This document shows positions 1 through 64,000 of a stretch of DNA of 64,000 nt, piece after piece. The stretch is taken from positions 2,705 to 66,704 of the forward strand of contig JALFFX010000055.1 in NCBI GenBank assembly GCA_022777645.1, in the 5' to 3' direction. The notes under the pieces are model-generated. The model was not told where the DNA came from. It saw only the letters and a list, made by a program, of their open reading frames with translations, and made no database searches. The stretch comes from Erysipelotrichaceae bacterium. GTDB taxonomy: Bacteria > Bacillota_I > Bacilli_A > RFN20 > CAG-826. The position numbers were made by a program, and so were the translations under genes. Positions within the stretch are counted from its first letter, which is position 1. Each line of letters starts with the position of its first letter.

Positions 1-160
1 TACTAAAAAAGAAGTCTTAGAGGTCATTAGAAATGAATTAGAGCAACGTTTCAACAAATTAAGAGACGAAGCGCAAATGACTACAAATGTTTGGGATAGA
101 CATGACATTGAATGTGCGCTTAAAGAACTCAAATTCGTTTATGAGAATATCTTGAAATAA
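1..160 (+). CDS. hypothetical protein, C-terminal fragment (gene starts upstream of window)
   Basis: open frame from position 2 ending at TAA 158-160; immediately followed by strong RBS of next gene. Confidence 0.4.
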   Translation, partial: TKKEVLEVIRNELEQRFNKLRDEAQMTTNVWDRHDIECALKELKFVYENILK

Positions 161-175
161 AGGAGGAAGGATATA

Positions 176-340
176 ATGGAAGACAAAAAATTAAGACCTG
201 GTGACAAAGGATATAAAGGCGGTACATCATTTGCTGACGTGCATGCTTGTGGTCAAGACAAACGTGTATATTATGTGAAAGATGAAAATGGTAATATCGT
301 TTCTGTACATGAACGTCCACTCATCTTTGGTATCTTTTAA
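176..340 (+). CDS. small hypothetical protein (54 aa)
   Basis: ATG 176 preceded by AAGGAGGAAGG RBS; stop TAA 338-340 overlaps ATG of the next gene (TAATG coupling); below the 60-aa cutoff of the ORF track. Confidence 0.45.
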   Translation: MEDKKLRPGDKGYKGGTSFADVHACGQDKRVYYVKDENGNIVSVHERPLIFGIF

Positions 341-654
341 TGACACGCATTACTCCTGAACAAAGAGTCCAACAAGAAATTATTAGATGGCTCCATCCCT
401 ACTTATACGAGCAGGGGGGGCCTATTATTTTACATGTTCGTTCTGGCAACTCAGGTGAGCCCAAAGGTGCTGCTGACTTGTGGCTGTGCGTTAATGGAGC
501 TCATGTCGAAGTAGAAGTTAAGGCACCTAACGGCAAGCGTTCAACTGACCAAGAACGTTGGGAGCGCATTTGCAAGCAGACGGGGGCCTCATACTTAGTG
601 ACTGACAATCTACCCGAGTTCGTCGCGTTTATCACACCATTTCTTACAAAATAA
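340..654 (+). CDS. VRR-NUC domain nuclease
   Basis: motifs NSGEPKGAADLWL ... VEVEVKAPNGKRSTDQERW match the VRR-NUC (PD-(D/E)XK) pattern G.PDL / ExK / S..Q; the gene is a ~48% GC island in ~30% GC DNA. Confidence 0.65.
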   Translation: MTRITPEQRVQQEIIRWLHPYLYEQGGPIILHVRSGNSGEPKGAADLWLCVNGAHVEVEVKAPNGKRSTDQERWERICKQTGASYLVTDNLPEFVAFITPFLTK

Positions 655-690
655 AAAAAAAGAGGGGGGGTCATTATATACCCTACCCTC
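652..690 (-). terminator. rho-independent terminator for the minus-strand gene 726..1076
   Basis: A9 then GAGGGGGGG-loop-CCCTACCCTC hairpin; on the minus strand this reads as hairpin followed by T9. Confidence 0.4.
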
Positions 691-697
691 ACACACG

Positions 698-727
698 CCC
701 CCAGTTCAACCAAACAACTGGGGTTTT
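698..727 (+). terminator. rho-independent terminator after VRR-NUC gene
   Basis: CCCCAGTT-9nt loop-AACTGGGG perfect 8-bp stem followed by TTTT. Confidence 0.6.
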
Positions 728-1076
728 ATTTTAGTCTTGGTCCAAATGAACAATCTAACATTGAGTCTTTAATTTCGTCACTGTTATCTTCGTCATTGTT
801 AGTGTCATCTTCGTCTAACTCAGACTTTGACTTTTTCTTGCAGTAAACACCAATCCAGTTAATTAACTCATCACCTTGTTTAAGTTCAATATCTAGACGA
901 GGAGATTTCCAGATTTTGAGCAGCTCTTTATCATCGTATTCGAGCTGTTCTTTTACAAACTTTTTATATGCACTATAAGCTTTATCAAAGTTGTTAAATG
1001 TTTTCAATTTTTTCCATACAAATTTATCAGCTTCGAATGTTCCAAGCCATAAATCAATTTTTGTAAAGTCTGCCAT
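726..1076 (-). CDS. hypothetical acidic protein
   Basis: 116-aa ORF; RBS GAGGTGA upstream on minus strand; C-terminal D/E-rich tail. Confidence 0.6.
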   Translation of the reverse strand: MADFTKIDLWLGTFEADKFVWKKLKTFNNFDKAYSAYKKFVKEQLEYDDKELLKIWKSPRLDIELKQGDELINWIGVYCKKKSKSELDEDDTNNDEDNSDEIKDSMLDCSFGPRLK

Positions 1077-1189
1077 GATAGTTTCACCTCACAGTTTGAT
1101 TATACACAAAATGCAAAAATATGTAAACAAAAAGGTTTTTCTCTATTTTGACTCACTTTTACTCTTTTCTAAAAATAAAGAAAAATACC

Positions 1190-1859
1190 AAAAATTATAA
1201 TAAAAAGGAAAAAGAAATAAAATTTTGAAAATTGAATTATTAAGAAATTAAGTTAGTTCTCAGTCTTATGTATATATGTGTGCATGTATATATGTATATT
1301 TTATTGTAAGTATTTATCTTTAAAAATAAAAAATTTTGTTTATAGGAAATAACTTAATTTCTTAATAATTTTAACTAAAATCTCTTCGTCTATATATAAT
1401 ATAATATCTCTCTTCGTCCTCTAGTAAGTTGATGTAGTAAGTTTTTAGTAAGTCCTTCTGTGCCTTTGTGTGAGTTATATATAAATATATAAATGTCTAG
1501 TAAGTTTTTGTCATTGTAAAATTTTCCCGACTTTCTCGCGTTAAAAATCAGTTTTTATCTTTAAGTGTAAAATTAAGTTTTTTCAACGTCCCAAAACTGA
1601 AACTTACTAGAGCAACTTACTAGAATTTTTTGTCATACATTTCGTCCTCACTCTACACTTTACTTGTCGTGAAGTGAATAGTCTCCAACGCACTCACATG
1701 CGCTCACTCACATGTGCTTACACATGAGCAATATTATTGCTAAAATACACGCTTATGCATGAGCAATATTATTGCTAAAACACATATATAACTTTATTTA
1801 AAGATAAAAGTATCACATAATACTAAAATATGATACAATAACAACAAGGAGAGATGATT
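1190..1859. promoter_or_regulatory. large non-coding region with iterons (TAGTAAGT x6 in both orientations), duplicated 24-nt palindrome-containing element, (TG/TA)n tract; candidate origin of replication / early promoter hub
   Basis: no credible ORF across ~670 bp; repeats at 1423-1457, 1497, 1604, 1617; CATGAGCAATATTATTGCTAAAA at ~1722 and ~1757; promoter-like TTAAAGATAA + TACAAT at 1796-1845. Confidence 0.45.
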
Positions 1860-1940
1860 ATGAGATTAACAAAAAGTAATGTTAAAAAATATTATTCAGA
1901 AAACAATGATGAATTGTTTGTTGAAGGAGTATCTTTGTGA
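1860..1940 (+). CDS. small ORF (26 aa)
   Basis: AAGGAGAGATGATT-ATG context identical to other genes; TGA overlaps ATG of next gene (TGATG). Confidence 0.3.
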   Translation: MRLTKSNVKKYYSENNDELFVEGVSL

Positions 1941-2338
1941 TGACTAAACGTGAGAAATTAGAACAAGTAAATCGTATTTTTGAAAAGCATAATTTCTATT
2001 TACTTTCAGATGTATCATTAAACGAAATTTCTGATAATTTTGGCAGCAGTGAGCATGACACTTATTATTGGCAAGATTTGTGTTATACGAAACATTATGG
2101 TAAAAATCATGAGTATATTTTATTTGTCTATATTTCAACTCAACAAAATAAAAAATATCACACAAATCTATGTTTGAGTAGTCGAAGTTGGTTTGGCTCA
2201 AATATCAAAACAAATATGTGTCGAATTTTACCAGATGATATTCAAACTGAGTATGATAAATATTTCTTACAAGCAAGAAGAGCTTATAATTCATTAGAAC
2301 GTGCGCTTAGTAAAGTGAGTGCTGAAACGGACGATTAA
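1940..2338 (+). CDS. hypothetical protein
   Basis: ORF with GAAGGAG RBS; ATG at 1940. Confidence 0.6.
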   Translation: MTKREKLEQVNRIFEKHNFYLLSDVSLNEISDNFGSSEHDTYYWQDLCYTKHYGKNHEYILFVYISTQQNKKYHTNLCLSSRSWFGSNIKTNMCRILPDDIQTEYDKYFLQARRAYNSLERALSKVSAETDD

Positions 2339-2341
2339 ACT

Positions 2342-2650
2342 ATGACACAAGAAGATTTATTAAGAAAAATTTTAAATGATGATGTAGAGCAATTCTCAAT
2401 ACAAGAGATTTTTGAAATTTTTGTAATTATTTTTAATGGATTTGAGAAAAATAGTAGAACTGTCGAATCAATTAAATCAAAAATTACAAAGAATGAATGG
2501 AACTCATTTGTAAACGGATTGACTATCAGCTTATTTGCATCATTGTATGCATCTAAGTTAAGTGAAGAAGAAGCATTAAAATTAGGTGAAAAATTAGATG
2601 GTCTATTAAGTGTCATGGTCACTCAAAAGAAAATTAATCATGATGCATAA
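2342..2650 (+). CDS. hypothetical protein
   Basis: ORF tightly packed after previous gene. Confidence 0.55.
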   Translation: MTQEDLLRKILNDDVEQFSIQEIFEIFVIIFNGFEKNSRTVESIKSKITKNEWNSFVNGLTISLFASLYASKLSEEEALKLGEKLDGLLSVMVTQKKINHDA

Positions 2651-2789
2651 AGAAATGAGAGTATTAAAGTCTATCTTCGTTGCTATATTTTCATTGTGTG
2701 GCTTTATTTGTATTTTGCCTATCGCAATTTTATATTTTATGATAAAATTTATTTATACACCTATTGCTGATATATGGGAGAAAGAATAA

Positions 2790-3209
2790 ATGAAAAAATA
2801 CAAATGCGAGATATGGAAATATCATGTGAAAATTGATGAGTTTGAGTCAGATAATCCTGTGCTTGTCAATCATTGGTTTAATAAAAATTATAAACAAGCT
2901 GATGAGTGGGGAGAATGTACACATTATTTTTTCACAGATGGAATTGATGTTGAAGAATTAAGAGAAAAACAATATAAAGAAATGATGGATGCTAAAGCGA
3001 CGAATGAGCAATTTACATTAGATGAAAAATTATTATTGTTAAAAATATTTATTGCACATTCAACATTATCGACTGAAGTGATTAATAATGAGCCTCAAAT
3101 GAGATTACAAATGGACACATTGCTTAATACATTTAATGTTGGTGAGTTATATTTGGCAAAAATGACTAAATATATCATTAAAGAACAAATTAAATATAAT
3201 GGTAAATGA
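2790..3209 (+). CDS. hypothetical protein
   Basis: ORF with GGGAGAAAG RBS. Confidence 0.6.
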   Translation: MKKYKCEIWKYHVKIDEFESDNPVLVNHWFNKNYKQADEWGECTHYFFTDGIDVEELREKQYKEMMDAKATNEQFTLDEKLLLLKIFIAHSTLSTEVINNEPQMRLQMDTLLNTFNVGELYLAKMTKYIIKEQIKYNGK

Positions 3210-3228
3210 TTCTGAGTTGGAGTAATTG

Positions 3229-3375
3229 ATGTATAAAATAATCATTGAACTGCAAAACAATACTGTTGAAATTCATTTCAACACTCGTGATGAAGCTGTA
3301 GAATATGCTTCACTTTATATTAAAAATTGTCAAAAAGATAATACTTATACAATAAAATTAAGAGAGGTAAAATAA
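3229..3375 (+). CDS. small hypothetical protein (48 aa)
   Basis: ATG 3229 after GGAGT RBS; fills the gap between flanking genes. Confidence 0.35.
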   Translation: MYKIIIELQNNTVEIHFNTRDEAVEYASLYIKNCQKDNTYTIKLREVK

Positions 3376-3380
3376 AAAAA

Positions 3381-3842
3381 ATGAGAAAAGAAGTAATTGA
3401 TTTCAAAGGAAGAAAATTATTACTTAATGATGTTAATAAAATAGAACATACTTTTCCTGATGAAGGTAAAGCTGGTAAATTTATCATTAAGGCAATTTTA
3501 GCTGATAAAAATATCGTCATTTATCAAAGTGTTGGTACAGAAGATACATGGCACTATAATAAATTAGAAATAAGTTATGTGATGCATACATTAATAGAAT
3601 ATATTGAGTTAAGAGCTCAAAATGATACTGAGTTAGATTTACGTAAGACAATTGAGTTTTGCAGAACAGATTTATTTAAGTCATATGACAGAAAAGTCGG
3701 TGAATTAGAAGACACAATTGCAAAGTTAGAAAAGAAATTACAAGATGTTGCAAGTAAAATTGTAATTCCTGATGCACAAGAACATTCAGATGAAGTTGTT
3801 GATGCAGTTCAAGTTGAAAAAGAAAAACCATTAGCAGAATAA
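3381..3842 (+). CDS. hypothetical protein
   Basis: ORF with AGAGAGG RBS. Confidence 0.6.
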   Translation: MRKEVIDFKGRKLLLNDVNKIEHTFPDEGKAGKFIIKAILADKNIVIYQSVGTEDTWHYNKLEISYVMHTLIEYIELRAQNDTELDLRKTIEFCRTDLFKSYDRKVGELEDTIAKLEKKLQDVASKIVIPDAQEHSDEVVDAVQVEKEKPLAE

Positions 3843-3847
3843 AATAC

Positions 3848-4306
3848 ATGAATTTGAAAATTAGTTATTTTAACAATATTAGAAATTTTAATAAATATGA
3901 TATACCATTATCTACAGCTATGTGGGACCCTAAATGGTATACTCAACATATAGATAAAAATGAAGTTATTAATGGATTAAAATGTTCACCATTGGTATTT
4001 TCTTATAAAGAATATTCTCAATTGAAAAATGAATGTCAAAGACATTGTCAGCAAGTTCCATTTCATTGTGAATTTATGAGAAAATATCGAGAACATCTTA
4101 ATAAAATAGATTTTGCTTCATTAATGATGTGGTTTGAGTCAGTTATAGAAAAAATTGCTGAATTAAATAATGATTTAAAAAATAAAGACAAATATCAAAT
4201 TGTTCTTATAGTTCATGAAAAACCTGAGATACATTGTGCTGAAAGACCAATTTTACAAGAATGGTTTAAAGATAATAATATTGTTTTAGAAGAATATTGT
4301 TTATAA
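3848..4306 (+). CDS. hypothetical protein
   Basis: 152-aa ORF. Confidence 0.55.
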   Translation: MNLKISYFNNIRNFNKYDIPLSTAMWDPKWYTQHIDKNEVINGLKCSPLVFSYKEYSQLKNECQRHCQQVPFHCEFMRKYREHLNKIDFASLMMWFESVIEKIAELNNDLKNKDKYQIVLIVHEKPEIHCAERPILQEWFKDNNIVLEEYCL

Positions 4307-4384
4307 TTATTAATGACAATTAACAATATTAAAAATATTGAGAAAATTATATAATTTTTTCAAAATCATGTTTATAATTAAAAT

Positions 4385-4576
4385 ATGATATTAGATGTGA
4401 TTAAAAAATTTTTTCTTGGAAAACTATTTAAAAGAATTGTAAAAACTTGTTTATCAATAGTCATATGTGCACTAATCATTTTAGAAATCTTTTTTGCTAT
4501 TTATTACAAAGATACAAAATTTGCAGATTTACCAGATAAAGTCAAATGGTTATTATTTTGGAAGTATTTCTTATGA
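4385..4576 (+). CDS. small hydrophobic (membrane) protein
   Basis: 63-aa ORF with one predicted TM helix; weak RBS. Confidence 0.3.
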   Translation: MILDVIKKFFLGKLFKRIVKTCLSIVICALIILEIFFAIYYKDTKFADLPDKVKWLLFWKYFL

Positions 4577-4839
4577 TAAAAGTTGTTACGCAAAATCACA
4601 ATAATGAATATCTAATATCAACTATTAAAAAGGTTGCAAATGCAACTGAAGGTTATGACATACAGGGTTATGACACAGCATCAAAACAATATGTTTGGTT
4701 AGGAACATATATCAATGAATTAGTTGCTGAAAAAATATTCGCAATGTTAATTAAGCAACAACATGTTCAATTTGTTGGAGGTCCTTATTACAATATATTT
4801 GAGATGCCATATGATAGTGGTGAATATTTCATATTATAA
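4573..4839 (+). CDS. hypothetical protein
   Basis: start reassigned to ATG 4573 (GGAAG RBS) within ORF 4546..4839. Confidence 0.5.
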   Translation: MIKVVTQNHNNEYLISTIKKVANATEGYDIQGYDTASKQYVWLGTYINELVAEKIFAMLIKQQHVQFVGGPYYNIFEMPYDSGEYFIL

Positions 4840-4854
4840 AAGAGGTGATTAAAA

Positions 4855-5100
4855 ATGAGTGGAAAGAAAGCAATCGAAGTACTTGAAAAAGTGTTTAGTG
4901 GAGTTGAAACTGAAGAAATGCCAAATGAAATTGAAATCAAAGAAGCAATCAGCTCACTAAAACAAGTAATTGAAAGTAAAAAAGTTAAAGGTTATACTAT
5001 TGATGAGTTAGAAAAATATTATAAAGAAAAGAAAGCAAGACTCATCATGACACCAGATTTTTTGAGGGAGTTGAGACGAGATGATGAAAAAGTTAAATAA
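4855..5100 (+). CDS. hypothetical protein
   Basis: AAGAGGTGATT RBS. Confidence 0.6.
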   Translation: MSGKKAIEVLEKVFSGVETEEMPNEIEIKEAISSLKQVIESKKVKGYTIDELEKYYKEKKARLIMTPDFLRELRRDDEKVK

Positions 5101-5284
5101 ACAATTTACACTCACAGTAAATTATAACCCAGAAAATTCATTAAACATTTCTTATTGTGATGAGAAAAACATAATGATAGTTCAAACATTTCAATTAAAA
5201 TCAAAATTAACTGAAAAATCATTAGTTAAATTGATTAAAAAAGTTCAAAAAGAATTGGAGGAAAAAGAAAATGAACAACAATAA
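5081..5284 (+). CDS. hypothetical protein
   Basis: 67-aa ORF overlapping neighbours by a few codons. Confidence 0.5.
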   Translation: MMKKLNKQFTLTVNYNPENSLNISYCDEKNIMIVQTFQLKSKLTEKSLVKLIKKVQKELEEKENEQQ

Positions 5285-6734
5285 TAAATTAGCGCTTAAT
5301 GCAATAAGAGCATATAAAGCAAAAGCACTCAAAGACTCTAAAGATGCTAAACCAGAAGGCGATAAAGTGAAAGCCTATAATAATGCATTAACTTATGCTA
5401 AGAAAGAAAATAAACCGTTCATTTATGGCTATACTAATCGTAATGGTAAATTCTTTGCAATTGATACACCAATGAAAGTTTCAGTAAGTCCTGCAGATGC
5501 TGAAAAAGAATTTAGAAAAAGATATAAAAATTGCAGTGTAGTTTATATTGCATATCCAGATAAAGAATTTATTAAAGATGAAAAAATTGATGTTGAAAAA
5601 GAACTTTTAGCAAATCATTTTGAAAAACGTAAATGCAAACCAGGTATCAATGGAAATGATATTTGTTACTATGATTACAAAGGAACGGGATATTTTCCAG
5701 AAGTTGTTGCTAGATTACAAAATAAATTAGGCAAATTTGACTATGTTGGTGAAACTAATAGAATTGTTGGTATTAAACACAAGCATAAATCATTAAAAGA
5801 AGATGCAGTTGAATTATCACTTGGTGAAAAATTAGCAAAAGCAGTTGCAAAAGCATTCAAAGGTCAATGTGGTCCTTTTGGTGGAGAAAATCCAACTAAA
5901 TATGGAAATAAAGTCAGTTTATATTCTCAAGCTGGAGTCACTTGGTACATATTTAATGATGATGGCTCTGTTGATGTTGAACCAGATGATGAAACTATTA
6001 GTTTGGCTGAAGAAGATGGTGAAGAAATTACAACACATTATAATTCAGCAGATGAATTATTTAATGGTGAAGATGGTTGGTTCTATGATGCTCCATCAAG
6101 TTTAGAAAAACAATTTAGAGAAATTTTAAAAACACGTTCAAATGTTAAAGATGCAAATTTGTATATTTACCAATTCCCAGCAAGTATGACTAAAGAAGAC
6201 ATGAAAGAAGCTAAAAAATATGGTTTAGAAATTCTTGGTAAAGTCGGTGAAAATGGTTTTCAACCTGGTGACTGGATTATTCAAGGAACACTTAAACAAC
6301 TTGAAAAATTCTGTGATGAGTCATTAGGTTATGTTATGCACCCAGACTATTTATATAAGTCTAAAGAATTTGATATTGAAGATGTATTAGTCAAAGATGA
6401 AGCACTTGGTGAAGTGCAAGTCGACGAATTTGCTGAAGAAGAACCAAATGTTTCTAAAAAAATTGAACATCAAGGTAAATGGACAAAGAATGAAATCAAT
6501 GGTCAAGAAATGACAGTTGAACAATTCTTAGAAGAATATGATGCTGGAAATTTACCTATAGTAGATGCAATTTATCCAGAGTCAGGTGGTTTTAAAATAT
6601 CAATTGAAGAAGTTAGAAAATTACCAAAAGATACTATGGGTAGATTCTTAATCTATGACGATGAAGTTGAAGTTGATGATGAATTTGGTCCATATATTAG
6701 TCATTTGTTATGGTTTCAAATTGAAGGCATTTAA
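5271..6734 (+). CDS. hypothetical protein (487 aa, acidic C-terminus)
   Basis: long ORF, GGAGG RBS. Confidence 0.7.
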   Translation: MNNNNKLALNAIRAYKAKALKDSKDAKPEGDKVKAYNNALTYAKKENKPFIYGYTNRNGKFFAIDTPMKVSVSPADAEKEFRKRYKNCSVVYIAYPDKEFIKDEKIDVEKELLANHFEKRKCKPGINGNDICYYDYKGTGYFPEVVARLQNKLGKFDYVGETNRIVGIKHKHKSLKEDAVELSLGEKLAKAVAKAFKGQCGPFGGENPTKYGNKVSLYSQAGVTWYIFNDDGSVDVEPDDETISLAEEDGEEITTHYNSADELFNGEDGWFYDAPSSLEKQFREILKTRSNVKDANLYIYQFPASMTKEDMKEAKKYGLEILGKVGENGFQPGDWIIQGTLKQLEKFCDESLGYVMHPDYLYKSKEFDIEDVLVKDEALGEVQVDEFAEEEPNVSKKIEHQGKWTKNEINGQEMTVEQFLEEYDAGNLPIVDAIYPESGGFKISIEEVRKLPKDTMGRFLIYDDEVEVDDEFGPYISHLLWFQIEGI

Positions 6735-6823
6735 AGATAAGCATTAATTTAAAGCATTAAAAAATATATAATCGTATTGAGAAATCAATGCGATTTTATT
6801 TTAAAAGGAGAGAATTTAAAAAT

Positions 6824-6979
6824 ATGAAAAAAGGCTATTATACTGTAGTGTATGATGAAAACACTAATATTTATGCTAGTAAAACATGTAGAACAAAATT
6901 AGGAAGATGGTTCTATATTAAATGTATTGAAAGAAAAGTAAAAAAGGAAACAGGTAAATGTTTGAAATTGGGGATATAG
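6824..6979 (+). CDS. small basic protein
   Basis: start reassigned to ATG 6824 (AAAGGAGAG RBS). Confidence 0.4.
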   Translation: MKKGYYTVVYDENTNIYASKTCRTKLGRWFYIKCIERKVKKETGKCLKLGI

Positions 6980-7179
6980 TATTTATTAAATCTCTTGAAA
7001 AAGAGGGAATGATATTGAATGTAGGGACTGACTTAGAAACAAATGAAACTAAGTACTGTGTTGTTGATACTGAAAAAGTAATATATTTTATTAAAAATAA
7101 TGATATAATTAAAATAGATACTTTAGAAGAACGTTTAGAGGAATATGAAGAAGAAAACTCTAATCATTCACAAGCATAA
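6958..7179 (+). CDS. hypothetical protein
   Basis: 73-aa ORF. Confidence 0.5.
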   Translation: MFEIGDIVFIKSLEKEGMILNVGTDLETNETKYCVVDTEKVIYFIKNNDIIKIDTLEERLEEYEEENSNHSQA

Positions 7180-7206
7180 ATATTTAAGTAAAGGAAGGAA
7201 ATAAAT

Positions 7207-8655
7207 ATGAAAAGAAAAATTAGTGATGCTACTAAAAAATTAATTGACTCTTCAAATGAGTTAAAAAAGAAAATTGATGACGCTTTAGAACAACATCCTG
7301 ATTTAGTCGCTGGTAAAAAAGCATCAGTTGCTTATGATTTAGCAAAACATAAAAGTGAAATCAATGCAACAAAAAATTACAAACCTTTAAGAGATTTAGT
7401 TGTATCTATTTTAGAAAAATCGAGTCAACCAAAAGCAAAAAAGTATTTAGCAAAAATTGAATATGAATTTGATAAAAAAGTTGCTCGTGACCCAAGAGAA
7501 AATAGTTATAATGAACAATTTTGGTTTAATCAACTATTAGCATTTATTTACAACATTATATTAAAAGCTGATAATCTTGGTTCACCAGATGTTAAAGATG
7601 ATGTTAACATTTTAAAATCATTGCAAAAACGTCACTATCAACAAATGCATGATTCATGTGTCATTGATGAGAAAAAATTTAAAGATGCTGAAGAAGGTTA
7701 TGCTGAAAAAGTTTTTATTGATTTCGTAAAAGCATTTAAACAAACATTACCTAACTGGACATTATATCCTGATAAATGGATTCAAAAAGGTGAAAATTCA
7801 TTATTAAAATTTGAAGTAATAATTTATGAAGAAGATGTTGCAGTTGAAGATATGGATAAAGAATTCAATGATAAAGAAGTAAGAAATGTAATTTATCAAA
7901 CAGCTGAAGAAAATATAAAACAAATTTTACCTAGCAATGTTCAATATGAATTCAAATCATTACAAACAAATTTTAAAGCTGATGATGCAAGTTTTTTAAG
8001 ACTTGATAATCATGATATTGAAATGGATAGAAATTTTCTTGCAACATCAGTAAAAAATGGTGATAAAATTGATATGTCATTTTTAGATGATAGACAAAAA
8101 GTAATTGTTATCAATATTCATGATGATGTTGAAGATAAAAATAAATTGTTTGGTTCAATTACAAGTCAATTATATAAACGAGGTGCTCATATTTTTGATA
8201 AAAAATCTGAAAGACCAAATAAGATATTGTATGCATACGAAGATATGCAATTATTTGAATTAAATTTCAATTTATTATTAAATGGAATTTCTCAATGGTC
8301 AGTTGCTAGTGAAAGAGAAAATAGAAAAATTATTGATTTAGATGCATATACAATAAGAGGAACATTTGACTCTATTAAAGATGATGTAGACCCAATGCTC
8401 ATTCTTTGCAGATTACTTGGTGAAGCACATGATAAAGCTATGGAAGCTCTAGATTTAGCAAAAGATTTGATTGAAGAAGGTGAGTTACCATCTAACTTCG
8501 AATATGAATTAATTGATTTAAATGATGAACTTGATGAATTTGATTTTATGAGTGAAAATAACCCTGTTGATGCGTTTAAAGAAAAATTCGGCAAAAAAGA
8601 AGAATTTGATATTAATGATTCTGATTACGATTGGGATTATGAAGAAAATGATTAA
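7207..8655 (+). CDS. hypothetical protein (482 aa, acidic C-terminus)
   Basis: long ORF, AAAGGAAGGAAAT RBS. Confidence 0.7.
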   Translation: MKRKISDATKKLIDSSNELKKKIDDALEQHPDLVAGKKASVAYDLAKHKSEINATKNYKPLRDLVVSILEKSSQPKAKKYLAKIEYEFDKKVARDPRENSYNEQFWFNQLLAFIYNIILKADNLGSPDVKDDVNILKSLQKRHYQQMHDSCVIDEKKFKDAEEGYAEKVFIDFVKAFKQTLPNWTLYPDKWIQKGENSLLKFEVIIYEEDVAVEDMDKEFNDKEVRNVIYQTAEENIKQILPSNVQYEFKSLQTNFKADDASFLRLDNHDIEMDRNFLATSVKNGDKIDMSFLDDRQKVIVINIHDDVEDKNKLFGSITSQLYKRGAHIFDKKSERPNKILYAYEDMQLFELNFNLLLNGISQWSVASERENRKIIDLDAYTIRGTFDSIKDDVDPMLILCRLLGEAHDKAMEALDLAKDLIEEGELPSNFEYELIDLNDELDEFDFMSENNPVDAFKEKFGKKEEFDINDSDYDWDYEEND

Positions 8656-8697
8656 TCATTGACACTAAAACAGCAGTTAGTAGATATGATTATAATG

Positions 8698-8727
8698 AAG
8701 GTGACTTACAAGTCACCTTTTATTTTT
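8698..8727 (+). terminator. rho-independent terminator
   Basis: AAGGTGACTT-ACA-AGTCACCTT hairpin + TTTTATTTTT. Confidence 0.6.
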
Positions 8728-8775
8728 AAAGATGATTGTTTACTTTATTAAAAAACAGTTTATAATTAATAATAG
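8728..8775 (+). promoter_or_regulatory. promoter with TTAAAGAT element and TATAAT
   Basis: TTTAAAGATGATTG...TTTATAAT directly abutting the terminator T-run. Confidence 0.4.
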
Positions 8776-8882
8776 GAGTTATCTAAAGTAAAGAAATTAG
8801 AAATAATTATTGAGTTTGTAGCTTGCTACTTAGGAGATGATTATTGAAGGTTTCAAGAAATAGATAAATCTTAGAGCTCGAG

Positions 8883-8915
8883 AAAATGGTGGTTGCAAAC
8901 GCCATTTTTTATTTG
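8883..8915 (+). terminator. rho-independent terminator
   Basis: AAAATGGTG-loop-CGCCATTTTTT hairpin + T-run. Confidence 0.5.
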
Positions 8916-8920
8916 TTCTT

Positions 8921-8990
8921 TTTAAAGATAACAATGTATCTTTAACATAAAACAATATAAAATATAACATATATACAAGGAGAGATAATT
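8921..8990 (+). promoter_or_regulatory. promoter with palindromic AAAGATA-N6-TATCTTT element
   Basis: TTAAAGATAACAATGTATCTTTAAC then A/T-rich -10 candidates, then GGAGAGATAATT-ATG. Confidence 0.5.
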
Positions 8991-9629
8991 ATGAACGAAT
9001 TAATTTTAGAAACTCAATCAAACGTAGAACGTCAAGAAGAAGCAATTAAAGAAAAACAAAGATTAGTCAAAGAAGTAGCACATCATTATCATATTGATAG
9101 AGATGTAATTTATGCTTATGCTGATTATTTGCATTATTCTGGAAATGCATGGGAAGAAGGAAATCCATTAAAACTTGTTTCAGGAGAACATGTCAAAGAT
9201 AAAATATCACCTACATTTATTAAATTATTAAATATAATTAACGTATTAAGAGATGTTAGTGATTTAGAATTTTTAAGACCATATTTAACAGCATTAAGAG
9301 AACATGGTATTGATATTAAAATTGTTCCTCATGACTCATTAAGTGATAAAACTTTTTTAGAAGATAATATGGCTTTAATTGAAGAACAACAATGTATTAT
9401 TTGTGAAGAATCAGATTTCTTAAAATATAAAGGTGAAGAAGCTGAAGAAAATCAATTTAGTACAAAGAATAAATTTAAAGAACTTACTGAGTCTTACTAT
9501 AAAATTAATAATGGAATTAAATCTGAAAAAGTTATTAATAAATTAACAAAAGATATGTTTAAAAACCATATAAATAACAATGGTATTAGTGAAATTATTG
9601 GCGAACAAAAACATGAAGAGGAAGAATAA
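8991..9629 (+). CDS. hypothetical protein
   Basis: 212-aa ORF with consensus RBS. Confidence 0.7.
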   Translation: MNELILETQSNVERQEEAIKEKQRLVKEVAHHYHIDRDVIYAYADYLHYSGNAWEEGNPLKLVSGEHVKDKISPTFIKLLNIINVLRDVSDLEFLRPYLTALREHGIDIKIVPHDSLSDKTFLEDNMALIEEQQCIICEESDFLKYKGEEAEENQFSTKNKFKELTESYYKINNGIKSEKVINKLTKDMFKNHINNNGISEIIGEQKHEEEE

Positions 9630-11209
9630 TGTCTATTTATTCAAAATTATTTGAGTATCAGAAAAAGATAGTTGATAATAATATAAATAAAAATGCATAT
9701 GGGCTATTTGTAGACATGGGATTAGGAAAAACTCCCATGTCTCTTGCTTTTGCTGAAAAGCATAATTGTACAAAAATATTAATTATTACAACTGCATCAA
9801 AAGCAACTGAAGATAAAACAGTTCATGGGTCATTTTTCTATTGGGCTGCTCAATCATCAATTAAATATAATTTGTATGATAAAAGATATAATTTTGACAA
9901 TAAAGGAGCAAAAAAGTGGAGAGCACAAATTTCACCAGATACTGTTGACATATTTATGACTAATCATGAGTCAACATTTATCAGAGGTGGTGAAAATACT
10001 CGCAACACATCAATGCTAAATAAACAAGTATATGAATTTATAGAAAGTTGTCGAAATCAAAATGTTGCAATTATTGTCGATGAGTCTCACAAAATAAAAA
10101 GTAGAAGTTCAAGTAGAACAAAAGCTTTAATGAAAATTAAGTCACTCTGTGACACAATTAGCAAAAATACATATTTATATTTATTGACTGGGACTCCATT
10201 TACAAAAGGGTTTGAAGATTTATATACTCAATTAAATTTGCTTGGTTGGGATAAATCTTGGACAACATTTAAAGAAACATTTTGTGTTATGGGCAATATT
10301 CCATCATTAACATCTTGGCAACAACCAATTGTTGATTATAAGAATATACCATTATTATTTAATTTAGTGCACAATTATGCTGTGACAATAAAATCTGAAG
10401 AAGTGTTAGATTTACCAGAACAAATCTTTGTATATCATGAACTTCCATTAAATCAACAAATGTTATTGTTCACTTGTAAAAAGTTGCGTGCACAAATTAT
10501 TAATAAAGAATTAAACGCACGTCATATAAATGAATTTGTCAAGCCTGGTGAAAAAGATGGAAAAGTCAATAATATGTTTTATGCAAATATTGCTTATCCA
10601 AACTTAAATTGGCTTGCAGATAGTGTGACAAAGTTTTATACTAGAGCAAGACAATTGAGTATTGGATTCCAAGGTAATAGTGAAAATGCAATGTGGTTTC
10701 AAAAAGCTCGTTTAGCTGAACTTGAAAAACTATTAACTGAACATGAAGACAATTATATTTTGTTCTATAATTACACACCAGAGTTTGTCGAAATATATGA
10801 TATGTGTGAAAGATTAGGTTATAAAATTGATGTTTGTAATGGTTTGATTAAATCAGAAACATTTTATAACGAATATTGCAATTTGTCAGAAGGTCTTAAA
10901 TTAGTTGAAAAGAAACGAATAATGTTAGTCAATTATGGTAGTGGGTCAGAAGGTAAAAATTGGCAAGAATATGATAAATGTATCTTGTTTAGTCTCCCAG
11001 TATTTAAAGATTGGCAACAAGGGTTAAAACGAATTCATAGACCAGGACAAAAAAATAATGTTATTTATCATGTGTTTTATGAAAATAATTGGCTTGATAG
11101 AAGAATGATGGAGTCATTAAAAGAAAAGAAAATATATGATGAAAACATGTTTATGAATGATTTAGCTCGAATTGATAATTTAATTGCTGAAGATTTACAA
11201 GTAAAGTAA
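9629..11209 (+). CDS. SNF2/DEAD-like superfamily-2 helicase
   Basis: motif I FVDMGLGKT, motif II IIVDESHKIK, motif III LLTGTPF; ATG overlaps the upstream stop. Confidence 0.7.
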   Translation: MSIYSKLFEYQKKIVDNNINKNAYGLFVDMGLGKTPMSLAFAEKHNCTKILIITTASKATEDKTVHGSFFYWAAQSSIKYNLYDKRYNFDNKGAKKWRAQISPDTVDIFMTNHESTFIRGGENTRNTSMLNKQVYEFIESCRNQNVAIIVDESHKIKSRSSSRTKALMKIKSLCDTISKNTYLYLLTGTPFTKGFEDLYTQLNLLGWDKSWTTFKETFCVMGNIPSLTSWQQPIVDYKNIPLLFNLVHNYAVTIKSEEVLDLPEQIFVYHELPLNQQMLLFTCKKLRAQIINKELNARHINEFVKPGEKDGKVNNMFYANIAYPNLNWLADSVTKFYTRARQLSIGFQGNSENAMWFQKARLAELEKLLTEHEDNYILFYNYTPEFVEIYDMCERLGYKIDVCNGLIKSETFYNEYCNLSEGLKLVEKKRIMLVNYGSGSEGKNWQEYDKCILFSLPVFKDWQQGLKRIHRPGQKNNVIYHVFYENNWLDRRMMESLKEKKIYDENMFMNDLARIDNLIAEDLQVK

Positions 11210-11228
11210 AATATAATACAATAATATC

Positions 11229-11423
11229 ATGTTAACTTTAACTGAATGTCCTTGCAAATGTTGTGTACCACCAAAACGTACACCAACATGTCATCCGAGC
11301 TGTAAAGTATATTTGACTTGGAAAAAAGAATTAAATGAGTTTAATAAAAAACTCAGAGAAAAACAAAGATATGAAACTATAGCAGATAATTATCATAGAG
11401 TTAAAAAAGGAAGAAATAGATAA
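11229..11423 (+). CDS. small Cys-rich (zinc-ribbon-like) protein
   Basis: CPCKCC...CHPSC cysteine cluster; no clear RBS. Confidence 0.4.
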   Translation: MLTLTECPCKCCVPPKRTPTCHPSCKVYLTWKKELNEFNKKLREKQRYETIADNYHRVKKGRNR

Positions 11424-11440
11424 AACTTCCTTTTTTTATT
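11405..11440 (+). terminator. rho-independent terminator
   Basis: AAAAGGAAG-loop-CTTCCTTTTTTTATTT. Confidence 0.55.
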
Positions 11441-11500
11441 TAAAGATAATTGTGTATCTTTGTAAAAAATGTATTATAATTTTAAACAAGGAGAGATAAC
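11441..11500 (+). promoter_or_regulatory. promoter with AAAGATA-N6-TATCTTT palindrome
   Basis: TTAAAGATAATTGTGTATCTTT ... TATAAT ... AAGGAGAGATAAC-ATG. Confidence 0.55.
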
Positions 11501-13237
11501 ATGCCAGAAAAAGTCGATATTGAAAAGAAATTAGATAACATCGTTAAAGGTGTTGAAACAAATTACTGGAAAAACTTTACATTATCTGAATGGCGTTTAA
11601 AATTAGCATCTGAATGTCAAGTGTATGTTCATGATGAAAATTACCTTGCAAAAAGATTTGACCAAATAAACTATAAGTTTGTGTCACAAAAAACTGCAAT
11701 GGAAATTTTAAAAGATAATTTATATGCTATTTTGCGTTATAAATATCTAACAAAATCAACAGATGAAGTTGAACAAAGAATTAAAGAAATTGTTCGCTCA
11801 TTTTTAGATAATATTAAAACGTCATTAATTAGAATTAGTTTTAATCCTGATACTGAATGTAAATATGTTAGATGGTTGCCAGATGGTTGTGTTGCTTTCA
11901 GAAATGGTGTATTTGATTTTAGAGAAAATAAATGGTTATTTCAATATCAAAAAATTCGTATTGAAGAATTAAATAATAACATTTATATTTATGACCCAAC
12001 TTATATCATTCAATGGTATATTAATATTGAATTTCAACCGTTAGATGGTATATCAGTCAACAATATGTCTCTTGAAGATTTTACATTATTTATGAAAGAA
12101 TATGATAAAGTCTCAAGAAATTATTGTTTTGAATTAATGTATAACATGTCTCATGATTATGATAATAATTTTAGTAAATCACAATTTAAACATTTATGTG
12201 AAATACTTGGTTATTTGTGCAATCAGTCATTTTTACAATACTTTGTATTATTTATTGGTACTGGTCAAAATGGTAAAAACTCATTATTTGATGGATGTTT
12301 TCTATCAAGAGCAATTCCAATGGCTGCTAATAATGACTTAAATGCTATTGAAGAAGATAAGTTTGTGTCAGGCTCACTTGAAAATAAACCTTTTAACATA
12401 TATTTAGAAACTGATGCAGAAACAATTACAAAATCTAAAAATTTAAAAGCAATTACAGGTTCAATGTATCAAACAATTGAGCACAAAGGTGAAGATAAAG
12501 TATCAGGTATTATTAATTGTAAATTTATTTGGGCAGGTAATGACCAAGATAAAATTAAGTTTAGTGATAATACAACAGGATTTCGACGCAGAATTAACAT
12601 CTTTGAAACATATTACACATGGGATGCTAAAAAGAAATTCTTGTTAACTGGTGATTATTATGATACAACATTTTCACAAGATTTACATGAATTGAAAGAT
12701 GATATACTAAACACAATTGTATTTATTTATTTCGCAATGTTTGGTATTAAATCTGCAACAAACAATTTTACAAAACAATTCTCATTTACAAGCAACGATT
12801 GGAAGATGCAATATGTTGACGCAGACTTTGATTTAAAGGAAAAATTAGATAGAATATCACTTGAAAAAATCAATGATTGGATGTCTAAAACTAGAAATCA
12901 TGAAGCTGCAAAAACATTGTTCTATGATAAAACTCGTAAAAGATTATATGACTCAGCATCTATTAGAGAATTAGGAATTAATAATTTTGAAGAGTTTGTT
13001 GAAAAATTTATTAAAAATGATGAAGTGTTCTTACAATACTTTATTGATAATGATTACTGTTATATGTCTATTCGTCATATTCAAGAAATGAGTGGAACTG
13101 GTGATAAATATGAGCCAACTACATTCACTCAAAACTTAAAAAAGATTTATGGAGTAAGACGAACTGAAAATTTATTTAATAACAAACCTTATGTAAAAGT
13201 TAAGTTTGTTAATAATAAATTAAAAATTATGCAGTAA
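11501..13237 (+). CDS. D5/P4-type primase-helicase (SF3 NTPase)
   Basis: Walker A LFIGTGQNGKNSL typical of D5_N / P4 primase C-terminal NTPase; 578 aa. Confidence 0.6.
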   Translation: MPEKVDIEKKLDNIVKGVETNYWKNFTLSEWRLKLASECQVYVHDENYLAKRFDQINYKFVSQKTAMEILKDNLYAILRYKYLTKSTDEVEQRIKEIVRSFLDNIKTSLIRISFNPDTECKYVRWLPDGCVAFRNGVFDFRENKWLFQYQKIRIEELNNNIYIYDPTYIIQWYINIEFQPLDGISVNNMSLEDFTLFMKEYDKVSRNYCFELMYNMSHDYDNNFSKSQFKHLCEILGYLCNQSFLQYFVLFIGTGQNGKNSLFDGCFLSRAIPMAANNDLNAIEEDKFVSGSLENKPFNIYLETDAETITKSKNLKAITGSMYQTIEHKGEDKVSGIINCKFIWAGNDQDKIKFSDNTTGFRRRINIFETYYTWDAKKKFLLTGDYYDTTFSQDLHELKDDILNTIVFIYFAMFGIKSATNNFTKQFSFTSNDWKMQYVDADFDLKEKLDRISLEKINDWMSKTRNHEAAKTLFYDKTRKRLYDSASIRELGINNFEEFVEKFIKNDEVFLQYFIDNDYCYMSIRHIQEMSGTGDKYEPTTFTQNLKKIYGVRRTENLFNNKPYVKVKFVNNKLKIMQ

Positions 13238-13251
13238 GGAAAGGAGAAACT

Positions 13252-13503
13252 ATGGCAAAAGATGTATTCCCAGTTAGTTCTGAAGTAATTGCATCTGCAT
13301 TAAAAGATGGAATTATTGTTAAAGATGCTTCAACTGGCACTTGGAAACCTTTTATTGGAATTGTTATTTTAGAATATATTGTTCAATTTGAACAATTTGC
13401 TCTATTATATACAGGCAGAAATCCTCAAGATGCAAAATTAGCATTTTTAGCAGAATATAAAAAATCTTGGGATTTGAAAAAACCATTGAAAAAAGAAGAT
13501 TAA
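13252..13503 (+). CDS. hypothetical protein
   Basis: 83-aa ORF, AAGGAAAGGAGA RBS. Confidence 0.55.
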   Translation: MAKDVFPVSSEVIASALKDGIIVKDASTGTWKPFIGIVILEYIVQFEQFALLYTGRNPQDAKLAFLAEYKKSWDLKKPLKKED

Positions 13504-13505
13504 TT

Positions 13506-14258
13506 ATGCCAAGAACAAGAAAAACAAAAGCACAAAAATTAAGAGAAATGAGATTAAATTCTGTTCCCTTCAATGAATTGTCAGTTCTTGATAAAAGTTA
13601 TTTAAAAAGATTAGATGAAGATAAAAGATATTCATTAGAAATCGACCCTTATAATTTATATGAATTCGACGATGTACATAAACAATTTATTTATTATTAT
13701 GTACAACATCGAAATGTGCCACTTGCTGCAAAATTAGCAGGCATTAATGAAAACAAAGGAATTGAACTTTTTAGAGAACATGCTGTTAGAGAAGAGATAG
13801 ATAGAATCAACATTGCAATGTATGCTAGAAATTTCTCAACAAAAATGTTGACATTAGAAGAAATTGGTGCATATCTTAGTGCAATTGCTACAGACCAAGT
13901 ACCTGATGTTGATAAACTCTCAACAAAAGATAAAATACCAGTATTAAAAATGTTAGTTGACTTAAACGTTTTAAAGAAAGATGGATATGATAATCCTCAA
14001 GTAATTGAAGCAATTGAAATTGAAAAAGATGTAGAAAAATTATCTGTCAAAGCAATTAAAAATCTTATTGATGCAAGTTATGATACAACAGAAGCAGATA
14101 AAGATGATATTATTAAAAGTTTAAATGTTGATGCGTCATTATCTGAAGATGATATAACATTCTTAAAATCACTTTCAAAAGATGACTTATTAAAATTATT
14201 AAATGATTTATCAGATAAAAAAGAAAAAGGAGAAAATACAGATGGAAATGAAAACTAG
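13506..14258 (+). CDS. putative DNA-binding protein with terminase-small-subunit-like N-terminal HTH
   Basis: start reassigned to ATG 13506; segment QFIYYYVQHRNVPLAAKLAGI resembles TerS N-terminal HTH. This assignment is tentative. Confidence 0.3.
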   Translation: MPRTRKTKAQKLREMRLNSVPFNELSVLDKSYLKRLDEDKRYSLEIDPYNLYEFDDVHKQFIYYYVQHRNVPLAAKLAGINENKGIELFREHAVREEIDRINIAMYARNFSTKMLTLEEIGAYLSAIATDQVPDVDKLSTKDKIPVLKMLVDLNVLKKDGYDNPQVIEAIEIEKDVEKLSVKAIKNLIDASYDTTEADKDDIIKSLNVDASLSEDDITFLKSLSKDDLLKLLNDLSDKKEKGENTDGNEN

Positions 14259-14466
14259 AAGAAACTATCCTGAAAAACTCAAATCGCATAAAGAACATGC
14301 ATTTGAATTATATGGAATGTCATTTGAAGATTTTGAATTATATTGTGATAAAACTGGAAAACCATCATATAGTAGACAATCAAAAACTGATTTCTTCAAA
14401 GCATGTAATGATTGTGAATTAGTTAAAAAAGATGGCAAATTATTTTTAAAAGGAAGAGAACTCTAA
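14242..14466 (+). CDS. hypothetical protein
   Basis: start reassigned to ATG 14242 after AAGGAG. Confidence 0.45.
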   Translation: MEMKTRRNYPEKLKSHKEHAFELYGMSFEDFELYCDKTGKPSYSRQSKTDFFKACNDCELVKKDGKLFLKGREL

Positions 14467-14654
14467 TGCAAAAAGTAATTATTAAAATTTATATTAAGAA
14501 AAAAGTATCACCATTAGCAACAGTTGAAATTGAAGATGCAAAGAAATTTGATGAACTTTTTGATAATATTGAAAATGCAAAATCTGTTGTTAAGTTCGGT
14601 CAAATTATGTTCTTAAAAACTGAATTTAGATTTGCAACATTGACTTTTAAATAA
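14466..14654 (+). CDS. hypothetical protein
   Basis: 62-aa ORF, ATG overlaps the upstream stop. Confidence 0.45.
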   Translation: MQKVIIKIYIKKKVSPLATVEIEDAKKFDELFDNIENAKSVVKFGQIMFLKTEFRFATLTFK

Positions 14655-14680
14655 GTGCATTGAAAAATGCACTTTTTCTT
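14654..14680 (+). terminator. rho-independent terminator
   Basis: GTGCATTG-AAAA-ATGCAC hairpin + TTTTTCTT running into TTAAAGATAA. Confidence 0.55.
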
Positions 14681-14745
14681 AAAGATAATTATTTATATTT
14701 AAAACAGTATGTTATACAATATAATCAACAAAGGAGTGTAATATT
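14680..14745 (+). promoter_or_regulatory. promoter with TTAAAGATAA element
   Basis: CTTAAAGATAATTATTTATATTT ... TACAAT ... AAAGGAGTG. Confidence 0.45.
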
Positions 14746-14943
14746 ATGGATGTAGTATATTATGCAATAATTTATTTAAAAGATATGCAAGACGTTTTCA
14801 CTGAAATACACATGAAACCGTTTGAGACAAAAGAAGAAGCTCAAAAATGTTGCAGCAAAGTGAATAACGTGTATGGTGAAAGAGTTCTTAAAACAAAAAT
14901 TAGAAGAACTGACTTAGCAAAAACCGGTGAATTCTGGTTATAA
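14746..14943 (+). CDS. hypothetical protein
   Basis: 65-aa ORF with RBS. Confidence 0.5.
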   Translation: MDVVYYAIIYLKDMQDVFTEIHMKPFETKEEAQKCCSKVNNVYGERVLKTKIRRTDLAKTGEFWL

Positions 14944-14964
14944 ATTATTTAGGAGAGATAATTA

Positions 14965-16152
14965 ATGAAAAGTAAATTTATTACTCACATCGTTTTAGAA
15001 GGATGTGATGGAGTTGGTAAAGACTCAATTATGGCTGATTTATGGCCAAAGTATAATTTCAGATACAGAGTATTAATGAGAGGTGAACTTTCAGATTTTG
15101 TTTATTCAAGAAAATATAATCGCGAATTTATCTCAACACAAAGAGGTTTACCTTTTCTTTATGTTTTAATTACAAAAGATGTCAATGAAATTCGTAATCA
15201 AATTATCAAACGTGGTGAAGATGTTGAAAATGAATTGAAAAAATTAGCAGACCAAGAACTTTTTAAAACTTGTGCAAAAATCTTTGAACAAGATTATCAT
15301 ATCATAGTTGTTGATGTCACAGGATTGACAATTCAAGAAGGTTCTGAGAAGGTTTTTAATGAAACATTAAAATATATTAATAATTTAGATAAAGATGACG
15401 AGCCAAATGAGTTTAATAAAATGTATATCAAAGGTGCAAATAAACTTGGACTTAAATGGACAGTTAGAAATAATCAACCATTTTTAGATGGTGAAATGAT
15501 TATGGCAGATGCACAATTACACAATGGTCGATTTGAAACATACGATAATCGTGATATGCCTCATAACTTAATTTTTAGTATCGGATATGATTATCAAAAT
15601 GAAGATACAATTGATGAATTTATGTCAAGACCATATGATTTTGCTTATCCAATTAATAGTAAAATTTTAGTTCGTGGTGAAATATATGATTACATTGATA
15701 AACTCTGTCGAAACAATTTAACATTAGTCACAACTGACTCAAAGTATATTCCACCATTTGAAAACTTAATTAGAGTTGATAAAGTATTTGGCGATGATTA
15801 TATCAAAATGTTAACACAAGCAAAAGCAACATTTTATTGTTCAAGAGATTTAGCATATCTTGAAATGATGACAGTAAGATGTTATGAAGCAGTAAGAGCA
15901 AATCAATTAATATTTGTTGATAGATTGACTGACCCTGAATGTAAAATTTTAAAAGCAATTCATGGGACAAGTTTAGATGACATTATATTGAGTAAATTAT
16001 GGTGTACTGAAAATACATTGACAAATAATTATAAAGAAATTATTAAAAATAAAGAACTTGTTAAATTAATTTTGAAAAATCAAAGACAATGGTATCAAAA
16101 TTTATGCAAAGAGTTATATAATAAAAAAGTTAAAAAATGGCGAAGAAAATAA
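14965..16152 (+). CDS. P-loop (deoxy)nucleoside-monophosphate kinase-like protein with ~200-aa C-terminal extension
   Basis: N-terminal VLEGCDGVGKDS resembles the thymidylate/dNMP kinase P-loop (xEGxDGxGKxT); 395 aa is far longer than standard dNMP kinases. Confidence 0.5.
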   Translation: MKSKFITHIVLEGCDGVGKDSIMADLWPKYNFRYRVLMRGELSDFVYSRKYNREFISTQRGLPFLYVLITKDVNEIRNQIIKRGEDVENELKKLADQELFKTCAKIFEQDYHIIVVDVTGLTIQEGSEKVFNETLKYINNLDKDDEPNEFNKMYIKGANKLGLKWTVRNNQPFLDGEMIMADAQLHNGRFETYDNRDMPHNLIFSIGYDYQNEDTIDEFMSRPYDFAYPINSKILVRGEIYDYIDKLCRNNLTLVTTDSKYIPPFENLIRVDKVFGDDYIKMLTQAKATFYCSRDLAYLEMMTVRCYEAVRANQLIFVDRLTDPECKILKAIHGTSLDDIILSKLWCTENTLTNNYKEIIKNKELVKLILKNQRQWYQNLCKELYNKKVKKWRRK

Positions 16153-16338
16153 TAACTTACGCTGAAAAACAATATGAAGTTTTTAGAGCAATTATTAGAA
16201 ATCTAACATTTAGTTTATAGATTTGAGAGTCTTATACTGAAAAAGCACACAAAAGTCTCAAAGATGACAAATTTAGTGTAAATGTCTTTTAAAAACAAGT
16301 TAGACTCTTATAACACATAAAGGAGTAATTTAAATAAT

Positions 16339-17466
16339 ATGGAAAATATTGTCTGGTCACATAGTAAACTAAACACATTATTAAATAATCCTGCAGAATA
16401 TTATTTATATTATGTGCAAGGAATTCAACCAAAAATTGAAAAAACAGCACTCTCAATTGGAAGTGCTATTCACTGGGGTTTGGAAAATCAAACATCAGAT
16501 TTACAACCTTATTATAATGAAAAAGGAAGTTTTGCTCAATGGAATAATTATACTGATGAGCAATGCTTAGCTGAATGTATTGTTGAAGCATTTTTAAAGA
16601 GACAGAAAGAAGTTATTGATGATATTCTTAAAGATGATGAAACATTAGAAATTTTAGATGTAATGTCTATTGAAAGAGAATTAAGACTCACTGGACATTT
16701 AGACTCTAAATTATATCCTGATGGACATGACTTCTTGGGCATTATAGACCTTTTAATTCTTACTAATAAAGGATTTATATTAATTGACTATAAAACATCA
16801 TCTCGTGATGTTGAGTGGAAATCTTACAAAAGTCAATTATTCAAATATGATTTCTTATTACAATATAATTTTCCAGAAATTCCATTATATAAAGTTGGAA
16901 TTATTAACTTAAAGAAAACTGGTATTAAGCGTAAAAAAGGTGAAAGTGATATTGCTTTCAGACAAAGAATTAGAGAACAATACATTGTTGATGACACATT
17001 AATCAATTGGCATTGTTATTCAAAAGCAGAGTTCTCTGTTGAAGAATTAAATCATTTTAAAGAAGATTTATCTGGAATGTTAGATGTTGGTAGAGGAATT
17101 GTTGAAAATCAATTATTTTATACAAATCTTAGCAACATTCAAGGTATGTATGGTGAGTCACAATATGCTGATATTTTCTATCATAGAGATGACGCTTGGT
17201 ATAGTTATATTATTAAAGATACTATTTATGACTTAGATGAACAAGCAATGTTATCAAAACGCAATTGTGAAGACATTGACATGCTAGTTCTTACAAATAA
17301 AAATGTTTTAAATAAATATAATTTATTCAAATCAGCTGCTGATAAGATTTTCAGTATCAACAAATCAACAACAAAACAACAATTGTTTGATGAATTGAAA
17401 GAAAATTATATTTGTTCTGATAAATTATTAGAACAATACTTTATCACAATGGAACACGAAAACTAA
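16339..17466 (+). CDS. PD-(D/E)XK family nuclease (RecB/Cas4-like exonuclease)
   Basis: GIIDLLILTNKGFILIDYKTS matches the motif II/III D...(D/E)xK core; lies beside an AAA_24 ATPase as in phage recombination modules. Confidence 0.55.
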   Translation: MENIVWSHSKLNTLLNNPAEYYLYYVQGIQPKIEKTALSIGSAIHWGLENQTSDLQPYYNEKGSFAQWNNYTDEQCLAECIVEAFLKRQKEVIDDILKDDETLEILDVMSIERELRLTGHLDSKLYPDGHDFLGIIDLLILTNKGFILIDYKTSSRDVEWKSYKSQLFKYDFLLQYNFPEIPLYKVGIINLKKTGIKRKKGESDIAFRQRIREQYIVDDTLINWHCYSKAEFSVEELNHFKEDLSGMLDVGRGIVENQLFYTNLSNIQGMYGESQYADIFYHRDDAWYSYIIKDTIYDLDEQAMLSKRNCEDIDMLVLTNKNVLNKYNLFKSAADKIFSINKSTTKQQLFDELKENYICSDKLLEQYFITMEHEN

Positions 17467-17569
17467 AGAAAAACGTTTACATTTAAGTATGCATGATATA
17501 TAATGTATAATGTAAATGTAATTGGTCTTAATTGTGATAAATTACATTTATGAAAGGAGAGATAGTATA

Positions 17570-17914
17570 ATGGCAAAAAATCTAAGAGCATTAACTAATG
17601 AGGAATTAGAATATATTGTCAATAACTATATTTTCACTCTTCAAGGTGAATATATAGTTGTGCAAAGAAAAAATTATGGCTTGAAAACTTTGCATCCAAT
17701 TGATAAACCATTCTCAATTAGTACGAAGATGAGACGTGTCACTATTAGTAAACAAGCAATTGATTTATGGATGACACAATTCAAACAAGTATACTCATTA
17801 ATTGAAGTTCAAGCTGCTATTAACAGATTGACAGTCACATTCCAAGATTTGTCAACTGTTGAAATTGCTAAACAATTAAAAACATCGAGAGATGAAATTA
17901 AATTAGAAGAATAA
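17570..17914 (+). CDS. hypothetical protein
   Basis: start reassigned to ATG 17570 (GAAAGGAGAG RBS). Confidence 0.5.
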   Translation: MAKNLRALTNEELEYIVNNYIFTLQGEYIVVQRKNYGLKTLHPIDKPFSISTKMRRVTISKQAIDLWMTQFKQVYSLIEVQAAINRLTVTFQDLSTVEIAKQLKTSRDEIKLEE

Positions 17915-17928
17915 AGGAGAAAGTAATT

Positions 17929-18966
17929 ATGAGAAAAACTCTCAAAATGGTTCTTTATGGGGAACCTGGCGAAGGTAAATCAACATTTGTTAGTAAATCA
18001 AAAAACCCATTTTATATTTCTACTGATGGTAATTTTGAATGGTTAGATTTACCTGAACAAAACCATAAACAAATATTCAGTTTTACTGAATTTAAAAACA
18101 TTGTTAAAGACATGATTGACAATCCTGCAAAATATGCTCAATTTGATGTTATTGCAGTTGACTTGATTGAAGATGTCTTTAAATGGTGTGAATTCGAATA
18201 TTGCAAACGTAATAGAGTTGAACATGTTGGTGATATTGGCTATGGCAAAGGCTATGACATCAGCAGAAATGAATTCTATATTGAGATTTGTAAATTATTA
18301 GGATTAGACAAACATGTCGTCTTAATTGCACACGGTTTTACAAAGACTGAAACAAACAATCGTGGCGTTAACGTTACAAAATACTTACCATCTGATAGAA
18401 TTCCTTCTAAAGTTTGGGATATGATTGAAGGTCGTGTAAGATATTTCTTAAGAGCATTTAGTCGTGATGAAGAAACAAGTGAAGGTAAGTTTGTTAAACG
18501 TAGATACTTATCATTGATTCCAAAACAAGGTGAATATGGTATTTCTAGAGGTTTAAATGAAGCTGAAGTTCCTGAAGATATTGATTTAGACTGGAATACA
18601 TTTATCACAGTTATTGGTTTAGAAGATGATGCAACACCAGTTGTTGAAACACAAAAATCAAGAAAACCAAAAATTATTAAAACAGAACAAGTTAAAGAAG
18701 AACCAAAACTTAAAGCAGAACCAAAAGTTGAATCTGCACCTATTGTTGAAGAAAAACAAAAAGTTGTAGAAGAACCAAAAGTTGAATCTGCACCTGTTGT
18801 TGAATCTGCACCTGTTGTTAAAGAAGAACCAAAAGTTGTAGAAGAACCAAAAGTTGAAGAAAAACAAGCACCTATTGTTAAAGAAGAACCAAAAGTTGAA
18901 CAAGTTAAAGAAGAGTCTATGGCTGAAAGAATTGCTCGTATTAAAGCTCAATTTGGTAAAAAATAA
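17929..18966 (+). CDS. AAA_24 / Sak4-like ATPase with C-terminal PEK-rich tandem repeats
   Basis: Walker A MVLYGEPGEGKSTF; C-terminus made of repeated EEPKVE / ESAPVV units. Confidence 0.55.
   Translation: MRKTLKMVLYGEPGEGKSTFVSKSKNPFYISTDGNFEWLDLPEQNHKQIFSFTEFKNIVKDMIDNPAKYAQFDVIAVDLIEDVFKWCEFEYCKRNRVEHVGDIGYGKGYDISRNEFYIEICKLLGLDKHVVLIAHGFTKTETNNRGVNVTKYLPSDRIPSKVWDMIEGRVRYFLRAFSRDEETSEGKFVKRRYLSLIPKQGEYGISRGLNEAEVPEDIDLDWNTFITVIGLEDDATPVVETQKSRKPKIIKTEQVKEEPKLKAEPKVESAPIVEEKQKVVEEPKVESAPVVESAPVVKEEPKVVEEPKVEEKQAPIVKEEPKVEQVKEESMAERIARIKAQFGKK
18690..18900 (+). repeat. in-frame tandem 18-36 nt repeats (GAAGAACCAAAAGTTGAA / GAATCTGCACCTGTTGTT)
   Basis: directly visible as reiterated nucleotide units encoding EEPKVE/ESAPVV. 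Confidence 0.7.
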
Positions 18967-18978
18967 AGGAGATAATAT

Positions 18979-19572
18979 ATGTCAGAAATTAAAGATGTTG
19001 ATATTCAAAATATCGCTAGTAGTTTAGATGCATTACTTGGCGCATCTAACTTATCAAAAGTCACTGCTGATGGAGCAGGGTTTGAAGATTTACCAGCAGG
19101 TTTCTACCTTACTGAAGTTGCAATGACAAACTTAAAACTTAATAAAAATGGTGACCCAATGGTGTCATTCCAACAAAAAATCGTAGATAATGGCTGGAAA
19201 TATGACGAAGAAGCTGACAATTATGTTAGAGTTCCAGGCTCAAAAGGTAGAGTCATTTTCAAAAACTGGAATTTCGTCACAGAACAAGATGTCAAACGAT
19301 TTGTTTCAGATATGCTAAAGTTTGAAAATCCTGAAAAACCAGGTGAACCATTACTTGAAATGTTAAAAGAAAATCCATCTGATGATATTATGGATTTCTT
19401 CAAAAATACTACTGCATTACTTGAAGTCATTAAGTTCTTAGCAGATTTCAAATGTAGAATATATGTTCAAGTATCTGAATATACTAAAAATGGTGAAAAA
19501 AGAACATCTCAAAATCTTGTTAAATGGGCTGCAATTGAAGAAATTAGCCAACAATTTGGAATTGCAATGTAA
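18979..19572 (+). CDS. hypothetical protein (possible ssDNA-binding protein by position)
   Basis: 197-aa ORF between the Sak4-like ATPase and PrimPol; no motif recognised. Confidence 0.5.
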   Translation: MSEIKDVDIQNIASSLDALLGASNLSKVTADGAGFEDLPAGFYLTEVAMTNLKLNKNGDPMVSFQQKIVDNGWKYDEEADNYVRVPGSKGRVIFKNWNFVTEQDVKRFVSDMLKFENPEKPGEPLLEMLKENPSDDIMDFFKNTTALLEVIKFLADFKCRIYVQVSEYTKNGEKRTSQNLVKWAAIEEISQQFGIAM

Positions 19573-19578
19573 TCATTT

Positions 19579-20472
19579 ATGAGCGCGATAGATAGTTTAG
19601 AAAATATCGTAAATAATAAACATCTAACAGAGTTCCCATTCAAATATTGTTTAGCAAACAAGTTTAAAATACCATATACTGTCAAGGGCTCATTAGCCCG
19701 CCCAAATGAGTCAGGAGACTTCGTCAGTTTAGATGAATTAATAAACTGTGAGTCTCTTGACAAATATGAGGCAATAGGTATATCAATTCAGGCTTCAAAG
19801 ATTTGTGCACTAGATATTGATAAATGTTTCAGTAAACCATTTGATATAAGTACAGGTGATGATAGAGCAAAAGATATTATTCAAATGTTTAAAAATATTG
19901 CTTATATTGAATTCAGTTTTAGTGGTAGAGGATTAAGAATATTATTTATTGGAAATGATATAGTAAATTACTCAGACATATATTATATTAAAAATACAAA
20001 AACAGGATGTGAGTATTATCAACCATCAAATCCTGCAAGATATGTGACATTGACTGGTAGAACAATTTATGATAATTCATTATATTTAATGAAAGACATG
20101 ACTGTGTTATATCAATTTTTAAATAAATATATGTTAAAACCAGTTAAAACTGAACATAAAATAGTTAATAAAAATGATGAAAAATCATTGGAAAAATTAA
20201 TGAAAATGGTTCGAAAACATTATAGTTTAAATCATACATTCCAAGAATTATGGTTCAATAAAGAACATTATTTAGTAAACAATTTATCACAAGAGTCAGA
20301 TACAGATTTCAAATTATTATCTTATTTATATAGTCATATAACACAAGATGAATTGCTGCTAAGATTAGTATTTGAAGAAAGTCCTTATTTCAAAACAAAG
20401 GACCAAAAACATATGAAAAAGTGGACTGCTAGTGATTATAGATATTATAAATTTATGTATCAACACTTATAA
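19579..20472 (+). CDS. archaeo-eukaryotic primase (AEP) PrimPol-like protein
   Basis: ICALDIDK (DxD motif I) and SGRGLRILF (sGxGxH-like motif II). Confidence 0.45.
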   Translation: MSAIDSLENIVNNKHLTEFPFKYCLANKFKIPYTVKGSLARPNESGDFVSLDELINCESLDKYEAIGISIQASKICALDIDKCFSKPFDISTGDDRAKDIIQMFKNIAYIEFSFSGRGLRILFIGNDIVNYSDIYYIKNTKTGCEYYQPSNPARYVTLTGRTIYDNSLYLMKDMTVLYQFLNKYMLKPVKTEHKIVNKNDEKSLEKLMKMVRKHYSLNHTFQELWFNKEHYLVNNLSQESDTDFKLLSYLYSHITQDELLLRLVFEESPYFKTKDQKHMKKWTASDYRYYKFMYQHL

Positions 20473-20490
20473 TAAAATGGAGAGATAATT

Positions 20491-20973
20491 ATGTGCGACG
20501 AAGATTTAGATTTAATTAATGATGAGTCTCATTTAGAAGACTTAGAAAATGAAAGATATAATCGACCATCTTGGCAACAAACATTTATTGATGTCGCCAA
20601 AGTTGTTTCAAAACGCAGCAAAGACCCTCATACAAAAGTAGGTTGTGTTCTTGTTAAAAATAATTGTATTGTTGCAACAGGTTATAATGGTGACCCAAGA
20701 GAATTCAGATATGAGTTTAATTGGAATACTGAAGAAAAATATAATTATGTTGTTCATGCAGAAATGAACACAATCGCAAATGCTGTATATAATGGAGCAG
20801 GAAATAATATTAAAGATGGTGAAGTCTATTTGACATTATCACCTTGTAGTAAATGCATTTTATTGCTCATTCAATTCGGCATTAAAAAAGTTTATTATCT
20901 TGAAGAATATAAAGATTTTGAACTTACAAAGAAAATTGCAGATAATGCAAACATTCGATTAATAAAAATATAG
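20491..20973 (+). CDS. dCMP deaminase
   Basis: zinc-binding signature HAE (VVHAEMNTI) and PCxxC (SPCSKC). Confidence 0.8.
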   Translation: MCDEDLDLINDESHLEDLENERYNRPSWQQTFIDVAKVVSKRSKDPHTKVGCVLVKNNCIVATGYNGDPREFRYEFNWNTEEKYNYVVHAEMNTIANAVYNGAGNNIKDGEVYLTLSPCSKCILLLIQFGIKKVYYLEEYKDFELTKKIADNANIRLIKI

Positions 20974-20984
20974 GAGAGATAATT

Positions 20985-21719
20985 ATGAGAATATTTGAAG
21001 GAAACACTATTGCTGAAGTATATGGTGATGCTGTAAAAAGTCTTTTAACTGCTGATGTAGTTGGAAGTACTAGAGAAATTAACAACTGTGTTCTTATAGT
21101 TCACAATCCAACATTAGAAAACATTTCATTTCCATATCGTAAACCTTTATCATTAAAATATTCAAATGCAGAATTAAGATGGTATTATTCAGCTGATAAT
21201 TCTTGTCACACAATTGGTCAACATGCTAAAATGTGGTTATCATTATCAGATGATGGTGAAACAAACAATTCTGCATATGGTTATATTTTATTTAAGAAAT
21301 ATGGATTTAATCAATTAGAACAAATTATTGAATTATTGAAGAAAGATACAACTACTCGTAGAGCTGTATTGAATATATCAGACCCATCAATTAATCGTAT
21401 TACTACAAAAGATATGCAATGCACAATTGCTCTTGATTTCTTAATTCGTAATGGTGAATTAGAAGAAACAGTTGTGATGCGTTCAAATGATGTGTTTTTC
21501 GGTTTTCCATATGATTATATATTCTTCGTTAGTTTAGGACAATATATTGCTAAAAGATTAGGACTTAAATTAGGTTTATATACACATCATGCAATATCAT
21601 TTCATATGTATTTAAGAGATGTTGATAATTTTAATTACCAAAATTCAACAACATTTACAATTGACGCAGAATCTATTATTAAGGAGTGTTATGAATATGA
21701 AAAGAATAACACCAATTAA
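20985..21719 (+). CDS. thymidylate synthase (ThyA)-family pyrimidine-nucleotide C5-transferase, divergent (candidate dCMP hydroxymethylase/methylase)
   Basis: aligns by eye to ThyA core: MQC (PCH, catalytic Cys retained), MRSNDVFFGFPYDY (QRSCDVFLGLPFNI, Asp at the N177-equivalent position), ISFHMY (GDTHLY). Confidence 0.6.
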   Translation: MRIFEGNTIAEVYGDAVKSLLTADVVGSTREINNCVLIVHNPTLENISFPYRKPLSLKYSNAELRWYYSADNSCHTIGQHAKMWLSLSDDGETNNSAYGYILFKKYGFNQLEQIIELLKKDTTTRRAVLNISDPSINRITTKDMQCTIALDFLIRNGELEETVVMRSNDVFFGFPYDYIFFVSLGQYIAKRLGLKLGLYTHHAISFHMYLRDVDNFNYQNSTTFTIDAESIIKECYEYEKNNTN

Positions 21720-21963
21720 AGTTAGATATTTAGCAAATGAAATTCATGATTTATTCAATATTTGTTTAGATAATGCATTAGCATTATTAAATGATGATGA
21801 ATTAGGAAGATGTTTTGATGATAATAATGAAATTGATATGAATTATATTGAAGTAAAAGTTATCAATCCAAATGCTACATTAAAGATATTATATGATGCA
21901 GCAACATTATTAGATAAAATGTCAAGTATTTATGATAAGGAGAGAACAGTAAATGAAAATTAA
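21691..21963 (+). CDS. hypothetical protein
   Basis: start reassigned to ATG 21691/21697 after AAGGAG; overlaps the end of the ThyA-like gene. Confidence 0.4.
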   Translation: MNMKRITPIKVRYLANEIHDLFNICLDNALALLNDDELGRCFDDNNEIDMNYIEVKVINPNATLKILYDAATLLDKMSSIYDKERTVNEN

Positions 21964-22366
21964 ATTATTTGATAAAAATGTAAAAATACCTACTAAGTCA
22001 CATTCTACTGACTGCGGATTAGATTTATATTTACCAGAAGGTTTTATCATTAAACCATTAGAAACTATATGTCTTGGACTTGGTATTGGTTTCTCAGTTC
22101 CAGAAGGAGCTGCAGGAATATTTGTTCCAAGAAGTAGTATTGCTAAAAAAGGTTTAGTAATTACACCTGCAATTACTGACTGTGGCTATAGTGGAGAAAC
22201 ACATTTGATTTTGACAAATTGTTCAAATAATACTTATACATTTAACAAAGATGATAGAGTTTGCTCATTTGTTTGTTTCAATATCATAAATCCACTTATC
22301 GAAATAGTTGATGAATTACCATCAAGTGAACGTGGTGACAAAGGTTTAGGTTCAACTGGTAATTAA
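21953..22366 (+). CDS. dut: dUTPase (trimeric dUTP diphosphatase family)
   Basis: all five dUTPase motifs are present: DCGLDL, PRSS, ITDCGYSGE, DRVCSF, ERGDKGLGSTG. Confidence 0.8.
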   Translation: MKIKLFDKNVKIPTKSHSTDCGLDLYLPEGFIIKPLETICLGLGIGFSVPEGAAGIFVPRSSIAKKGLVITPAITDCGYSGETHLILTNCSNNTYTFNKDDRVCSFVCFNIINPLIEIVDELPSSERGDKGLGSTGN

Positions 22367-22368
22367 TT

Positions 22369-24186
22369 ATGAAAATAATTATTTGGGATTTTGAAGTATT
22401 TAAACATGATGTCTTATTAGGGACAATTATTGTTGACGGACAAAATCAAACTGTTTATCAAACATGGGATGAAGATGAAATTAGAGCATTCTATCAAGAA
22501 CATAAAAATGACATTTTTGTTGGACATAATTCTACATATTATGATGACCTTATATTAGAAGCAATTGTTCAGCATAAAAGTGCTTATGAAAAATCACAAC
22601 AAATAATTAATGGTGGAATTAGACGTAAAGCAAAATTTCATTTATACTCATATGATTTAATGTCAGTAAGTAGAACACCATTTAGTTTAAAATTAACTGA
22701 ATTGATTTGTGGTAAAAACATTCATACAACAGACGTTGATTTTAATTTAGATAGACAATTAACTGATGAAGAAAAAAAGTTGACTGAAAGTTATAATTTA
22801 GATGATTTAAAACAAACATTATATAACTTCAATATGTTCTTCAATCAGTTTAAATTAAGAATGCAAATTATTCAAAAATATAATTTAGATTTAATGCATA
22901 ATTTGAGAGTCACAGGAACACAATTGGCAGCTAATGTTTTAGGCGCACACAATGACCCTTCATTAAAACATAAACCAATTCCTGCTGAAATATATCCGAC
23001 ATTAAGATTAGAAAATAAACGTCTTCGTGAATTTTATTTAAATGAAGAGTTTAGACAAGGTAAATCTGATATAATTAATGTCGCTGGAGCAGAATTGACA
23101 ATTGCTGCTGGTGGAATTCATTCAGCAATTAAAAAATTTCATGCACCAAAGATATTTTATGCAGATGTATCTGGCTATTATAATCTTGTTATGATGAACC
23201 TTGATTTATTACCAAGAACAATGCCGACTGAATCAAAAGAAGCATATGAGTTTATGTATCATGAACAATTACGTTTAAAGAAACATCCGGAACTTGCTGA
23301 TGAACGTTCAATGTATAAGACAATTTTGTTGTCAGTATTTGGAGCAATGAATAATGAATATACAGATTTCTATGACCCTTGGAAAGCATTATTAGTTACT
23401 ATCAGCGGACAATTATTCTTAGTTGATTTATTAGAAAAAATGGAAGGACTTGTCACAGTTGTGCAAGCAAATACAGATGGTTTAATGCTAATACCAAATG
23501 ACTGGAATGATGAACCAAAACTTATTAAAATAATTGAAGAATGGGAAGCACGTACAGGATTTGTTATTAAAAAGGAACATGTGTATAATTTATGGCAAAG
23601 AGATGTTAACTGTTATATTTGTCAAGATGAAAAAGGTGGAGTAATTTTTAAAGGTGATACATTCAGAAATTATGTTGTTGATGATGTTCAATATGCATCT
23701 TGTCGATTATTTGATTGTAAAGAACCACCAATTATTGCACAAGGAGTAGGAGATTATTTGTTATATGGTAAATTACCAGAAGATACAGTAAAAGAAAAAG
23801 CTCAAAACTTAATTTTATTCCAATATGCATGTAAAAAATTAAGTTATAATTATATGACTGAAGATAAGATATTGTTATATAAAACAGAAAGAGGTAAAAT
23901 AAAAGAAGAGTTAATTTCATCTAAAGTAGTCAAACCATTAAATCGTGTATTTGCTGCTAAACCAGAATATGTTGAAGGTTTGCCAATAATCACAATTCTT
24001 ACAAAACATAAAGATGCTAATGGTAAACATAGTACATCGAAAGTCGCAAACTTACCTGACTCAGTATTTATCTATAATGAAGATATAACAAATGCTTATG
24101 ATAAATTAAAAGATAAAATAAATTGGCAATATTATATTGACCGTATTTACGAAAAAATATTAGATTTCATGCCGGAAGGAGATTAA
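22369..24186 (+). CDS. family-B DNA polymerase, compact phi29-like type (605 aa)
   Basis: ExoI DFE, ExoII HNSTYYDD (HNxxFD-like), motif A YADVSGYYN, motif B KTILLSVFG, motif C ANTDGLML. Confidence 0.55.
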   Translation: MKIIIWDFEVFKHDVLLGTIIVDGQNQTVYQTWDEDEIRAFYQEHKNDIFVGHNSTYYDDLILEAIVQHKSAYEKSQQIINGGIRRKAKFHLYSYDLMSVSRTPFSLKLTELICGKNIHTTDVDFNLDRQLTDEEKKLTESYNLDDLKQTLYNFNMFFNQFKLRMQIIQKYNLDLMHNLRVTGTQLAANVLGAHNDPSLKHKPIPAEIYPTLRLENKRLREFYLNEEFRQGKSDIINVAGAELTIAAGGIHSAIKKFHAPKIFYADVSGYYNLVMMNLDLLPRTMPTESKEAYEFMYHEQLRLKKHPELADERSMYKTILLSVFGAMNNEYTDFYDPWKALLVTISGQLFLVDLLEKMEGLVTVVQANTDGLMLIPNDWNDEPKLIKIIEEWEARTGFVIKKEHVYNLWQRDVNCYICQDEKGGVIFKGDTFRNYVVDDVQYASCRLFDCKEPPIIAQGVGDYLLYGKLPEDTVKEKAQNLILFQYACKKLSYNYMTEDKILLYKTERGKIKEELISSKVVKPLNRVFAAKPEYVEGLPIITILTKHKDANGKHSTSKVANLPDSVFIYNEDITNAYDKLKDKINWQYYIDRIYEKILDFMPEGD

Positions 24187-24189
24187 TTT

Positions 24190-24585
24190 ATGGAAAAGAA
24201 ATCAAAAACTTATTTACTTTACGAACTTAGAGATGGACTCAAAGATGGTAGAGAAAAAAATCAAGAACTACTTGCTATCGAAGATGATTTTATTGAAACA
24301 GTTAAAGCAACTGGTAAATTCGATAAATTTGCATTCATGTTTGATAATTGGCTAGTAGAAAAACAAAGACTTGAAGAAAGTATTAATAGAGTTCCAAAAC
24401 GTATTGCTGCTTGTAATAAGTTAATTGAAATGCTTGAAAAGAACAACAGCAAGACACCAATGGTTGAGATGATTTTTAACTTAGTAATTGATGCTCTTGG
24501 AATTGCTGAAACAGAAGAAGAAACTCAAGAAGAACAAACAGCTGAAATTGAACTTGAACTTCCAAAGTTTGAAGAAAACAACTAA
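24190..24585 (+). CDS. hypothetical acidic protein
   Basis: GGAAGGAGATTAATTT-ATG. Confidence 0.55.
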   Translation: MEKKSKTYLLYELRDGLKDGREKNQELLAIEDDFIETVKATGKFDKFAFMFDNWLVEKQRLEESINRVPKRIAACNKLIEMLEKNNSKTPMVEMIFNLVIDALGIAETEEETQEEQTAEIELELPKFEENN

Positions 24586-24596
24586 TTAATAATAAT

Positions 24597-24630
24597 AAAA
24601 CTCACAATTGATTATATTGTGAGTTTTTAT
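24597..24630. terminator. bidirectional rho-independent terminator at the convergence of + and - transcription
   Basis: AAAA-CTCACAAT-loop-ATTGTGAG-TTTTT. Confidence 0.65.
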
Positions 24631-24664
24631 TATGCGATAATTTTGACATCATCTTTATTTCAAA

Positions 24665-26743
24665 TTATAAATCACCATAATAATTTATTGCAGTTCTTAA
24701 ACAAGATACAAAACCATCATCAATAGTTTTTATTTTACCAATTTGTTTTTCATCATAACGGACATTTTCAATGTCAGCGATTGTTTGCTTACAATGTTGA
24801 TTTATTACAACATATTGTGAGCCAAATGCTTTATTTAATAACATTGTTGACTCTTCATAACTATCTGGAGTATAACGTTCAATAATAATATCATTATCAG
24901 CATCATACATTCCTGTCATACTCTCAATTTTACTTGAGTCAATATATACATTCTTATCAGGTGTAAATTCTTTCATCATCTTTAAAGCATCTTTAATATT
25001 GGCTCTAAATTTAGTCTCACGAATAACTTGAATTTGCGGATAAAGACCATATTTAACACCAATGTCTAAAACTTTCCAAGTATCACCTGTTCTAGCAAAG
25101 AAAGTTGTACTATAATCATAATCTAATTTATCTTCAGTAACAATATTAAGGTCTGTGAATGCTTTACCATAAGCAGCATATTTTTGTCCTTGGAAAACAT
25201 ATAATATAAGCATAGTAAATGCATCGACAATATCATCATGTTGAACAAATGGAAAAGCAATTAGACGTTGCTTAAGATTTTGCATGTTTTCTGTAAGAAT
25301 ATATTTATTTTGAGTTGCGTCCCATTTAGTTCTAACAAATACAACATTACCTGACTGTACATAATCTGATGCATATTGCATACGCTCAGACTTGTCCATA
25401 TTACCTGGGTTCCAAGCTCTCATACCTGGAACATCATCTTGTAATTCTGTCATTAATGGTGACCCATTTGCTTTATCTTCAATTATATTTATTATTCCTT
25501 CATAAACATTTTCTAGTGACATCAAATATTGCTTAGAACGTGTAAAATTTTGTTTTGCTTCTAAACAATCGACAATATAAATTGTTTTATTAATCTTATA
25601 TGCAAGTAAAGAACCCAAAAAGTCATTTTTTGATTTGTCTTTGACAGGGAAATCATGAGAACCATATATTACTGTTGCAACATTTTCATCAATTCGATTA
25701 TTATGTGTGTCCCACCCTGGAACATTAATACAATCTTCTTCTTTTATCATATCTTCCTTGATAATAGTTTGGTCAGATGCAATTGGATTTTGTAAATATT
25801 GTGTTTCCCATACTGTTGGTCCAACAAGTGCTTTGATACGAGAATAATCACCAAAACGTTCAGGCCATAAATAATCATCTTGTTTATATTCAATAATATC
25901 ACCTGATATAGGACATATTAAATAAGTGTGCTTTTTAAATTGTGCAGGTAAAACAACAAATATAAATTGTGATGCTAACACTTCATCATTTTTAATACGT
26001 CCAGTGACATCGTTTGGAGCCAATCTTTGTTGAATATTGAGAATAATATATTTATCAGGATTATTAACACGAGAAGGCAATGTATTACGGAAGAACGACC
26101 AAGCATTATTCATTTCTTCTTTATCTTTTCTTGCTGCTTCAGCATTTGTCAAGTCGTCACATATAAGAATATCTGCGCCATAACCTGTCATAGCATCTCT
26201 GTTCATAGAATATAATTCTGCAGCACGATTGTCAACAAGTTTAAATGCTGAGTTTGTGACCAATTGTATGTCAGGGAAAAAGAATTTAAAACGCTCACTG
26301 TTTAATACACGTTGACGAGCAATATTCATTTCACCTGCTAAACCTTGAGTGTGAGATATTGATGCTAACTTGATAGGGTCATTTAGCCACATCCATACAC
26401 CACCGAGAACATTAAATGTTTTTGATTTTGTATGACGAGGAGGTAAGTTGATATTACCATTTTGTTTATTTTGACGAACATCAATTATTTCTATATCATC
26501 CCATGTTTCATCGCCGACTGGCTCAGGCAAAATGATTTCTTTTTCAGGTCCATCATAACCTAACCAAGGTCGACAAAGATATTGAAAAAATTCACAGTAA
26601 AATTGAATTATCTTACCATCAATAAATGGAGCAGGGTCAGCTTCACACCAAAAATCTTTTACAAATGAATAAAAGTCTTTTTGATAGAGTTGACGATATA
26701 GAATTTTTTGAGTTTGCGATAGTGTTTTGTAATTATATAACAT
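24665..26743 (-). CDS. terL: terminase large subunit
   Basis: N-terminal ATPase with P-loop-like LPPRHTKSKT and Walker B ILICDDL, plus a C-terminal nuclease-sized domain; 692 aa. Confidence 0.65.
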   Translation of the reverse strand: MLYNYKTLSQTQKILYRQLYQKDFYSFVKDFWCEADPAPFIDGKIIQFYCEFFQYLCRPWLGYDGPEKEIILPEPVGDETWDDIEIIDVRQNKQNGNINLPPRHTKSKTFNVLGGVWMWLNDPIKLASISHTQGLAGEMNIARQRVLNSERFKFFFPDIQLVTNSAFKLVDNRAAELYSMNRDAMTGYGADILICDDLTNAEAARKDKEEMNNAWSFFRNTLPSRVNNPDKYIILNIQQRLAPNDVTGRIKNDEVLASQFIFVVLPAQFKKHTYLICPISGDIIEYKQDDYLWPERFGDYSRIKALVGPTVWETQYLQNPIASDQTIIKEDMIKEEDCINVPGWDTHNNRIDENVATVIYGSHDFPVKDKSKNDFLGSLLAYKINKTIYIVDCLEAKQNFTRSKQYLMSLENVYEGIINIIEDKANGSPLMTELQDDVPGMRAWNPGNMDKSERMQYASDYVQSGNVVFVRTKWDATQNKYILTENMQNLKQRLIAFPFVQHDDIVDAFTMLILYVFQGQKYAAYGKAFTDLNIVTEDKLDYDYSTTFFARTGDTWKVLDIGVKYGLYPQIQVIRETKFRANIKDALKMMKEFTPDKNVYIDSSKIESMTGMYDADNDIIIERYTPDSYEESTMLLNKAFGSQYVVINQHCKQTIADIENVRYDEKQIGKIKTIDDGFVSCLRTAINYYGDL

Positions 26744-26879
26744 TTATCTCTCCAATATTTTATTATATCAAAAATTAACTATAAATTAAATATATCATCA
26801 GTTATTTCTGATATTAAAATAAGGCATTTTTAGATGCAGAACTATTCAGCTAGTTATATCTAACATTATTACAGACTGT

Positions 26880-26960
26880 TAATATTTCATTAGAAGATTT
26901 TAATAAATTAAAAGTGTATAAATGTAATTATACACAATTATTAAGTTTAAATATCATTGA
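26880..26960. promoter_or_regulatory. inverted repeat GTGTATAAATGTAATTATACAC upstream of terL
   Basis: 8-bp arms, located in the 290-bp leader of terL. Confidence 0.3.
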
Positions 26961-27029
26961 GCAGATAGTGTAGTTTATGATAAACATTTTTGAAGTCGTC
27001 AGGTGTGACATATACCTTTTCTGGCTTAA

Positions 27030-27242
27030 TCATGACGCATCGCTCCTTTCGTTATCGTGTTCTTTGATTTCTATTTTATGATTAGTTTCTTCAAACTCAT
27101 CTTGATTTCTTGAATAAGGAATAATCGCTTCTTCGTATTCAACCCCCGTTGCGATTTCTCTTACATAAAAGTTGCTATCGCTATAAATCTTTTTAAGTGT
27201 TTTTCCATCAAGTTCATTGATAAAAGTTTCACATACTAACAT
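27030..27242 (-). CDS. hypothetical protein
   Basis: 70-aa ORF. Confidence 0.4.
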   Translation of the reverse strand: MLVCETFINELDGKTLKKIYSDSNFYVREIATGVEYEEAIIPYSRNQDEFEETNHKIEIKEHDNERSDAS

Positions 27243-27246
27243 ATAA

Positions 27247-28200
27247 CTATTCTCCTAATTCACTTAAACCTTTAATCTTACTTGCATAAGTCGACCAGTT
27301 TGTGGCTGTTTTATAACTTTCTACTAAATTATCAGGTACATAGATAAACCCTTCAGTGGTACTTGTCTTGATTGGCGTATAGCTAAAGACATTTGAACTT
27401 CCCAACGTTGCAACTTCATTTGCTCTTAAAATCAAGGTTGTTAATTTTTCACAATAATAAAATACTTCACTTCCTCCAACACGTTTTGCTTTTGGCAAAT
27501 CAACAGTTTTTAAATTTAAGCATTTATTAAAAGCCCAACCACCGATTTGCGTTACTTCTGGAAAAACTACTGTTGTTAATTTTTCATCCCCATCAAATGT
27601 ATTGTTTCCAATAGTTTTTAATTGTGGGAGATTTATTGTTACCAAATGTCTGCAATAACGAAATTCACTATTAGAGGTTGAAGTTAATAACGGAAAATCT
27701 ATTGTAGTCATTTGTCCTGCATTAAATGCATAGCCGCCAACTTTGGTTGCTTTGGGGAAAATAGCTTTTTCCCCTCTATAGCCATTAAATGCATAACTCT
27801 CAATTGTAGTCACTTCTGGAAAATTATATGATGTTAATTTATAACAATTAGAAAAGGCCCAATCACCAATAGTTGTAATATTGGTTGGAGAAAAATTTGC
27901 GATTGCTAAATTTTCACATTGATAGAAAGCATAAATAGGAATAGTAGAAATATTTGGAAGATTAACGGTTGTTAAGTTATTACATCGATAGAATGAATAA
28001 GGTCTAATACTTGCCACATTACTTGTTATTTCGGTTATGCTTCCGTCAATAAGTGCGTCAATATTGCCACCACCTATTTCAATACTGTCTATTTCGTTTG
28101 CCATATTTATTGGCTGTATCGTTCCGGTTGTGCCTTTTTTAGAACGGATAGAATTAGCAATATCACTAAATACTGCGTTTAGATTTATTTCGCTTGCCAT
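27247..28200 (-). CDS. leucine-rich-repeat protein (BspA/TpLRR-like); tail/receptor-binding associated
   Basis: ~10 tandem ~23-aa units of the form TTIxxYAFxxCxxLxxVxFP; stop/start abuts the fibre gene. Confidence 0.6.
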   Translation of the reverse strand: MASEINLNAVFSDIANSIRSKKGTTGTIQPINMANEIDSIEIGGGNIDALIDGSITEITSNVASIRPYSFYRCNNLTTVNLPNISTIPIYAFYQCENLAIANFSPTNITTIGDWAFSNCYKLTSYNFPEVTTIESYAFNGYRGEKAIFPKATKVGGYAFNAGQMTTIDFPLLTSTSNSEFRYCRHLVTINLPQLKTIGNNTFDGDEKLTTVVFPEVTQIGGWAFNKCLNLKTVDLPKAKRVGGSEVFYYCEKLTTLILRANEVATLGSSNVFSYTPIKTSTTEGFIYVPDNLVESYKTATNWSTYASKIKGLSELGE

Positions 28201-28201
28201 A

Positions 28202-29947
28202 TTAGAACTCCTTCGTCAAAACATTCGCAATTGCTTGTTGAATAGCATTATCTACATAAGTAATATCAGCTTTTGTTTCTTGCAAATGCTTTATGTTATC
28301 AGCATTTGCTTTTCCTTTATTACCAGGATATGCAGTTGAACCTGTTTCTCCAAGTATAAGTTGTTTAGAATCATTAATTAGTGTACATTTAACAATTGCT
28401 GATTTATGTCTTAAATAGCCTGTAGAAAATGATATAGAAGTAAAATAAATTGAATCATTAAGATATAAAATACCTTGAGTATTTGAATGTTCAACATCAA
28501 ATGTTTCACCTTCTGGGAAATCAATTCCAACACTTGCTTCTTCAGGGGTATAAGAAATGTTACTTGTGTACAAATATTCACCATCAATAGTATATACAGC
28601 AATTAAAGGATACATAATTCCATTACTTGTGTAGTTAGCAAATACACAGTTATCACTAATAGTCATACGAGTAAAGCTTACACCGTCAATTATTTTTAAT
28701 TTGAATGTACCAAGTAATGTGTTATTAGTTGTTGCACTAGCATCATTAGCATAAATGTAAACTGTATCAGTACCATCATATGGTTTTACATATAAACGAT
28801 TTAAATTTTTAGAATAGACTACATCTTGAAGTGGAGTAGTTGAATTAATTTCTGCAAATTTAAATCCAGTATATACTTCCCAATTAGCACCAAAGGTACC
28901 ATCTGCATTAATCGTGACTGATTTTTCAACACCACCATTTTGGAAAATAATTAATTTACCATCTTTAACGGTTAAACCACAACATTGTTCAAGTGTTGCT
29001 GATTCATTTAATTCTTTAGTAGCAATTAAATTACCATTTAAATCATATGAACAGGCAACAATATCTCTTTCTTGTTCTGCCCACTTTGATATGATTCCAA
29101 AAATATATTTTCCATCACTTGCAAGAGATTGCATATATGGATAGCCAGGCACTTCTTGAGTGTAGTTTCTAAATTTTGTTGGAGTGTTTGTTGTAAGAAC
29201 TTTACTATTACCAACTTCAATATATGTAGACCCAGTCCATCTATAAAGTTTATTATCATCTACTGTAACATAAAATGTACTTGCAGAACCTACTGTAGGA
29301 AGATTTAAAAATGAAGATACTTCTAAAAAAACATTCATTTTAGTTTTTAAACCATCATCAACATATTTTTTACTTGTAGCACAATCATCTGTGGCAGGAG
29401 CTAAAGGAACAACAACATTTCCATCCCCTGTTCTTTGAACTATACCATTATATCCAACTTGTTTTTGAAGAGGATAAATTTTATCAGCACCATTATAAAC
29501 ACCATAAAGATAATCTCCTTGATGGGAAACTACACGATTAACTTTACCATTTAATGCATGATTTACATATGTTTTTTCAGCATAATTACTTAGGTCAACA
29601 ATGCTACTTAATTTATCCCATTTCCAATCTGTTTCATCTTCATTCCAAATGATAGCAACATTATCTCCTTGTGTTACTTGAACTGAACCTTTTGTCAATG
29701 TTCCTGTACCTGATATATCATAAACATAGCCATTCATTTCTTTTGTAATGGTTAAACTATTTAAGATATCAACTGTTACTGTTCCTTGTGGTTTATAAAC
29801 TCTTGAAATAGCAGAAGCAATAGAATTATCTACATAAGTTTTTTCAGCATAGTAATTTGCAATATTTTTTCCGTTGCCGTCTCTAGTAGCAGCTTCAACT
29901 TTAATAGGATTACCATTTGGGTCTCTTAAAACAGTATATATAGCCAT
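28202..29947 (-). CDS. tail fibre / receptor-binding protein
   Basis: N-terminus MAIYTVLRDPNGNPI...YAEKTYVDNSI is typical of phage fibre anchors; YAEKTYVNHAL repeat; beta-rich; C-terminal ITYVDNAIQQAI. Confidence 0.5.
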   Translation of the reverse strand: MAIYTVLRDPNGNPIKVEAATRDGNGKNIANYYAEKTYVDNSIASAISRVYKPQGTVTVDILNSLTITKEMNGYVYDISGTGTLTKGSVQVTQGDNVAIIWNEDETDWKWDKLSSIVDLSNYAEKTYVNHALNGKVNRVVSHQGDYLYGVYNGADKIYPLQKQVGYNGIVQRTGDGNVVVPLAPATDDCATSKKYVDDGLKTKMNVFLEVSSFLNLPTVGSASTFYVTVDDNKLYRWTGSTYIEVGNSKVLTTNTPTKFRNYTQEVPGYPYMQSLASDGKYIFGIISKWAEQERDIVACSYDLNGNLIATKELNESATLEQCCGLTVKDGKLIIFQNGGVEKSVTINADGTFGANWEVYTGFKFAEINSTTPLQDVVYSKNLNRLYVKPYDGTDTVYIYANDASATTNNTLLGTFKLKIIDGVSFTRMTISDNCVFANYTSNGIMYPLIAVYTIDGEYLYTSNISYTPEEASVGIDFPEGETFDVEHSNTQGILYLNDSIYFTSISFSTGYLRHKSAIVKCTLINDSKQLILGETGSTAYPGNKGKANADNIKHLQETKADITYVDNAIQQAIANVLTKEF

Positions 29948-30043
29948 TATGCATCAACCTCCTCTACAACGATTTCATCATTTTTGCGAGCACAATAGAT
30001 GATTCTATCTTCAAGTTCAATTTTTTTCATAAATCTCTCCTTT

Positions 30044-30322
30044 TTAATCAGTTTCTTCGATTGTTTCTGTTGATGCTTGAAATAAATTAACAGTAGCAAC
30101 TGTTGCATTACTAGCATTTTTTAATGTAATAGTTAAATAACCATTTGATACAGAAGCACTTCCAGATGCAATTACTGTTTTATAAACTGCAGATGCTAAA
30201 GGAATTAATGTATCACTATTTGAAATATCAGTTGTCGTTGCAGTCACAGTAGTCGGAATGCGATAATCATAAATGTTGTAAGTAGTACCAGATTTAACTA
30301 CTTGAATAACATAATCATTCAT
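30044..30322 (-). CDS. hypothetical protein (T/S-rich, Ig-like?)
   Basis: 92-aa ORF. Confidence 0.4.
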   Translation of the reverse strand: MNDYVIQVVKSGTTYNIYDYRIPTTVTATTTDISNSDTLIPLASAVYKTVIASGSASVSNGYLTITLKNASNATVATVNLFQASTETIEETD

Positions 30323-30383
30323 AATACTTTTTCTCCTAACTTCTTATTTTTATTTTATAATAAATTTTATCAAAATGCATCAA

Positions 30384-30680
30384 TTATTCTTGCCATACAT
30401 TAAATGTAATATCAGCATCATTATTTGCAAAGCACATAAAGTAATATAAACCATCACTCATTCCTGCAAACACTGCAATTGCTAAATTTTTATCATCGTC
30501 ATTTGTTAAAATCATTGGTAAATGAAAATTGATACTACCAGTTTGAGATGATAAAGGTTGTAATGTAAATACTGATGTGCAACTAAGTGTTACTGTTCCA
30601 ACGTTTCTCATATTTAACTTTAATGCTCCTTCAACATTTGTTTTGAAAAATTTTGCAAATTCTACTAATTTAATACTCAT
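30384..30680 (-). CDS. hypothetical protein
   Basis: 98-aa ORF. Confidence 0.4.
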   Translation of the reverse strand: MSIKLVEFAKFFKTNVEGALKLNMRNVGTVTLSCTSVFTLQPLSSQTGSINFHLPMILTNDDDKNLAIAVFAGMSDGLYYFMCFANNDADITFNVWQE

Positions 30681-30683
30681 ATA

Positions 30684-33125
30684 TTATTTTTCTTCACGAA
30701 ATACTTTAATAATATGTTCAGCACCAAATGTATCACTACCTTCGTCTTCAGGATGTGTTTCAACAATAATTTCAACATCTAATCCTTTTTTATTAAAGAA
30801 TTTTTCAATTTCATTATCTAACCAGATGTGTTCTTTCCAGTCCATCATATCAACGTCAATTGAGAGATAATCTTCTCCATCAACTTTGTTGTTAACAAAG
30901 TATACATTTTCACTGAAATCAGTATTTAATGAACGTAAATGTTTTTCTAATTCTTTAGCAAAATCTTTCAATTCTTCATTAACTTTTATATATTTACTTG
31001 TATCTTTTAAATATTTCTTTGGAAGTAAAATACACATTACAACATTATTTTCCCATTCAAGTATTTCTGTAAAGCCATCTTGTTTAAGCGCTTTAGCAAT
31101 ATCTTCAAAAATATGGTCTTCATAATATTTTGGTTCTATACCAAGCTCTTCAGCAACACTTTGCATTTCGTAATTCATGTCATCTTCATAATTGATTGTA
31201 TATTCTTCATTTGCATCAAAAATTTCTAACATATCTTTATCAATACGATATTTGAAATCAAATAATGAGTCATATTCTTCACCATCAATTATACTTTTTT
31301 CATTGAGTTTTGTGAGTAATGCTTCTAAATGAGGGAATTTACCACTAAATTGAGCATCTTGTACTAAATTTTCATTTAATTGTTTATTTTTCATAATACT
31401 ATCCTTCTTTCTTCTTCTAGAATTATGTATACTTTGAGGCAATGAATAATTACCAGATAACACATCATCAGCAGTTAATGATTTAAACACATGTCTGCAA
31501 TATGGTCTTGTGCTTAAAAATGTAGGTTCACCTATAATATCTTGCACAGTTTGAATGTTGTGTTCTTTTATATATTTTTCAATTGCTTCAATTTTCTTTT
31601 TTTCTTTTGTCGGATTATATGCTGATTTCCATTTTGCATCAACATATATTTTCCCTTGTTTACTGATATGGTCATCTGCACTATCATCATGTTTACTACA
31701 AGCAAAGAAAATTTTTGGATTACCATAATTACGATATTTTTTAATTTCTTCTTCAGTCATCTTTGTAATAACTTCATCAGTTAAACTATCTTTGAATGAC
31801 ATTTCTTCACTTTCAACAATTAGTTTAAGAGTTTTTAATTTATCAAGATAACCTTTATGTCTAAATTCTTTAAAAATTTGATTTTCTTTACTATATTCAC
31901 CTTCAGTATCTAAACCTGAACGTCTAAATGAATATATTTTATCAATTAATTTATTAATGCTTTCTAGAGAAGGTTTATTTAAAATGCTGTTATATTCCTT
32001 AACTAATTCATTAACTTCATTAGAAACGTCAATTTGAATGATTTCTTCCTTACTTGGCTCTTTTATCCAACCTGTATATATAGAATATATACCTTTTGAA
32101 AATAAATCAGATGTATCATTTTGTACATATACTTCTACATTAATATTATTAAATTTAATATCATATGCATCATTAAACATAGATTTATATGCATCATAAA
32201 TTTTCATCATGTTTTCATCTGACTCATCAACAATGATATGAACATCAAAATCTGACTTTGATGTATAATTATATGATGCATTGCTGCCGATGACAATTAC
32301 ATCACTTATTGTAATATCAATATCTGCATCAGCTAACCATTCTTTATATTTTTCAACAATTAACTCAATATGCTCTTTAATTTCAGGTTTTAATGTACCA
32401 TCTTCATTCCACAATTTTGGATTGAGAGTTTTTCTAATTGCATCATGAACACTGACTGAATCATGCAATTCTTCATAACAATCTAATAAGAATTCTCTAA
32501 ATGATGGTTTGTATTTCTTTCCATTTGCATTTATTTCTTTTAATTCATTAATCAGTGCGATATTTAATCTATATAAATCATCAGCAAATTCTTTTATTTC
32601 ATCAACTGGTCGATATTCGATTAAACCTAAACCATTAGCATAAAATTGTTTTGCTGTTTTATTATATTCAATATTATTTTTAACTTCTTCATTTAATTGT
32701 TTAACAGCTGATGAAATAAATCTTACTAAATTCCAACCAAAGTTTGTAAGATTATTTACTTTATTACTTGTTTCTGTATTTTCTTCAGATGAATCCCAAT
32801 CAAGACGTAAAATTCTTTTTAATTGATTTAACTCATAATCATGTATTACATCTTCAATTTTACTATCTGTTGTTCGTTTTTCAAGTTGTTGTTTAAAATA
32901 TTGAACCCAATAAAAATTACTAAAACCTGATACTTTGAAAAAATTATCATTCACATCAGCTTTAAGTATTCTTTTTAAAAAAGATGCTTTTTCTTCAGGT
33001 AAATCTAAAAAACAAACATGATGATTTCTATCAACTAATTCATCATGATAACCATATTGTTTATAAAGTTTGGCAAATTGAACCATTCCAAACTGATAAT
33101 TATTTACTAAACATACAACTTTCAT
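30684..33125 (-). CDS. large protein with central Pol-beta-type nucleotidyltransferase motif (candidate virion-associated effector)
   Basis: start set at MKVVCL (TAATATG coupling with the upstream gene); IVIGSNASYNYTSKSDFDVHIIVD is the GS-x10-D-x-D minimal NTase signature. Confidence 0.5.
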   Translation of the reverse strand: MKVVCLVNNYQFGMVQFAKLYKQYGYHDELVDRNHHVCFLDLPEEKASFLKRILKADVNDNFFKVSGFSNFYWVQYFKQQLEKRTTDSKIEDVIHDYELNQLKRILRLDWDSSEENTETSNKVNNLTNFGWNLVRFISSAVKQLNEEVKNNIEYNKTAKQFYANGLGLIEYRPVDEIKEFADDLYRLNIALINELKEINANGKKYKPSFREFLLDCYEELHDSVSVHDAIRKTLNPKLWNEDGTLKPEIKEHIELIVEKYKEWLADADIDITISDVIVIGSNASYNYTSKSDFDVHIIVDESDENMMKIYDAYKSMFNDAYDIKFNNINVEVYVQNDTSDLFSKGIYSIYTGWIKEPSKEEIIQIDVSNEVNELVKEYNSILNKPSLESINKLIDKIYSFRRSGLDTEGEYSKENQIFKEFRHKGYLDKLKTLKLIVESEEMSFKDSLTDEVITKMTEEEIKKYRNYGNPKIFFACSKHDDSADDHISKQGKIYVDAKWKSAYNPTKEKKKIEAIEKYIKEHNIQTVQDIIGEPTFLSTRPYCRHVFKSLTADDVLSGNYSLPQSIHNSRRRKKDSIMKNKQLNENLVQDAQFSGKFPHLEALLTKLNEKSIIDGEEYDSLFDFKYRIDKDMLEIFDANEEYTINYEDDMNYEMQSVAEELGIEPKYYEDHIFEDIAKALKQDGFTEILEWENNVVMCILLPKKYLKDTSKYIKVNEELKDFAKELEKHLRSLNTDFSENVYFVNNKVDGEDYLSIDVDMMDWKEHIWLDNEIEKFFNKKGLDVEIIVETHPEDEGSDTFGAEHIIKVFREEK

Positions 33126-33126
33126 A

Positions 33127-33618
33127 TTAATCGTAATTCCCACTTCCTGGAACAGGATTACTTGTGACAACAAACATTGATGCAAGAGATTTTGTTGCTA
33201 ATAAATTCATTAAATCTCTACCAAATGCACTTTGGTTCCACCATACTTTATCATCACCAGAAATCATGCTTCTATCTAAATCATATGTTTTGCTAAATCC
33301 ACCAACACTAGCAGATGTCATAATGCCACCAGTCGTAGGACTGCCACCAGCAATATCTGCTAAGCTTGTTGCACCAGATTTTACTTTTGCTTGAGCTTGA
33401 CCAATTATCCATGCATAATGAGCAATTGCTAAACTCATTGCATATTTCCAGTCAACACCAAAAATAGAATAGAAAATTTTATTATTTGCAATTGGATATA
33501 AATTATTAAAAAGTGTATCTATATTAGAGACATTTGTAAATTGAGGCATCCAAAACAAAAAATCTTCTTTTGTGAATTCAGGATTTTCTCTATCAATAAG
33601 TGTTCCTAAAATAGCCAT
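33127..33618 (-). CDS. hypothetical protein
   Basis: 163-aa ORF. Confidence 0.5.
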   Translation of the reverse strand: MAILGTLIDRENPEFTKEDFLFWMPQFTNVSNIDTLFNNLYPIANNKIFYSIFGVDWKYAMSLAIAHYAWIIGQAQAKVKSGATSLADIAGGSPTTGGIMTSASVGGFSKTYDLDRSMISGDDKVWWNQSAFGRDLMNLLATKSLASMFVVTSNPVPGSGNYD

Positions 33619-33623
33619 TCGAA

Positions 33624-34055
33624 TTAACCTCTAGAGACTCTTTCTTTTAATTCCTTTAATTCTTTTAAATGCTCTTCTTCTTCACCTTTAATATGTTCGT
33701 AAATACCAACAGCTTCTTCAGATTGAGCTTCTTTAATTGCTTTGTCATAAGCTTCAATTGCTTCTACTTCATCTTCAATAAGAGCATCTAATGTAGTAGT
33801 ATCTGCATCATTCATGCAAGAGTCAAACATAACTTTTTCATGAATTTTTTCTTCATCATCATTTTCTTCTTTTTCCCAAAGTAAACCAATAGGACCAAAA
33901 TTACTGATTCCTTCATAAATTTCTTTGACTTTATCAGACTTTTGTAACTTTTTAATCATCATTTCTTTTGAAGTCTTAACTTCATCAAATTTAACATATT
34001 GAAGTTCATCATTATTTGTAATAACATATAACTTTTCCATAAATAAATACCTCAT
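33624..34055 (-). CDS. hypothetical Glu-rich helical protein (weak ferritin-like ExxH pattern)
   Basis: EAIEAY...EHIKGEEEEHL. Confidence 0.45.
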   Translation of the reverse strand: MRYLFMEKLYVITNNDELQYVKFDEVKTSKEMMIKKLQKSDKVKEIYEGISNFGPIGLLWEKEENDDEEKIHEKVMFDSCMNDADTTTLDALIEDEVEAIEAYDKAIKEAQSEEAVGIYEHIKGEEEEHLKELKELKERVSRG

Positions 34056-34129
34056 ATTAATTATATAACAAAATTTTTATAAGAATATAAAAAAAGAATT
34101 AGTTTTGAGCTAATTCTTTCTTTTTATAA

Positions 34130-34531
34130 TTATTCAACAACAGTTGGTCTAATAACTTTGACTTTTTGTTTAACCATTAAATCTTTAAAGTAAAGTTTAG
34201 CTTCTCTTTCTCCTAAGACTGATGTATCATACTCAACTTTTGTTGGATGTGAAATTGCAATATCACCATTTTCAAATTCAATAATCATATCAACTTCATC
34301 ACATTTGATTTCTTTACCGAATTCAACTTCAATTGGTAATACTCTTGAAATTTTAATTGGTTGATTTTCTGTTGGTAGAACTGGCATTTGTTTTAATGAA
34401 ACATTTTCAGAAACTTGAATTTTAACTGATTCTTTGATTTCTTTTTTGTCATCGACTTTTTCTGCATGAGATGAATGCATTCTATCAGAACATTTCATAC
34501 CTTTTCTAGAAGTATAATTCAATGTTGACAT
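34130..34531 (-). CDS. hypothetical protein (possible tail assembly chaperone by position)
   Basis: 133-aa ORF downstream of the tube gene. Confidence 0.45.
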   Translation of the reverse strand: MSTLNYTSRKGMKCSDRMHSSHAEKVDDKKEIKESVKIQVSENVSLKQMPVLPTENQPIKISRVLPIEVEFGKEIKCDEVDMIIEFENGDIAISHPTKVEYDTSVLGEREAKLYFKDLMVKQKVKVIRPTVVE

Positions 34532-34543
34532 AAATTAATCTCC

Positions 34544-35047
34544 TTATTCATAATAGAATATTTGACCACATGTGAATGTCCAGTCTTGAAGTTGAGCTGT
34601 ATCACCAAATGTAATATCAGCCATCTTTTTAATATAGCAGTCATTACATGTAGCAATAATGTTTGTACCTGATAAATTATCAACATATGCTGATGTGACT
34701 TGTAATTTTAAACCAGGAACATTTTCTTGAATAGACTCAAATATTGAACAAATTTGAGCTAATCTAATAACCATATCTGAGACTTGTCTAATTTGAACTT
34801 TACATTCACCAGTTTTATCATTATTTTTGTTATGAACCCATGAACCAGTGTAGTCACCTTCAGTTTCCCAAGCATCTTTATTACGAGTAAGAGAAATTTC
34901 TCCTAAGAAACTGCCGACTCCACCAGCTTCAATACCTGCTCCACCAATTGAGAATTGTTGTCCTCTGATTGACTCAGGAATATATTGATTATCTGGTATT
35001 GTTATTGTAAGAATATAATCCGTTAACGAATATCTATTAGTAGCCAT
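34544..35047 (-). CDS. tail tube protein (XkdM-like) candidate
   Basis: 167-aa beta-rich protein immediately after the sheath candidate. Confidence 0.4.
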   Translation of the reverse strand: MATNRYSLTDYILTITIPDNQYIPESIRGQQFSIGGAGIEAGGVGSFLGEISLTRNKDAWETEGDYTGSWVHNKNNDKTGECKVQIRQVSDMVIRLAQICSIFESIQENVPGLKLQVTSAYVDNLSGTNIIATCNDCYIKKMADITFGDTAQLQDWTFTCGQIFYYE

Positions 35048-35060
35048 ATATCAACCCTCC

Positions 35061-36437
35061 TTAGAAAACCTTTCCAACAATTTCGATTGTTCTAATTGAA
35101 TAACTATCAGCAATTACTAAATAAATTGATGGTAGCATATGATTTTGCAAATCTTCAGTAGATAATGAAGTAAATGGTAAAATTTTGAATAAATAACCTT
35201 GTGTCACTGGAGTATTTTTGCTGACAATTAAGTATCTACCTGTTGAGTCATATAAATCTTCAGTTGACCAGATTTTTTCTGTTGATAAATAACCAAATGC
35301 TTTATATCTTTGTAATTCATCAGACATTGCTGCTGAAACTAAACTTAAACCAACTTGATTATATCTTAGTTTATTTCTCAAAACACCAAGAATTCTATCA
35401 GTGACAGTTTGAGTGAGAACAATTCTAATAAAGTCATTTACTAAATCTGTTCCATTAGTCATATTGCCACCGTATTCCATAATACCATAAGATGATAAGT
35501 TAATATCACAATTGATATTGACTTTTTTAAGATTTTCAAATACACTATTATCATCAACAATTGGTGAAGTAAGAACACCTGTATTTTCAGTGATACCATC
35601 ACTTAATGTAGGTTTAAACATTGAAACAGTTTCTGGTGTGTAGCAATAATCTGCAATTGTTCCTCTATAAACGTTAATTTGTGATAAGTAAGCCAACACA
35701 GTCATTTCAATACCTTGAGGACCATATTTAACAATAATGTTTGATAAATTTGCAACACTATTTAATGGATTTTCATAATCATCATTACCAACATATTTCA
35801 TTATGTAATATGTTTTGTTTTCACTATATTCTGTAGCTAGTTTATATTCATTTGTATTATCTTTTAAATAACCAACTGAAATTGTTTTTGTTTGAGCAGT
35901 CGCTGTATAGAATGCACCAGCATTAATATCTTCTTGAGATGAAGGTTGAACAGCTGGACGAACAGCTTTACATGCTTTAGCACTGACTGTTAAACTATGT
36001 AAATATGTGACTAATTTCTTTTCACTAATTCCACTAAATAAAGAATTGTTATTCATCTTTGTTGCAACAATTTGCATAACAACATTTGAACATGTAGATG
36101 CAATAACAATTTCATCAGTTGGTAATTCAGCAATTGCTTCAACAATGGCTGTAGCATCTGATTCATTATTACCTGTAGCAGAAATTTTAACATAGTGAAT
36201 TTGTTGTCCACCATTGTTAAAGAATGCTAACACGTATGTATAAAGAACACTAGATGTAGAACCACCTTGGCTTGTAAAATCACTAATACTTGTGAAATAA
36301 GTATCAGTTCCATTTTCAAAATCAGTTATATTTGAATTACAGTCAATAAGAACGCCAATATTTCTAGAACCACTGACAGACGCACTTGTATAATGACTAA
36401 TGTTAACATTTACGAAATTTTTAGAACTGAGTGCCAT
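35061..36437 (-). CDS. tail sheath protein candidate
   Basis: 458 aa; sits after the head-tail connector genes and before the tube-sized gene. Confidence 0.45.
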   Translation of the reverse strand: MALSSKNFVNVNISHYTSASVSGSRNIGVLIDCNSNITDFENGTDTYFTSISDFTSQGGSTSSVLYTYVLAFFNNGGQQIHYVKISATGNNESDATAIVEAIAELPTDEIVIASTCSNVVMQIVATKMNNNSLFSGISEKKLVTYLHSLTVSAKACKAVRPAVQPSSQEDINAGAFYTATAQTKTISVGYLKDNTNEYKLATEYSENKTYYIMKYVGNDDYENPLNSVANLSNIIVKYGPQGIEMTVLAYLSQINVYRGTIADYCYTPETVSMFKPTLSDGITENTGVLTSPIVDDNSVFENLKKVNINCDINLSSYGIMEYGGNMTNGTDLVNDFIRIVLTQTVTDRILGVLRNKLRYNQVGLSLVSAAMSDELQRYKAFGYLSTEKIWSTEDLYDSTGRYLIVSKNTPVTQGYLFKILPFTSLSTEDLQNHMLPSIYLVIADSYSIRTIEIVGKVF

Positions 36438-36492
36438 AATTGTTTTCTTCCTTTCATATTAATTATAATCTATATTTTTTAAATATATAAAT

Positions 36493-37047
36493 TTATTGTA
36501 TTTTTGTAATTACAAATTCAACATCTTTTAATTGATATTTTTCATCAAAATAACCAGCTGATGTTGTTTTTTTAAAATTATGACGACATTGCAATTGTAA
36601 AGTTAAATCACAACGAGGCCATAATGTATTATTAATAAATTCCTTTTGGTCTATAGGAAATTCAATACCTTTAATATATACTCCTGCATTTCTTAATGTA
36701 GTAGCAACTTCACTTGTTTTAAATAATGCTCTAATTTGTTGAGCACACATATGACACATATTACCATATATTTTTAATATAAAGTTATATGTTGCAAGTG
36801 AAGTCATAGTATCATCTTCTTCTGGAATAATGACGTTGTTTTCATTTTCTTGTTCAACAACATCAAATGTCATAAACACATCAGTTAATTTAATTGAAAA
36901 TACATCAGTATTATTAAGAATTTCAGTTAAATCTGCTCCACGAACTGAAGCAGCATTTAAAATTCTATCACCTGAAATGCCTGTTTGTTCAATTAATTGT
37001 TCACGAACACGTATAATTAATGTATCATAATCAATTGAAGTAATCAT
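36493..37047 (-). CDS. head-tail connector / neck protein candidate
   Basis: position between major capsid and sheath. Confidence 0.4.
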   Translation of the reverse strand: MITSIDYDTLIIRVREQLIEQTGISGDRILNAASVRGADLTEILNNTDVFSIKLTDVFMTFDVVEQENENNVIIPEEDDTMTSLATYNFILKIYGNMCHMCAQQIRALFKTSEVATTLRNAGVYIKGIEFPIDQKEFINNTLWPRCDLTLQLQCRHNFKKTTSAGYFDEKYQLKDVEFVITKIQ

Positions 37048-37463
37048 ATAATTTTCTCACCATTAAGATATGCAATATAATCTTGAAAGTTTTTGTACTG
37101 TGCCAAATTGACCATTGTACATGTTCCTCTTCTAACTCCCCAACCATCATAAGGATGTACTCCATCAACATGTAAGAAATTACCTGTTTCATCTTGGAAA
37201 AAATCTCCAATATTAACACGATATTCTGCTTTACAATACCATTCATATTTTAATGATTGAGTATTTCCATCTTTTGATTGATTTAATGTAGAGTCTTGAG
37301 GCTGTAATGACATCATTATTTTTCTTTTGTCAAATGTATGAATTAAACGACCAAGACTATCAGCTTTTTTACCAACTTCAACATACCAGTCATATTCAAA
37401 ATGAAATTCAGCAATTGCTTCATCAAAATATGTTGGGTCTATAATGCGTCTAATATCTGACAT
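37044..37463 (-). CDS. head-tail connector protein candidate
   Basis: position; 139 aa. Confidence 0.4.
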   Translation of the reverse strand: MSDIRRIIDPTYFDEAIAEFHFEYDWYVEVGKKADSLGRLIHTFDKRKIMMSLQPQDSTLNQSKDGNTQSLKYEWYCKAEYRVNIGDFFQDETGNFLHVDGVHPYDGWGVRRGTCTMVNLAQYKNFQDYIAYLNGEKII

Positions 37464-37472
37464 AATAACTCC

Positions 37473-37775
37473 TTAAATAACAATATCTTCTATAACGTAC
37501 CAGTCTCTGTCACGTTTTGTGACCCACCAGTCGAATTTATCTGGGTCATTTTTATGCATATTGTAGAAATCAATAACTTCTTTACGAGTTTTGAATTTTT
37601 CAGTATGAGGGTTTCCTTGTGAATCATCTTCACTATACCATAAAGCTTCATATGCACAGAAATCATCATCTTTTAAAGTTTTAATCATTTCAACAACAGC
37701 TTTTTTGATTTCTTTTTTAGAAACATTATCACAATCTTCGACTTCAATTGTGTAATTACCATGTTTAAATTTCAT
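37473..37775 (-). CDS. head completion protein candidate
   Basis: position; 100 aa. Confidence 0.4.
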   Translation of the reverse strand: MKFKHGNYTIEVEDCDNVSKKEIKKAVVEMIKTLKDDDFCAYEALWYSEDDSQGNPHTEKFKTRKEVIDFYNMHKNDPDKFDWWVTKRDRDWYVIEDIVI

Positions 37776-37915
37776 ACTTCAATTTCCTTTCAATTAAATA
37801 AAGGGCGAACAAGCCGAATTGTTTTGAATTAATTCAGCTAATTCAGCCCTTCAGTGTATACTTAACTTAAATTACTTTGGAGAGATAATTAAGTCGATAC
37901 CTAATTATTAATTTC

Positions 37916-39007
37916 TTAGTTTGTGAAATCGTAGTATCTTACGATGCCAGCATCATTTGAGCTCTCATTGTATGGTAATTGAACTTGAGAAACTTGACCA
38001 ACGAAGATAGAAGTATAAGCAGCTTTATCAACGTTTGGTAATGTGACATAGTGTTGAATTGGATATGGCATATCCATTCTGACGTAATCTTTTTCTTTAC
38101 GATAAGCAACTACTCTACCTTTGCTATTAGTACCAATTGCATTTAAGTCTGGTCTACCAACAATTGTGAGTTTGAATTTTTCTCCACCTTGTGCTTTTGC
38201 TAAGTTATGTTCCTTAATGAAATCAAATAAGGAATTGCTGTACAATGCACTAAATCTGGAAACTAAGTCTGACATCATCCATGTTGGAACAAGGAGTGTG
38301 TCTGGTAATAAATTGACGTTCATGTTGCTATCATTTAAGACATCTAAGAAGATACCATTAATAAATGCAACAACGACATCATCATTATATCCTTCAAAAC
38401 CAGAACCAGTTGTAGCGGAGTTCGTGATTGAAGTGACTTTAACTTTTGTTGAGTTGAATAAACCTGTGTCACCATTAATACCTAAATAAGCAACGTTTTG
38501 GCAGAAGTAATCCCAACCAGCTCTAATACCATCTTGATAAATTTGTTCGATGGATTTAGAAAGAGCAGCTTTCTTCATTTTTTCTAATTCTACAAATCTT
38601 AAATCATAAGCGATTTCATATGTGTAGACTTTTGCGGTATTTTGTGTCATACCAGCATTGACTCTTGGAATAAGGTTTCCACCATTTCCGAAGAGATTTC
38701 TTGTATCATTCATAATACCAGCCCAGTTGACTGTGTAGTATTCAATGAAATCTACAAATCCACCACCAGTTTCGATTGGGACATCTTGAGCATAAGTGAA
38801 GAAGACTTTTGGCTCATATGTCTTTTGGTGTAATTTTGCTAATTTTGTTTGTAAGAAGGTGAAGTTAGCATCGAAAACTTTGGTGTCATTAACGAACATT
38901 CTCTTTTGCATGCCAGTTAATGGGACAGCTTTTCCTCTATGTTTACGAGCGATAGAGTCAGAAAATCTGTATTTTGTTTCACTAGATGTAAATACGTTAT
39001 TCATCAT
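37916..39007 (-). CDS. major capsid protein (DUF2184-like)
   Basis: 363 aa; preceded by a decoration-like and an acidic scaffold-like gene in the DUF2213-DUF2190-DUF2184 arrangement. Confidence 0.55.
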   Translation of the reverse strand: MMNNVFTSSETKYRFSDSIARKHRGKAVPLTGMQKRMFVNDTKVFDANFTFLQTKLAKLHQKTYEPKVFFTYAQDVPIETGGGFVDFIEYYTVNWAGIMNDTRNLFGNGGNLIPRVNAGMTQNTAKVYTYEIAYDLRFVELEKMKKAALSKSIEQIYQDGIRAGWDYFCQNVAYLGINGDTGLFNSTKVKVTSITNSATTGSGFEGYNDDVVVAFINGIFLDVLNDSNMNVNLLPDTLLVPTWMMSDLVSRFSALYSNSLFDFIKEHNLAKAQGGEKFKLTIVGRPDLNAIGTNSKGRVVAYRKEKDYVRMDMPYPIQHYVTLPNVDKAAYTSIFVGQVSQVQLPYNESSNDAGIVRYYDFTN

Positions 39008-39017
39008 TCATTCCTCC

Positions 39018-39500
39018 TTATTTAATCAAGATTTCAGCTAATTTAGCTGTTCCTTGTAATTCAGTGACTCCTGTGAATTCCCAACCAAGTGCAATATTGC
39101 TTGAACTTACAGTTGTTAATTTACCAGCAGCGGTAACATATACTGGAGCACCTTCAACAGCAGCTGCTAAATCAGCAGCACTGTCTAATTCAACTGCCAC
39201 GAAACCACGAACAATTAAATTGAATTGTTCACCAGCTTTTGTTGCGACTGAACCAGTTGCAGCTGGATAGGTATCAGGGACTTTAACGTTTGTGGCTAAC
39301 AAGACACCAGCAACTTGTGAAGCAACAGTTAAACTTGCAGCAACTTTATATAAGCTGTGACTTGTGCCATGCATCATAACATCACCGTTATGAGCAGTTC
39401 CGGATTCCAAAGTAGCTGGCGCAACATCATATTTGTCACTAACAGTAGGATAGCCAGCCATTAATTTTTGAATTCCGTTTTTTCCAAGAATTAAACTCAT
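39018..39500 (-). CDS. head decoration protein (DUF2190-like) candidate
   Basis: 160-aa A/G/V/T-rich beta protein immediately upstream of the capsid gene. Confidence 0.45.
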   Translation of the reverse strand: MSLILGKNGIQKLMAGYPTVSDKYDVAPATLESGTAHNGDVMMHGTSHSLYKVAASLTVASQVAGVLLATNVKVPDTYPAATGSVATKAGEQFNLIVRGFVAVELDSAADLAAAVEGAPVYVTAAGKLTTVSSSNIALGWEFTGVTELQGTAKLAEILIK

Positions 39501-39521
39501 GATTTGTTTCTCCTTTTCTTC

Positions 39522-40103
39522 CTATTTTCTGAGTTGATTTTTGTAAAATTTATCAAATGAGTCATCAATGTCTTCTTCATCATCGCTCTCATTTAATACA
39601 TCATTGTTTTGCTCGATTTCTTCAACAGAGTCTTCAAGTGCAATATCTTCTTCATCTTCGATTTCTTCGTCTGTGAGTCCATCTTCAGCATCTTCGTCTT
39701 CGTCGCCTTCATCGACATCGACTTCTTCTGAACTTTCTTCCATTACAATTCCTTTATTTTTTTCTTCATCTTCAATTGCTTCATCAACATCAACTTCGTC
39801 TTTTTCGACTTCTTCATCGACATCGACTTCTTCTTTAGCATCTTCAGACTTTGCTAATTTTAATAAATCAGGAATAAGTGGAATAAATTCTTTGAGAATT
39901 TGAATTTCTTCTTCAGATAATTCTTTATCTTTTTTCGCAGCATCATCGATATTTTCTTCAGTAACACATGTACAATCTTCTAAGTTTTTACCGCATTTTT
40001 GACAAAGTTCATCTTTTTCTTCATCAAATTCAAACTTTTTAAGTTTTTCACTATCAATGATACGTGTCTTTTTTGTTGAATTATTTATAATTTTAAATCT
40101 CAT
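39522..40103 (-). CDS. highly acidic protein, scaffold candidate
   Basis: D/E runs (EEVDVDEEVEKDEVDVD); CxxC...CxC near the N-terminus. Confidence 0.4.
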   Translation of the reverse strand: MRFKIINNSTKKTRIIDSEKLKKFEFDEEKDELCQKCGKNLEDCTCVTEENIDDAAKKDKELSEEEIQILKEFIPLIPDLLKLAKSEDAKEEVDVDEEVEKDEVDVDEAIEDEEKNKGIVMEESSEEVDVDEGDEDEDAEDGLTDEEIEDEEDIALEDSVEEIEQNNDVLNESDDEEDIDDSFDKFYKNQLRK

Positions 40104-40185
40104 AATTTACAAAACCATTTCCTTTCATAAATTATTATAATCTATATTTTTTATAAATATACAAATAATTTTCATTTTTTATACA

Positions 40186-40671
40186 TTAATTAACTTTAAT
40201 TAATTTACATTTCACATATTTTTGTAATTTTTTTAAATCATATAAATATCTGTTCTCGTCGTCCTGATTTAATAGGGTACCAAGATTATTCACATTGTGA
40301 ATTGTAGCAATGAAAACAGCTTTTACATAATATTCTATTTCAATAACAAACTCTGTAAGTTTGCTTTGAATTTCATTTTCACTAATATCTCTCTCAAGTA
40401 TGTCTGTGATAATTATATCTAATACACTATCTAATCGATCGTTTATATATATTAAACATTTATCTAATATATGTCGTCCTGGCAACATCATTGTACCTGT
40501 TTCAGTAAAGTACATTATATCTGCTATAGACATTTGAGTCGTTGATGTAGTTTCATCTGTATTTAAGACATCTACATCAACGACCTTTGTTCCATCTTCC
40601 TGGAAAATTCCAAACTCTATACGGAACTTATTTAATATATTTAATTTATCAATATTAATGAAATTGTCCAT
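40186..40671 (-). CDS. hypothetical protein
   Basis: 161-aa ORF. Confidence 0.5.
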   Translation of the reverse strand: MDNFINIDKLNILNKFRIEFGIFQEDGTKVVDVDVLNTDETTSTTQMSIADIMYFTETGTMMLPGRHILDKCLIYINDRLDSVLDIIITDILERDISENEIQSKLTEFVIEIEYYVKAVFIATIHNVNNLGTLLNQDDENRYLYDLKKLQKYVKCKLIKVN

Positions 40672-40674
40672 TAA

Positions 40675-41139
40675 TTATTTTTCTTCAATCTTGGTTTTTA
40701 TTGCTTCTTTTTGAGCAGCTGTTAAAACCATAACAGATTCGATTAATTCAATCATTTCATCGGCTTTTGCGCTTTTACCTTTGAATAGAGATAACACTTT
40801 AACAAATAATGCTCTTCCACCTAAATCACGATAGATAGGATAGAGTAATTGAGTGCAACTCCACACTGCAGAAAAATTACCAAGCAATAATTTCCAATCA
40901 GAAAAACCTAAATGAAAAATTCCATGATAAGCGCAAACAACACCTGCTGAAAATAATGGCACTAAAATTACATAAATATGACTCATGATTTTAGAAAGTT
41001 TTGCTTTCTTTTCATCATTAGCATTTTTGTTAGGAATAACTTTTGTGAAAATTTTAATAATTCCAATAAGAACCATAATAATTAATGCCATGAGAACAAT
41101 TGGCAATGCATATTTACTTAAAACTTCTTCAAATGTCAT
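40675..41139 (-). CDS. membrane protein, 2-3 TM helices (holin-like)
   Basis: hydrophobic helices ALPIVLMALIIMVLIGII and VILVPLFSAGVVCAY. Confidence 0.45.
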   Translation of the reverse strand: MTFEEVLSKYALPIVLMALIIMVLIGIIKIFTKVIPNKNANDEKKAKLSKIMSHIYVILVPLFSAGVVCAYHGIFHLGFSDWKLLLGNFSAVWSCTQLLYPIYRDLGGRALFVKVLSLFKGKSAKADEMIELIESVMVLTAAQKEAIKTKIEEK

Positions 41140-41219
41140 AACTTTTCACCTTCCTTATATTGCTTTTAATAACGCGCTAATTAGACTTAAAATTTTACAT
41201 AGAAAACTGGCGCCATTTT

Positions 41220-41591
41220 CTATAACCCCAATTTTTTTGACTCTTCAGGTAATAGAGTTTCAATTACTTCTTTCTTGTCTGCGAGTGCAGCCTTGAGTTC
41301 AGCAATTTTAGCGTCTAACTCTTCAATTAAAGCTTTTTGAGGTGCGATAGATGCTTCTTTCTTTTCTTTAACAGTATCAATTAAAGCTTGTAAACCATCA
41401 ATTTGTTTTTGATAATTTAAGATTTGACCTTCAAATTGACATTCTGTGTTTTTGATGCTAGCTTCAGCAACTGCTTTTTCTTTTTTAACTGCATCAACAT
41501 CAGCGATGACTTTTTCGACTTCTTCCTTTAAGTCGGAAACTTCAACTTCTTTGACCTCATAGACAACGCCGTCGATAACTTTGTATGCCAT
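41220..41591 (-). CDS. coiled-coil protein
   Basis: heptad-rich K/E sequence. Confidence 0.5.
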   Translation of the reverse strand: MAYKVIDGVVYEVKEVEVSDLKEEVEKVIADVDAVKKEKAVAEASIKNTECQFEGQILNYQKQIDGLQALIDTVKEKKEASIAPQKALIEELDAKIAELKAALADKKEVIETLLPEESKKLGL

Positions 41592-41612
41592 AATTTCTTC
41601 CTCCTTCCTTGA

Positions 41613-42281
41613 TTACCAGTCAATTATACCATATTTGTTTAAGAAGAACTTGATTACTAAGAAAATAACTCCTATTAATGCAAGTATCGCAACAAATATA
41701 ATAACTTTACGTGCAGATTTAGTAAATGCAGCAAATCTTTCAGTTATAGCATTTACACAATCCATTGTGACATTTATTACACCAGTGATAAAACCAACAA
41801 CTGTGTAATAAACAATTAATAATGGTATCAATATGAACATTAATGCTTTAAGCATTTTGTTAGGTAAAGGTTTTTTCAAACCAATTAAATCAGCAATGCC
41901 TTCATATATACCATAATTAGCATTTTGTAATTGTTTTTCTGTTTCAGAACTTTTAACTTGTTCTTGTTTTAATGAAGTATCAGCAGCAGTTTTTAATTCA
42001 TCTTTTTTCTTTTCAGTAATATTTTCTACTAATTCTTCATCTTCAACAGCACGACTTGTAGCAGCTAAACCAACTAAATCTTTAGCTTGTTCAGTGACTG
42101 ATTTACTTCTATCAAGTTCAAAATGAATGTCAGTTTTAGGGACATCGATAATGTGATGTTCTTTATCATCACTTGATGTAGTAGCTGGAACAGAAGTACT
42201 TGTGTCTTTTTCAACAGTGTCTTTTTCAACAGTGTCTTCTATCAATACTTCTTGTTTAACAATTTTTTCTTCTTCAGTCAT
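41613..42281 (-). CDS. membrane protein with two C-terminal TM helices
   Basis: LMFILIPLLIVYYTVVGFITGV and VIIFVAILALIGVIFLVI. Confidence 0.5.
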   Translation of the reverse strand: MTEEEKIVKQEVLIEDTVEKDTVEKDTSTSVPATTSSDDKEHHIIDVPKTDIHFELDRSKSVTEQAKDLVGLAATSRAVEDEELVENITEKKKDELKTAADTSLKQEQVKSSETEKQLQNANYGIYEGIADLIGLKKPLPNKMLKALMFILIPLLIVYYTVVGFITGVINVTMDCVNAITERFAAFTKSARKVIIFVAILALIGVIFLVIKFFLNKYGIIDW

Positions 42282-42301
42282 ATTTTACCTTCCTTAGAGT
42301 A

Positions 42302-44536
42302 TTATATAATTTCACCCTTTTCTTCTGCTATATTTAATTGTTCTTTAATTTCTTTTCTGAGTCGACCTTTTGACTTAGATTTTTCTTCCTCATTTTCTGA
42401 GTCTTCAGTATCTTCTCTATTTAATCTTTTCAATGCATTTTGTAATTTATGCATTGCTTTTTGATAAAAGTGTTGTGAATGTTCTTCATTAGATACAGAG
42501 TCTTTCCATTGTCTAATATCACCTAAACTTAAATTTGAGTCATGCCATACTTCAATATAATTTGTATTAGAATTTTTAATAGTCATTTGATTATCTACTT
42601 TAATTCCTAATTTTTCTAATGCAGAAATTAATCTTATTATATTTGCTTTTGCCATATAAGGTGTGACTTCTTCAGCATATCTGATAACAATATTTTGTCC
42701 TCTTGTACCGAAATCAATTTTTACATCTTCTCCCAATATATCATGAATTGATTCTATAATACGTGGGTCGAGTGCAGCTGCGTCACCTGTGTATTCCTTT
42801 TTAACTATATTATTTAGATATTCACGCTTCCAAGTTTCAACAGCAGCAATTAAATCTTCATATGTTTTGAAATTTCTACTAAATATTCTTTCTTGGTCAC
42901 TTCCATCTCTATTTTCTTCAATAATAGAAACATATAAATCTCTTGGTTGTTCAATACTTCCATGACCATAAATGAATATTGTAATTACTTTTCCATTTGG
43001 AGCAATTCTTACTGAGTTAATTGACTCTCCGCGTTTTTTCATTCTTAATACTAACTCTTCAATATCTAAATCTTGCAAATGACCATTAAACATTTCTTTA
43101 GATAAAGAATCGTTTACTATTTCTTTTTTATATTCAGGTGATAATCTACCTGTATCATATGAATTAAGATATGCAATTAGATAACCGCCCTGACCTTTCA
43201 CTCCATAAATATCAGCTGATGTGTACTCGTTTTCTTTATCTTCACTTTCTGTTTTTTCAAGAATTTCTTTTGCTTTCTTTTCAGCTTCTTCATATGTTGC
43301 AAATTCATTATCAGAATCTGATTTAAACCAGTCGTCGTTTCTATAAGAAGTTGCATTATATATTATTCCATCACGTTTAACAAGTCTATGATGTTCAACT
43401 CTAAGATGGAAATAATCATATTCTTCAGATTTAGGGTCTTTAACAATCACTCTATTTGTCATTTTATCTTTAATAGAGTCTTTCACTTCTGATTTTGTGA
43501 TTATAGCCCATTCAATATTTTCTTCATCTTTTTTAAACAACACAGTTTTACCTGTTTCAAGACTTTCAGCATAAATCACATTATTGACAATTTTACTAAC
43601 TTTATATTGTTTACCTTGTTTACCAAACTCTTGAATTAATGTTCCTTTTGAAACAGAATCTCTCATTTCAATTGTCATTGGTTTAGTATCACCAATTTCA
43701 CCTAAAGGAGAAGTGAAACTTTTCTTATAAACAATATATGGTTCAAATTCTTTAACAATTGTTGTATAGATTTTTTCACCATTTGCTTTAACAAATTCTT
43801 TTTCTTCAGGAGTTAATTGTCTATTAAATCTGTTAACTAAATCATGGAGAATAAGTTGGTTAATCCACTTTTTAGCAGTATCAGGTAATTCATAATCACT
43901 ATTTGCTTGTGTAAAACAAATATCATTCATAGCATGTAATAGTTTTTCAGAATCGAATGATGCTTTTTTATCTTTAATTGATTCAATGCCCCATTCTTTC
44001 TTTTCTTTTTTACTATCTTGAATGCGAGCAATGCCTGCTCTTCCTTGTTCACATAATGCAACATGGTTTCCACGAATATTAATTTGTGAATAATTTCCTT
44101 TTCCATCATCTTCAATATCACAATCATATCCACATGATAAATCAGTTCTTACACCATTTTCAATATCTTCAATTGTTGGTTGGTCAGTAATCAATAAATC
44201 ACCCAACATGACATCTTGACCTTCTGATTTTCCACGATGAATATTAAATGTATGACCAACAGCTAAATCAGCATAATTTTCTGGTCCAACATCAACATCA
44301 GGATGCTCAACACAAATTGGTTTATTCTCAAATGATGCCATTGTTAAATCATCAAATACTTCAGTTGCTTTTCTATCAACATCAACAATTTCATCTGACT
44401 CTTTATCTGGGAAAATTTCAGATAATAAATATTGTTGTTTGCCTGTACGAGATAAAACTGCATCTTTACAAATAAGATACCCTTCAGGTGTTTTATATTT
44501 ATGTTCGCTTAATTTAATAGTCGCTAACATTTTCAT
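42302..44536 (-). CDS. head morphogenesis protein (DUF2213-like N-terminus; prohead protease/scaffold candidate)
   Basis: 744 aa at the head of the capsid module; N-terminal ~190 aa of DUF2213 type. Confidence 0.4.
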   Translation of the reverse strand: MKMLATIKLSEHKYKTPEGYLICKDAVLSRTGKQQYLLSEIFPDKESDEIVDVDRKATEVFDDLTMASFENKPICVEHPDVDVGPENYADLAVGHTFNIHRGKSEGQDVMLGDLLITDQPTIEDIENGVRTDLSCGYDCDIEDDGKGNYSQINIRGNHVALCEQGRAGIARIQDSKKEKKEWGIESIKDKKASFDSEKLLHAMNDICFTQANSDYELPDTAKKWINQLILHDLVNRFNRQLTPEEKEFVKANGEKIYTTIVKEFEPYIVYKKSFTSPLGEIGDTKPMTIEMRDSVSKGTLIQEFGKQGKQYKVSKIVNNVIYAESLETGKTVLFKKDEENIEWAIITKSEVKDSIKDKMTNRVIVKDPKSEEYDYFHLRVEHHRLVKRDGIIYNATSYRNDDWFKSDSDNEFATYEEAEKKAKEILEKTESEDKENEYTSADIYGVKGQGGYLIAYLNSYDTGRLSPEYKKEIVNDSLSKEMFNGHLQDLDIEELVLRMKKRGESINSVRIAPNGKVITIFIYGHGSIEQPRDLYVSIIEENRDGSDQERIFSRNFKTYEDLIAAVETWKREYLNNIVKKEYTGDAAALDPRIIESIHDILGEDVKIDFGTRGQNIVIRYAEEVTPYMAKANIIRLISALEKLGIKVDNQMTIKNSNTNYIEVWHDSNLSLGDIRQWKDSVSNEEHSQHFYQKAMHKLQNALKRLNREDTEDSENEEEKSKSKGRLRKEIKEQLNIAEEKGEII

Positions 44537-44615
44537 AAACTTTCTCCTTTTTAATAAAAATTATTTTTTTTTTAACAAAAATATTATAAATCATATTTTT
44601 TGCAAATTGACAAAA

Positions 44616-45629
44616 TTAATTTCTTTGATTTAATGTTAATCGTAATAATTCATCAGAAGTATATGTTGTAACGACAGTAAAATCTAATAAATAGTTATGA
44701 TTTGATATTGTACTATTATAATAACCAATATTTGTGACATCAGGAACAGATGCTATCATTGAAATTGCAATCGCATCTAAAATACCTTTGTTTCTAATTT
44801 TATCAAAAATTGGTAAACCATAATCTGGACGATACCATAATTCTTTTTTAACCACAGAAATTCTTTGTGTAATATTATCTCTAACTCCACGTTGTCTTTC
44901 TGAATAATTGATATTTTGTTCAAACTTATAATAATTTAAGTTTGCATTCCAATCGCCAGGTTTTCTTAATGTTAATACATATTTACCTGTTGAGAAATTA
45001 TAAGCATACCAAGTATTAGATGTCCAGTCATCTGAGTATCTCACTTGTTCTCTTAAACTTAAATCTGGGTCTGGTAAAATTCTAGTATTTAAAATTTCAA
45101 CATAACCAGAATAAATTTCATCAGAAAAACGAATTTGATTTTCTGATACTGTAATAATATCTGAGTTTAAATATACTTTATTTTCAGACACAACAGCATC
45201 GTCATAATCTAATGTTAATTGATGATTGACAATCAAGTTATCTTTTAAAAATGCTTTTAAATAAATATATCGATTTGTAAAATCAAATCCATTTGTTGCT
45301 TTATTTGTATCAATAATAAAGTCAATAACTTCACCATCTTCAGTAGTATAAGATACAATTTTATTTTGTAAATCTATATACAATATAGCAAATTTTCCAT
45401 TAGTATCTTGTTTTGTTCTATATTCATATGTTGTTTCTGTTTCACTGTATTTGAAAAAGCCAGTCACGCGACAGTAAATATCATCTGATTTAGTAGTTAT
45501 ATCATTTTTTTCAATAAATGTTAAAGTTGCTTCATTTTCTTCAATAATTCCACCACTACCAAACCAAACTACATTTTTATGTAATTTATTGTTTTCATCT
45601 GTATATTCATATAACTTTCTACATCTCAT
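44616..45629 (-). CDS. baseplate / tail fibre-associated protein
   Basis: position after baseplate genes. Confidence 0.4.
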   Translation of the reverse strand: MRCRKLYEYTDENNKLHKNVVWFGSGGIIEENEATLTFIEKNDITTKSDDIYCRVTGFFKYSETETTYEYRTKQDTNGKFAILYIDLQNKIVSYTTEDGEVIDFIIDTNKATNGFDFTNRYIYLKAFLKDNLIVNHQLTLDYDDAVVSENKVYLNSDIITVSENQIRFSDEIYSGYVEILNTRILPDPDLSLREQVRYSDDWTSNTWYAYNFSTGKYVLTLRKPGDWNANLNYYKFEQNINYSERQRGVRDNITQRISVVKKELWYRPDYGLPIFDKIRNKGILDAIAISMIASVPDVTNIGYYNSTISNHNYLLDFTVVTTYTSDELLRLTLNQRN

Positions 45630-45635
45630 ATATTA

Positions 45636-46451
45636 TTATCCCCATAAATAATAGCTAACAGGAGTTTCAGGTTCTTCAGGAGTAGCAAATTTTGCATCAT
45701 CAAACATTGATAAATTGTCAATGTTTTGAATCGTTCTTTGATAAGAAATACCAAGAGACTCAATTGTTAAAAGTCCATTTAAAAACAAATATCTCATAGT
45801 TGGTGTAAATACTGGTGAAGCACCATTTGACCAATAAATTGTAACTGTAGCAGAATCAACATTTTGTTGTTCAGTCAAATTATATTGTGTGACATAATAT
45901 AAATTTATTTCATCTGCATTTTTTGAATTTTCAGCACCATATAAAGCAGCAAGTTCTTCACGAGTTCCATTAAAATATTGCTTACGAATTTGCATTTTAA
46001 TATATGTTAAAAATTCTTTATTATTCAATGTCACGAATTTTTTAGAAATTAAATCATCTTCTGTTGTAGGTGATGTATTAATATAATTTCCATTTTCATC
46101 AAGAGCAGAACATTTAATTGTTATATTTCTTGTACAGTTAAAAATTGCACCAACTTTATCTAACATTTCAATAGGAACAAAATAATTTCCATTACCATCT
46201 TTTATCGCACCCTTAGTTTTTGAAGATACATTGTCAGCATCTTTAAGATAATACGTATAATAATCTTTATCTGGATTGACAACATTTAAGATGTCATAAT
46301 ATTCAAAAAGTTTATTATAAAAAGTATCAATTGATGTAAGTATGTTCCAAAAAATTCTCATTCTATCTTCAAAGCCATGAGACTCATTCATAAATAGGCT
46401 CATGCGTTGTAAATAGTATTCAAGTTCAAGTAATTCTTTTTTAGCAATCAT
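45636..46451 (-). CDS. baseplate-associated protein
   Basis: position. Confidence 0.4.
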   Translation of the reverse strand: MIAKKELLELEYYLQRMSLFMNESHGFEDRMRIFWNILTSIDTFYNKLFEYYDILNVVNPDKDYYTYYLKDADNVSSKTKGAIKDGNGNYFVPIEMLDKVGAIFNCTRNITIKCSALDENGNYINTSPTTEDDLISKKFVTLNNKEFLTYIKMQIRKQYFNGTREELAALYGAENSKNADEINLYYVTQYNLTEQQNVDSATVTIYWSNGASPVFTPTMRYLFLNGLLTIESLGISYQRTIQNIDNLSMFDDAKFATPEEPETPVSYYLWG

Positions 46452-46452
46452 T

Positions 46453-48210
46453 TTAATCAGCTACCTTAATATAAATATAACCTGTTGAATAAATATTACC
46501 TGATGTTTCAGGAGTTTCAAAATAAATATCTGACTCAGTAAATTGTAAGTATGTGTTCTTTAAATTTAGCAATGTATCTGTTGCACCTTTGATAGAAGTG
46601 CCAATTGCAAAAAATGTTGACATAGCATTTTTATTAATATCAGCTTTTTGAACAACTGAGCTGATAGATGTTGCATTCAAATCTTCACCAAGACTAATAT
46701 TATTTAAGTAATACAATAAATCATTAACAATTGACTTTTCAACATCTGACTCAGCATGATGTAAAGTTCCATTTGTTCTATTTGTTGCAAAGTTGAATGA
46801 GTTATTAACTAACATTAATTGTACTTTAATGCCATATTTCACTGTTGTTTTACCATCAGTTTTTTCATCATATTGTAAGAATGTATAAGGTGTGCACTTT
46901 TTCCAATAAATATTATAAGTAAGATTTGACGCTTTATTAATTTGATAATTAACAACTTCACCTGTAATTTGATTTTTCTCACAAACATTTGTATTGTCTG
47001 TAAATGTTTCAACAGTTGCATTTTCTTGTAATTGATAATATTGTCCAAATGTTGTTGACCAGTTATCTGGTTGTGATGTTGTTAGAATATAAACATTATT
47101 GACTGAGTCATAACTGTAGATTGTATTAGCAGACCAAGTTGAACTTGTATTTGCTGTTGCAGTTAATTGAGTATATTTTGAATAATTTTGTATCCAGTCA
47201 GCTGGTTGAGTTAAAATTTTTGTATATGATAAACCAGCATAAGGAATAGTTGGAATTCCTGGAGTCATTTTATTATAAATTAATGAACCTAAAATTGATT
47301 TATCAATATGAGCATTTTCATCATATCTAACACAAATATAAGTACAATGTTGAGGAACAACAGTTCCATCATCCATAATTTCATCAGTTGTTGATTTATT
47401 ATCATAAGCCCAAACATCTTTAATTCCTTCGATATTAAGAATTGCACCTTCAAGTCCAGATAAAACTGTTGTAGCTTGATTGCCCATTGACTGAATTCTT
47501 CTACTGCGTAAACTTTCATCAGTTTCACGAACATTACCTACAACAGCATCAGTTTGTTGATATACTTTCCATTTACCATATTCAACTGTTTGATTAATAA
47601 ATCCTGAATTATCTTCATTTAAACTATTCCAGTCAACTTTTGAAATATCAGTACCATTACCTATTGCAATATTTGCACCAAGTTCTTGACATTCAACATC
47701 TGTTAATAATTGAATTGCTCCATCTCCTTCAGCATCCCATGAAATAACATTATTTGGTGAAATAACTGAACCATCTGCTTGATTAATACCTGGGTTTTTC
47801 CATAACCATTCTTTACCTGCTTTATCAATAAATGAGATAAATTTTACATTTGTTTGAGCAACACCAGAAATGTTTTTGACATATAACTGAGCAGTTGATG
47901 CAGTTTCATTGATACGAGAGATATTATTATATGAGCAAAGAATGTCTAAAAAGGAGCCTGTCGCAGATGCTGGGTCAAGCATATCATATGAATATTGAAT
48001 AACTTGACACATATTATTGATAATTAAAGCAATACTATTAATCCATTGACCATCAGCATTTGCTGAATTAACATCAATGTCATTACCGTAAATTCTCTTC
48101 ATTTGTTTAATAAGAGTGTCACGAATATCTGCGAAAGATGCGACCTGAATGCCGCCTTGTGTAATTTTTATAAAACTGCTAATATCAACATTTTGCTCAA
48201 ATATTGCCAT
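46453..48210 (-). CDS. baseplate J-like protein
   Basis: N-terminal ...DIRDTLIKQM...ASATGSFLDILCSYNNISR resembles the baseplate-J signature A.G..LD.lg...G..R. Confidence 0.5.
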   Translation of the reverse strand: MAIFEQNVDISSFIKITQGGIQVASFADIRDTLIKQMKRIYGNDIDVNSANADGQWINSIALIINNMCQVIQYSYDMLDPASATGSFLDILCSYNNISRINETASTAQLYVKNISGVAQTNVKFISFIDKAGKEWLWKNPGINQADGSVISPNNVISWDAEGDGAIQLLTDVECQELGANIAIGNGTDISKVDWNSLNEDNSGFINQTVEYGKWKVYQQTDAVVGNVRETDESLRSRRIQSMGNQATTVLSGLEGAILNIEGIKDVWAYDNKSTTDEIMDDGTVVPQHCTYICVRYDENAHIDKSILGSLIYNKMTPGIPTIPYAGLSYTKILTQPADWIQNYSKYTQLTATANTSSTWSANTIYSYDSVNNVYILTTSQPDNWSTTFGQYYQLQENATVETFTDNTNVCEKNQITGEVVNYQINKASNLTYNIYWKKCTPYTFLQYDEKTDGKTTVKYGIKVQLMLVNNSFNFATNRTNGTLHHAESDVEKSIVNDLLYYLNNISLGEDLNATSISSVVQKADINKNAMSTFFAIGTSIKGATDTLLNLKNTYLQFTESDIYFETPETSGNIYSTGYIYIKVAD

Positions 48211-48266
48211 AAATTTATCTCCTTACTATTTTAATTCTATATCATTTATTAATGATTTGAAATAAA

Positions 48267-48668
48267 TTAATCAACATGTGATGCCATTAATGGTATTACA
48301 ATACCATATTTTAATGAATGTGTAAGTGGGTCATTAGTCATTTTTGGTTTATAATCAATAGCATTTAAACTTGAAATAAAATTCAAATCACAAAACACAA
48401 TTAATACAATATCATTTACTGCATATTTATGTTTTTTATCAAAATAATATGCTTGTATCGCATATTCTTGTTGATTATAATTTAATGGAAAAGGTTTGAC
48501 TCTAAGACAACCATAAATACTACCTTCTGTTCCTGCTTCTAATACAATTTCTTGAACATATGCTAAAGTTGCAACATGTGTATCTAACATTGTTTTTTCT
48601 TTCATCACATTTAATACATCTAATAATGATGATGCTTTTGAAACTTTTCCTTCTAAATTTTCTCTCAT
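48267..48668 (-). CDS. small baseplate protein
   Basis: position upstream of the J-like gene. Confidence 0.4.
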   Translation of the reverse strand: MRENLEGKVSKASSLLDVLNVMKEKTMLDTHVATLAYVQEIVLEAGTEGSIYGCLRVKPFPLNYNQQEYAIQAYYFDKKHKYAVNDIVLIVFCDLNFISSLNAIDYKPKMTNDPLTHSLKYGIVIPLMASHVD

Positions 48669-48669
48669 A

Positions 48670-49734
48670 CTAATAATTTAATCCTAATGTTGATTTAATA
48701 ATACTTACTGCTCTTGCAATAATTTTTAATTCAAATGTTTCTCCTCTGTTTTCAAATGCATAATCAATTTGTCTAATCATATATGCACCAAGGTTTGGAG
48801 TATCTGTATTTACGAAAGTTGTATCAATATAATTTGAACTAAAATTTGTTTGTGCACCTTGAAGTGAATTTTCACTCATATTAAGTAATGAATTATCAAT
48901 AATGATAATATCACCTGTCTTAAAACAAAATGTTGGTATTAAATATATCTCAACACCATCTTTTGTAAGACGAGGATTTCCTTTTTTAAAACTAATTGTT
49001 TGTGAATTAATTCTAATTTGTCGTTTATCATTTATATTGCTCACATTAACTATTCCACCATCTATAGATGCATCTGCATTTACTGTAAAATCTGATGTTT
49101 GATTAGCAAGTGTTTCAGCTAATGTTGCAGGCGTTCCCCAGTTAGCACTCACTTCTGTTAAAAATTGATGTCTTAAGCTTTCATTAAGATGGCTTGAGTC
49201 AATTCCAGAAGTTAAGCATATATAATTTAAGGCTGCATATAAATTAATGCCTGAGTTAAGGTTAAAATTAATTCTACTTTGTGAATAACCAGCAACTAAT
49301 GTTGATGCAAATATAATATGACATTTATGGTCACGTCTCATTTGTATCTCATTAGAAATATATGCGATTTCACCACTAAAATAACATTGTAATTGTTGAG
49401 TCATATAACCAGCCCAGATTTCAATTTTATAATATTGTCCTAAAATAATTTGTGAAATTGTTGAATAAGTTAAGTTACTAATTTCACAAACACCATTATC
49501 TTCTAATGCTGTTAGTTTCTTTACACCTTTAACACTTATATTTAATTGGTCTGGAATAAATTCAGTTTCTAATATTGTATTACCATTTTCACGATATTGA
49601 TAATTTGTAATTTTACTACTACCAAAAATTAGAGGTTTAACTTTATACAACTTACTATAAAGTCGAACTTCTAATTGTCTCATCCAACAAAAATTGTTGA
49701 CATTTTTTCCTAAATTAGTAATATTATTAGCCAT
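48670..49734 (-). CDS. baseplate hub/spike-region protein
   Basis: position. Confidence 0.4.
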   Translation of the reverse strand: MANNITNLGKNVNNFCWMRQLEVRLYSKLYKVKPLIFGSSKITNYQYRENGNTILETEFIPDQLNISVKGVKKLTALEDNGVCEISNLTYSTISQIILGQYYKIEIWAGYMTQQLQCYFSGEIAYISNEIQMRRDHKCHIIFASTLVAGYSQSRINFNLNSGINLYAALNYICLTSGIDSSHLNESLRHQFLTEVSANWGTPATLAETLANQTSDFTVNADASIDGGIVNVSNINDKRQIRINSQTISFKKGNPRLTKDGVEIYLIPTFCFKTGDIIIIDNSLLNMSENSLQGAQTNFSSNYIDTTFVNTDTPNLGAYMIRQIDYAFENRGETFELKIIARAVSIIKSTLGLNY

Positions 49735-51206
49735 TAATTGTATCCTGCATCTTGAATTACTTTGTTGATAGCATCATATACTTTTTTGATATTTTTCGAA
49801 ATATCACCTTTGCTTACCCAAATTGTATAAGATGATAATTTTTTACGAACTGCATTAACTTCATCTTCTGTTCCATTATAAGAACTAGAAAGTGCTGGGT
49901 TCATTAAATATACTTCATATTGTTTTGTAGAGTCTTTAAACCACATGTTTTGATTTCTATCCATATCTGTAAAAGCAGCAACTGGACACCATTTTTCTTT
50001 TTGACCTGTGCCAATTGAACTACCGTCTAATGTTGTGACTTTTGATTCCCAACCATAACCATTAACATTATTTTGCTCAAAATTAATTACATAATAGTTA
50101 CCTGCAATATTAAGAACAACTTGATGAGGCTTATCTTCTTGAATATTATAAATTGTGATATTACTATTAATATTATTAACAACAATTTCAATATCATCTA
50201 AAAAGTTCATTAATCTAATTGTATCTTGTTTCGCACTACCATTAATTAATTTGAATGCTTTACGTTTCTTTTCTTCTTCTTTTCGTCTATTGAAAATTGC
50301 AGAAATAGAACAAATAATTGCACCAACAATAACTACTGCAGCAGCTACAATTGTACCAACTGGAAAAATTGCTGCGACTGCTGATGTCAACGAAGCAGCA
50401 ACACCAATAACTGATACAGCATAAATTGTACCAACTAATACTGCAGCAGCTACTACAATAATTGCTTGTGCAACTGCAATATCTTTCATATCTTTTAAAT
50501 ATTCAACAGATGCTGCTAAGAAGTCATTTTCAATATAACCACTATCATACAATGCTTTTGTGACAGTTTGAGCAAGTGCACCATTATCGGCAAGAACTGA
50601 ACCAAGACTTGAACCAACTGGATTTGATACTAAAGGTAAACCTAAATCAATGCGTTCAGCTTCTTGTAAATTTACATATTCTTGTTGTTCAACCATAATT
50701 ATTTGATAGAACTTAAATGTAAATTTAAGTGAATTTTGACGTTCAACCCAAGTGATTCCTTGTAAAGCCATATTTTTACGAATTTTAAATCTTGTTGAAG
50801 CATTAATAATTTTATCATTATCTAAACCATTAACATTATTCTTTTGAAGTGCATCACTATCAATTGTAATTAATGTACATAAGATACCTTCATCTTTAAT
50901 TTTTTCAAAAGCATGTTGAATGTTTGTAATTCTATCACCCATTTGAATAAAATCATAAGAATTGTCGCCCCAGTTCATACCATTTAAACTGAATGTGCCT
51001 GAAACACTATACTCAGTTGGAAGACGATACATATGGTCACTAACAGTATCACCAGATTGCATAGGTTGACGTGCAATTTCTGCATTTGTTGAAACTTGTC
51101 TATCATCGATATTGTCTAAAAGTAAATATCTGTTTGGCTCAAAATTTCCACCAACAGAGTCATATTGGTTAAAATTACATCCGATGATTAATCTATAAGC
51201 TCCCAT
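49734..51206 (-). CDS. tail protein with ~60-aa internal hydrophobic segment
   Basis: AVAQAIIVVAAAVLVGTIYAVSVIGVAASLTSAVAAIFPVGTIVAAAVVIVGAIICSISAIF; immediately after the tape measure gene. Confidence 0.45.
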   Translation of the reverse strand: MGAYRLIIGCNFNQYDSVGGNFEPNRYLLLDNIDDRQVSTNAEIARQPMQSGDTVSDHMYRLPTEYSVSGTFSLNGMNWGDNSYDFIQMGDRITNIQHAFEKIKDEGILCTLITIDSDALQKNNVNGLDNDKIINASTRFKIRKNMALQGITWVERQNSLKFTFKFYQIIMVEQQEYVNLQEAERIDLGLPLVSNPVGSSLGSVLADNGALAQTVTKALYDSGYIENDFLAASVEYLKDMKDIAVAQAIIVVAAAVLVGTIYAVSVIGVAASLTSAVAAIFPVGTIVAAAVVIVGAIICSISAIFNRRKEEEKKRKAFKLINGSAKQDTIRLMNFLDDIEIVVNNINSNITIYNIQEDKPHQVVLNIAGNYYVINFEQNNVNGYGWESKVTTLDGSSIGTGQKEKWCPVAAFTDMDRNQNMWFKDSTKQYEVYLMNPALSSSYNGTEDEVNAVRKKLSSYTIWVSKGDISKNIKKVYDAINKVIQDAGYN

Positions 51207-51218
51207 ATTTTCTCCTTC

Positions 51219-52550
51219 CTATTCTGTTGCACTGACAATTTGTTTTGCTAAATCTGACCACATTTTGTCTTGAGATGTCATTGCAGCGTTTGAACCATTA
51301 TTAGTCACATTAGCATTAATGTTAACATTATTAATTCTTGAATTATCAGTATTTACTGAATTTGAATTCCAAGTATCTGACCCAAATGCAGAATTTCCAT
51401 TTGATTGACCAAAACTAATAAGATTAATAATATTCATAATTAATTGAGCAATTCCTTTAATGAAATTGAAGATGCCTTTGATACAAGCCATAATAACATC
51501 TTTGTTTTCAGCAACCCATTGTAAGAATTCCATTGCAATTTCTTGTTTAAATTGCTCAAATTCTAATTGCATTTCTTGAACACTTGCAAGAACACCAGAA
51601 GACTGCATCTCTTCATACCAAGCTGAATATCTTTCCATATAACCCAACAAACGCTCACGTTGCTCACTATTCATATACATTAAATCTTCATCAGATTGTA
51701 TATTTAATAATGATTTTGCTTGTGTGAACCCATACGCTTGTGAGTCATTCATACCATATTTTAATTTAGTATCACGCGCACTTGCATTTGTAATAAGTGA
51801 ACTAGATGAAAATGAAGCAGCGCCTGTTTTCATATTTAAAATTGCTTTAGTTGCATCAACAACACCTGAAGCAAAATCTTTAATTGGCTTTACAAGAGTC
51901 CTCATTGCTTTGCCAACCATTTTAATTGCTTCGGCTGCAACTACGGCTTTACCAGTAGTTTTAGCTTGACTATCTTTAAGACCTTCACTTTCTTTTTGAA
52001 GAGCTACAAGTTCACCTTTTTTCTTATTTATTTGTCTTGTTTTAGCACCTTTTTTACCACCAGTCAAACCTTCACGTTCAGCTTCTAATTGAGCAATTTC
52101 TGCTTGTTTTGACTCTTGAGCAGCAGCATTAACTGCTATTGCATCAGAAATTTCAATTTGTTTATTAGCAAATAATCCATTCTTAAATAAATTAAATGCT
52201 TTAAATTGTTTCATATTTTTGACGCCAAGTGCACCTTGACTCCAAGCATCACGAATGTGTTGTGTTTCTTGTTGATAAGGTAAAGCTTGCAATTTTCTTT
52301 GAGCCTCAATTGCTTTTCTTTGAGCTTCTTTAACTTTTAAAATACTATCTTCAATTTTCTTTTGTTTAGCTAATTGAGCATTTAATTTATCTTGTTGCTT
52401 TTCAGCTTTAACAAGTTCTTTAACTACATCTTTAAAATTTGCAGAACTTGCGTCTAACCTTTTTAATCGATTTTGTAATTCACGAACTTCTGCATTAACT
52501 TTCTCAAGATTAGTTCTAAATGTAATGTTTTTAGTTAAACTTGTAGACAT
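51219..52550 (-). CDS. tail tape measure protein (short, 443 aa)
   Basis: coiled-coil N-terminus; sits directly downstream of the overlapping chaperone pair. Confidence 0.5.
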   Translation of the reverse strand: MSTSLTKNITFRTNLEKVNAEVRELQNRLKRLDASSANFKDVVKELVKAEKQQDKLNAQLAKQKKIEDSILKVKEAQRKAIEAQRKLQALPYQQETQHIRDAWSQGALGVKNMKQFKAFNLFKNGLFANKQIEISDAIAVNAAAQESKQAEIAQLEAEREGLTGGKKGAKTRQINKKKGELVALQKESEGLKDSQAKTTGKAVVAAEAIKMVGKAMRTLVKPIKDFASGVVDATKAILNMKTGAASFSSSSLITNASARDTKLKYGMNDSQAYGFTQAKSLLNIQSDEDLMYMNSEQRERLLGYMERYSAWYEEMQSSGVLASVQEMQLEFEQFKQEIAMEFLQWVAENKDVIMACIKGIFNFIKGIAQLIMNIINLISFGQSNGNSAFGSDTWNSNSVNTDNSRINNVNINANVTNNGSNAAMTSQDKMWSDLAKQIVSATE

Positions 52551-52553
52551 ATT

Positions 52554-52835
52554 TTATCTTTTTCTTTCTTCTTTTAAATTTTCTGTTATCTCATATTTAT
52601 TGTATAAATTAACCATACAAATCTCATATAAGTCAAGAAACTCATCAATTGTATATGCATCTTTTAACTCACGATAAGTTGCATATTTATTTGTGACTAA
52701 TACATAAATTGCATCATGTACACGAGAACACTTATGTATATAACTTGCACTTCCTCCAACGCCTAACAGAGTGTTCTCTTCATTTATTCGTTGGATACGG
52801 GAAAAAGTTTTGTAATAACCTCTGATAAGAACCAC
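52554..52835 (-). CDS. tail assembly chaperone, frameshift extension (GT-like)
   Basis: overlaps the upstream ORF by ~50 nt in the -1 frame, immediately before the tape measure gene. Confidence 0.5.
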   Translation of the reverse strand: MVLIRGYYKTFSRIQRINEENTLLGVGGSASYIHKCSRVHDAIYVLVTNKYATYRELKDAYTIDEFLDLYEICMVNLYNKYEITENLKEERKR

Positions 52836-53113
52836 ATAAACAATTCATTTAATGCAACAAAATTTTTATCAATTCCAAGAGGTTGATATACTTCTCTTCC
52901 TTTTACTTTAACTGGTAACCATTTATCACCAACTTTAACTTCTAAATTTTCTAATGCAAATAACAATGTAGTTTTTGTCATAGCATAATTTTCTAAGTTA
53001 ACTTGATAACTGATAGCTAACATATCGACAGGACTAACAGCTGCGACTCTAAAAGTCGTATCTTTCATGCTATTAATTGTAAATTCACGATGTGTGTAAT
53101 TTGTTTCTTCCAT
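52784..53113 (-). CDS. tail assembly chaperone (G-like)
   Basis: canonical position and overlap. Confidence 0.5.
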   Translation of the reverse strand: MEETNYTHREFTINSMKDTTFRVAAVSPVDMLAISYQVNLENYAMTKTTLLFALENLEVKVGDKWLPVKVKGREVYQPLGIDKNFVALNELFMWFLSEVITKLFPVSNE

Positions 53114-53187
53114 TTTATTTATCTCTCCTTCTAATATATTTTATTATAAAATCAAATGATTTTGAATAAAACATTAAAAATCATATG

Positions 53188-53232
53188 TTAAAAAAAATAA
53201 CATACAATGAAACGATTGATATGTTATTTTAA
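53188..53232 (-). terminator. rho-independent terminator (minus strand)
   Basis: on the minus strand: TAACATA-loop-TATGTTA followed by T8. Confidence 0.45.
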
Positions 53233-53278
53233 AAAGCTTGTTTTAGTTCTAATTTAATATCTATCGTATTGAAATATA

Positions 53279-54532
53279 TTAATCAGAAGATAATTTTCTA
53301 TAATACAAACGTCCAGATACTGATGCTGGAGTGAAAAATTTAATAGAACTAATTCCACCATAATCATGTTTAATTTCAAATCTCCAAGCATCTGATGTAG
53401 ATTTTAAATATATTTTTGCAGTGCGTTCTTCTCCAGGTTCTGCTCGTTTAATACCTAAAAATACAAGACCAAAGTTAACTATAACACTAGTATCTGACGA
53501 CATAAACGTCATGAAATAAAAGTTATTAACAGCAATAGCATTTGACGGTATAGATGTACCATTAGCATTGTAATTAATACTAATACCAGTTATGTTATCT
53601 ATTGAAGTAGTTTTATTAAATTTACTACAATTATCAGCGTTACGCACTGTTGCTTTATTATAAGAAGTTCCAGCAACAAGTTGACCATCTGAATTAACAT
53701 ACACAGGTTGTGTTAATGAGCCAATTGCAGGATGAGATGAGCTATTTCCTATCTTACTTGCATATTCAACATCATTGACAATTATTGACTCACCAAGAAC
53801 TGTGTTATTTTTATTCAATAATTTAATTGTATTGGTTCCATTACCGCTTAATGATGCACCATATGATGCTTTAATATTATTACCATCTTCATCTGATGTA
53901 GCATTATTAGCATTATCAGCAGTGCCATGTAAACTTGAAATATACGCATTTGAAACATGAGCTGATGCTGAACCAATTGTTGTTGCATAAATTGTTGTGC
54001 TGTTAAGTGTTGTAATATAACCTGTTGTAAACTTATTTGAACTGCTGCCAAGATTTATACCATAAAAATTAGTTGATTGAATGCTTGTAAAATTAGAAAG
54101 TGTACTACTTAATGTAATATCTTTTGTTGTACCTTGTGTTTGTAAAGTTGTTGTACCTATTGTCGTATTACTTGGGTCTTTAATGTTCAATGTAATAGCA
54201 CTAGACAATTGATTAGCATTTTGAACAATTGTATTTGTAATATATTGACTCATTGCACTATCTAATTTTGAACGTAATGCTGTATTATATATTGTTGATG
54301 GACTAATTGATAAATCTGAGTCTGTGATTTTATTTGAATTCTTCAACACTTCCATAAATGTATATGGGAGAATTGAAGAATTACGTAAGCCAGTGTTCAT
54401 ATGACTTGCGTAAATAATAGTACCAGCACTAAAACCATCTTGCTCAGACTCTTGTGTTGTTGTCCAAGTTTGGAAAGAATCAGTACCTTGTTTACCAAAA
54501 ATCTTCAAATTGTTTTGAATTTTATTTGCCAT
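53279..54532 (-). CDS. S/T/N-rich beta protein (major tail / fibre-like)
   Basis: start set at MANK (AAGAGGTG RBS); low-complexity S/T/N composition. Confidence 0.45.
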   Translation of the reverse strand: MANKIQNNLKIFGKQGTDSFQTWTTTQESEQDGFSAGTIIYASHMNTGLRNSSILPYTFMEVLKNSNKITDSDLSISPSTIYNTALRSKLDSAMSQYITNTIVQNANQLSSAITLNIKDPSNTTIGTTTLQTQGTTKDITLSSTLSNFTSIQSTNFYGINLGSSSNKFTTGYITTLNSTTIYATTIGSASAHVSNAYISSLHGTADNANNATSDEDGNNIKASYGASLSGNGTNTIKLLNKNNTVLGESIIVNDVEYASKIGNSSSHPAIGSLTQPVYVNSDGQLVAGTSYNKATVRNADNCSKFNKTTSIDNITGISINYNANGTSIPSNAIAVNNFYFMTFMSSDTSVIVNFGLVFLGIKRAEPGEERTAKIYLKSTSDAWRFEIKHDYGGISSIKFFTPASVSGRLYYRKLSSD

Positions 54533-54563
54533 AATGAACACCTCTTACGTTATATTCTTTTAA

Positions 54564-54962
54564 TTATTCTGCACCTGGACGATTTTTGTCAGCTTCTAAA
54601 ATTTTAGCATTTCTCTCAATGTCAGCATTATATTTAGCTTTTGCATTAGTGAGTTTTCTGCTCATTTCTTCAGCTTTTTCTAACCATTCAGATGGGACAC
54701 CAGATGCATCAGTTTCTACGCCGATTGTAAATTTATTTGTTTTAGCAAAACTTTTCACAGCGTCCCATTCTTTAATTTCAAGTGGGTACCAACCAACACC
54801 TGGAACAATATCAACTTTCATATTCATCCATGCAGGTTTGACATTGAGTCTATCCTTAACTGGCGAATACTTATTTGTCGCATCAATTAACATGATGCTT
54901 GGAATTACACCAATGACTGTTGGTGTGTTGTTAGAAATTTGAATGAACTTTGTTGTACTCAT
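54564..54962 (-). CDS. hypothetical protein (tube- or terminator-sized)
   Basis: 132 aa. Confidence 0.45.
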   Translation of the reverse strand: MSTTKFIQISNNTPTVIGVIPSIMLIDATNKYSPVKDRLNVKPAWMNMKVDIVPGVGWYPLEIKEWDAVKSFAKTNKFTIGVETDASGVPSEWLEKAEEMSRKLTNAKAKYNADIERNAKILEADKNRPGAE

Positions 54963-55148
54963 GTAATTATCTCTCCTTTCATCAAATTTTCATTTTTATC
55001 ATATCTATGAAATATGCATTTAATTCAGGTCCAAGTATCTTACACATTGGTGAGTTTTTTCAACAATGTTTTGGTTAACTAATACTGAATTTTGCATATT
55101 CATAGTTGTGACCGGAATTTGTTTATATCGATAAGGTAATACTTTTCT

Positions 55149-56906
55149 TTACTCTTCTTCAGCTCCTCTAGCTACTTCTGTCGACTCAGTTCTTTCAACT
55201 GGCTCAACATTACTTGCTGGCTCAATTTCTTCGGCTGTATTATCTCCTTCTTCTCTGTTATCAACATTCTCTTCTATATCAGTGTTTGTCTCGACTCCTG
55301 AACTTTCTATACTCTCAGTCTCACTCACAAACGGATTATTTGAAAATGTTGGTCTATTAATCTTAGCAGTTGGATGTTTCTTGCCAATTACATCAATTGA
55401 GTCAAGTATAGTTTGTTCTTCTTCTAATTTAAGTACACCTAACATGTTATCATCTATATTGATGTCGATTGCATCATTGTTAATATAATTCTTAATCGAC
55501 ATAGCATATTGATATTTACTAATAATACCATTATTGACTAACTCATTCAACATAGTTGATAATTCTCTAATTGATGTGACTTTGTCCTTGTTCTCTTCGT
55601 CTTTAACGAGTGAGATGAAGTCAAAGTCAGGTGAACCTTTAACATCATATACGATGAACAAAATCTTTAAGAACTTATTGAGCACTGGTCTGAAGAACTC
55701 ATTGCATCTGTTCTTGATTGTTATTGCATATCTCTTTAATGCGTCAGTTTCTTGACTAAGTCCACCTTTAAGGTCACCATAAAGTATGCCTTGCATTTCT
55801 AATGCTGCACTTATCAACCACATATTTTTTTCCATTAAATCAGATAAGCCACTCAATCCACTCATTGTAAATTGATTATACTCGTCATCTTTATCAAGGA
55901 ATGTTAATGAATTATATGTTCTACCATAATTAACCATTGCAAGTCTTTGTTCAAGTTGTTTCATTGAACCTTTGTCCATACCCATGAAGATACTTCTCAT
56001 ACCTTTCATCTTAACAACTTCTATTAACGACTTGTTAACTAAACTTGTAATTGAACTTTTTAACTGGTCATCTCTAGCTAACTCATTCAATATATGTGCA
56101 CCTTCAGCATAACCCCAACCTTGCAAATAACCCATCTTCAATAATCTTGGCGCATTACGATGCTCATATCTTAAAACAAAACTGTGATGGACAGTCCAAG
56201 ACTTACCATTAGCAAATGTCACTTCATATGAGTAAGGTTTGCCATAATCTATGTCCTTCATGCTACTAACTGTTCTTGTAGATTGTGAACAACCATACCA
56301 TCTATCAGTAACATAAATCTTAAAACGTTTACCTTTAATCATTGCAGGACTTAATGGCTTTGCATAATCCTCAACCTTAAATCCTTCAAACATTATGACA
56401 CCAATTGCACCACCAAATAAAGCTCCCCACTTTAACAAATTGATAAGCTCTGATTTATACTTCTCATATGCTTTGTATATTTCTGTATAATCTTCATTAC
56501 CATGTAAAGTAAAGCCACAGTTAACCTCATCTTGTGCTGGCTTATCAATTGCTCTACGAAATACCCATGAATCATTATATATTGCTAACCATAATGTATA
56601 ATTGAGTGTATCATTGCTAAAGCCATAGTTTGTAAATGACTGTACTTTATCATTAGTGCCAATTGCTGCTAATGAATTGCCATAACTATCTTTGAGTGTT
56701 GTTGCTGCATGATTAACAGGCTTACTTTTTGCTGCAATGCTATCATATCTTTCTGCAGTATCTTCAATTGACTCTCTAAGTGTTGGAACTTGAGATGCAC
56801 GACTTGCTTCACCTATTGTTGAAGCAAATATACTTTGCACTTGTCCGAACTCAGAGTCTGAAAGACCTGTAGATAAATTAGTTGTTGTCTTAATACTTTT
56901 CTCCAT
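55149..56906 (-). CDS. portal protein candidate (alternative: a second sheath-like protein)
   Basis: 585 aa with a long acidic C-terminal tail; first large gene of the late transcription unit. Confidence 0.3.
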   Translation of the reverse strand: MEKSIKTTTNLSTGLSDSEFGQVQSIFASTIGEASRASQVPTLRESIEDTAERYDSIAAKSKPVNHAATTLKDSYGNSLAAIGTNDKVQSFTNYGFSNDTLNYTLWLAIYNDSWVFRRAIDKPAQDEVNCGFTLHGNEDYTEIYKAYEKYKSELINLLKWGALFGGAIGVIMFEGFKVEDYAKPLSPAMIKGKRFKIYVTDRWYGCSQSTRTVSSMKDIDYGKPYSYEVTFANGKSWTVHHSFVLRYEHRNAPRLLKMGYLQGWGYAEGAHILNELARDDQLKSSITSLVNKSLIEVVKMKGMRSIFMGMDKGSMKQLEQRLAMVNYGRTYNSLTFLDKDDEYNQFTMSGLSGLSDLMEKNMWLISAALEMQGILYGDLKGGLSQETDALKRYAITIKNRCNEFFRPVLNKFLKILFIVYDVKGSPDFDFISLVKDEENKDKVTSIRELSTMLNELVNNGIISKYQYAMSIKNYINNDAIDINIDDNMLGVLKLEEEQTILDSIDVIGKKHPTAKINRPTFSNNPFVSETESIESSGVETNTDIEENVDNREEGDNTAEEIEPASNVEPVERTESTEVARGAEEE

Positions 56907-56982
56907 GTTTTAATTATATAATCATTAAATCAAAATGTAAATTAAATAAAGAATGCTGACGATGTTTCACAATAATCAACTG

Positions 56983-57426
56983 TTAAAATACTCTTAAACT
57001 ATCAAAAGCTCTATCTTCTATGCAACCATAACACAACAATAACGATAATGCTTTTAACTGTGCATCAGTTAAACGTGTCACATTGTGTATATTGTTATAC
57101 CACACATAAATAATGCCTAACTCACTCATCATCTTATCATAACAATCTGCATCATGTCTAAAGTGCTCAACACAATATTCTCGTGTCCAACCTTTTAACT
57201 TACAATATTCTAATAAGCATTTTTCTGAGTGTGAAGGAATAGCATACTCAATTGTGCCATCAGGCCAGATTATCACTTCGCAATAATTGACAAACACTTG
57301 ACTATGCACCTTATAACTAAAAGGCATATAAAGATATTTGTTGCTCAAATGATGTGGTGACTTGCCATTGTTGCGATATTCAGCAATTTCAAGCAATTGT
57401 TGATGTTCAATACTATTGTCATGCAT
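56983..57426 (-). CDS. hypothetical Cys-rich protein
   Basis: 147-aa ORF. Confidence 0.5.
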   Translation of the reverse strand: MHDNSIEHQQLLEIAEYRNNGKSPHHLSNKYLYMPFSYKVHSQVFVNYCEVIIWPDGTIEYAIPSHSEKCLLEYCKLKGWTREYCVEHFRHDADCYDKMMSELGIIYVWYNNIHNVTRLTDAQLKALSLLLCYGCIEDRAFDSLRVF

Positions 57427-57616
57427 AATACTTAACTATCTCACCATCATTTGTTAATACTATAACACGAAATGCTTGTGTAAACCTTTGCACTATTTTT
57501 GCAACTTTTAGTGTATCACTTGTAGTTAATGCTTTCTTATACTTAGTTGTAATTGACATATATTTATCGACCCAATATTGACGTTTATCTCGACGATTAA
57601 TAACAACTATTTGCAT
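57419..57616 (-). CDS. hypothetical protein
   Basis: 65-aa ORF. Confidence 0.4.
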   Translation of the reverse strand: MQIVVINRRDKRQYWVDKYMSITTKYKKALTTSDTLKVAKIVQRFTQAFRVIVLTNDGEIVKYYA

Positions 57617-57618
57617 AA

Positions 57619-57807
57619 TTATCTTTCCTTATGCATTAAACTGCTTGCACTCTCATCCCAGTTAGATGAATGTTTGTTTTCAAACTTATTAGCATCTGCC
57701 CAAGCATCACTACTATTAGAATACCACTTTGTAGTGTATTGATGCCATTTTCCATCACCAGTATATGGTGATTCTAAATATCTAATTCTTACTGCCCACA
57801 CTCTCAT
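57619..57807 (-). CDS. hypothetical protein
   Basis: 62-aa ORF. Confidence 0.35.
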   Translation of the reverse strand: MRVWAVRIRYLESPYTGDGKWHQYTTKWYSNSSDAWADANKFENKHSSNWDESASSLMHKER

Positions 57808-58051
57808 ACATTCTTCTTATTTGCCTAAGTATTTGTCTACCAGCGTGCTTATCACTTGGCGTATTGCTAACAACCATCATGCCAACAGGCATTACGATTT
57901 TCGAATGATTACTACCTTTGTTTACAATGAAGCCGACATTCTCTAACCTTTGTATGACATGCACACTTAAACCTTTATAATCAATAAATATGTCTATGAG
58001 TTCGCACCATATCTTATTTAATTCATTTGATGTAGTAGCTAATCTGCACAT
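57782..58051 (-). CDS. HicA/YcfA-like protein (candidate mRNA-interferase toxin fold)
   Basis: KGSNHSKIVMPVG....SNTPSDKHAGRQILRQI parallels HicA GSNH...P.H....ILKQ; RBS AAAAGGAG. Confidence 0.4.
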   Translation of the reverse strand: MCRLATTSNELNKIWCELIDIFIDYKGLSVHVIQRLENVGFIVNKGSNHSKIVMPVGMMVVSNTPSDKHAGRQILRQIRRMYESVGSKN

Positions 58052-58308
58052 TCATTGATACTCCTTTTAAGTTCTTCCAATTGTTTTTTCTTACTTTCAA
58101 TATCATATTCGATACTTATTGCTTCGAAGATGTTATCAGCTTTACCTAACACTGCTTCATAAACATCTAACATATCTTCTAAGTATTGAGTGTCTGCTTC
58201 TCTATTTTGATATTGATACTCAAATTCAGCATCCCATTCATAATTCATAAACCTGAGCAACCAAGTTTGTTGGTCTTCAGTCATTTCAATCTTAACTTTA
58301 TTTTTCAT
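58039..58308 (-). CDS. hypothetical acidic protein
   Basis: start reassigned to MKNKVK (GAGGAG RBS). Confidence 0.45.
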   Translation of the reverse strand: MKNKVKIEMTEDQQTWLLRFMNYEWDAEFEYQYQNREADTQYLEDMLDVYEAVLGKADNIFEAISIEYDIESKKKQLEELKRSINECAD

Positions 58309-58504
58309 ATGACTCCTCGCTTGTGCCATCAGCATAGTAGATGTTAATGCGTTGCCAACCATTGTGTTGTAATGTTCGTGTACAAGCACATTCTTTATCT
58401 ATACTAATAATGACATTTTCACCATTTGCATTTTTGCCTACAAGTGGCTCTTCAATATAACCATACTTTTGTAATAGTTCATTGTACATATATCTATCCT
58501 CCAC
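58298..58504 (-). CDS. hypothetical protein
   Basis: 68-aa ORF. Confidence 0.4.
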   Translation of the reverse strand: MEDRYMYNELLQKYGYIEEPLVGKNANGENVIISIDKECACTRTLQHNGWQRINIYYADGTSEESYEK

Positions 58505-58555
58505 ATTATTATTGTATCACATTCATGGTTAAAGATACGTATTTATCTTTAATGA

Positions 58556-58987
58556 CTATTTATCACTTCCTACTTTAAACCAATACTTGTGCATTGTGAC
58601 TTTACTTGCATCCCAAATATCTCTAACTTTACCGTCAACAATACAGCTGAGATGATGTGTGCCTGCAACAATTACAAATGTGCCTTTTGTGATTTGTTCT
58701 TCTATCATCCACTCTTTAACTGTCATCTTACGATTGTTAACATCTCTTGGCTCTTTGCATCTGATGAAACCATGTGTCTCTAAGTATTTCTCATATACAT
58801 GCCAGTCAATGAGAACAAAACCTTTTTTAATTCCAACTTCAGTGAGTTCACGTACTGTTTGTTCCCAGCTTTGTCCAGTTGCTAGAGCGATCGCTCTAAT
58901 AACACAATCACCGCCATATTTATCTTTTGGATTCACATTAGTATATTCATAGAAATCTGTGTTTTGAAACCTAAGCTCTTTTTTCAT
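58556..58987 (-). CDS. putative papain-fold (CHAP/NlpC-like) Cys-His peptidase
   Basis: GGDCVIRAIALA ... VAGTHHLSCIVDG spacing resembles Cys...His catalytic dyads. Confidence 0.3.
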   Translation of the reverse strand: MKKELRFQNTDFYEYTNVNPKDKYGGDCVIRAIALATGQSWEQTVRELTEVGIKKGFVLIDWHVYEKYLETHGFIRCKEPRDVNNRKMTVKEWMIEEQITKGTFVIVAGTHHLSCIVDGKVRDIWDASKVTMHKYWFKVGSDK

Positions 58988-59166
58988 TAATCATCAATCT
59001 CCTTCACATTATTATTGTATAATAAAAGAGTGCATAAGCACTCAGTTATCTTTAATAATAAATAATGGTCTTTTTTTTTTTATATTTCCCCAATATATTA
59101 TACTACATTTTGACTTAAATCTAACTAGTTATCTTTAAAATCATATGTAGTTAATTATTATTTAAA
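58988..59166 (-). promoter_or_regulatory. ~85-bp promoter cassette (palindromic AAAGATA-N6-TATCTTT, extended -10 TGGTATAAT-like, T11 tract)
   Basis: same unit recurs at 60016-60262 and 61768-61860. Confidence 0.5.
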
Positions 59167-59682
59167 TTAATGAATTTTGAAAACTTGATTTGCATCTGCT
59201 TTCATTATATCTCTAGTATGTTTATCAAGATTTGTTATTTCATCAATATTTTTATCTGGAAAATAAGAACATTCTTCACCTAATGCTGCTTGCACATATA
59301 CTGAAAATGGAAATGTCAGCATATGTTTAGAAACATTATTATCAATTAAATTTTTGGTAATCCATCTATCAGCCAAATATCCTTCATCAAAACTTTCAGG
59401 CCAATCATGATTAATATGATATACTTCAACATTTGAAAAATCTGATGCAATTTTTTCAACAGGTATTTGTAAATATAATGCTAAACATTTTCTAATATCT
59501 TCATTTGAATGAAAACAATCATAAAAATATTCATTTTCTAAAAAACCTTTTTTAATTCCTTCATAATTTTTATTACTGTCAAATTCATCAATATTATTGA
59601 TTGCTGGTTCCCATTTTAAGTTAATAGTATCTTTAAATTTTCTAATACTATCAATGATTTTCTTTTTTTCATTTTTATTCAT
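59167..59682 (-). CDS. hypothetical protein
   Basis: start set at MNKNEKK (AAATGGAG RBS). Confidence 0.5.
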   Translation of the reverse strand: MNKNEKKKIIDSIRKFKDTINLKWEPAINNIDEFDSNKNYEGIKKGFLENEYFYDCFHSNEDIRKCLALYLQIPVEKIASDFSNVEVYHINHDWPESFDEGYLADRWITKNLIDNNVSKHMLTFPFSVYVQAALGEECSYFPDKNIDEITNLDKHTRDIMKADANQVFKIH

Positions 59683-59728
59683 ATTAATTACTCCATTTCT
59701 ATATATATAATATAACATCAATATTGTT

Positions 59729-59956
59729 TTATAAAATTATTTTTTTTTCATTTTCAATTTCTTCAAACTCACTTATAAGAAATTTTCTAAAATCTTCATC
59801 TAAAAGTATATCTTCATCAGAACATCTTCTAATATTTTTAAATTCACAATATATATCAACGATGTCTTGATGTTTTTCTTTTAACATGAGTTGAATATAT
59901 TGTAGCATTTGTAATTCTTTATGTGAGAGTGTTTGTGTAGTAAATTTCAATTTCAT
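59729..59956 (-). CDS. hypothetical protein
   Basis: 75-aa ORF. Confidence 0.45.
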   Translation of the reverse strand: MKLKFTTQTLSHKELQMLQYIQLMLKEKHQDIVDIYCEFKNIRRCSDEDILLDEDFRKFLISEFEEIENEKKIIL

Positions 59957-60284
59957 TTTACATCATTCCTTATTTGCATTTATATTATACTATAAAACAA
60001 TACAAATCTAACTAGTTATCTTTAAGTAAAATAATACTCTTTTTTTTTTTTTATATATTTCCCCAGTATATTATACCACATTTTTACTTAAAGATACATA
60101 ATTATCTTTAAGTAAAATTCTTTTTTTTTTTAATATTCTCCAAATATATTATACCATATTTTTACTTAAATGTAATCAGTTATCTTTAATGATAAATAAT
60201 GGATTTTTTTTTATATATTTCCCTAGTATATTATACTATATTTTTACTTAAAAGTAATTAGTTATCTTTAATGATAAATAATCC
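59957..60284 (-). repeat. tandem array (~3.3 copies) of the ~80-87-bp promoter cassette
   Basis: unit boundaries at TTATCTTTA occurrences 60015, 60101, 60180, 60262; each unit contains a T9-T13 run and TATATT(T)CCCCAGTATATTATAC. Confidence 0.65.
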
Positions 60285-60545
60285 ATTCCAGTCTTCGTCT
60301 GCGTATGATTCAAATGTATCATGTTCAACAAGAAACTCTGCTGTTGAGATGATGACTTGAGCATACATGTTATCATGTGAATATTCAGCTGCTGGAGTTT
60401 CGCTGCCATCGGCTTCCAATGTTGCAGCATCGTAGCAATAATCTAAGAAGTCATCATCATAGTGTCCGTGTAAGTATGAATATTCAATGATGATATTATA
60501 ATAAGTTTTGAGAGTGCATGTCTCAAGATTAAGTTCATATCTCAT
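60258..60545 (-). CDS. hypothetical acidic protein
   Basis: 95-aa ORF. Confidence 0.5.
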   Translation of the reverse strand: MRYELNLETCTLKTYYNIIIEYSYLHGHYDDDFLDYCYDAATLEADGSETPAAEYSHDNMYAQVIISTAEFLVEHDTFESYADEDWNGLFIIKDN

Positions 60546-60547
60546 AA

Positions 60548-60799
60548 TCAGTCCTCATCATCGACGCCGAAGTATCTGTTTTCAAGTTCGTTAACTAAGA
60601 GTTCAGTATAAGCTTTTTCATCTTCTTCTCCGAAACAATTATCTAAGCCAACTCCCAACACAGCTAATAAAACTTCCTTTAATTGATAATTGCTCATATC
60701 TGTGTAATTGTCAGCAATGAAGTCATATAACACGCCTGCGCCTTCTGATGTCGCTTTCACTAATTCCTTTTCTAAGTTTTTCATCAATATTTCCTCCAT
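60548..60799 (-). CDS. hypothetical acidic protein
   Basis: 83-aa ORF; conserved leader TATAAT-ATATATGTAAAGGATGGAGG upstream. Confidence 0.5.
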   Translation of the reverse strand: MEEILMKNLEKELVKATSEGAGVLYDFIADNYTDMSNYQLKEVLLAVLGVGLDNCFGEEDEKAYTELLVNELENRYFGVDDED

Positions 60800-60850
60800 C
60801 CTTTACATATATATTATACTATAAGTTGAAGTAAAGATATATACTTATCT
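60800..60850 (-). promoter_or_regulatory. promoter + conserved 5' leader (AAAGATA...TATCTTT, TATAGTATAAT, AAGGATGGAGG RBS)
   Basis: leader identical in four genes. Confidence 0.5.
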
Positions 60851-61180
60851 TTACTTAACAACTTCAATTAACTCAAGTCCTAAACGTTTATCCCAGTAGT
60901 GAGCTGCATTGACAACAGTTGATGGCACTTTTCTATGTGAGTATAATCCTGCGTCATGTGTTTCTTTTTCTGAGTAATGTTCAATGAATGATTGTTCTAA
61001 ATCTTTGTATGATTCATCAGATTCAAAATCTTCCATACATTGCTCCCACGTTTCTCCATCAGGCCAGATGTAGAGCCAATCTGAGTAATAAGCTTCTTCA
61101 TCATTCATGTATATCATGATTTGTCCAAGCAACCAAGCCTTTTCACCATTATCTAATTTTAACCATTCTTCGTGTGTCAT
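60851..61180 (-). CDS. hypothetical protein
   Basis: 109-aa ORF with conserved leader. Confidence 0.5.
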   Translation of the reverse strand: MTHEEWLKLDNGEKAWLLGQIMIYMNDEEAYYSDWLYIWPDGETWEQCMEDFESDESYKDLEQSFIEHYSEKETHDAGLYSHRKVPSTVVNAAHYWDKRLGLELIEVVK

Positions 61181-61247
61181 TGAGATGTTCCTCCATCCTT
61201 TACATATATATTATATAATATTTATAAGTAAAGATATATACTTATCT
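61181..61247 (-). promoter_or_regulatory. promoter + conserved leader
   Basis: TAAAGATAAGTATATATCTTTACTTATAAATATTATATAATATATATGTAAAGGATGGAGG on the minus strand. Confidence 0.5.
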
Positions 61248-61712
61248 TTACTTAATACCATACCATAAAATATTACCACGATCTTTCAAACAATCATAAG
61301 CTTTATAAGCATCTTGTGCAGTAATTCCATCATGCATATAAGCACTTTCAACTTTGCACTTTCTTGACCATTCTAAGCCTTCTGTATAATCGTCTTTAAT
61401 TTCTTGTTTGATGATTTGTTTCACCTTATTTGCAAACCATTCTTTGATTTGTTGTTCATCCATATTACAGAACTTATTGCAGCGTGGTCTGTTAAAGTCC
61501 ACATCACCCCAAGCTTTACTAATATATATGACAACATCATCACCTTCGAGGTCACAGCATTCAAATAACCAATAACCTCTCATTGCAAATGAGTTTTCCC
61601 ACATGCCATCACTAAGTTGACCTTCAACACTTTGAATTATTGATAACATTTTTGTTCCCTTTAAGCCGGTGTGTATTTTTCTACAATTTGCTTTAATTTT
61701 TTCTGACCACAT
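61248..61712 (-). CDS. hypothetical protein
   Basis: 154-aa ORF. Confidence 0.5.
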   Translation of the reverse strand: MWSEKIKANCRKIHTGLKGTKMLSIIQSVEGQLSDGMWENSFAMRGYWLFECCDLEGDDVVIYISKAWGDVDFNRPRCNKFCNMDEQQIKEWFANKVKQIIKQEIKDDYTEGLEWSRKCKVESAYMHDGITAQDAYKAYDCLKDRGNILWYGIK

Positions 61713-61887
61713 TTTATGTATCCTCCATCCTTTACATATATATTATAATATTTTTTATCTTAAAGATATATGATTATCTTTAAGTAAAATAATGGTCTTT
61801 TTTTTTTTTTTTTTTTTAACAATTCCCCATTATATTATACCATATTTTTTCTCAAAGATACATAATTATCTTTAGGAGAAGAGAATA
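61713..61887 (-). promoter_or_regulatory. double promoter cassette with ~20-nt poly-T (poly-A on the transcribed strand)
   Basis: two AAAGATA-N6-TATCTTT elements each followed by TATAAT; T-run 61798-61817. Confidence 0.5.
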
Positions 61888-62256
61888 TCACCCGAGTTGG
61901 ATGATATTCTCAAGATGTTTAGCGAAGAAATCTGTGATGTTATAATTTTTATTATTTGCCTCATATTCACCTTTCTCAATTTCTTCACCTTGAGCATTGA
62001 AGTAAGTGACGTGTGTGATTTGTTTATTATTTTTAGTTATACGAGCAACAACATAATCATCACCTTGCTTATTAGTTTTTACTTCGATGTTTGTAAACCT
62101 TACAACACCTTTGGAAACTTTACGTCCATTATTAGTAATAGTCTCCCACATCATTGAAATATATGTGCCTTTTTTATATGTGGCCATAATACTTTCGAAC
62201 TCTTTTCTTGTCATAACATTTGTTCCTCCATCCTTGACATATATATTGTATAACAT
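61888..62256 (-). CDS. hypothetical protein
   Basis: 122-aa ORF with conserved leader. Confidence 0.5.
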   Translation of the reverse strand: MLYNIYVKDGGTNVMTRKEFESIMATYKKGTYISMMWETITNNGRKVSKGVVRFTNIEVKTNKQGDDYVVARITKNNKQITHVTYFNAQGEEIEKGEYEANNKNYNITDFFAKHLENIIQLG

Positions 62257-62506
62257 ATATGCTTAAAAGTAATTAGTTATCTTTAAATACAAATATTCAC
62301 TTATTTAAAGATAACAATGTACATATTAAGAATTTAGAGTTATTATATTTATGAACAAAAATTGTGATGTGTATTGACATTACGCTCCTTTGTGACTGGT
62401 AGTTATATCTCGCCAATATAACTACTTTTTTTATTGCTTAAAGATAACTAATTACATTTGAAAAATAACGTTATATAATAATAATGTCAATGATGGAGGA
62501 ACATAA
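62257..62506. promoter_or_regulatory. divergent promoter region at the -/+ strand switch, with several copies of the TAAAGATAAC element in both orientations
   Basis: 62270 AGTTATCTTTA (-), 62306 TTTAAAGATAACAATGTACAT (+), 62445 TTAAAGATAACTAATTACATTT (+), TATATAAT + GATGGAGGAACAT RBS. Confidence 0.5.
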
Positions 62507-62821
62507 ATGACAAACTTAAATGAAAATACAAAAGCAGCTCAATCAATGATTAGCCGCTACATCAATACTACTAAAGGTAGTAGTATTTATAATGCATATT
62601 GCAAACCTTCAGCAGCAAAAGTTGAGGCGTGCAATAAGATTAAAAAGGAAATGAATGAGGTAGGGGGGTATGGCTTCCGTATCACAAAAGCAGGGTCTAG
62701 CTTCTTTAGCTGTGCTTATCTTGTCAATCATATTGCTGATGGTGAAACTAAAGCAACTAAATATTTAATTTATCATACAGTGAATAATGTATATCGTATA
62801 AAATACGATGCTCAAAGATAA
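62507..62821 (+). CDS. hypothetical protein
   Basis: 104-aa ORF, GATGGAGGAACATAA-ATG; contains a G6 tract. Confidence 0.55.
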   Translation: MTNLNENTKAAQSMISRYINTTKGSSIYNAYCKPSAAKVEACNKIKKEMNEVGGYGFRITKAGSSFFSCAYLVNHIADGETKATKYLIYHTVNNVYRIKYDAQR

Positions 62822-62881
62822 ACAAGTCGTTAAACTTAAAAATATGATACAATATATTTGTCAATGAGGAGGAATGATTGG

Positions 62882-63691
62882 ATGGAACAAATTGACAACT
62901 TAATTGAATTAAAAAACAAACGTGAAATTGCATTTGAAGCATTTGAAGCAAATGAAAAAATTGTCATTGATGAACTGACAAAAATATTAAATGAAAAATG
63001 CTGTCCTGAAGGAGTCGAATTAGTAGTCGACTTAAAAATGCAAGTATGTCGCAGATATGATGAACAATATGGTCAATATTATTTCAATGGTGATATAGGC
63101 TTCAAGACAGATGATGAGGAGCGTCTTGCAAAAGGATGGAAAACAGACTTTGGCTCAGACTTTGATATTCGCATTTATCAAAATGGGGGTATTGAGATTA
63201 ACAAAGGAACGTGCGGCTCATATCGTCGTCAAGATAAGTTTCAAGTCGCTAGAGATTTATGCTTAGCTAAGATTTGGGAAAATGAAGAAGCATTGGTCAA
63301 TTGTATGAATTATCATTTCAAATATGACCTTTATAAGACACTTAAAGATATTGATAACAAAATTATACAAATTGAACAACAACAAAGATGTGATAATGCT
63401 TTAAAGGCATTAGGGGGGGCGGTTTATCTCTACACAGAAAATGTCTACAATAAATATGAATATGTCGGCGATAAATATGAAATTGCTAAAGCACACAGTC
63501 CAAGTGATATTTTCAAAATTGAAAAAATTACAGATAAAAATGTGCTTGGATACTATGTTGATTTTCCGTGGAAAAAGAAACGTCTTGACCGTAATATAAT
63601 TATGACCAAAATTATGAATAATTATTTAAAGACATCTGTTGAATTACCAACTGCATTCATAGTATCAAATGACGAGGAGGCGGGTAAATAA
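62882..63691 (+). CDS. hypothetical protein
   Basis: start set at MEQIDN (GAGGAGG RBS); G7 tract inside, C10 tract just after the stop. Confidence 0.55.
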   Translation: MEQIDNLIELKNKREIAFEAFEANEKIVIDELTKILNEKCCPEGVELVVDLKMQVCRRYDEQYGQYYFNGDIGFKTDDEERLAKGWKTDFGSDFDIRIYQNGGIEINKGTCGSYRRQDKFQVARDLCLAKIWENEEALVNCMNYHFKYDLYKTLKDIDNKIIQIEQQQRCDNALKALGGAVYLYTENVYNKYEYVGDKYEIAKAHSPSDIFKIEKITDKNVLGYYVDFPWKKKRLDRNIIMTKIMNNYLKTSVELPTAFIVSNDEEAGK

Positions 63692-63702
63692 CTACCCCCC
63701 CC

Positions 63703-63780
63703 CTCCTTTCTTAAAGATAACTAATTACATTTAAACATATTTGTGATACAATATAATTGTAAAATGGAAGGAAGATAATT
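63703..63780 (+). promoter_or_regulatory. promoter with TTAAAGATAACTAATTACATTT element
   Basis: near-identical to 62445-62466; followed by TACAAT and GGAAGGAAGATAATT-ATG. Confidence 0.5.
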
Positions 63781-64000
63781 ATGATTTACACACCAGATGA
63801 TATGAGGGAAATTATCAGTGACAATGTTGCTGATTTACAAATTGAAAGATTAAGTGATAATTTTCAATCATTAATGGACTACATTGATTTAGATACATTA
63901 GTTGCTTGGTTCGTAGAATGTATGTGCGAAAACGATCCTCATTACTACATGGAAAATGAAAATGATGCAGATGCAGTTTGTGATTGGTATCAAAAACACT
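63781..64000 (+). CDS. hypothetical protein, N-terminal fragment (continues beyond window)
   Basis: ATG 63781 with strong RBS; open to the window end. Confidence 0.5.
   Translation, partial: MIYTPDDMREIISDNVADLQIERLSDNFQSLMDYIDLDTLVAWFVECMCENDPHYYMENENDADAVCDWYQKH

Follow-up and report, generated by a model that had tools for sequence, protein, structure and literature searches.

A phage protein joining a thymidylate kinase-like domain to the donor-binding half of a T4-type DNA glucosyltransferase, with a predicted role in cytosine hypermodification

Decorating cytosines with sugars is among the chief ways in which phages escape restriction enzymes and CRISPR. The canonical N-domain of BGT, the T4 glucosyltransferase that serves as a standard laboratory reagent for 5hmC mapping, is the source of DNA binding and of the catalytic Asp100. 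Trios of a kinase, a glycosyltransferase 1 and a ThyA homolog are encoded by RB69 (gp45, gp46:47, gp48), DLP3 (gp78-80) and RL38J1 (gp214-216), and the authors of that study say that their data do not settle whether the first glycosylation takes place on the nucleotide or after replication, with the task of the kinase likewise left open there (PMC13326640). According to the residue rules given there, replacement of Asn177 by Asp marks a cytosine-specific ThyA homolog, D169N marks a 5-hydroxy-dCMP synthase, and a retained Asp169, together with Cys146 and an acidic residue at the Leu143 position, marks a producer of 5hm-dCMP (PMC13326640). Here, we describe a phage gene in which a P-loop kinase and the donor half of a T4-type DNA glucosyltransferase form one polypeptide, a layout with no description in the literature searched.

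The chimera gene (14965..16152, + strand) lies in a 64-kb window, i.e., the whole stretch of DNA that was analysed, and comprises an ATG start, 395 codons, and a stop codon, with a Shine-Dalgarno AGGAG (14952..14956, +) recognised from the sequence 7–8 nt 5' of the ATG. The protein starts with ITHIVLEGCDGVGKDS. This is a genuine gene, an open reading frame of such length being very unlikely to occur by chance at 29% G+C, and about 58 full-length homologs (373–403 aa, 37–99% identity) were found in metagenomes. Residue conservation was counted over 42 aligned family members, and it was comparable in the two parts of the protein (0.60 in the kinase N-domain vs. 0.58 in the glycosyltransferase [GT] part). 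Neither megablast nor tblastn matched the chimera to any of 50,697 records of deposited phage genomes. In single-sequence searches of Pfam, NCBIfam, and PDB (phmmer), the kinase matches were all below threshold and the C-terminal part had no match; PADLOC returned only P-loop noise. The AF2 model of the whole protein has a pLDDT of 92.8 and a pTM of 0.87; superposed on the model that BFVD gives for a homolog with 43% identity, it reached a TM-score of only 0.62, showing that the inter-domain arrangement is not robustly predicted.

The sequence-only reading of this gene had recognised a TMPK/dNMP-kinase-like P-loop at the N-terminus, and profile comparisons bear this out, delimiting a minimal TMPK/YorR-like P-loop nucleotide kinase domain at residues 1–140 (14965..15384, +). 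Residues 6–132 aligned with a profile of standalone ~140-aa phage kinases in hhalign (99.0%, E 4e-18). Taken alone, the window protein fell under the curated cut-offs of PF02223 (E 0.032, 14.4 bits; cut-off 27) and TIGR00041 (E 0.012, score 15.3; cut-off 83.25), whereas PF02223 matched 34 of the 42 family members at E < 0.1, the best at E 1.4e-7; HMM support for the P-loop is weak for the single sequence and holds for the family. Searched against the PDB, the family profile reached a solved thymidylate kinase (E 1.9e-4), with Fap7/AK6 and YorR also among its matches, and Foldseek matched the kinase half by fold to Fap7/AK6 and TMPK. We assign residues 1–140 to the TMPK-like P-loop kinases, an assignment from sequence profiles that is weak for one sequence and solid at the family level.

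The Walker A motif, or P-loop, reads G13-C-D-G-V-G-K19-D-S21 and is preceded by E12 (15001..15027, +). It is the sole nucleotide-kinase-like Walker A in the 64-kb window. Compared with the TMPK form (E-G-x-D-G-x-G-K-[ST]-T), all 42 members carry G13, G16, G18, and K19; position 20 varies among D/S/N/T (mostly Asp instead of Ser/Thr) and position 21 between T and S. The invariant residues of the kinase half are G13, G16, G18, K19, R39, G40, S43, R53, R83, F100, and Y111. Each invariant position of the standalone kinases (D10, G13, K14, R34, and R48, plus S38, Y42, R84, and F105) has a one-to-one, likewise invariant counterpart in the chimera (D15, G18, K19, R39, R53, S43, Y47, R83, and F100). 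R39, about 20 residues beyond the P-loop, aligned with the Arg of the YorR D-R-F motif, and R83 aligned with the TMPK LID region. Conservation does not extend to the Asp of the 'DR' motif of TMPK (position 38 is V/H/M/C/D); E41 is found in 39/42 members. At only ~140 aa, the domain is smaller than a full-size TMPK (~190–210 aa) with its complete NMP-binding subdomain.

By profile, the N-domain is a member of the standalone ~135–150-aa TMPK/YorR-like phage kinases (P0085, P0281, P0307), which are related to YorR (PDB 2axp/3kb2) and to PHROG 761 'thymidylate kinase', and both the standalone kinases and the chimera are encoded near ThyA/ThyX, dUTPase, and dCMP deaminase genes. Unlike these proteins, the chimera has its kinase covalently fused to a GT domain. 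The T4 gp1 dNMP kinase (PDB 1dek/1del), for which we propose the same job, is a functional analogue only: it gave no match to the chimera in sequence or fold searches, and the kinase domain of the chimera is ~100 aa shorter. The gp1 P-loop is of the G-K-D-[ST] type, as in the chimera.

The remaining part of the protein had been described in the sequence-only reading as a C-terminal region of ~200 aa with no known function. The region is real and as well conserved as the kinase part; it is, however, ~255 aa long, and most of it corresponds to a donor domain of the BGT type. Residues 223–395 (15631..16149, +) form a T4 BGT-like GT-B C-terminal (nucleotide-sugar-binding) Rossmann domain with a long C-terminal helix. 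Within this domain, homology with BGT-family sequences has statistical support over residues 267–379 (15763..16101, +). The evidence comes from hhalign (98.4%, E 9e-15; 98.2%, E 4.8e-14) and from a deep search whose matches included genuine members of the BGT family (E 4e-11 to 9e-7). Structure prediction, which had been proposed for the C-terminal half, gave a pLDDT of 90.6 when the last 255 aa were modelled alone, and the six best PDB matches of this model in Foldseek were all T4 BGT (E 6.5e-6, TM 0.52–0.54, rmsd 4.1–4.6 Å). The GT-domain profile alone did not reach T4 BGT in a sequence search of the PDB. PF13524 (Glyco_trans_1_2) matched 11/42 members.

The C-terminal domain is homologous to that of the T4 BGT family (PDB 1bgt/1qkj/1j39), with which it shares the motif T-x-R-x-[YW]-E...[IV]-D. 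T303-x-R305-x-Y307-E308 corresponds to T267, R269, and E272 of T4 BGT (numbering carried over through the alignment of P0087 to 1bgt), such that R269/E272 are kept as R305/E308; the named residues occur in 42/42 members, as do those of a second motif (F317-V-D319...D323-P) and K233, R237, and E239. We also looked for the BGT diphosphate-binding loop (Y-G-G-S189-F-R191-x-x-x-R195). The segment D225-F-x-Y228-P-I-N-S-K233...R237 aligned best with the corresponding D-L-I-Y-G-G-S-x-R...R of BGT, weakly (E 0.13), and the R191/R195 loop is not demonstrably conserved. Unlike T4 BGT, the chimera lacks the N-domain (PF09198, with INFFGG, Asp100, and the DNA-binding surface): PF09198 matched neither the window protein nor any of the 42 members, and hhalign of the chimera N-domain against the BGT N-domain gave E 0.38. 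Where T4 BGT has this domain, the chimera has the 140-aa P-loop kinase and an 80-aa segment. When the full model was superposed globally on BGT, the agreement was poor (TM 0.39, rmsd 16 Å), implying that the kinase stands in place of the BGT N-domain by chain order and not demonstrably in space. Sequence and model together identify the C-terminal part as the UDP-sugar-binding domain of the T4 BGT family with the canonical N-domain absent.

The two domains are connected by a conserved middle segment (residues 141–222; 15385..15630, +), predicted to fold as a helix, a small three-stranded sheet, and two helices, which had no significant similarity to anything searched. Its invariant residues are N151, Y154, Q171, G188, E191, and Y208; position 182 is acidic in 42/42 members (Asp in 34 and Glu in 8), and H186 recurs in 38/42. 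The segment MIMADAQL aligned best with YVMTDGQL of the BGT family, the segment of the catalytic base D100, at a non-significant E 0.18. Because this alignment and that of the diphosphate loop (E 0.13) are both non-significant, the equivalence of D/E182 with Asp100 and of K233/R237 with R191/R195 is hypothetical. Since the BGT N-domain is missing, the acceptor side of the cleft must come from the kinase domain and the middle segment, and the latter is a candidate for the acceptor site and the catalytic base, with the always-acidic position 182, H186, and E191 as possible acceptor-side residues.

The nature of the modified base is predicted from a ThyA paralog in the same window (20985..21719, +), which we interpret from its PDB relatives and signature residues as a 5hm-dCMP synthase (dCMP hydroxymethylase). 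Its best PDB relatives are the CMP hydroxymethylase MilA (1.3e-22) and T4 dCMP hydroxymethylase (3.5e-13), whereas true TS matched at 1e-10 or worse. Cys146 is kept, Asn177 is replaced by Asp, Asp169 is kept, and the C-terminal tail of TS is absent; in addition, an Asp occupies the Leu143 position, three residues N-terminal of the catalytic Cys, in a register taken from the gapless alignment with MilA. For the numbering, we used what we take to be the E. coli ThyA reference sequence, with which the catalytic residues aligned cleanly. The Asn177 to Asp replacement is common to all six ThyA paralogs and homologs examined (window, L001–L004, L006), and Asp169 is kept in the paralogs of the window and of L001–L004. 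A paralog with the dCMP-hydroxymethylase signature places the pathway with 5-hmC, not 5-hmU, and we predict that the modified base is cytosine and not uracil. The 5-hydroxycytosine chemistry of the RB69 type was considered for this paralog and was rejected in view of the retained Asp169.

The ThyA paralog is accompanied by genes for a dCMP deaminase (20491..20973, +; PF00383, E 4.9e-27), a dUTPase-family enzyme (21953..22366, +; PF00692, E 4.3e-26; PF22769 DCD, E 4.9e-7), and a DNA polymerase (22369..24186, +; phrog_1252, E 2.7e-98) that is ~30% identical to those of Paenibacillus, Enterococcus, and Staphylococcus phages. No dCTPase was identified, and full replacement of C is accordingly unproven. 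In four sister phages (L001–L004), the chimera gene abuts the ThyA paralog and dUTPase genes just 5' of the polymerase gene. Three of these phages encode a second DNA glycosyltransferase beside the chimera: a TAGT in the case of L001 (E 1.7e-6) and of L004 (E 6.7e-5), a GT1-like protein in that of L003 (E 1.1e-4). In one sister phage, genes for choline kinase/cytidylyltransferase, a BCCT transporter, and LicD directly follow the GT genes. When the window was searched by tblastn for a second GT or for sugar-nucleotide genes like those of the sister phages, none was found.

The same kinase family is tied to ThyA in other ways. At L006, a 437-aa fusion combines it (97.1%, E 6.6e-11) with a complete ThyA homolog carrying the hydroxymethylase signature, and in a family of ~290–310-aa proteins the kinase is joined to a ThyA-like catalytic segment; a standalone kinase gene overlaps a ThyX gene at L007 and comes after a ThyA paralog in the sister phage L008. 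The association with a ThyA paralog that the sequence-only reading suggested is thus upheld, both by adjacency in four sister phages and by kinase-ThyA fusions elsewhere. Two suspicions were not borne out: that a 236-aa gene beside the L008 kinase is a split-off C-domain was rejected (hhalign E 0.51, no Pfam match), and that P0098 unites a TAGT with a kinase was dropped, since its BLASTP match to a TAGT-like protein is not significant (E 0.42) and only a weak GT2 Pfam match remains.

Like BGT in T4, the chimera is part of a phage cluster that includes a ThyA paralog of the dCMP-hydroxymethylase type. Like RB69, DLP3, and RL38J1, its lineage keeps three functions together by the replication genes: a small TMPK/YorR-like kinase, the transferase for the first sugar, and a ThyA homolog specific for cytosine. 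In those three phages, however, the genes are separate and in the opposite order (GT, then kinase), GT1 is GT4-like and not BGT-like, and the ThyA homologs are D169N enzymes that make 5-hydroxy-dCMP, in contrast to the window paralog with its retained Asp169. Orthology with the RB69 kinase/GT1 pair was rejected, given that only the P-loop could be aligned (35% probability) and the GT not at all.

Our preferred reading, which we consider reasonably probable, is that the chimera is a bifunctional 5hm-dCMP kinase and 5hmC glycosyltransferase, combining two activities of cytosine hypermodification. Together with its cytosine hydroxymethylase neighbour, it probably makes sugar-coated cytosines that shield the phage DNA. 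In the pathway that we infer, with regard to substrates, sugar, order of steps, and catalytic activity of both halves, the dUTPase-family enzyme and dCMP deaminase would shape the pyrimidine pools, the ThyA paralog would convert dCMP to 5-hydroxymethyl-dCMP, and the N-terminal kinase domain (residues 1–140) would phosphorylate 5hm-dCMP to the diphosphate, the same job as that of T4 gp1. That a phage kinase is needed at this step is a presumption drawn from T4 and from the way co-expression was set up in PMC13326640. Host NDP kinase and then the phage polymerase, which must accept the modified dNTP, would put 5hmC into DNA, and the BGT-type domain would bind a UDP-sugar and pass the sugar to the 5-CH2OH of 5hmC in DNA. 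The diphosphate may be held by K233/R237 and R305, and the ribose or sugar by E308. The claim of a modified-nucleotide kinase that had been made from the sequence stands in so far as a hydroxymethylated-dNMP kinase is the best reading of the N-terminal half; the hm-dUMP version of it falls, the base being predicted to be cytosine. A kinase fused to an unrelated, well-known domain had been named as grounds against that reading; the partner domain is indeed well known, but it is not unrelated, being part of one DNA-modification pathway with the kinase.

An unlikely alternative is that the hybrid enzyme adds sugar to free 5hm-dCMP or 5hm-dCDP before replication, with the kinase domain as the acceptor half of a GT-B-like clamshell and the polymerase incorporating glycosyl-hm-dNTP. 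In this version, the NMP site would hold the acceptor, and the same kinase domain would phosphorylate it before or after sugar transfer. The loss of the DNA-binding BGT N-domain, with a nucleotide-binding domain in its chain position, fits this proposal, and the pTM of 0.87 suggests fixed packing of the two domains, although the low agreement with the BFVD homolog (TM 0.62) shows that this arrangement is not robustly predicted. Small kinases also recur beside the first GT in unrelated lineages (RB69, DLP3, RL38J1, L006), and the presence of a second dNMP kinase in RB69, DLP3, and L006 hints at a possible task for the GT-linked one that differs from simple phosphorylation of hm-dNMP; however, beyond the P-loop neither the RB69 kinase nor GT1 has homology to the chimera, such that the parallel is one of analogy. 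Consecutive enzymes of a pathway are commonly fused and do not need a shared active site, and to our knowledge every characterised BGT-family enzyme and other phage DNA glycosyltransferase acts on DNA. On the other side, single GTs were inactive on 5hoC-DNA in PMC13326640. If the nucleotide-level reading were true, the chimera would represent a new kind of GT in which a kinase replaces the DNA-binding half and already glycosylated dCTP is polymerised, and it would account for the failure to reconstitute transfer of the first sugar on DNA as well as for the small kinases beside 'glycosyltransferase 1' in RB69, DLP3, and RL38J1.

It is improbable that the protein is an ordinary dTMP/dNMP kinase, boosting dTTP for a genome of 71% A+T, joined to a GT for a non-DNA target such as host teichoic acid or a phage protein. 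Plain dTMP-kinase duty is suggested by the standalone kinase beside ThyX at L007, which has no GT nearby, and the choline/BCCT/LicD genes of one sister phage are a classic set for phosphocholine decoration of cell surfaces. The DNA-modifying T4 BGT family is, however, closest by both sequence and fold, ahead of other GT-B enzymes, and the accessory GTs alongside are TET-associated DNA glycosyltransferases; moreover, the gene sits within a block of replication and nucleotide metabolism, not lysis or lysogeny, and is tied to the hydroxymethylase-type ThyA paralog.

Very improbable, too, is a catalytically dead kinase domain serving as a structural or DNA-phosphate-binding stand-in for the BGT N-domain, with only the GT active. 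The loss of the DR-motif Asp, the non-canonical residue after the P-loop Lys, and a window sequence under the threshold of every curated kinase model would agree with inactivity, whereas the conservation in the chimera of all standalone-kinase invariants, the equal conservation of N-domain and GT part, and the lack of any other candidate 5hm-dCMP kinase in the window argue against it.

The least credible proposal, and one that the sequence-only reading had entertained, is a kinase that acts on hm-dUMP, or else a 5-hmU DNA kinase (5-HMUDK) activating 5-hmU for thymidine hypermodification: a P-loop kinase fold near a ThyA-family hydroxymethylase does recall 5-HMUDKs such as that of SP10, dCMP deaminase and dUTPase could supply dUMP, and Foldseek found a weak match to the Bacillus phage SP10 5-hmdU DNA kinase (BFVD, E 8.9e-4, TM 0.25, rank 31), but the cytosine-type ThyA paralogs (Asp for Asn177 in 6/6, nearest relatives CMP/dCMP hydroxymethylases) remove its basis, the chimera has no 5-HMUDK-type Pfam or PHROG match, its partner domain is a sugar transferase and not a pyrophosphorylase-type transferase, scanning 20 neighbouring ORFs with Pfam and PHROG revealed no amino-acid or polyamine transferase or other downstream enzyme of thymidine hypermodification, and T4, which makes 5hmC, also has dCMP deaminase and dUTPase.

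Returning to the bifunctional kinase/glycosyltransferase, its family indicates that a donor domain of the BGT type can function, or can at any rate be kept under strong selection, when it is fused to a kinase instead of a DNA-binding half. The chimera also offers a single-polypeptide handle on the role of the small kinases and on whether the first sugar is added to the nucleotide or to DNA, the question left open by PMC13326640. A further prediction is that 5hmC is glycosylated in an uncultured phage lineage of low GC content, the polymerase of which most resembles those of Firmicutes phages, and in one sister phage the glycan may bear a further phosphocholine. The single family member found in UniProt/BFVD carries the name 'Deoxyguanosine kinase', by which its glycosyltransferase part is hidden.

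The 395-aa protein encoded at 14965-16152 (+ strand, stop codon 16150-16152) is best described as a minimal dNMP kinase joined to the donor half of a T4 beta-glucosyltransferase (BGT)-type enzyme and serving a 5hmC-glycosylation pathway; we are highly confident of the two domain identities and regard the pathway assignment as probable. The ORF itself, proposed by the sequence-only reading, is real: it runs from ATG to stop, has an AGGAG ribosome-binding site 7-8 nt 5' of the ATG, is not a chance 1.2-kb open frame because the window has only 29.1% G+C, and has 58 full-length homologs (373-403 aa, 37-99% identity) in a search of 5.8 billion proteins, all metagenomic and none with a name. The full-length architecture is uncommon: an exhaustive HMM scan across 1.84 billion cluster representatives gave about 25 clusters at E < 1e-30, many of them fragments. 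Based on an alignment of 42 full-length homologs, the three parts of the chimera are conserved to an equal degree (mean consensus fraction: N-terminal 140 residues, 0.60; middle 80, 0.57; C-terminal 160, 0.58). A 379-aa relative in UniProt/BFVD (A0A8S5VBD8, 43% identity) is named 'Deoxyguanosine kinase [Myoviridae sp. ctbEa13]', a label that fits the N-terminal third alone and hides the glycosyltransferase domain. About 250-300 nt upstream of the gene, before a 65-aa ORF (14746-14943), a terminator-like hairpin (14653-14674; 9-bp stem, T-tail) is directly followed by a promoter-like site (14698-14725; TTTAAA-16-TATAAT), suggesting a transcription unit boundary ~250 nt upstream of the chimera gene.

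As had been supposed, the N-terminal third belongs to the P-loop nucleotide kinases, here in a minimal form. In TMPK-type profile searches, the single window sequence gave sub-threshold matches (PF02223 E 0.032, TIGR00041 E 0.012, PHROG 761 'thymidylate kinase' E 3e-8), whereas the family-level signal was clear: PF02223 was matched by 34 of the 42 members (best E 1.4e-7), and the family profile matched thymidylate kinase 9wd2 (E 1.9e-4), Fap7/AK6 adenylate kinase, and SPbeta YorR in the PDB. The N-terminal part of the AlphaFold model of the whole chimera (pLDDT 92.8, pTM 0.87) likewise resembles Fap7/AK6 and TMPK structures in a PDB fold search. When used alone against the 1.84 billion cluster representatives, this domain matched hundreds of standalone ~135-150-aa proteins, and a profile built from 30 such standalone kinases aligned with residues 6-132 of the window protein (99.0% probability, E 4e-18). 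The residues that are invariant (D10, G13, K14, R34, R48) or nearly invariant (S38, Y42, R84, F105) in the standalone kinases correspond exactly to D15, G18, K19, R39, R53, S43, Y47, R83, and F100, all invariant in the chimera family. That everything kept by the free kinases is also kept in the fused domain argues that nucleotide binding is retained and that turnover is probable. A canonical thymidylate kinase was ruled out (the domain is ~50-70 residues shorter, the 'DR' Asp is not conserved, and matches fall below curated thresholds).

The C-terminal region had been described as ~200 aa of unknown function; it exists, but it comprises 255 residues and is the donor-binding half of a T4 BGT-type glycosyltransferase, which was overlooked. 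When residues 141-395 were modelled alone (pLDDT 90.6), as had been proposed for this half, the best six PDB matches were all T4 BGT (E 6.5e-6 to 2.6e-4, TM 0.52-0.54, rmsd 4.1-4.6 Å over ~208 columns), with other GT-B enzymes lower in rank, and the top fold match of the whole model was T4 BGT 1qkj (E 1.8e-5). By sequence, Pfam Glyco_trans_1_2 was matched by 11 of the 42 members. Three ~370-aa proteins from the deep search match the C-terminal part only (E 4e-11 to 9e-7) and bear PF09198, the T4 BGT N-domain (E 1e-16 to 1e-20); one of them aligns with T4 BGT itself (E 4e-30). In profile-profile comparisons, the C-terminal alignment matched these BGT-like proteins (98.4%, E 9e-15) and a 41-member BGT-family alignment (98.2%, E 4.8e-14), in both cases over residues 267-379. 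Mapped through the alignment of the deep-search protein P0087 to 1bgt, T303-x-R305-x-Y307-E308 corresponds to T267-L-R269-V-W-E272 of T4 BGT and F317-V-D319 to L-I-D; R305, E308, D319, and D323 are invariant in the chimera family. In BGT structures, R191, R195, and R269 bind the UDP diphosphate, E272 binds the ribose, and the N-domain contributes Asp100 as catalytic base. A 430-aa deep-search protein (P0071) carries a GH94 'supersandwich' fragment (Pfam E 7e-39) and a complete middle-plus-glycosyltransferase part without the kinase, and is either an assembly chimera or another fusion partner for this half.

The BGT N-domain is absent from the chimera. PF09198 matched neither the window protein nor any of the 42 members, the kinase domain shows no profile similarity to the BGT N-domain (E 0.38), and the C-domain profile alone fails to reach T4 BGT by sequence in a PDB search. 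The best local hhalign alignments place 'M-A-[DE]182-A-Q-L' on 'M-T-D-G-Q-L' of the BGT family (the Asp100 segment) and 'D225-F-x-Y-P-I-N-S-K233-x-x-x-R237' on 'D-L-I-Y-G-G-S-x-R191-x-x-x-R195', but at E 0.18 and 0.13, respectively, and we treat the equivalence of [DE]182 with Asp100 and of K233/R237 with R191/R195 as hypotheses. Conservation argues clearly for a functional middle segment (residues 141-222): all 42 members have an acidic residue at position 182, H186 is found in 38/42, and E191, K233, R237, and E239 each in 42/42. Superpositions were poor (whole model on BGT, TM 0.39; the 43%-identical BFVD homolog on the chimera model, just TM 0.62), so that the kinase standing in the place of the BGT N-domain is true of chain order and only tentative for the arrangement in space.

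The chimera gene lies in a replication module with the order SNF2 helicase, DUF5906 primase/helicase, chimera, PD-(D/E)XK nuclease, AAA_24 ATPase, SSB-like protein, primase-like protein, dCMP deaminase (20491-20973), ThyA paralog (20985-21719), dUTPase (21953-22366), and DNA polymerase; no further nucleotide-kinase-like P-loop occurs in the window. The closest solved relatives of the ThyA paralog are the CMP hydroxymethylase MilA (E 1.3e-22) and T4 dCMP hydroxymethylase (E 3.5e-13), compared to E 1e-10 or worse for true thymidylate synthases. In an alignment with E. coli ThyA, it retains Cys146, Arg166, Ser167, Asp169, and Tyr94, whereas Asn177 is replaced by Asp. The Leu143 position, three residues ahead of the catalytic Cys, is also Asp, in register with MilA, and the C-terminal tail of thymidylate synthases is missing. 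All of these features recur in the paralogs of four sister phages. N177D confers dCMP specificity, an acidic residue at Leu143 accompanies hydroxymethylation rather than methylation, and the recently discovered 5-hydroxy-dCMP synthases are recognised by D169N (Lee et al. 2026, PMC13326640); RB69 gp48 reads 'RSQN', in contrast to 'RSND' in the window. From these residues the product is predicted to be 5hm-dCMP, a cytosine rather than a uracil derivative, and the hmU and 5-hmU DNA kinase alternatives raised previously are not supported, given the cytosine-type N177D and the CMP/dCMP hydroxymethylase relatives.

The suspected connection with the ThyA paralog is supported by the four sister phages (L001-L004; homologs 48-40% identical), where the chimera gene lies immediately next to, or overlaps, the genes for the ThyA paralog and dUTPase, just upstream of the polymerase. 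Beside the chimera, three of the four have an extra glycosyltransferase gene, TET-associated in L001 (E 1.7e-6, above the Pfam threshold) and L004 (E 6.7e-5) and GT1-like in L003 (E 1.1e-4); no second one was detectable in the window by tblastn. The chimera is the constant member and the other glycosyltransferases are variable, as expected if the sugar nearest the base comes from the chimera and is extended by the others.

Related kinases are also tied to ThyA or ThyX elsewhere. On another contig (L006), a 437-aa protein is a fusion of the kinase (97.1%, E 6.6e-11 in comparison with the standalone profile) and an entire ThyA homolog, which shows the D-x-x-C / RSND / Asp177 signature of the window's paralog. 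In a ~290-310-aa family (P0093, P0097, P0110, P0116, P0130, P0153), the minimal kinase is followed by a ThyA-like segment (BLASTP E 3e-5 against the window paralog) that resembles the catalytic half only ('SRRFIY..sCIS...RSSNV...DYEF'). In L007, a standalone kinase gene and the end of a ThyX gene overlap, with no glycosyltransferase nearby, and in the sister phage L008 a 135-aa standalone kinase (93%, E 3.4e-7 against the chimera alignment) occupies the slot between ThyA paralog and dUTPase. Given these fusions and adjacencies, the most economical function would be phosphorylation of what the ThyA-family enzyme produces; by analogy, a phage making 5hm-dCMP would be expected to need one (cf. 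T4 gp1 and the co-expression design of PMC13326640).

As to mechanism, we lean slightly towards a kinase domain that would phosphorylate 5hm-dCMP and a donor half that would glycosylate DNA. Addition of the first sugar at the nucleotide level is unlikely, although two facts fit it: a kinase recurs beside the first glycosyltransferase, and the chimera joins its kinase to a BGT donor domain that has lost its DNA-binding partner. On L006, too, a standalone kinase accompanies a BGT-family gene, in addition to the kinase-ThyA fusion. A small 'nucleotide kinase' of the TMPK/YorR type adjoins 'glycosyltransferase 1' and a ThyA homolog in RB69, DLP3, and RL38J1, even though a gp1-type dNMP kinase shown to phosphorylate modified dCMP is also present in RB69 and DLP3; the individual glycosyltransferases were reported to be inactive on 5hoC-DNA, and the authors state that their results do not discriminate between nucleotide-level and post-replicative addition of the first sugar (PMC13326640). 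Beyond the P-loop, no homology links the RB69 proteins to the chimera, which makes the parallel a recurring analogy and not common descent. The chimera bears on an explicitly open question, the level of first sugar transfer, and is easily tested. We found no description of a kinase-BGT chimera in the literature searched, which excludes most subscription journals, so that an earlier report is possible: a phage DNA glycosyltransferase survey (bioRxiv 10.1101/2023.12.21.572611) never mentions kinases, nor does the MetaGPA study, and a Tevenvirinae survey gives RB69p045 only as 'presumably' involved.

Several other loci deserve mention. The L006 locus (4296-10900 of ENA ERZ4258480 NODE_102, 80 kb), from a different phage, is a rich and as yet uncharacterised hypermodification cluster with the 437-aa fusion, a second standalone kinase (134 aa), a full-length T4 BGT-family gene, a 567-aa CofD-family protein, an IspD/NTP-transferase, and a TAGT-like glycosyltransferase. 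The second kinase lies 5 nt upstream of the BGT-family gene, which matches the chimera C-domain (78.7%, E 1.7e-5). CofD is a 2-phospho-L-lactate transferase. In L001 (9289-15969 of Logan SRR16020829_39371, a 59-kb phage contig), the ThyA paralog, chimera, and TET-associated glycosyltransferase are followed by a LicA/LicC-like protein of 507 aa that fuses choline kinase to a nucleotidyltransferase, a choline-type BCCT transporter (518 aa), and LicD (283 aa), all upstream of dUTPase and polymerase. Judging from gene content, this cluster could attach phosphocholine to a DNA-linked glycan, of which we know no description, or alternatively decorate the host cell surface. In L008 (NCBI GCA_043955425.1, 5307-6017), a 236-aa protein between ThyA paralog and standalone kinase, with no Pfam match and no similarity to the chimera glycosyltransferase domain, may be an alternative modification enzyme. 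Within the window, three ORFs upstream of the SNF2 helicase (5271-6734, 487 aa; 7207-8655, 482 aa; 8991-9629, 212 aa) had no significant Pfam or PHROG match. The AAA_24 (Sak4-like) ATPase (17929-18966) has, unusually for the AAA_24 family, a C-terminal tail of ~100 aa (18640-18960) that is rich in Lys/Glu/Pro/Val and consists of imperfect repeats (EEPKVESAPVVESAPVVKEEPKVVEEPKVEEK).

Follow-up and report, generated by a model that had tools for sequence, protein, structure and literature searches.

A predicted dCMP hydroxymethylase and a kinase-glucosyltransferase-like fusion protein encoded by an uncultured phage clade

Introduction

In phage T4, 5-hydroxymethyl-dCMP (hm-dCMP) is made, phosphorylated, incorporated into DNA and then glycosylated. 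The hydroxymethylase (gp42, T4 dCH) belongs to the ThyA superfamily and its gene adjoins b-gt. Mutagenesis defined a hydroxymethylase signature consisting of the T4 residues Asp145, Ser94, Tyr96, Glu60 and Asp179 (PMC6400193). Cytosine-modified phage contigs have an established signature, namely a ThyA homolog with Asp at position 177 encoded beside a dCMP deaminase (PMC8670742). In RB69, DLP3 and RL38J1 the ThyA homologs have Asp177, an acidic residue at Cys-3 and the substitution D169N (the Cys-3/169/177 code of the RB69 type is E/N/D), and they make 5-hydroxy-dCMP with a flavin-derived cofactor; their genes form a module with those of a TMK/YorR-like kinase and a first glycosyltransferase (PMC13326640, Table 1). 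That study assigns no role to the kinase of these glycosyl-5-hydroxycytosine clusters (PMC13326640). A further cytosine-specific (Asp) hydroxymethylase, MilA of Streptomyces rimofaciens (PDB 5b6d, 5jnh), prefers the ribonucleotide and serves antibiotic biosynthesis, not phage DNA modification.

The nearest cultured homologs of the enzyme described here (48-50% identity) are encoded by the Enterococcus phages VPE25 and VFW, whose genomes have a single ThyA-like locus each. VPE25 and VFW DNA is resistant to bisulfite and MspI and is cut by PvuRts1I, behaviour of glycosylated 5-hydroxymethylcytosine (5hmC) that was established for the DNA and not for the enzyme (PMC4999554). The gene order in VPE25 is kinase-position ORF, hydroxymethylase, dUTPase, beta-glucosyltransferase (BGT); the first of these is hypothetical in the VPE25 annotation and a 'Nucleoside/nucleotide kinase' in that of Planchet. 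In Lactobacillus phage ATCCB the hydroxymethylase gene adjoins b-gt.

Here a locus is described in a 64,000-nucleotide stretch of DNA (the window) from a phage genome of 71-73% A+T. Homology and structural models make it likely that its genes specify a compact T4-like cytosine-replacement pathway with 5hmC, probably glycosylated, as the endpoint. The members of the clade are myoviruses with low-GC genomes of about 67-69 kb; one of the contigs had been binned with an Erysipelotrichaceae MAG.

Results

The three ORFs singled out by an earlier sequence-only reading of this DNA were found where claimed (Table 1), and the middle one encodes, as that reading held, a protein with a thymidylate-synthase core (Pfam Thymidylat_synt). 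When PDB chains were searched with HMMER, the best sequence matches were MilA CMP hydroxymethylase (E 1.3e-22) and T4 dCH (E 3.5e-13); all thymidylate synthases ranked below these two. Residues were aligned with HMMER against the PDB chains and with MAFFT together with E. coli ThyA, T4 gp42, SP10 dUMP hydroxymethylase and the Xp12 homolog. In both alignments the catalytic cysteine (MQC), the counterpart of T4 Cys148, is residue 146, Arg166-Ser167-x-Asp169 forms the motif MRSND, and Asp177 (codon gat) is aligned to E. coli Asn177 and T4 Asp179. The Asp previously noticed by eye at the specificity position was thus borne out. The altered positions (PCH to QCT, GDTH to ISFH) are likewise genuine, and they represent the states of T4 gp42 (MCT, GSLH) rather than degeneration. 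Unlike MilA, which prefers ribonucleotides via Ala176 and Lys133, the protein has the deoxyribo-specific states Ser167 and Arg125-Arg126 (PMC6400193).

Table 1. Features of the putative modification locus (positions are those of the window)
Feature	Position	Strand	Length	Basis
Fusion protein: predicted hm-dCMP kinase and hmC sugar transferase	14965..16152	+	395 aa	AF2 model, hhalign, synteny
dCMP deaminase, ComEB / T4 cd type	20491..20973	+	160 aa	PF00383 (dCMP_cyt_deam_1), E 4.9e-27; HAE and PCxxC zinc motifs
Predicted dCMP hydroxymethylase, ThyA superfamily, T4 gp42 type	20985..21719	+	244 aa	PF00303, E 2.9e-21
Key codons of the hydroxymethylase: Glu63, Ser96, Tyr98, Asp143, Cys146, Asp169, Asp177	21411-21413 (Asp143), 21420-21422 (Cys146), 21513-21515 (Asp177)	+		
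Small ORF without known function	21697..21963	+	88 aa, or 114 aa from start 21619	
Trimeric dUTPase-family protein, divergent motifs IV/V	21953..22366	+	137 aa	PF00692, E 4.3e-26
DNA polymerase	22369..24186	+	605 aa	phrog_1252 DNA polymerase, E 2.7e-98

The conservation of these residues was assessed in a set consisting of the 244-aa protein and 120 homologs (56-98% identity). Asp177, Asp143, Cys146, Glu63, Ser96, Tyr98, Arg125, Arg166, Ser167, Asp169, His207 and Tyr209 were invariant (121/121), and the only diagnostic position to vary was Arg126, replaced by Lys in six sequences. Because Asp177 is present in every member of the set, it is no chance substitution. Asp143, Ser96, Tyr98 and Glu63 are the residues expected of a hydroxymethylase according to PMC6400193, and the complete signature of that study was found in all 121 sequences. 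The Cys-3/169/177 code is D/D/D, as in T4 gp42; it is L/D/N in E. coli ThyA, N/D/D in Xp12 and D/D/N in SP10. These results support a cytosine-specific enzyme of the ThyA superfamily, and with high confidence its predicted activity is 5hm-dCMP synthesis. Judged by these residues, four activities are excluded: canonical ThyA, an Xp12-type dCMP methylase, a dUMP hydroxymethylase and an RB69-type 5-hydroxy-dCMP synthase.

In GenBank the protein is labelled 'thymidylate synthase' (MCI6330155.1). This annotation and the PF00303 match would fit an ordinary thymidylate synthase, yet such an assignment is barely credible: Asp replaces both Asn177 and Leu143, and the score stayed below the cut-off of every NCBIfam thymidylate-synthase equivalog (at best 92.1 bits vs 174.55). 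Moreover, the C-terminus bears no relation to the ...GIKAPVAI tail of ThyA, and the tail sealing the folate site in thymidylate synthases is absent; the His207 equivalent is followed by 37 residues here, 30 in T4 and 57 in E. coli.

Among the products that had been envisaged from the sequence alone, 5hm-dC is the one picked by the residue code. Production of 5-methyl-dC DNA by a dCMP methyltransferase, as in Xanthomonas phage Xp12, is highly improbable. The Xp12 ThyA homolog, which we infer to be the methylase gene, shares Asp177 with the window enzyme and also has an adjacent dCMP deaminase, but the Cys-3 residue is Asp in the window, Asn in Xp12 and Leu in ThyA, and T4 dCH lost its hydroxymethylase activity upon the D145N replacement (PMC6400193). 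Thr147, Met165 and Asn168 are T4 states, not those of Xp12 (Pro, Leu, Ser). In addition, the scanned ORFs of the window yielded no DHFR, an enzyme required once hydride has been transferred and encoded adjacently in Xp12.

No more probable is 5-hydroxymethyluracil as the final base, formed either by action of the enzyme on dUMP or by deamination of hm-dCMP to hm-dUMP. The dCMP deaminase gene does lie directly upstream, and a homolog in an Agathobaculum phage (43% identity) is annotated as deoxyuridylate hydroxymethyltransferase. However, the bona fide dUMP hydroxymethylase of SP10 has Asn177, whereas the window and Agathobaculum proteins both have Asp, and the VPE25 modification sits on cytosine (PMC4999554). 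Nor was the deaminase detected in the ~20-kb stretches read of L013 and L014; since the sequence read from some relatives shows the hydroxymethylase-fusion-dUTPase triad but no deaminase, deamination is no committed step.

A 5-hydroxy-dCMP synthase of the RB69/DLP3 type, starting a route to ether-linked glycosyl-5-hydroxycytosine, would also have Asp177 and an acidic Cys-3 residue, as RB69 gp48 has, and in RB69 and DLP3, as here, a TMK-like kinase and a glycosyltransferase accompany the ThyA homolog (PMC13326640). The diagnostic D169N (PMC13326640) is absent, however. Because Asp169 is retained, in all 121 sequences, 5-hydroxy-dC is excluded on this residue, and we regard this activity as extremely improbable. 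The RB69, DLP3 and RL38J1 clusters differ further in that kinase and glycosyltransferase are separate proteins and that dedicated UDP-arabinose or UDP-galactofuranose genes are present (PMC13326640).

The dNMP-kinase-like gene noted earlier upstream of the locus was found 4.8-6 kb away. The statement that no glycosyltransferase is recognisable did not hold, since the product of this very gene, publicly labelled 'deoxyguanosine kinase', has a C-terminal domain resembling T4 BGT. Residues 1 to about 145 form a YorR/thymidylate-kinase-like P-loop nucleotide kinase (GCDGVGKDS), whose profile matched the stand-alone kinase of phage Planchet with 96.9% probability (E 1.7e-10); residues about 175 to 385 resemble the GT-B C-terminal, NDP-sugar-binding domain of BGT. 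The AF2 model of the whole protein had a pLDDT of 92.2 and a pTM of 0.86. In hhalign the fusion matched a BGT profile built from three sequences with 92% probability (E 6.5e-7), and with trimmed domains the values were 94% and E 2.5e-8; the latter alignment sets the Arg191/Arg195 register. Comparison of the fusion family with single BGT sequences gave weak matches (probability 7-10%). Pfam returned for the isolated C-terminal half only a sub-threshold hit to Glyco_trans_1_2 (E 0.12), to which no weight was given.

Tyr228, Lys233, Arg237, Arg305, Glu308 and Asp319 of the fusion are invariant in its family (43/43 sequences) and are aligned to the BGT-invariant residues Tyr186, Arg191, Arg195, Arg269, Glu272 and Asp283, among them residues that contact the UDP phosphates and ribose. 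Thus the C-terminal Rossmann domain of GT63 enzymes, which binds the NDP-sugar through the Arg191/Arg195/Arg269/Glu272 site, has a counterpart in the fusion. The N-terminal Rossmann domain, which binds acceptor and DNA, and the catalytic Asp100 have none; a kinase fold stands in their place. Because these elements of BGT are absent, the ability of the fusion to glycosylate, and its substrate, are only predicted. Fold and context somewhat favour a role of the N-domain as hm-dCMP kinase, and the chances that the protein actively transfers sugar, making glycosyl-hmC rather than plain hmC the final base, appear evenly balanced.

The less likely outcome, which we nevertheless take seriously, is that the pathway ends at plain 5hmC, the fusion acting as hm-dCMP kinase only and its BGT-like domain having a nucleotide-binding, regulatory or scaffolding function. 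The missing acceptor domain and Asp100 would fit such an outcome, and so would two features of the window: NDP-sugar synthesis genes were not found in it, and the near-absence of GATC (4 sites against 161 expected) together with a depletion of CATG suggests that some C-containing sites are still vulnerable. Avoidance of these sites would not be expected with bulky protection on every cytosine. Against plain 5hmC stand the invariance of the six residues and the presence of the BGT-like domain in every fusion homolog found among 1.84 billion representatives. The hydroxymethylase is, moreover, paired with BGT in T4, ATCCB and VPE25, and in some relatives an NTP-transferase or lic cassette is inserted directly after the fusion gene, where it would be a source of donor.

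The fusion gene adjoins the hydroxymethylase gene, in either order, in 9 of 12 related loci. No match to the fusion was obtained by tblastn among 50,697 phage records, and its family was not found in the GTDB representative genomes. In the Agathobaculum and Manatee Spring phages, the proteins encoded after the hydroxymethylase were tested as possible homologs of the fusion and ruled out. On the short contigs available, L023 and L018 have the fusion gene without a detectable hydroxymethylase; the neighbours in L023 are NrdD and NrdG, and the L018 contig is truncated at the fusion gene.

The flanking gene taken for a dCMP deaminase is one: it scored 94.2 bits with PF00383 (cut-off 25), matched phrog_174 dCMP deaminase (E 1.4e-41) and has the zinc-ligand motifs VHAEMN and SPCSKC, with a score below the ComEB equivalog cut-off of NCBIfam (72 vs 219). 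Its position varies among relatives. From sequence it is predicted to be an accessory gene, supplying dUMP and draining dCMP. The downstream gene had been called a canonical dUTPase. Its family membership stands (PF00692, 91.6 bits vs a cut-off of 22), but 'canonical' holds only in part: both NCBIfam cut-offs were missed (91.2 vs 102.55 and 78.7 vs 103), and relative to the E. coli Dut sequence motifs I-III are present, while Gln is replaced by Ser in motif IV and Phe by Leu in motif V. These substitutions are common to the dUTPases of the sub-clade of the window; L008 has an additional, canonical paralog. In 7 related loci the gene of the dUTPase homolog is linked with those of the hydroxymethylase and the fusion; the protein is a dUTPase by homology and the sole candidate for dCTP clearance. 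In relatives, too, the polymerase gene lies directly downstream of it; the polymerase of the window shares no more than 31% identity with that of any cultured phage, and would need to accept hm-dCTP for incorporation.

The 88-aa ORF, also called as a gene in the near-identical contig L007, had no match in Pfam, PHROG or NCBIfam. It occupies the slot held by the fusion gene in relatives; that it is a relic of a translocated fusion gene was rejected by hmmsearch.

ThyA, ThyX and DHFR were not found among the scanned ORFs (at least 90 aa), nor was a dCTPase of the MazG/gp56/PRA-PH type; the 3-5 kb that the window lacks, read in L015, yielded no such dCTPase either. Complete replacement of cytosine is not assured, because no such dCTPase was found. 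No tRNA genes were found. An exact 51-mer search of GTDB representative genomes gave no match, and prophages give no host.

Discussion

The T4-like gene set recognised in the sequence-only reading stands, and a non-canonical pyrimidine in the virion DNA is a reasonable prediction. Each step of the following scheme was deduced from sequence or structure homology. The hydroxymethylase would bind dCMP, with Asp177 protonating and recognising cytosine N3/N4 and Cys146 attacking C6. The methylene of CH2-THF would then be moved to C5 and, in place of hydride transfer, water activated by Asp143 would be added to give hm-dCMP; Ser96 and Tyr98 would hold the proton-abstracting water. The P-loop kinase domain of the fusion is expected to phosphorylate hm-dCMP, and host NDP kinase to complete hm-dCTP, which the phage polymerase would incorporate. 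The BGT-like domain of the fusion could then bind an NDP-sugar and transfer the sugar to the 5-hydroxymethyl group, host UDP-glucose being the simplest donor since donor-synthesis genes are absent from the window. The dCMP deaminase and the dUTPase homolog would supply dUMP to the host thymidylate synthase and jointly lower the dCTP and dUTP pools.

The scheme follows the logic of T4. Window enzyme and gp42 have an identical set of active-site residues, the hydroxymethylase is in both cases genetically paired with a BGT-type domain, and both phages have a dCMP deaminase (T4 cd). However, the window enzyme is just 29% identical to gp42, the kinase resembles YorR/TMK and not the T4 dNMP kinase gp1 and is fused to a BGT C-domain lacking the BGT N-domain, the divergent trimeric dUTPase homolog is the sole candidate in place of the MazG-type dCTPase/dUTPase gp56, and there is no phage thymidylate synthase in the window.

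The hydroxymethylases of VPE25, VFW, 9183 and Planchet (Andrewesvirinae) and of ATCCB are 45-50% identical to the window enzyme and have the same residue code. These phages have a stand-alone kinase homologous to the N-domain of the fusion and a BGT homologous to its C-domain, and their dUTPase gene is a neighbour of that of the hydroxymethylase, as in the window. In contrast to the window, kinase and full-length two-domain BGT are separate genes in these phages, where further glycosyltransferases are present and GATC is not avoided; the genomes, of about 86 kb and with a Pol III alpha-type replicase, are otherwise unrelated.

While 5hmC itself is a base of known kind, the architecture in which a YorR/TMK-like kinase is naturally fused with a BGT-type donor domain is a new variation. 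The fusion ties together two gene products that recur as neighbours in several unrelated hypermodification clusters, and offers one small protein in which their link is testable. We tentatively suggest, as a speculative model, that the protein is a nucleobase glycosyltransferase of a new kind, in which a P-loop kinase has taken the place of the GT-B acceptor domain, so that hm-dC is read via the dNMP pocket and then glycosylated, possibly as the nucleotide or coupled to phosphorylation. If true, reading by the dNMP pocket would explain why a YorR/TMK-like kinase is encoded beside the first DNA glycosyltransferase in RB69, DLP3, RL38J1 and VPE25-type phages.

The predicted 5hmC, probably glycosylated, would extend a known anti-restriction strategy of phages to an uncultured clade. 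Such DNA would resist many restriction enzymes and give abnormal results with bisulfite, enzymatic conversion and nanopore sequencing, which is relevant to viromics and phage engineering. In the sister phages L008 and L009 a licA/B/C/D-like cassette is added to the fusion module. This possibly hints at a new hypermodification; if the hint is correct, it implies cytosines bearing phosphocholine, not yet described in any DNA.

Genome context of the ThyA-superfamily gene

The window represents most of the genome (~67-69 kb) of an uncultured myovirus. Its G+C content is 0.29 overall, most 2-kb segments having values between 26 and 33%. The main features are listed in the table. The open reading frames of the dCMP deaminase, the ThyA-like protein and the dUTPase were found exactly where the sequence-only reading had placed them, and the DNA polymerase gene comes after this trio. 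No close relative of the phage has been cultured; its polymerase shares no more than 31% identity with that of any cultured phage. The ThyA-like protein is identical to GenBank MCI6330155.1, encoded on a 69,098-bp contig and named "MAG: thymidylate synthase [Erysipelotrichaceae bacterium]". Public labels were uninformative or misleading, as in this case of a predicted hydroxymethylase called "thymidylate synthase" in a MAG.

Features of the window and of related contigs (window coordinates unless a contig is named)
Feature	Coordinates	Strand	Remarks
Early/replication block	~2 to 24.6 kb	plus	
Structural block		minus	terminase, tail sheath, major head protein, protease, baseplate, portal
Large early-region protein, 487 aa	5271-6734		no Pfam or PHROG family; 582 aa in the near-identical contig L007
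Large early-region protein, 482 aa	7207-8655		no Pfam or PHROG family
Kinase-BGT fusion protein, 395 aa	14965-16152		
dCMP deaminase	20491-20973		
ThyA-superfamily protein (predicted hydroxymethylase), 244 aa	20985-21719		
Small ORF, 88-114 aa	21619-21963		overlaps 3' end of hydroxymethylase gene; slot of fusion gene in relatives
dUTPase-family protein	21953-22366		
licA/licC/licB/licD-like cassette	L008:11896-16024; L009:6437-10565		sister contigs

Predicted reaction of the ThyA-superfamily protein

When all PDB chains were searched with phmmer, the best match was the CMP hydroxymethylase MilA (E 1.3e-22), followed by T4 dCMP hydroxymethylase (3.5e-13); every thymidylate synthase (TS) ranked behind these (1e-10 or weaker). 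The protein was aligned by MAFFT with E. coli ThyA, T4 gp42, the SP10 dUMP hydroxymethylase, the Xp12 ThyA homolog and homologs from Enterococcus and Lactobacillus phages. Cys146 fell on the catalytic cysteine, and Asp177 stood opposite Asn177 of E. coli ThyA and Asp179 of T4. Direct reading of the codon (gat, 21513-21515) gave the same residue. In an alignment of the query with its 120 best metagenomic homologs (56-98% identity, n=121), Glu63, Ser96, Tyr98, Arg125, Asp143, Cys146, Arg166, Ser167, Asp169, Asp177, His207 and Tyr209 were each invariant. Asp177 is therefore a fixed trait of the family rather than a chance substitution, and the earlier claim of a ThyA paralog with Asp at the N177-equivalent position was borne out by the alignments, the codon and this invariance.

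Ternary-complex mutagenesis of the T4 enzyme (dCH) has identified Asp145, the residue three before the catalytic cysteine (Cys-3), together with Ser94, Tyr96 and Asp179 as needed for hydroxymethylation; the D145N mutant is inactive. TS has Leu at Cys-3 and a C-terminal tail sealing the site for hydride transfer (PMC6400193). ThyA homologs with N177D, L143D/E plus D169N make 5-hydroxy-dCMP, D169N being diagnostic for this chemistry (2026 study, PMC13326640). Written as the residues at Cys-3, 169 and 177 (E. coli numbering for the last two), the code is L/D/N in E. coli ThyA, N/D/D in the 5mC phage Xp12 (where a DHFR gene adjoins), D/D/N in the SP10 dUMP hydroxymethylase, E/N/D in the RB69 type (PMC13326640) and D/D/D in T4 gp42. 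The window protein has D/D/D and shares Thr147, Met165 and Asn168 with T4. Just 37 residues follow His207, without a TS-like tail, and the score of the protein lies well under every NCBIfam thymidylate-synthase equivalog cut-off. Unlike MilA, which has Ala176 and Lys133, it carries the deoxyribonucleotide states Ser167 and Arg125/Arg126. Thus, in its residue code, T4-state residues, lack of a tail and deoxy-type states, the protein has every dCMP hydroxymethylase character that can be tested in a sequence. It failed to show the characters of a canonical TS, a dCMP methylase, a dUMP hydroxymethylase or a 5-hydroxy-dCMP synthase, and these four candidates were rejected. The protein is very probably a 5hm-dCMP synthase.

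Among annotated proteins, the closest homologs (45-50% identity) are encoded by the Enterococcus phages VPE25, VFW, 9183 and Planchet and by the Lactobacillus phage ATCCB; like the window protein, all have the D/D/D code. PvuRts1I cuts the DNA of VPE25 and VFW, which is resistant to bisulfite conversion, EcoRI and MspI; this behaviour was read as glycosylated 5hmC (PMC4999554). In MetaGPA, ThyA homologs accompanied by dCMP-deaminase domains were independently found to be specific to cytosine-modified metagenomic contigs (PMC8670742), and a cytosine-specific hydroxymethylase beside a dCMP deaminase is an already known signature.

Two other phages deserve mention. In Agathobaculum phage AB434P2, WAX05085.1 (L024:3838-4500) is annotated as "deoxyuridylate hydroxymethyltransferase", yet it has Asp177, Asp at Cys-3 and Asp169. 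Since this is the dCMP hydroxymethylase code, the annotated substrate is probably wrong. Bacteroides phage BF486P2 has two ThyA-superfamily paralogs (L025:1153-1914 and L025:3986-4666), both with Asp177 and Asp at Cys-3; in one of them, BF486P2_27, Leu and Tyr replace the equivalents of Glu58 and Trp80.

A kinase fused to a BGT-like domain

The 395-aa fusion protein gave no confident Pfam match, and tblastn against phages was likewise empty. Metagenomes yielded 58 homologs, each 373-403 aa in length. An AlphaFold2 model built with 43 sequences was confident (pLDDT 92.2, pTM 0.86), and Foldseek ranked T4 beta-glucosyltransferase (BGT) first. In profile-profile comparison residues 178-381 matched the T4/VPE25/ATCCB BGT profile (residues 159-339) with 92% probability (E 6.5e-7), and with trimmed domains 94% (E 2.5e-8). 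Tyr228, Lys233, Arg237, Arg305, Glu308 and Asp319, invariant in 43/43 family members, face in the trimmed-domain register Tyr186, Arg191, Arg195, Arg269, Glu272 and Asp283, all of them conserved without exception in the three BGTs. In BGT crystal structures the UDP phosphates are bound by Arg191, Arg195 and Arg269, and the ribose by Glu272. Residues 9-141 matched, also by profile-profile comparison, the stand-alone kinase encoded before the Planchet hydroxymethylase (96.9%, E 1.7e-10) and that of ATCCB (91.7%). The two domain matches show that the protein is a fusion of a VPE25-type kinase with a BGT-type donor domain. The sequence-only reading had recognized a dNMP-kinase-like gene but no glycosyltransferase; the kinase-like N-terminal domain stands, whereas the C-terminal half proved to be BGT-like. 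Unlike T4 BGT, the fusion has no canonical acceptor domain, and because the BGT N-domain including the catalytic Asp100 is absent, it was not classed as a BGT family member.

When the C-domain alone served as query in an exhaustive phmmer search of 1.84 billion representative proteins, 22 proteins were recovered. They are nearly all 375-430 aa long and carry the domain around residues 180-390, indicating that among the proteins searched it exists only in fused form. No relatives of the fusion were found in 185,579 representative bacterial and archaeal genomes. The sole UniProt/BFVD homolog, a full-length entry in BFVD (UniProt A0A8S5VBD8), bears no annotation beyond "Deoxyguanosine kinase".

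Linkage of the fusion and hydroxymethylase genes

Twelve related loci from metagenomes and IMG/VR were compared. The fusion gene directly adjoins the hydroxymethylase gene in nine of them, in either order, and the adjacency persists at fusion identities down to 34-40% with neighbours otherwise rearranged. In 7 of the 12 a dUTPase homolog is also part of the cluster. The window and L007 have the fusion gene displaced ~5 kb upstream, with an unrelated 88-aa ORF in its usual slot. This small ORF had no detectable homologs in the libraries searched, and the idea that it is a remnant of the fusion gene was rejected, the two being unrelated. In a distant relative (L023, 29% identity) the fusion gene lies right after the NrdD/NrdG anaerobic ribonucleotide reductase genes (L023:4628-8263); no hydroxymethylase was detected on this 11.8-kb contig.

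Comparable gene orders occur in annotated phages: kinase, hydroxymethylase, dUTPase, polynucleotide kinase, then glycosyltransferases in Planchet; an ORF annotated hypothetical in the kinase position, hydroxymethylase, dUTPase and BGT in VPE25; kinase-like ORF, hydroxymethylase and BGT in ATCCB. In T4, b-gt adjoins gene 42. In RB69, DLP3 and RL38J1 a TMK/YorR-like "nucleotide kinase", given no specific role, lies beside the first glycosyltransferase and the ThyA homolog (PMC13326640, Table 1). The fusion is a Rosetta-stone link between this kinase and the first glycosyltransferase. New features are the fusion of the kinase to a BGT-like domain, its tight linkage to the hydroxymethylase, and a trimeric dUTPase homolog in place of a MazG dCTPase.

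Proposed pathway

The following steps are all deduced from sequence or structure homology. The ThyA homolog would convert dCMP into 5hm-dCMP, which the kinase domain would phosphorylate; host NDP kinase would complete hm-dCTP for incorporation by the phage polymerase. The BGT-like domain would then move a sugar onto the hydroxymethyl group. As genes for donor synthesis are lacking from the window, this sugar probably comes from an NDP-sugar of the host. The deaminase and the dUTPase homolog would supply dUMP to host thymidylate synthase; the phage genome is 71-73% A+T, and no ThyA, ThyX or DHFR was found among the scanned phage ORFs. The deaminase gene is found at varying positions, and two related loci (L013/L014) that retain the hydroxymethylase, fusion and dUTPase genes gave no sign of it within the ~20 kb read of each; the deaminase is therefore accessory.

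Some observations fit this scheme less well. No MazG/gp56-type dCTPase was found among window ORFs of at least 90 aa, nor among the small early ORFs of the 3-5 kb that the window lacks, as read in the related locus L015. The dUTPase homolog is the sole candidate for dCTP clearance. In the window sub-clade it has two conserved changes, Gln-to-Ser in motif IV and Phe-to-Leu in motif V, and the hydroxymethylase-linked homolog falls below NCBIfam dUTPase cut-offs. L008 has two paralogs (L008:2591-3007 and L008:16189-16599), of which one is this variant and the other canonical, a hint that the specificity of the variant may have changed, possibly to that of a dCTPase.

GATC occurs only 4 times in the window (40437, 58889, 61280 and 63934) against 161 expected (O/E 0.02, z -12.4). 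CATG is under-represented (O/E 0.57), and a single GATATC was counted where 18 would be expected; the counts of most other C/G palindromes lie close to expectation. GATC avoidance is common to most clade members and a B. fragilis phage, but is not seen in the sequences L010, L018, L022 and L023 or in VPE25 and Planchet. The near-absence of GATC suggests that a GATC-specific host nuclease still exerts selection, un-neutralised by the predicted cytosine modification; the nuclease may tolerate the modification, or replacement or glycosylation may be incomplete. Because of the missing dCTPase, the divergent dUTPase, GATC avoidance and the missing acceptor domain, confidence in the synthase is high, but the chances that the final base is glycosylated appear evenly balanced.

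A lic-like cassette in sister phages

In L008 and L009 five genes, a cassette absent from the window, are inserted between the fusion and the dUTPase/polymerase genes. They encode, in order, a 272-aa unknown protein, a choline/ethanolamine kinase, an NTP-transferase, an EamA transporter and LicD; all four that belong to a Pfam family exceed its gathering threshold. The cassette could serve to add a phosphocholine-type group to the modified base or, alternatively, to the host cell wall or teichoic acid. Lying outside the window, it is the most interesting lead, a possible phosphocholine-bearing DNA hypermodification if true. In the related loci L011 and L012 this slot holds an NTP-transferase alone.

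What the first reader, a model, noticed from the sequence alone, without database searches (positions are those of the whole stretch)
27247..29947. BspA/TpLRR-type leucine-rich-repeat protein abutting the tail-fibre gene
The 317-aa product of 27247..28200 consists of ~10 tandem ~23-residue units (…TTIxxYAFxxCxxLTxVxFP…), the hallmark of LRR_5 / BspA-like repeats. These are best known from bacterial and protozoan surface adhesins, not from phage tails. Its start (ATG 28200-28198) abuts the stop of the 581-aa fibre gene (28202-28204), so co-translation as a distal receptor-binding or adhesin module is likely.
Basis: seen in the sequence. Interest (0 to 1): 0.6.

Follow-up and report, generated by a model that had tools for sequence, protein, structure and literature searches.

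The report
Swappable leucine-rich-repeat head on phage fibre
A gut phage encodes, right after a fibre gene, a leucine-rich-repeat protein whose repeat core is swapped like a cassette between related phages; it is most likely a separately made binding tip, part of a three-gene module shared by many uncultured phages that has never been studied.

Summary
ORF 27247..28200 (-) encodes a 317-aa Pfam LRR_5 protein (E=1.9e-41, 22-residue period, AF2 pLDDT 92). Its ATG lies 1 nt after the stop of the 581-aa fibre-like ORF, and an AAGGAG box sits inside the fibre's 3' end.

- They are two polypeptides, translationally coupled, not one co-translated product.
- The protein was not recently captured from a host. 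It belongs to a large phage-borne family: more than 1300 database hits, 172 IMG/VR loci and 75 genome loci.
- It has three parts: a conserved N-terminal helical adaptor (..IAxxIRxKxG..), an exchangeable LRR core, and the generic LRR_5 C-cap.
- Nucleotide identity to relatives is 86-95% in the arms and undetectable across the core.
- Adaptor-bearing proteins almost always follow a fibre-type protein that ends in a helix plus an aromatic residue (29/32 against 4/43).
- The same adaptor also carries non-LRR heads.

Most likely the LRR protein is a detachable distal receptor-binding head docked on the fibre tip. This is inferred from comparative evidence and has not been shown experimentally.

The parts
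28202..29947 (-). 581-aa fibre-like protein. It has an N-terminal shaft (about res 1-250), a beta-rich body (about res 243-556) that is absent in short variants, and a conserved C-terminal tail.
   Evidence: ORF. No Pfam hit. Residues 5-250 are shared with proteins carrying Pfam Phage_fiber_rpt, Phage_tail_C or Peptidase_S74. P0124 and P0125 keep the shaft and the last 18-25 aa but lack the body. The AF2 model is unusable (pLDDT 34.8).
28205..28279 (-). C-terminal tail of the fibre (res 557-581, ..KADITYVDNAIQQAIANVLTKEF), the proposed docking peptide ('plug') for the LRR adaptor.
   Evidence: The same tail ends otherwise unrelated upstream proteins in L017, L021 and L022. In other lineages the analogous tails end ..GGSY*..ENGTY* or ..GGEW*. 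They co-occur with the adaptor in 29/32 cases against 4/43, and again in 29/32 cases in an independent adaptor-seeded set.
28198..28213 (-). Coupling junction: AAGGAG (28213-28208), stop TAA (28204-28202), one spacer base, ATG (28200-28198).
   Evidence: Sequence read. The string TTCTAATATGGCAAG is conserved in L017, L021 and L022. No terminator-like site lies between 26500 and 30800.
28066..28200 (-). N-terminal helical adaptor of the LRR protein (res 1-45, MASEINLNAVFSDIANSIRSKKGTTGTIQPINMANEIDSIEIGGG).
   Evidence: I18, R19 and K21 are invariant in A1. AF2 predicts helices at 4-22, 30-38 and 47-52. Identity to P0015/18/22 is 82-86% here against 23-25% in the core. The motif IADAIRxKTG also heads non-LRR proteins in IMG/VR.
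27415..28065 (-). Exchangeable LRR_5 repeat core (res 46-262, nine or ten 22-residue units), the proposed ligand-binding surface.
   Evidence: Pfam LRR_5. There is no detectable nucleotide similarity to L021, L022 or L024 across this stretch, while both flanks are 72-95% identical. Against L298, dS is 0.115 here and 0.60-0.68 in the flanks, and omega is 0.38 against 0.05. Repeat number varies among relatives, giving proteins of 206-317 aa.
27250..27414 (-). C-terminal cap of the LRR domain (res 263-317, ..GFIYVPDNLVESYKTATNWSTYASKIKGLSELGE).
   Evidence: G284, Y287, V288, P289, L292, K297, A299, T300, W302 and A306 are invariant. The cap aligns weakly (E 0.14-0.22) to the extreme C-termini of the Bacteroides LRR_5 structures 4fd0 and 4fdw, so it is probably a generic LRR_5 cap and not phage-specific.
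27030..27242 (-). 70-aa acidic partner protein (MLVCETFINELDGKTLKKIYSDSNFYVREIATGVEYEEAIIPYSR...). It is the third gene of the module and its function is unknown.
   Evidence: It starts 4 nt after the LRR stop. Homologues lie directly downstream (gap -19 to +17 nt) of LRR genes in 45/78 viral and 27/48 genome-contig ORFs, or 62/104 non-redundant. It has no Pfam, PHROG or NCBIfam family. A profile search of 1.84e9 representatives finds 60 clusters at E<=1e-3, nearly all stand-alone proteins of 55-90 aa.

Best explanation
The 317-aa protein is the detachable distal head of a phage fibre. It is translated as a separate polypeptide, coupled to the 581-aa fibre gene. Its N-terminal three-helix adaptor (..IAxSIRxKKG..) docks non-covalently on the fibre's conserved C-terminal amphipathic tail (..YVDNAIQQAIANVLTKEF). 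Its LRR_5 solenoid then presents a binding surface for a structure on the host cell, most probably a receptor of an uncultured low-GC Bacilli host. The adaptor, the C-cap and the neighbouring genes are conserved at the DNA level, so they act as homology arms, and the LRR core is exchanged between phages as a host-range cassette. The 70-aa protein encoded 4 nt downstream is a partner specific to LRR heads, most likely a folding or assembly chaperone or a small cap bound to the LRR C-terminus. Shown: LRR_5 identity and fold, gene coupling, the mosaic cassette structure, the statistical co-occurrence of tail, adaptor and small partner, and the tail-module position in other phages. Inferred: presence in the virion, physical docking of adaptor on tail, receptor binding, and the role of the small protein.
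For: Identity and fold: Pfam LRR_5 E=1.9e-41. AF2 pLDDT is 92.3. The best solved matches are the gut-bacterial LRR_5 proteins 4gt6, 4fs7 and 4h09 and TpLRR 6mlx.
Coupling: TAA-t-ATG with an SD box.
Cassette: amino-acid identity to P0015/18/22 is 82-86% (N-terminus), 23-25% (core) and 69-78% (C-cap). Nucleotide identity to L021 is 89% at 28261..28077 and 88.6% at 27366..27069, with nothing in between. L017 is 95% identical down to 28062 and then diverges. Against L298, dS is 0.115 in the core and 0.60-0.68 in the arms.
Docking pair: upstream proteins of unrelated body share the same tail and junction. The adaptor co-occurs with an aromatic-ended tail in 29/32 cases against 4/43, Fisher p=3e-13, across at least 9 lineages, and again in 29/32 cases in an adaptor-seeded set. 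A fibre relative with a different tip (Pfam Phage_tail_C) is followed by a different downstream gene. L024's LRR lacks the adaptor, and its upstream protein lacks the tail.
The adaptor is head-independent: it heads proteins with LRR_5, DUF285, Gly_rich_2 and Metallophos domains, and proteins with no known domain.
Tail context elsewhere: L087 and L075 run TMP, tail protein, collagen-like fibre, LRR, small protein, then endolysin. In L120 and L161 a tail fibre precedes the LRR and small genes. Phage NatCom_3357 runs TMP, Dit and other genes, then a 1673-aa protein ending in LRR_5 plus cap, then a 179-aa LRR, then holin and endolysin.
Fusions: two L025 paralogues join a fibre-type N-terminus (..IYPKTSADVVEY..) directly to the LRR.
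There is no N-terminal hydrophobic signal (sequence), which fits assembly in the cytoplasm.
Against: There is no proteomic, structural or adsorption evidence; no cultured phage carries the module.
The 581-aa protein has no Pfam or PHROG fibre assignment of its own and its AF2 model failed, so its position on the virion is unknown.
The module lies about 16 kb from the baseplate genes and next to TerL.
In some large phages (L027, PV036455) family members sit among nucleotide-metabolism or replication genes.
The co-occurrence statistics are not corrected for phylogeny, and about half of the positive cases belong to one subgroup (L077-L107).
The fibre has its own large beta-rich body, which could be the real receptor binder.
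Confidence: 0.6

Rival explanations
1. The LRR protein is displayed on the virion, but it binds something other than the infection receptor, such as mucin glycans, host epithelium or non-host surfaces. This would be a 'bacteriophage adherence to mucus' type of decoration, analogous to Ig-like Hoc or BACON domains. BspA-type LRRs in bacteria and protists are known for binding animal matrix proteins.
For: The closest solved relatives are surface proteins and adhesins of gut and oral bacteria. The fibre has its own beta-rich body that could serve as the true RBP. The upstream fibre in L027 has a weak Pfam head-fibre hit. Some phages carry up to five paralogues.
Against: Cassette swapping among near-identical phage backbones, and the position directly after Tal and the fibre and before lysis genes in siphoviruses, are the classic signature of host-range determinants. 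The same adaptor carries enzyme-like heads such as Metallophos, which is typical of RBPs and depolymerases.
Confidence: 0.12
2. The LRR protein, with or without the 70-aa protein, is a non-structural assembly factor for the fibre. It would be a Tfa- or T4-gp38-type chaperone that binds the fibre's C-terminus during folding and is absent from the mature virion.
For: The gene lies immediately downstream of a fibre gene and is translationally coupled to it. It is specifically associated with the fibre's C-terminal tail. Known tail-fibre chaperones are encoded at this position (own knowledge).
Against: At 200-470 aa, with a hypervariable repeat core and conserved ends, it looks like a binding head and not a chaperone, because a chaperone should co-vary with the fibre body it folds. 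The LRR domain is also found fused covalently to the C-termini of large tail proteins and to fibre N-termini. There are no Pfam Caudo_TAP or gp38 hits. The small 70-aa protein is the better chaperone candidate.
Confidence: 0.13
3. The LRR protein acts inside the infected cell, in host takeover or anti-defence by protein-protein binding. Its position next to a fibre gene would then be an accident of mosaic gene order.
For: It has no signal peptide. Family members in PV036455 and L027 lie among helicase, methylase, NrdD and dUTPase genes. LRRs are generic protein-binding scaffolds.
Against: Even in L027 the LRR gene is preceded by a fibre-like protein with the tail motif and followed by the small partner. 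The association with aromatic-ended fibre tails is strong. The family sits in the tail-module position in many (pro)phages.
Confidence: 0.07
4. It is a lysogenic-conversion 'moron': a BspA-like bacterial surface adhesin carried by the phage for the benefit of the host cell.
For: BspA-family annotation would suggest this. Many family members lie in bacterial genome contigs.
Against: There is no signal peptide, lipobox or anchor (sequence). The NCBIfam adhesin HupY/LrrG model scores 25 bits against a cut-off of 1250. The gene is translationally coupled within the late structural operon. The window shows no lysogeny genes near it.
Confidence: 0.03

Closest known systems
Pfam LRR_5 / BspA-TpLRR-type leucine-rich-repeat proteins (solved examples 4gt6, 4fs7, 4h09, 4fd0, 6mlx TpLRR, 4cp6 PcpA)
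   Same: The repeat type is the same: a 21-23-residue unit, the ..xTxIxxxAFxxCxxLxxhxhP consensus, a solenoid fold, and a probably homologous C-terminal cap (I-x-VP..V..YK.A..W). Evidence.
   Different: There is no signal peptide, lipobox or cell-surface anchor. It carries a phage-specific N-terminal helical adaptor, is encoded in a phage late operon behind a fibre gene, and is paired with a small partner gene. It is much shorter than most bacterial BspA proteins.
Separately encoded fibre-tip adhesins: gp38 of T2- and S16-type phages on the gp37 long tail fibre (own knowledge)
   Same: It is a separate polypeptide encoded directly after the fibre gene. A conserved N-terminal part is proposed to attach to the fibre tip, and a variable part determines binding. 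The variable part is exchanged between phages.
   Different: There is no sequence or fold relationship: an LRR solenoid here, a glycine-rich-motif beta structure in gp38. Attachment and virion presence are not shown here. The hosts are gut Bacillota, Bacteroidota and Actinomycetota, not Enterobacteria.
Modular tailspike/RBP systems with conserved N-terminal anchor domains and exchangeable C-terminal heads (e.g. Klebsiella, G7C and CBA120-type branched RBPs; lactococcal BppU-BppL) (own knowledge)
   Same: The design principle is the same: a conserved anchor, a variable head, recombination at the anchor-head boundary, several heads per phage possible (five tandem paralogues in L025), and enzymatic as well as non-enzymatic heads on the same adaptor.
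   Different: The adaptor here is a helical peptide of about 45 residues with an IRxKxG signature and no Pfam family. Its proposed socket is the last ~20 residues of a fibre ending in an aromatic residue, not a T4-gp10-like or BppU domain.
Tail-fibre assembly chaperones encoded downstream of fibre genes (lambda/Mu/P2 Tfa, T4 gp57A) (own knowledge)
   Same: The 70-aa protein is small and acidic, lies immediately downstream and is translationally coupled, as many fibre chaperones are.
   Different: It has no homology to Caudo_TAP or any other library family. It tracks the LRR head type, not the fibre or the adaptor. Its function is untested.
PHROG families phrog_35892 and phrog_18805 (unknown function) and BFVD/UniProt 'Leucine-rich repeat protein' entries from gut viromes
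   Same: The window protein matches them directly (E=7.7e-24 and 5.2e-17; Foldseek E down to 2.9e-12).
   Different: Those entries carry no functional annotation. The adaptor, core and cap anatomy and the partner gene are not recorded there.

Membership tests
Pfam LRR_5 (PF13306, BspA-type LRR) | Whole-protein HMM score above the gathering threshold | tested here: met
   141.4 bits against a 27.7 cut-off, E=1.9e-41, two stretches.
Pfam LRR_5 (PF13306, BspA-type LRR) | Tandem repeats of about 21-23 residues | tested here: met
   The self-similarity peak at lag 22 exceeds every one of 500 shuffles. Nine or ten units can be read in the sequence.
Pfam LRR_5 (PF13306, BspA-type LRR) | LRR solenoid fold like the solved LRR_5 proteins | tested here: met
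   AF2 pLDDT is 92.3 with 10 evenly spaced strands. Foldseek probability is 1.00 to 4gt6, 4fs7, 4h09 and 6mlx (E 1.8e-8 to 1e-5). TM-scores are only 0.28-0.42, probably from differing curvature and length. A profile search of the PDB gives 4fs7 at E=9.7e-59.
BspA-family bacterial cell-surface adhesins | Export and anchoring signals (signal peptide or lipobox, cell-wall/T9SS/choline-binding anchor) | tested here: not met
   The N-terminus MASEINLNAVFSDIANSIRSKKG has no hydrophobic h-region. The C-terminus ends in the LRR cap with no anchor domain (sequence; Pfam).
BspA-family bacterial cell-surface adhesins | Match to a curated adhesin model (NCBIfam HupY/LrrG equivalog) | tested here: not met
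   25.1 bits against a cut-off of 1250.
Phage distal fibre head / receptor-binding protein (functional class) | Encoded in the late structural operon, adjacent to a fibre or tail gene | tested here: met
   In the window it lies 1 nt after the fibre gene, on the same strand as the sheath, MCP and portal genes. In relatives it follows TMP, a tail protein and a fibre.
Phage distal fibre head / receptor-binding protein (functional class) | Conserved attachment part plus a variable binding part with mosaic exchange | tested here: met
Phage distal fibre head / receptor-binding protein (functional class) | Present in the virion and binds the host receptor | not testable with these tools
   Needs virion proteomics, cryo-EM and adsorption assays. 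No cultured relative was found.
T2/S16 gp38-type tip adhesin (homology) | Sequence or fold homology to gp38 | tested here: not met
   Pfam reports only LRR families and the fold is an LRR solenoid. The resemblance is functional and architectural only.
Tail-fibre assembly chaperone (Tfa/Caudo_TAP) for the LRR protein or the 70-aa protein | Match to chaperone families | tested here: not met
   There is no such hit in Pfam, PHROGs or NCBIfam for either protein.
Phage tail fibre (for the 581-aa protein) | Match to a fibre family, or shared domains with recognised fibres | tested here: inconclusive
   It has no direct Pfam hit, only a weak phrog_14839 match of unknown function. Residues 5-250 are 37-71% identical to proteins that carry Phage_fiber_rpt, Phage_tail_C or Peptidase_S74. 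Its C-tail matches those of collagen-like tail fibres upstream of LRR heads. The AF2 model failed.

The most novel reading that the evidence does not exclude
Gut phages from at least three bacterial phyla share a universal 'plug-and-socket' system. A fibre C-terminal peptide (amphipathic helix plus a terminal aromatic residue) accepts any head that carries a ~45-residue IRxKxG adaptor, whether LRR_5, DUF285, glycine-rich, phosphoesterase or another type. Heads can be daisy-chained, because heads that themselves end in a tail-like extension are followed by further adaptor-bearing heads, as in L025. LRR_5 heads additionally need a dedicated 55-90-aa partner from an undescribed family. LRR solenoids would then be a major and so far unrecognised receptor-binding fold of phages.
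Probability: 0.35. Interest if true: 0.8.

Novelty: new variant of a known kind. Interest (0 to 1): 0.62.

Why it matters
Receptor-binding proteins decide which bacteria a phage can infect, and for most uncultured gut phages they are unknown.

If LRR_5 heads are receptor binders, they add a fold (LRR solenoid) not represented among solved phage RBPs. They would also mark the host-range determinant in hundreds of metagenomic phages and prophages of Clostridia, Bacteroidales, Bacilli and Coriobacteriia.

The conserved tail-adaptor junction gives precise and portable boundaries for RBP swapping. That is useful for host prediction and for engineering phages against unculturable or hard-to-target gut bacteria.

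The small partner protein is a new family with a clear, testable association.

The module is also shared between standard-code and TGA-recoded phages, which bears on how host-range cassettes move between phages with different genetic codes.

Tried and rejected
- Megablast of 24000-34000 against GenBank phages gave no match. tblastn of the fibre against phages also gave none.
- The AF2 model of the fibre built from 16 homologues had pLDDT 34.8 and was unusable, so no fold search was run on it.
- Close-relative scans of IMG/VR with the single LRR protein or the fibre returned only distant or fragmentary loci. An alignment query worked.
- An alignment of adaptor peptides was too variable for the search for related loci. 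A degenerate DNA pattern for IADAIRxKTG was used in its place.
- tblastn of adaptor peptides against GenBank phages gave no match even at E=10, so that search is uninformative.
- I looked for Rosetta-stone fusions of fibre tail and adaptor. The apparent internal adaptor motifs were mostly ORF-calling artefacts from upstream alternative starts.
- The promoter and terminator scan of 26500-30800 found fewer promoter-like sites than shuffles and no terminators.
- Literature searches (BspA/LRR_5 with phage, tail or host range; Heliusvirales) found no functional study of phage LRR_5 proteins. They returned only an annotation line in a Vibrio jumbo phage and an unrelated MITE note.
- I considered a TGA=Trp reading of the window. 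It was rejected because there are no in-frame TGA codons in 10304 codons of the long ORFs, and reading through the small gene's TGA adds only a junk-like tail.
- Programmed frameshift fusion of fibre and LRR was rejected. The frame offsets and overlaps differ among lineages (+1, -1, -4, -14 and others) and an SD box is present.
Full report
**1. Observation**

The window is a low-GC (about 28%) phage genome segment. Early and replication genes lie on the + strand up to 24585. A long late operon lies on the - strand from about 62 kb down to 24665. PHROG matches in the late operon include:
- portal, 55149-56906
- baseplate wedge, 46453-48210
- head protease, 42302-44536
- major head protein, 37916-39007
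- tail sheath, 35061-36437
- DUF4054 virion protein, 33127-33618
- large terminase, 24665-26743

 So this is a myovirus-type phage.

Within this operon the 581-aa ORF (28202..29947) and the 317-aa ORF (27247..28200) are intact. They are separated by TAA-t-ATG, with AAGGAG 7 nt upstream of the ATG.

The 317-aa protein scores 141 bits on Pfam LRR_5 (E=1.9e-41). It has a 22-residue periodicity that no shuffle reaches. It folds in AF2 (pLDDT 92.3) into three N-terminal helices, a solenoid of about ten strands and a helical C-cap. The best solved matches are LRR_5 proteins of gut bacteria, TpLRR and PcpA; no phage protein is among them.

**2. Anatomy of the LRR protein**

A database search gave 1318 hits at E<=1e-5, mostly unnamed proteins of 200-350 aa. 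An alignment of 25 of them (A1) shows three parts.
- **Adaptor.** The N-terminal ~45 residues are conserved, with I18, R19 and K21 invariant (..DIAnAIRxKxG..).
- **Core.** A variable number of LRR units follows.
- **C-cap.** The C-terminus is nearly invariant (..GYIYVPdxLVxsYKxATNWSxYA..). It aligns weakly (E 0.14-0.22) to the extreme C-termini of the Bacteroides LRR_5 structures 4fd0 and 4fdw, so it is probably a generic LRR_5 cap.

The close relatives P0015, P0018 and P0022 are 82-86% identical to the window protein in the adaptor and 69-78% in the cap, but only 23-25% in the core.

At the DNA level:
- L021 is 89% identical over 28261..28077 (fibre tail plus adaptor) and 88.6% over 27366..27069 (cap plus downstream gene), with nothing detectable between.
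- L017 is 95% identical down to 28062 and then diverges.
- L024 matches only 27444..27071.

Against the 92%-identical L298 the pattern is inverted. dS is 0.60-0.68 in the arms and only 0.115 in the core, while omega is 0.05 in the arms and 0.38 in the core. The core therefore has a separate and more recent history than its flanks.

The LRR core is an exchangeable cassette. Its breakpoints lie near residue 45 and between residues 250 and 280.

**3. The fibre and the junction**

The 581-aa protein has no family hit of its own and its AF2 model failed. Its residues 5-250 are shared with proteins carrying Phage_fiber_rpt, Phage_tail_C or Peptidase_S74. Short variants (P0124, P0125) keep the shaft and the last 18-25 residues but lack the beta-rich body at 243-556.

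The upstream proteins of LRR genes in L017 (834 aa), L021 (155 aa) and L022 (627 aa) differ in their bodies. All end in ..YVDxA(I/V)QxAIxNVLxx(E/D)F*, and all share the DNA junction TTCTAATATGGCAAG.

L024's LRR has a different N-terminus, and its upstream protein lacks this tail. Fibre relatives that end in the Pfam Phage_tail_C tip are followed by a different, non-LRR gene.

**4. Generality**

An alignment-based scan found 172 family loci in IMG/VR (80 kept) and 75 in species-representative genomes. The genome hits include isolates of Olsenella, Eubacterium, Anaeromassilibacillus, Bacteroides, Hoylesella and Flavonifractor.

Among non-redundant LRR ORFs with an abutting upstream ORF, the results were:
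- 29 of 32 with the adaptor motif follow a protein ending in an aromatic residue (..GGSY*, ..ENGTY*, ..GGEW*, ..EF*).
- Only 4 of 43 without the motif do so (Fisher p=3e-13; at least 9 lineages; not corrected for phylogeny).

A DNA-pattern scan for IADAIRxKTG returned 113 further IMG/VR stretches. The motif sits at residues 10-35 of separate proteins, and 29 of 32 of their upstream ORFs again end in an aromatic residue. Most of these proteins lack the LRR cap. Ten were sampled against Pfam:
- 2 carry LRR_5
- 2 carry DUF285
- 1 carries Gly_rich_2
- 1 carries Metallophos
- 1 gave only weak sub-threshold Pfam hits
- 3 gave no hit

 The adaptor and tail pair is thus a general connector, and LRR_5 is one head type among several.

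**5. Evidence that this is a distal tail or fibre component**

- In siphovirus-type loci the order is TMP, tail protein, collagen-like tail fibre, LRR, small protein, then endolysin (L087, L075). L120 and L161 have a tail fibre, then the LRR, then the small protein.
- In phage NatCom_3357 a 1673-aa protein ending in LRR_5 plus cap lies between the TMP/Dit genes and the holin and endolysin genes.
- In L025, an 85-kb phage, five LRR genes stand in tandem. Two carry a fibre-type N-terminus fused directly to the LRR. The non-terminal ones end in tail-like extensions and are followed by adaptor-bearing paralogues.

Some family members lie outside structural modules. In the window the module is next to TerL and far from the baseplate genes.

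**6. The third gene**

The 70-aa ORF (27030..27242) begins 4 nt after the LRR stop. Homologues of 55-90 aa follow LRR genes directly in 45 of 78 viral ORFs and 27 of 48 genome ORFs, or 62 of 104 non-redundant. The consensus is MIkTE..r.dG..L.RTYSD.G..I....TG..Y.EAIDp....rtYtETD.

L024's LRR, which lacks the adaptor, still has the partner. Almost none of the non-LRR adaptor-bearing heads do. The partner therefore tracks the LRR head and not the connector.

It matches nothing in Pfam, PHROGs or NCBIfam. A profile search of 1.84 billion representatives finds 60 clusters.

**7. Mechanism proposed**

The LRR protein is a separately translated, exchangeable distal head. Its helical adaptor docks on the fibre's C-terminal tail, and its LRR surface binds a host-cell structure. 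The small protein is an LRR-specific chaperone or cap. Confidence is about 0.6.

The rivals are a mucus or other non-receptor adhesin, a Tfa-like chaperone, an intracellular effector, and a moron. Each is weighed in the rival-explanations section of this report.

**8. Comparison and novelty**

The protein is a true member of the LRR_5 repeat family. It is not a BspA-type exported adhesin, because it has no export or anchor signals and scores 25 bits against a 1250 cut-off on the NCBIfam adhesin model.

In function it resembles gp38-type tip adhesins and anchor-plus-head tailspike systems, without homology to either.

LRR_5 proteins are already present in phage databases without function. I found no study of them.

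I rate this a new variant of a known kind: a modular phage RBP with an LRR head, an undescribed connector and an undescribed partner gene.

**Host hints**

A fragment 96% identical to the fibre is deposited as 'Candidatus Onthovivens sp.'. L021 is binned as a Bacilli MAG. L021 and L017 read TGA as Trp, whereas the window does not.

Noticed in passing
L021 (JAEDHQ010000011.1, 'Bacilli bacterium MAG140') and L017; window as a whole: Close relatives that share the module arms at about 89-95% nt identity read TGA as Trp. L021 has 27 in-frame TGA against 48 TGG in 5071 codons and no TGA stops. The L017 fibre has two TGA codons aligned to Trp in the window protein. The window has no in-frame TGA in 10304 codons of its long ORFs, and 3 of its 70 main ORFs end in TGA. 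The cassette is therefore shared between standard-code and recoded phages.
   Followed up: partly
L025 6740-10912 (ena ERZ27292094 k141_284671, 84.7 kb): Five LRR_5 genes stand in tandem. The first two have fibre-type N-termini. The non-terminal ones end in tail-like extensions (..DFILGGES*, ..EEYGYA*, ..EEYGYE*), each followed by an adaptor-bearing paralogue. The last has no extension. This could be a daisy chain of heads.
   Followed up: partly
window 30684..33185 (-): An 833-aa ORF in the structural operon has a weak Pfam Polbeta nucleotidyltransferase hit (E=0.006) and a match to phrog_36119 (unknown function, E=3.7e-33). Its listed TTG start overlaps the DUF4054 gene by 59 nt, so the true start is probably further downstream.
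   Followed up: no
window 42302..44536 (-): A 744-aa protein has head-maturation-protease matches only in its first ~260 residues. It carries a long extra C-terminal part, possibly a protease-scaffold fusion or another fusion.
   Followed up: no
window 29947..30029 (-): A 27-aa ORF (MKKIELEDRIIYCARKNDEIVVEEVDA) has a stop that overlaps the fibre start (TAATG). It was not called in related contigs, so its status is unknown.
   Followed up: no
window 24585..24665: The + strand early/replication block (DNA polymerase-like 605 aa, dUTPase, thymidylate synthase, dCMP deaminase per L014) and the - strand late operon converge here. TerL is the last gene of the late operon, and the order of structural genes is unusual: portal, then baseplate, then protease, then MCP, then sheath, then fibre, then TerL.
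   Followed up: partly
P0124, P0125 (relatives of the window fibre): These are short fibre variants of 340 and 434 aa. They keep the shaft and the last 18-25 residues but lack the beta-rich body of about 310 aa (window residues 243-556). The body is thus an optional insertion, and the C-terminal tail is retained regardless.
   Followed up: partly
small-partner family (e.g. L087 6738-6944, L092, L075): Many copies of the small partner end in ..EALxIITGG* or ..AYDILxGE*. This is a helix plus Gly-Gly ending that resembles the fibre tails (..LGGSY*). The window copy has an acidic tail in that position. The meaning is unknown.
   Followed up: no
window 27030..26743: A 287-nt gap without an ORF lies between the small partner gene (TGA stop) and TerL. 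Reading TGA as Trp would add only a hydrophobic, junk-like 34 residues. No promoter or terminator signal stands out.
   Followed up: partly
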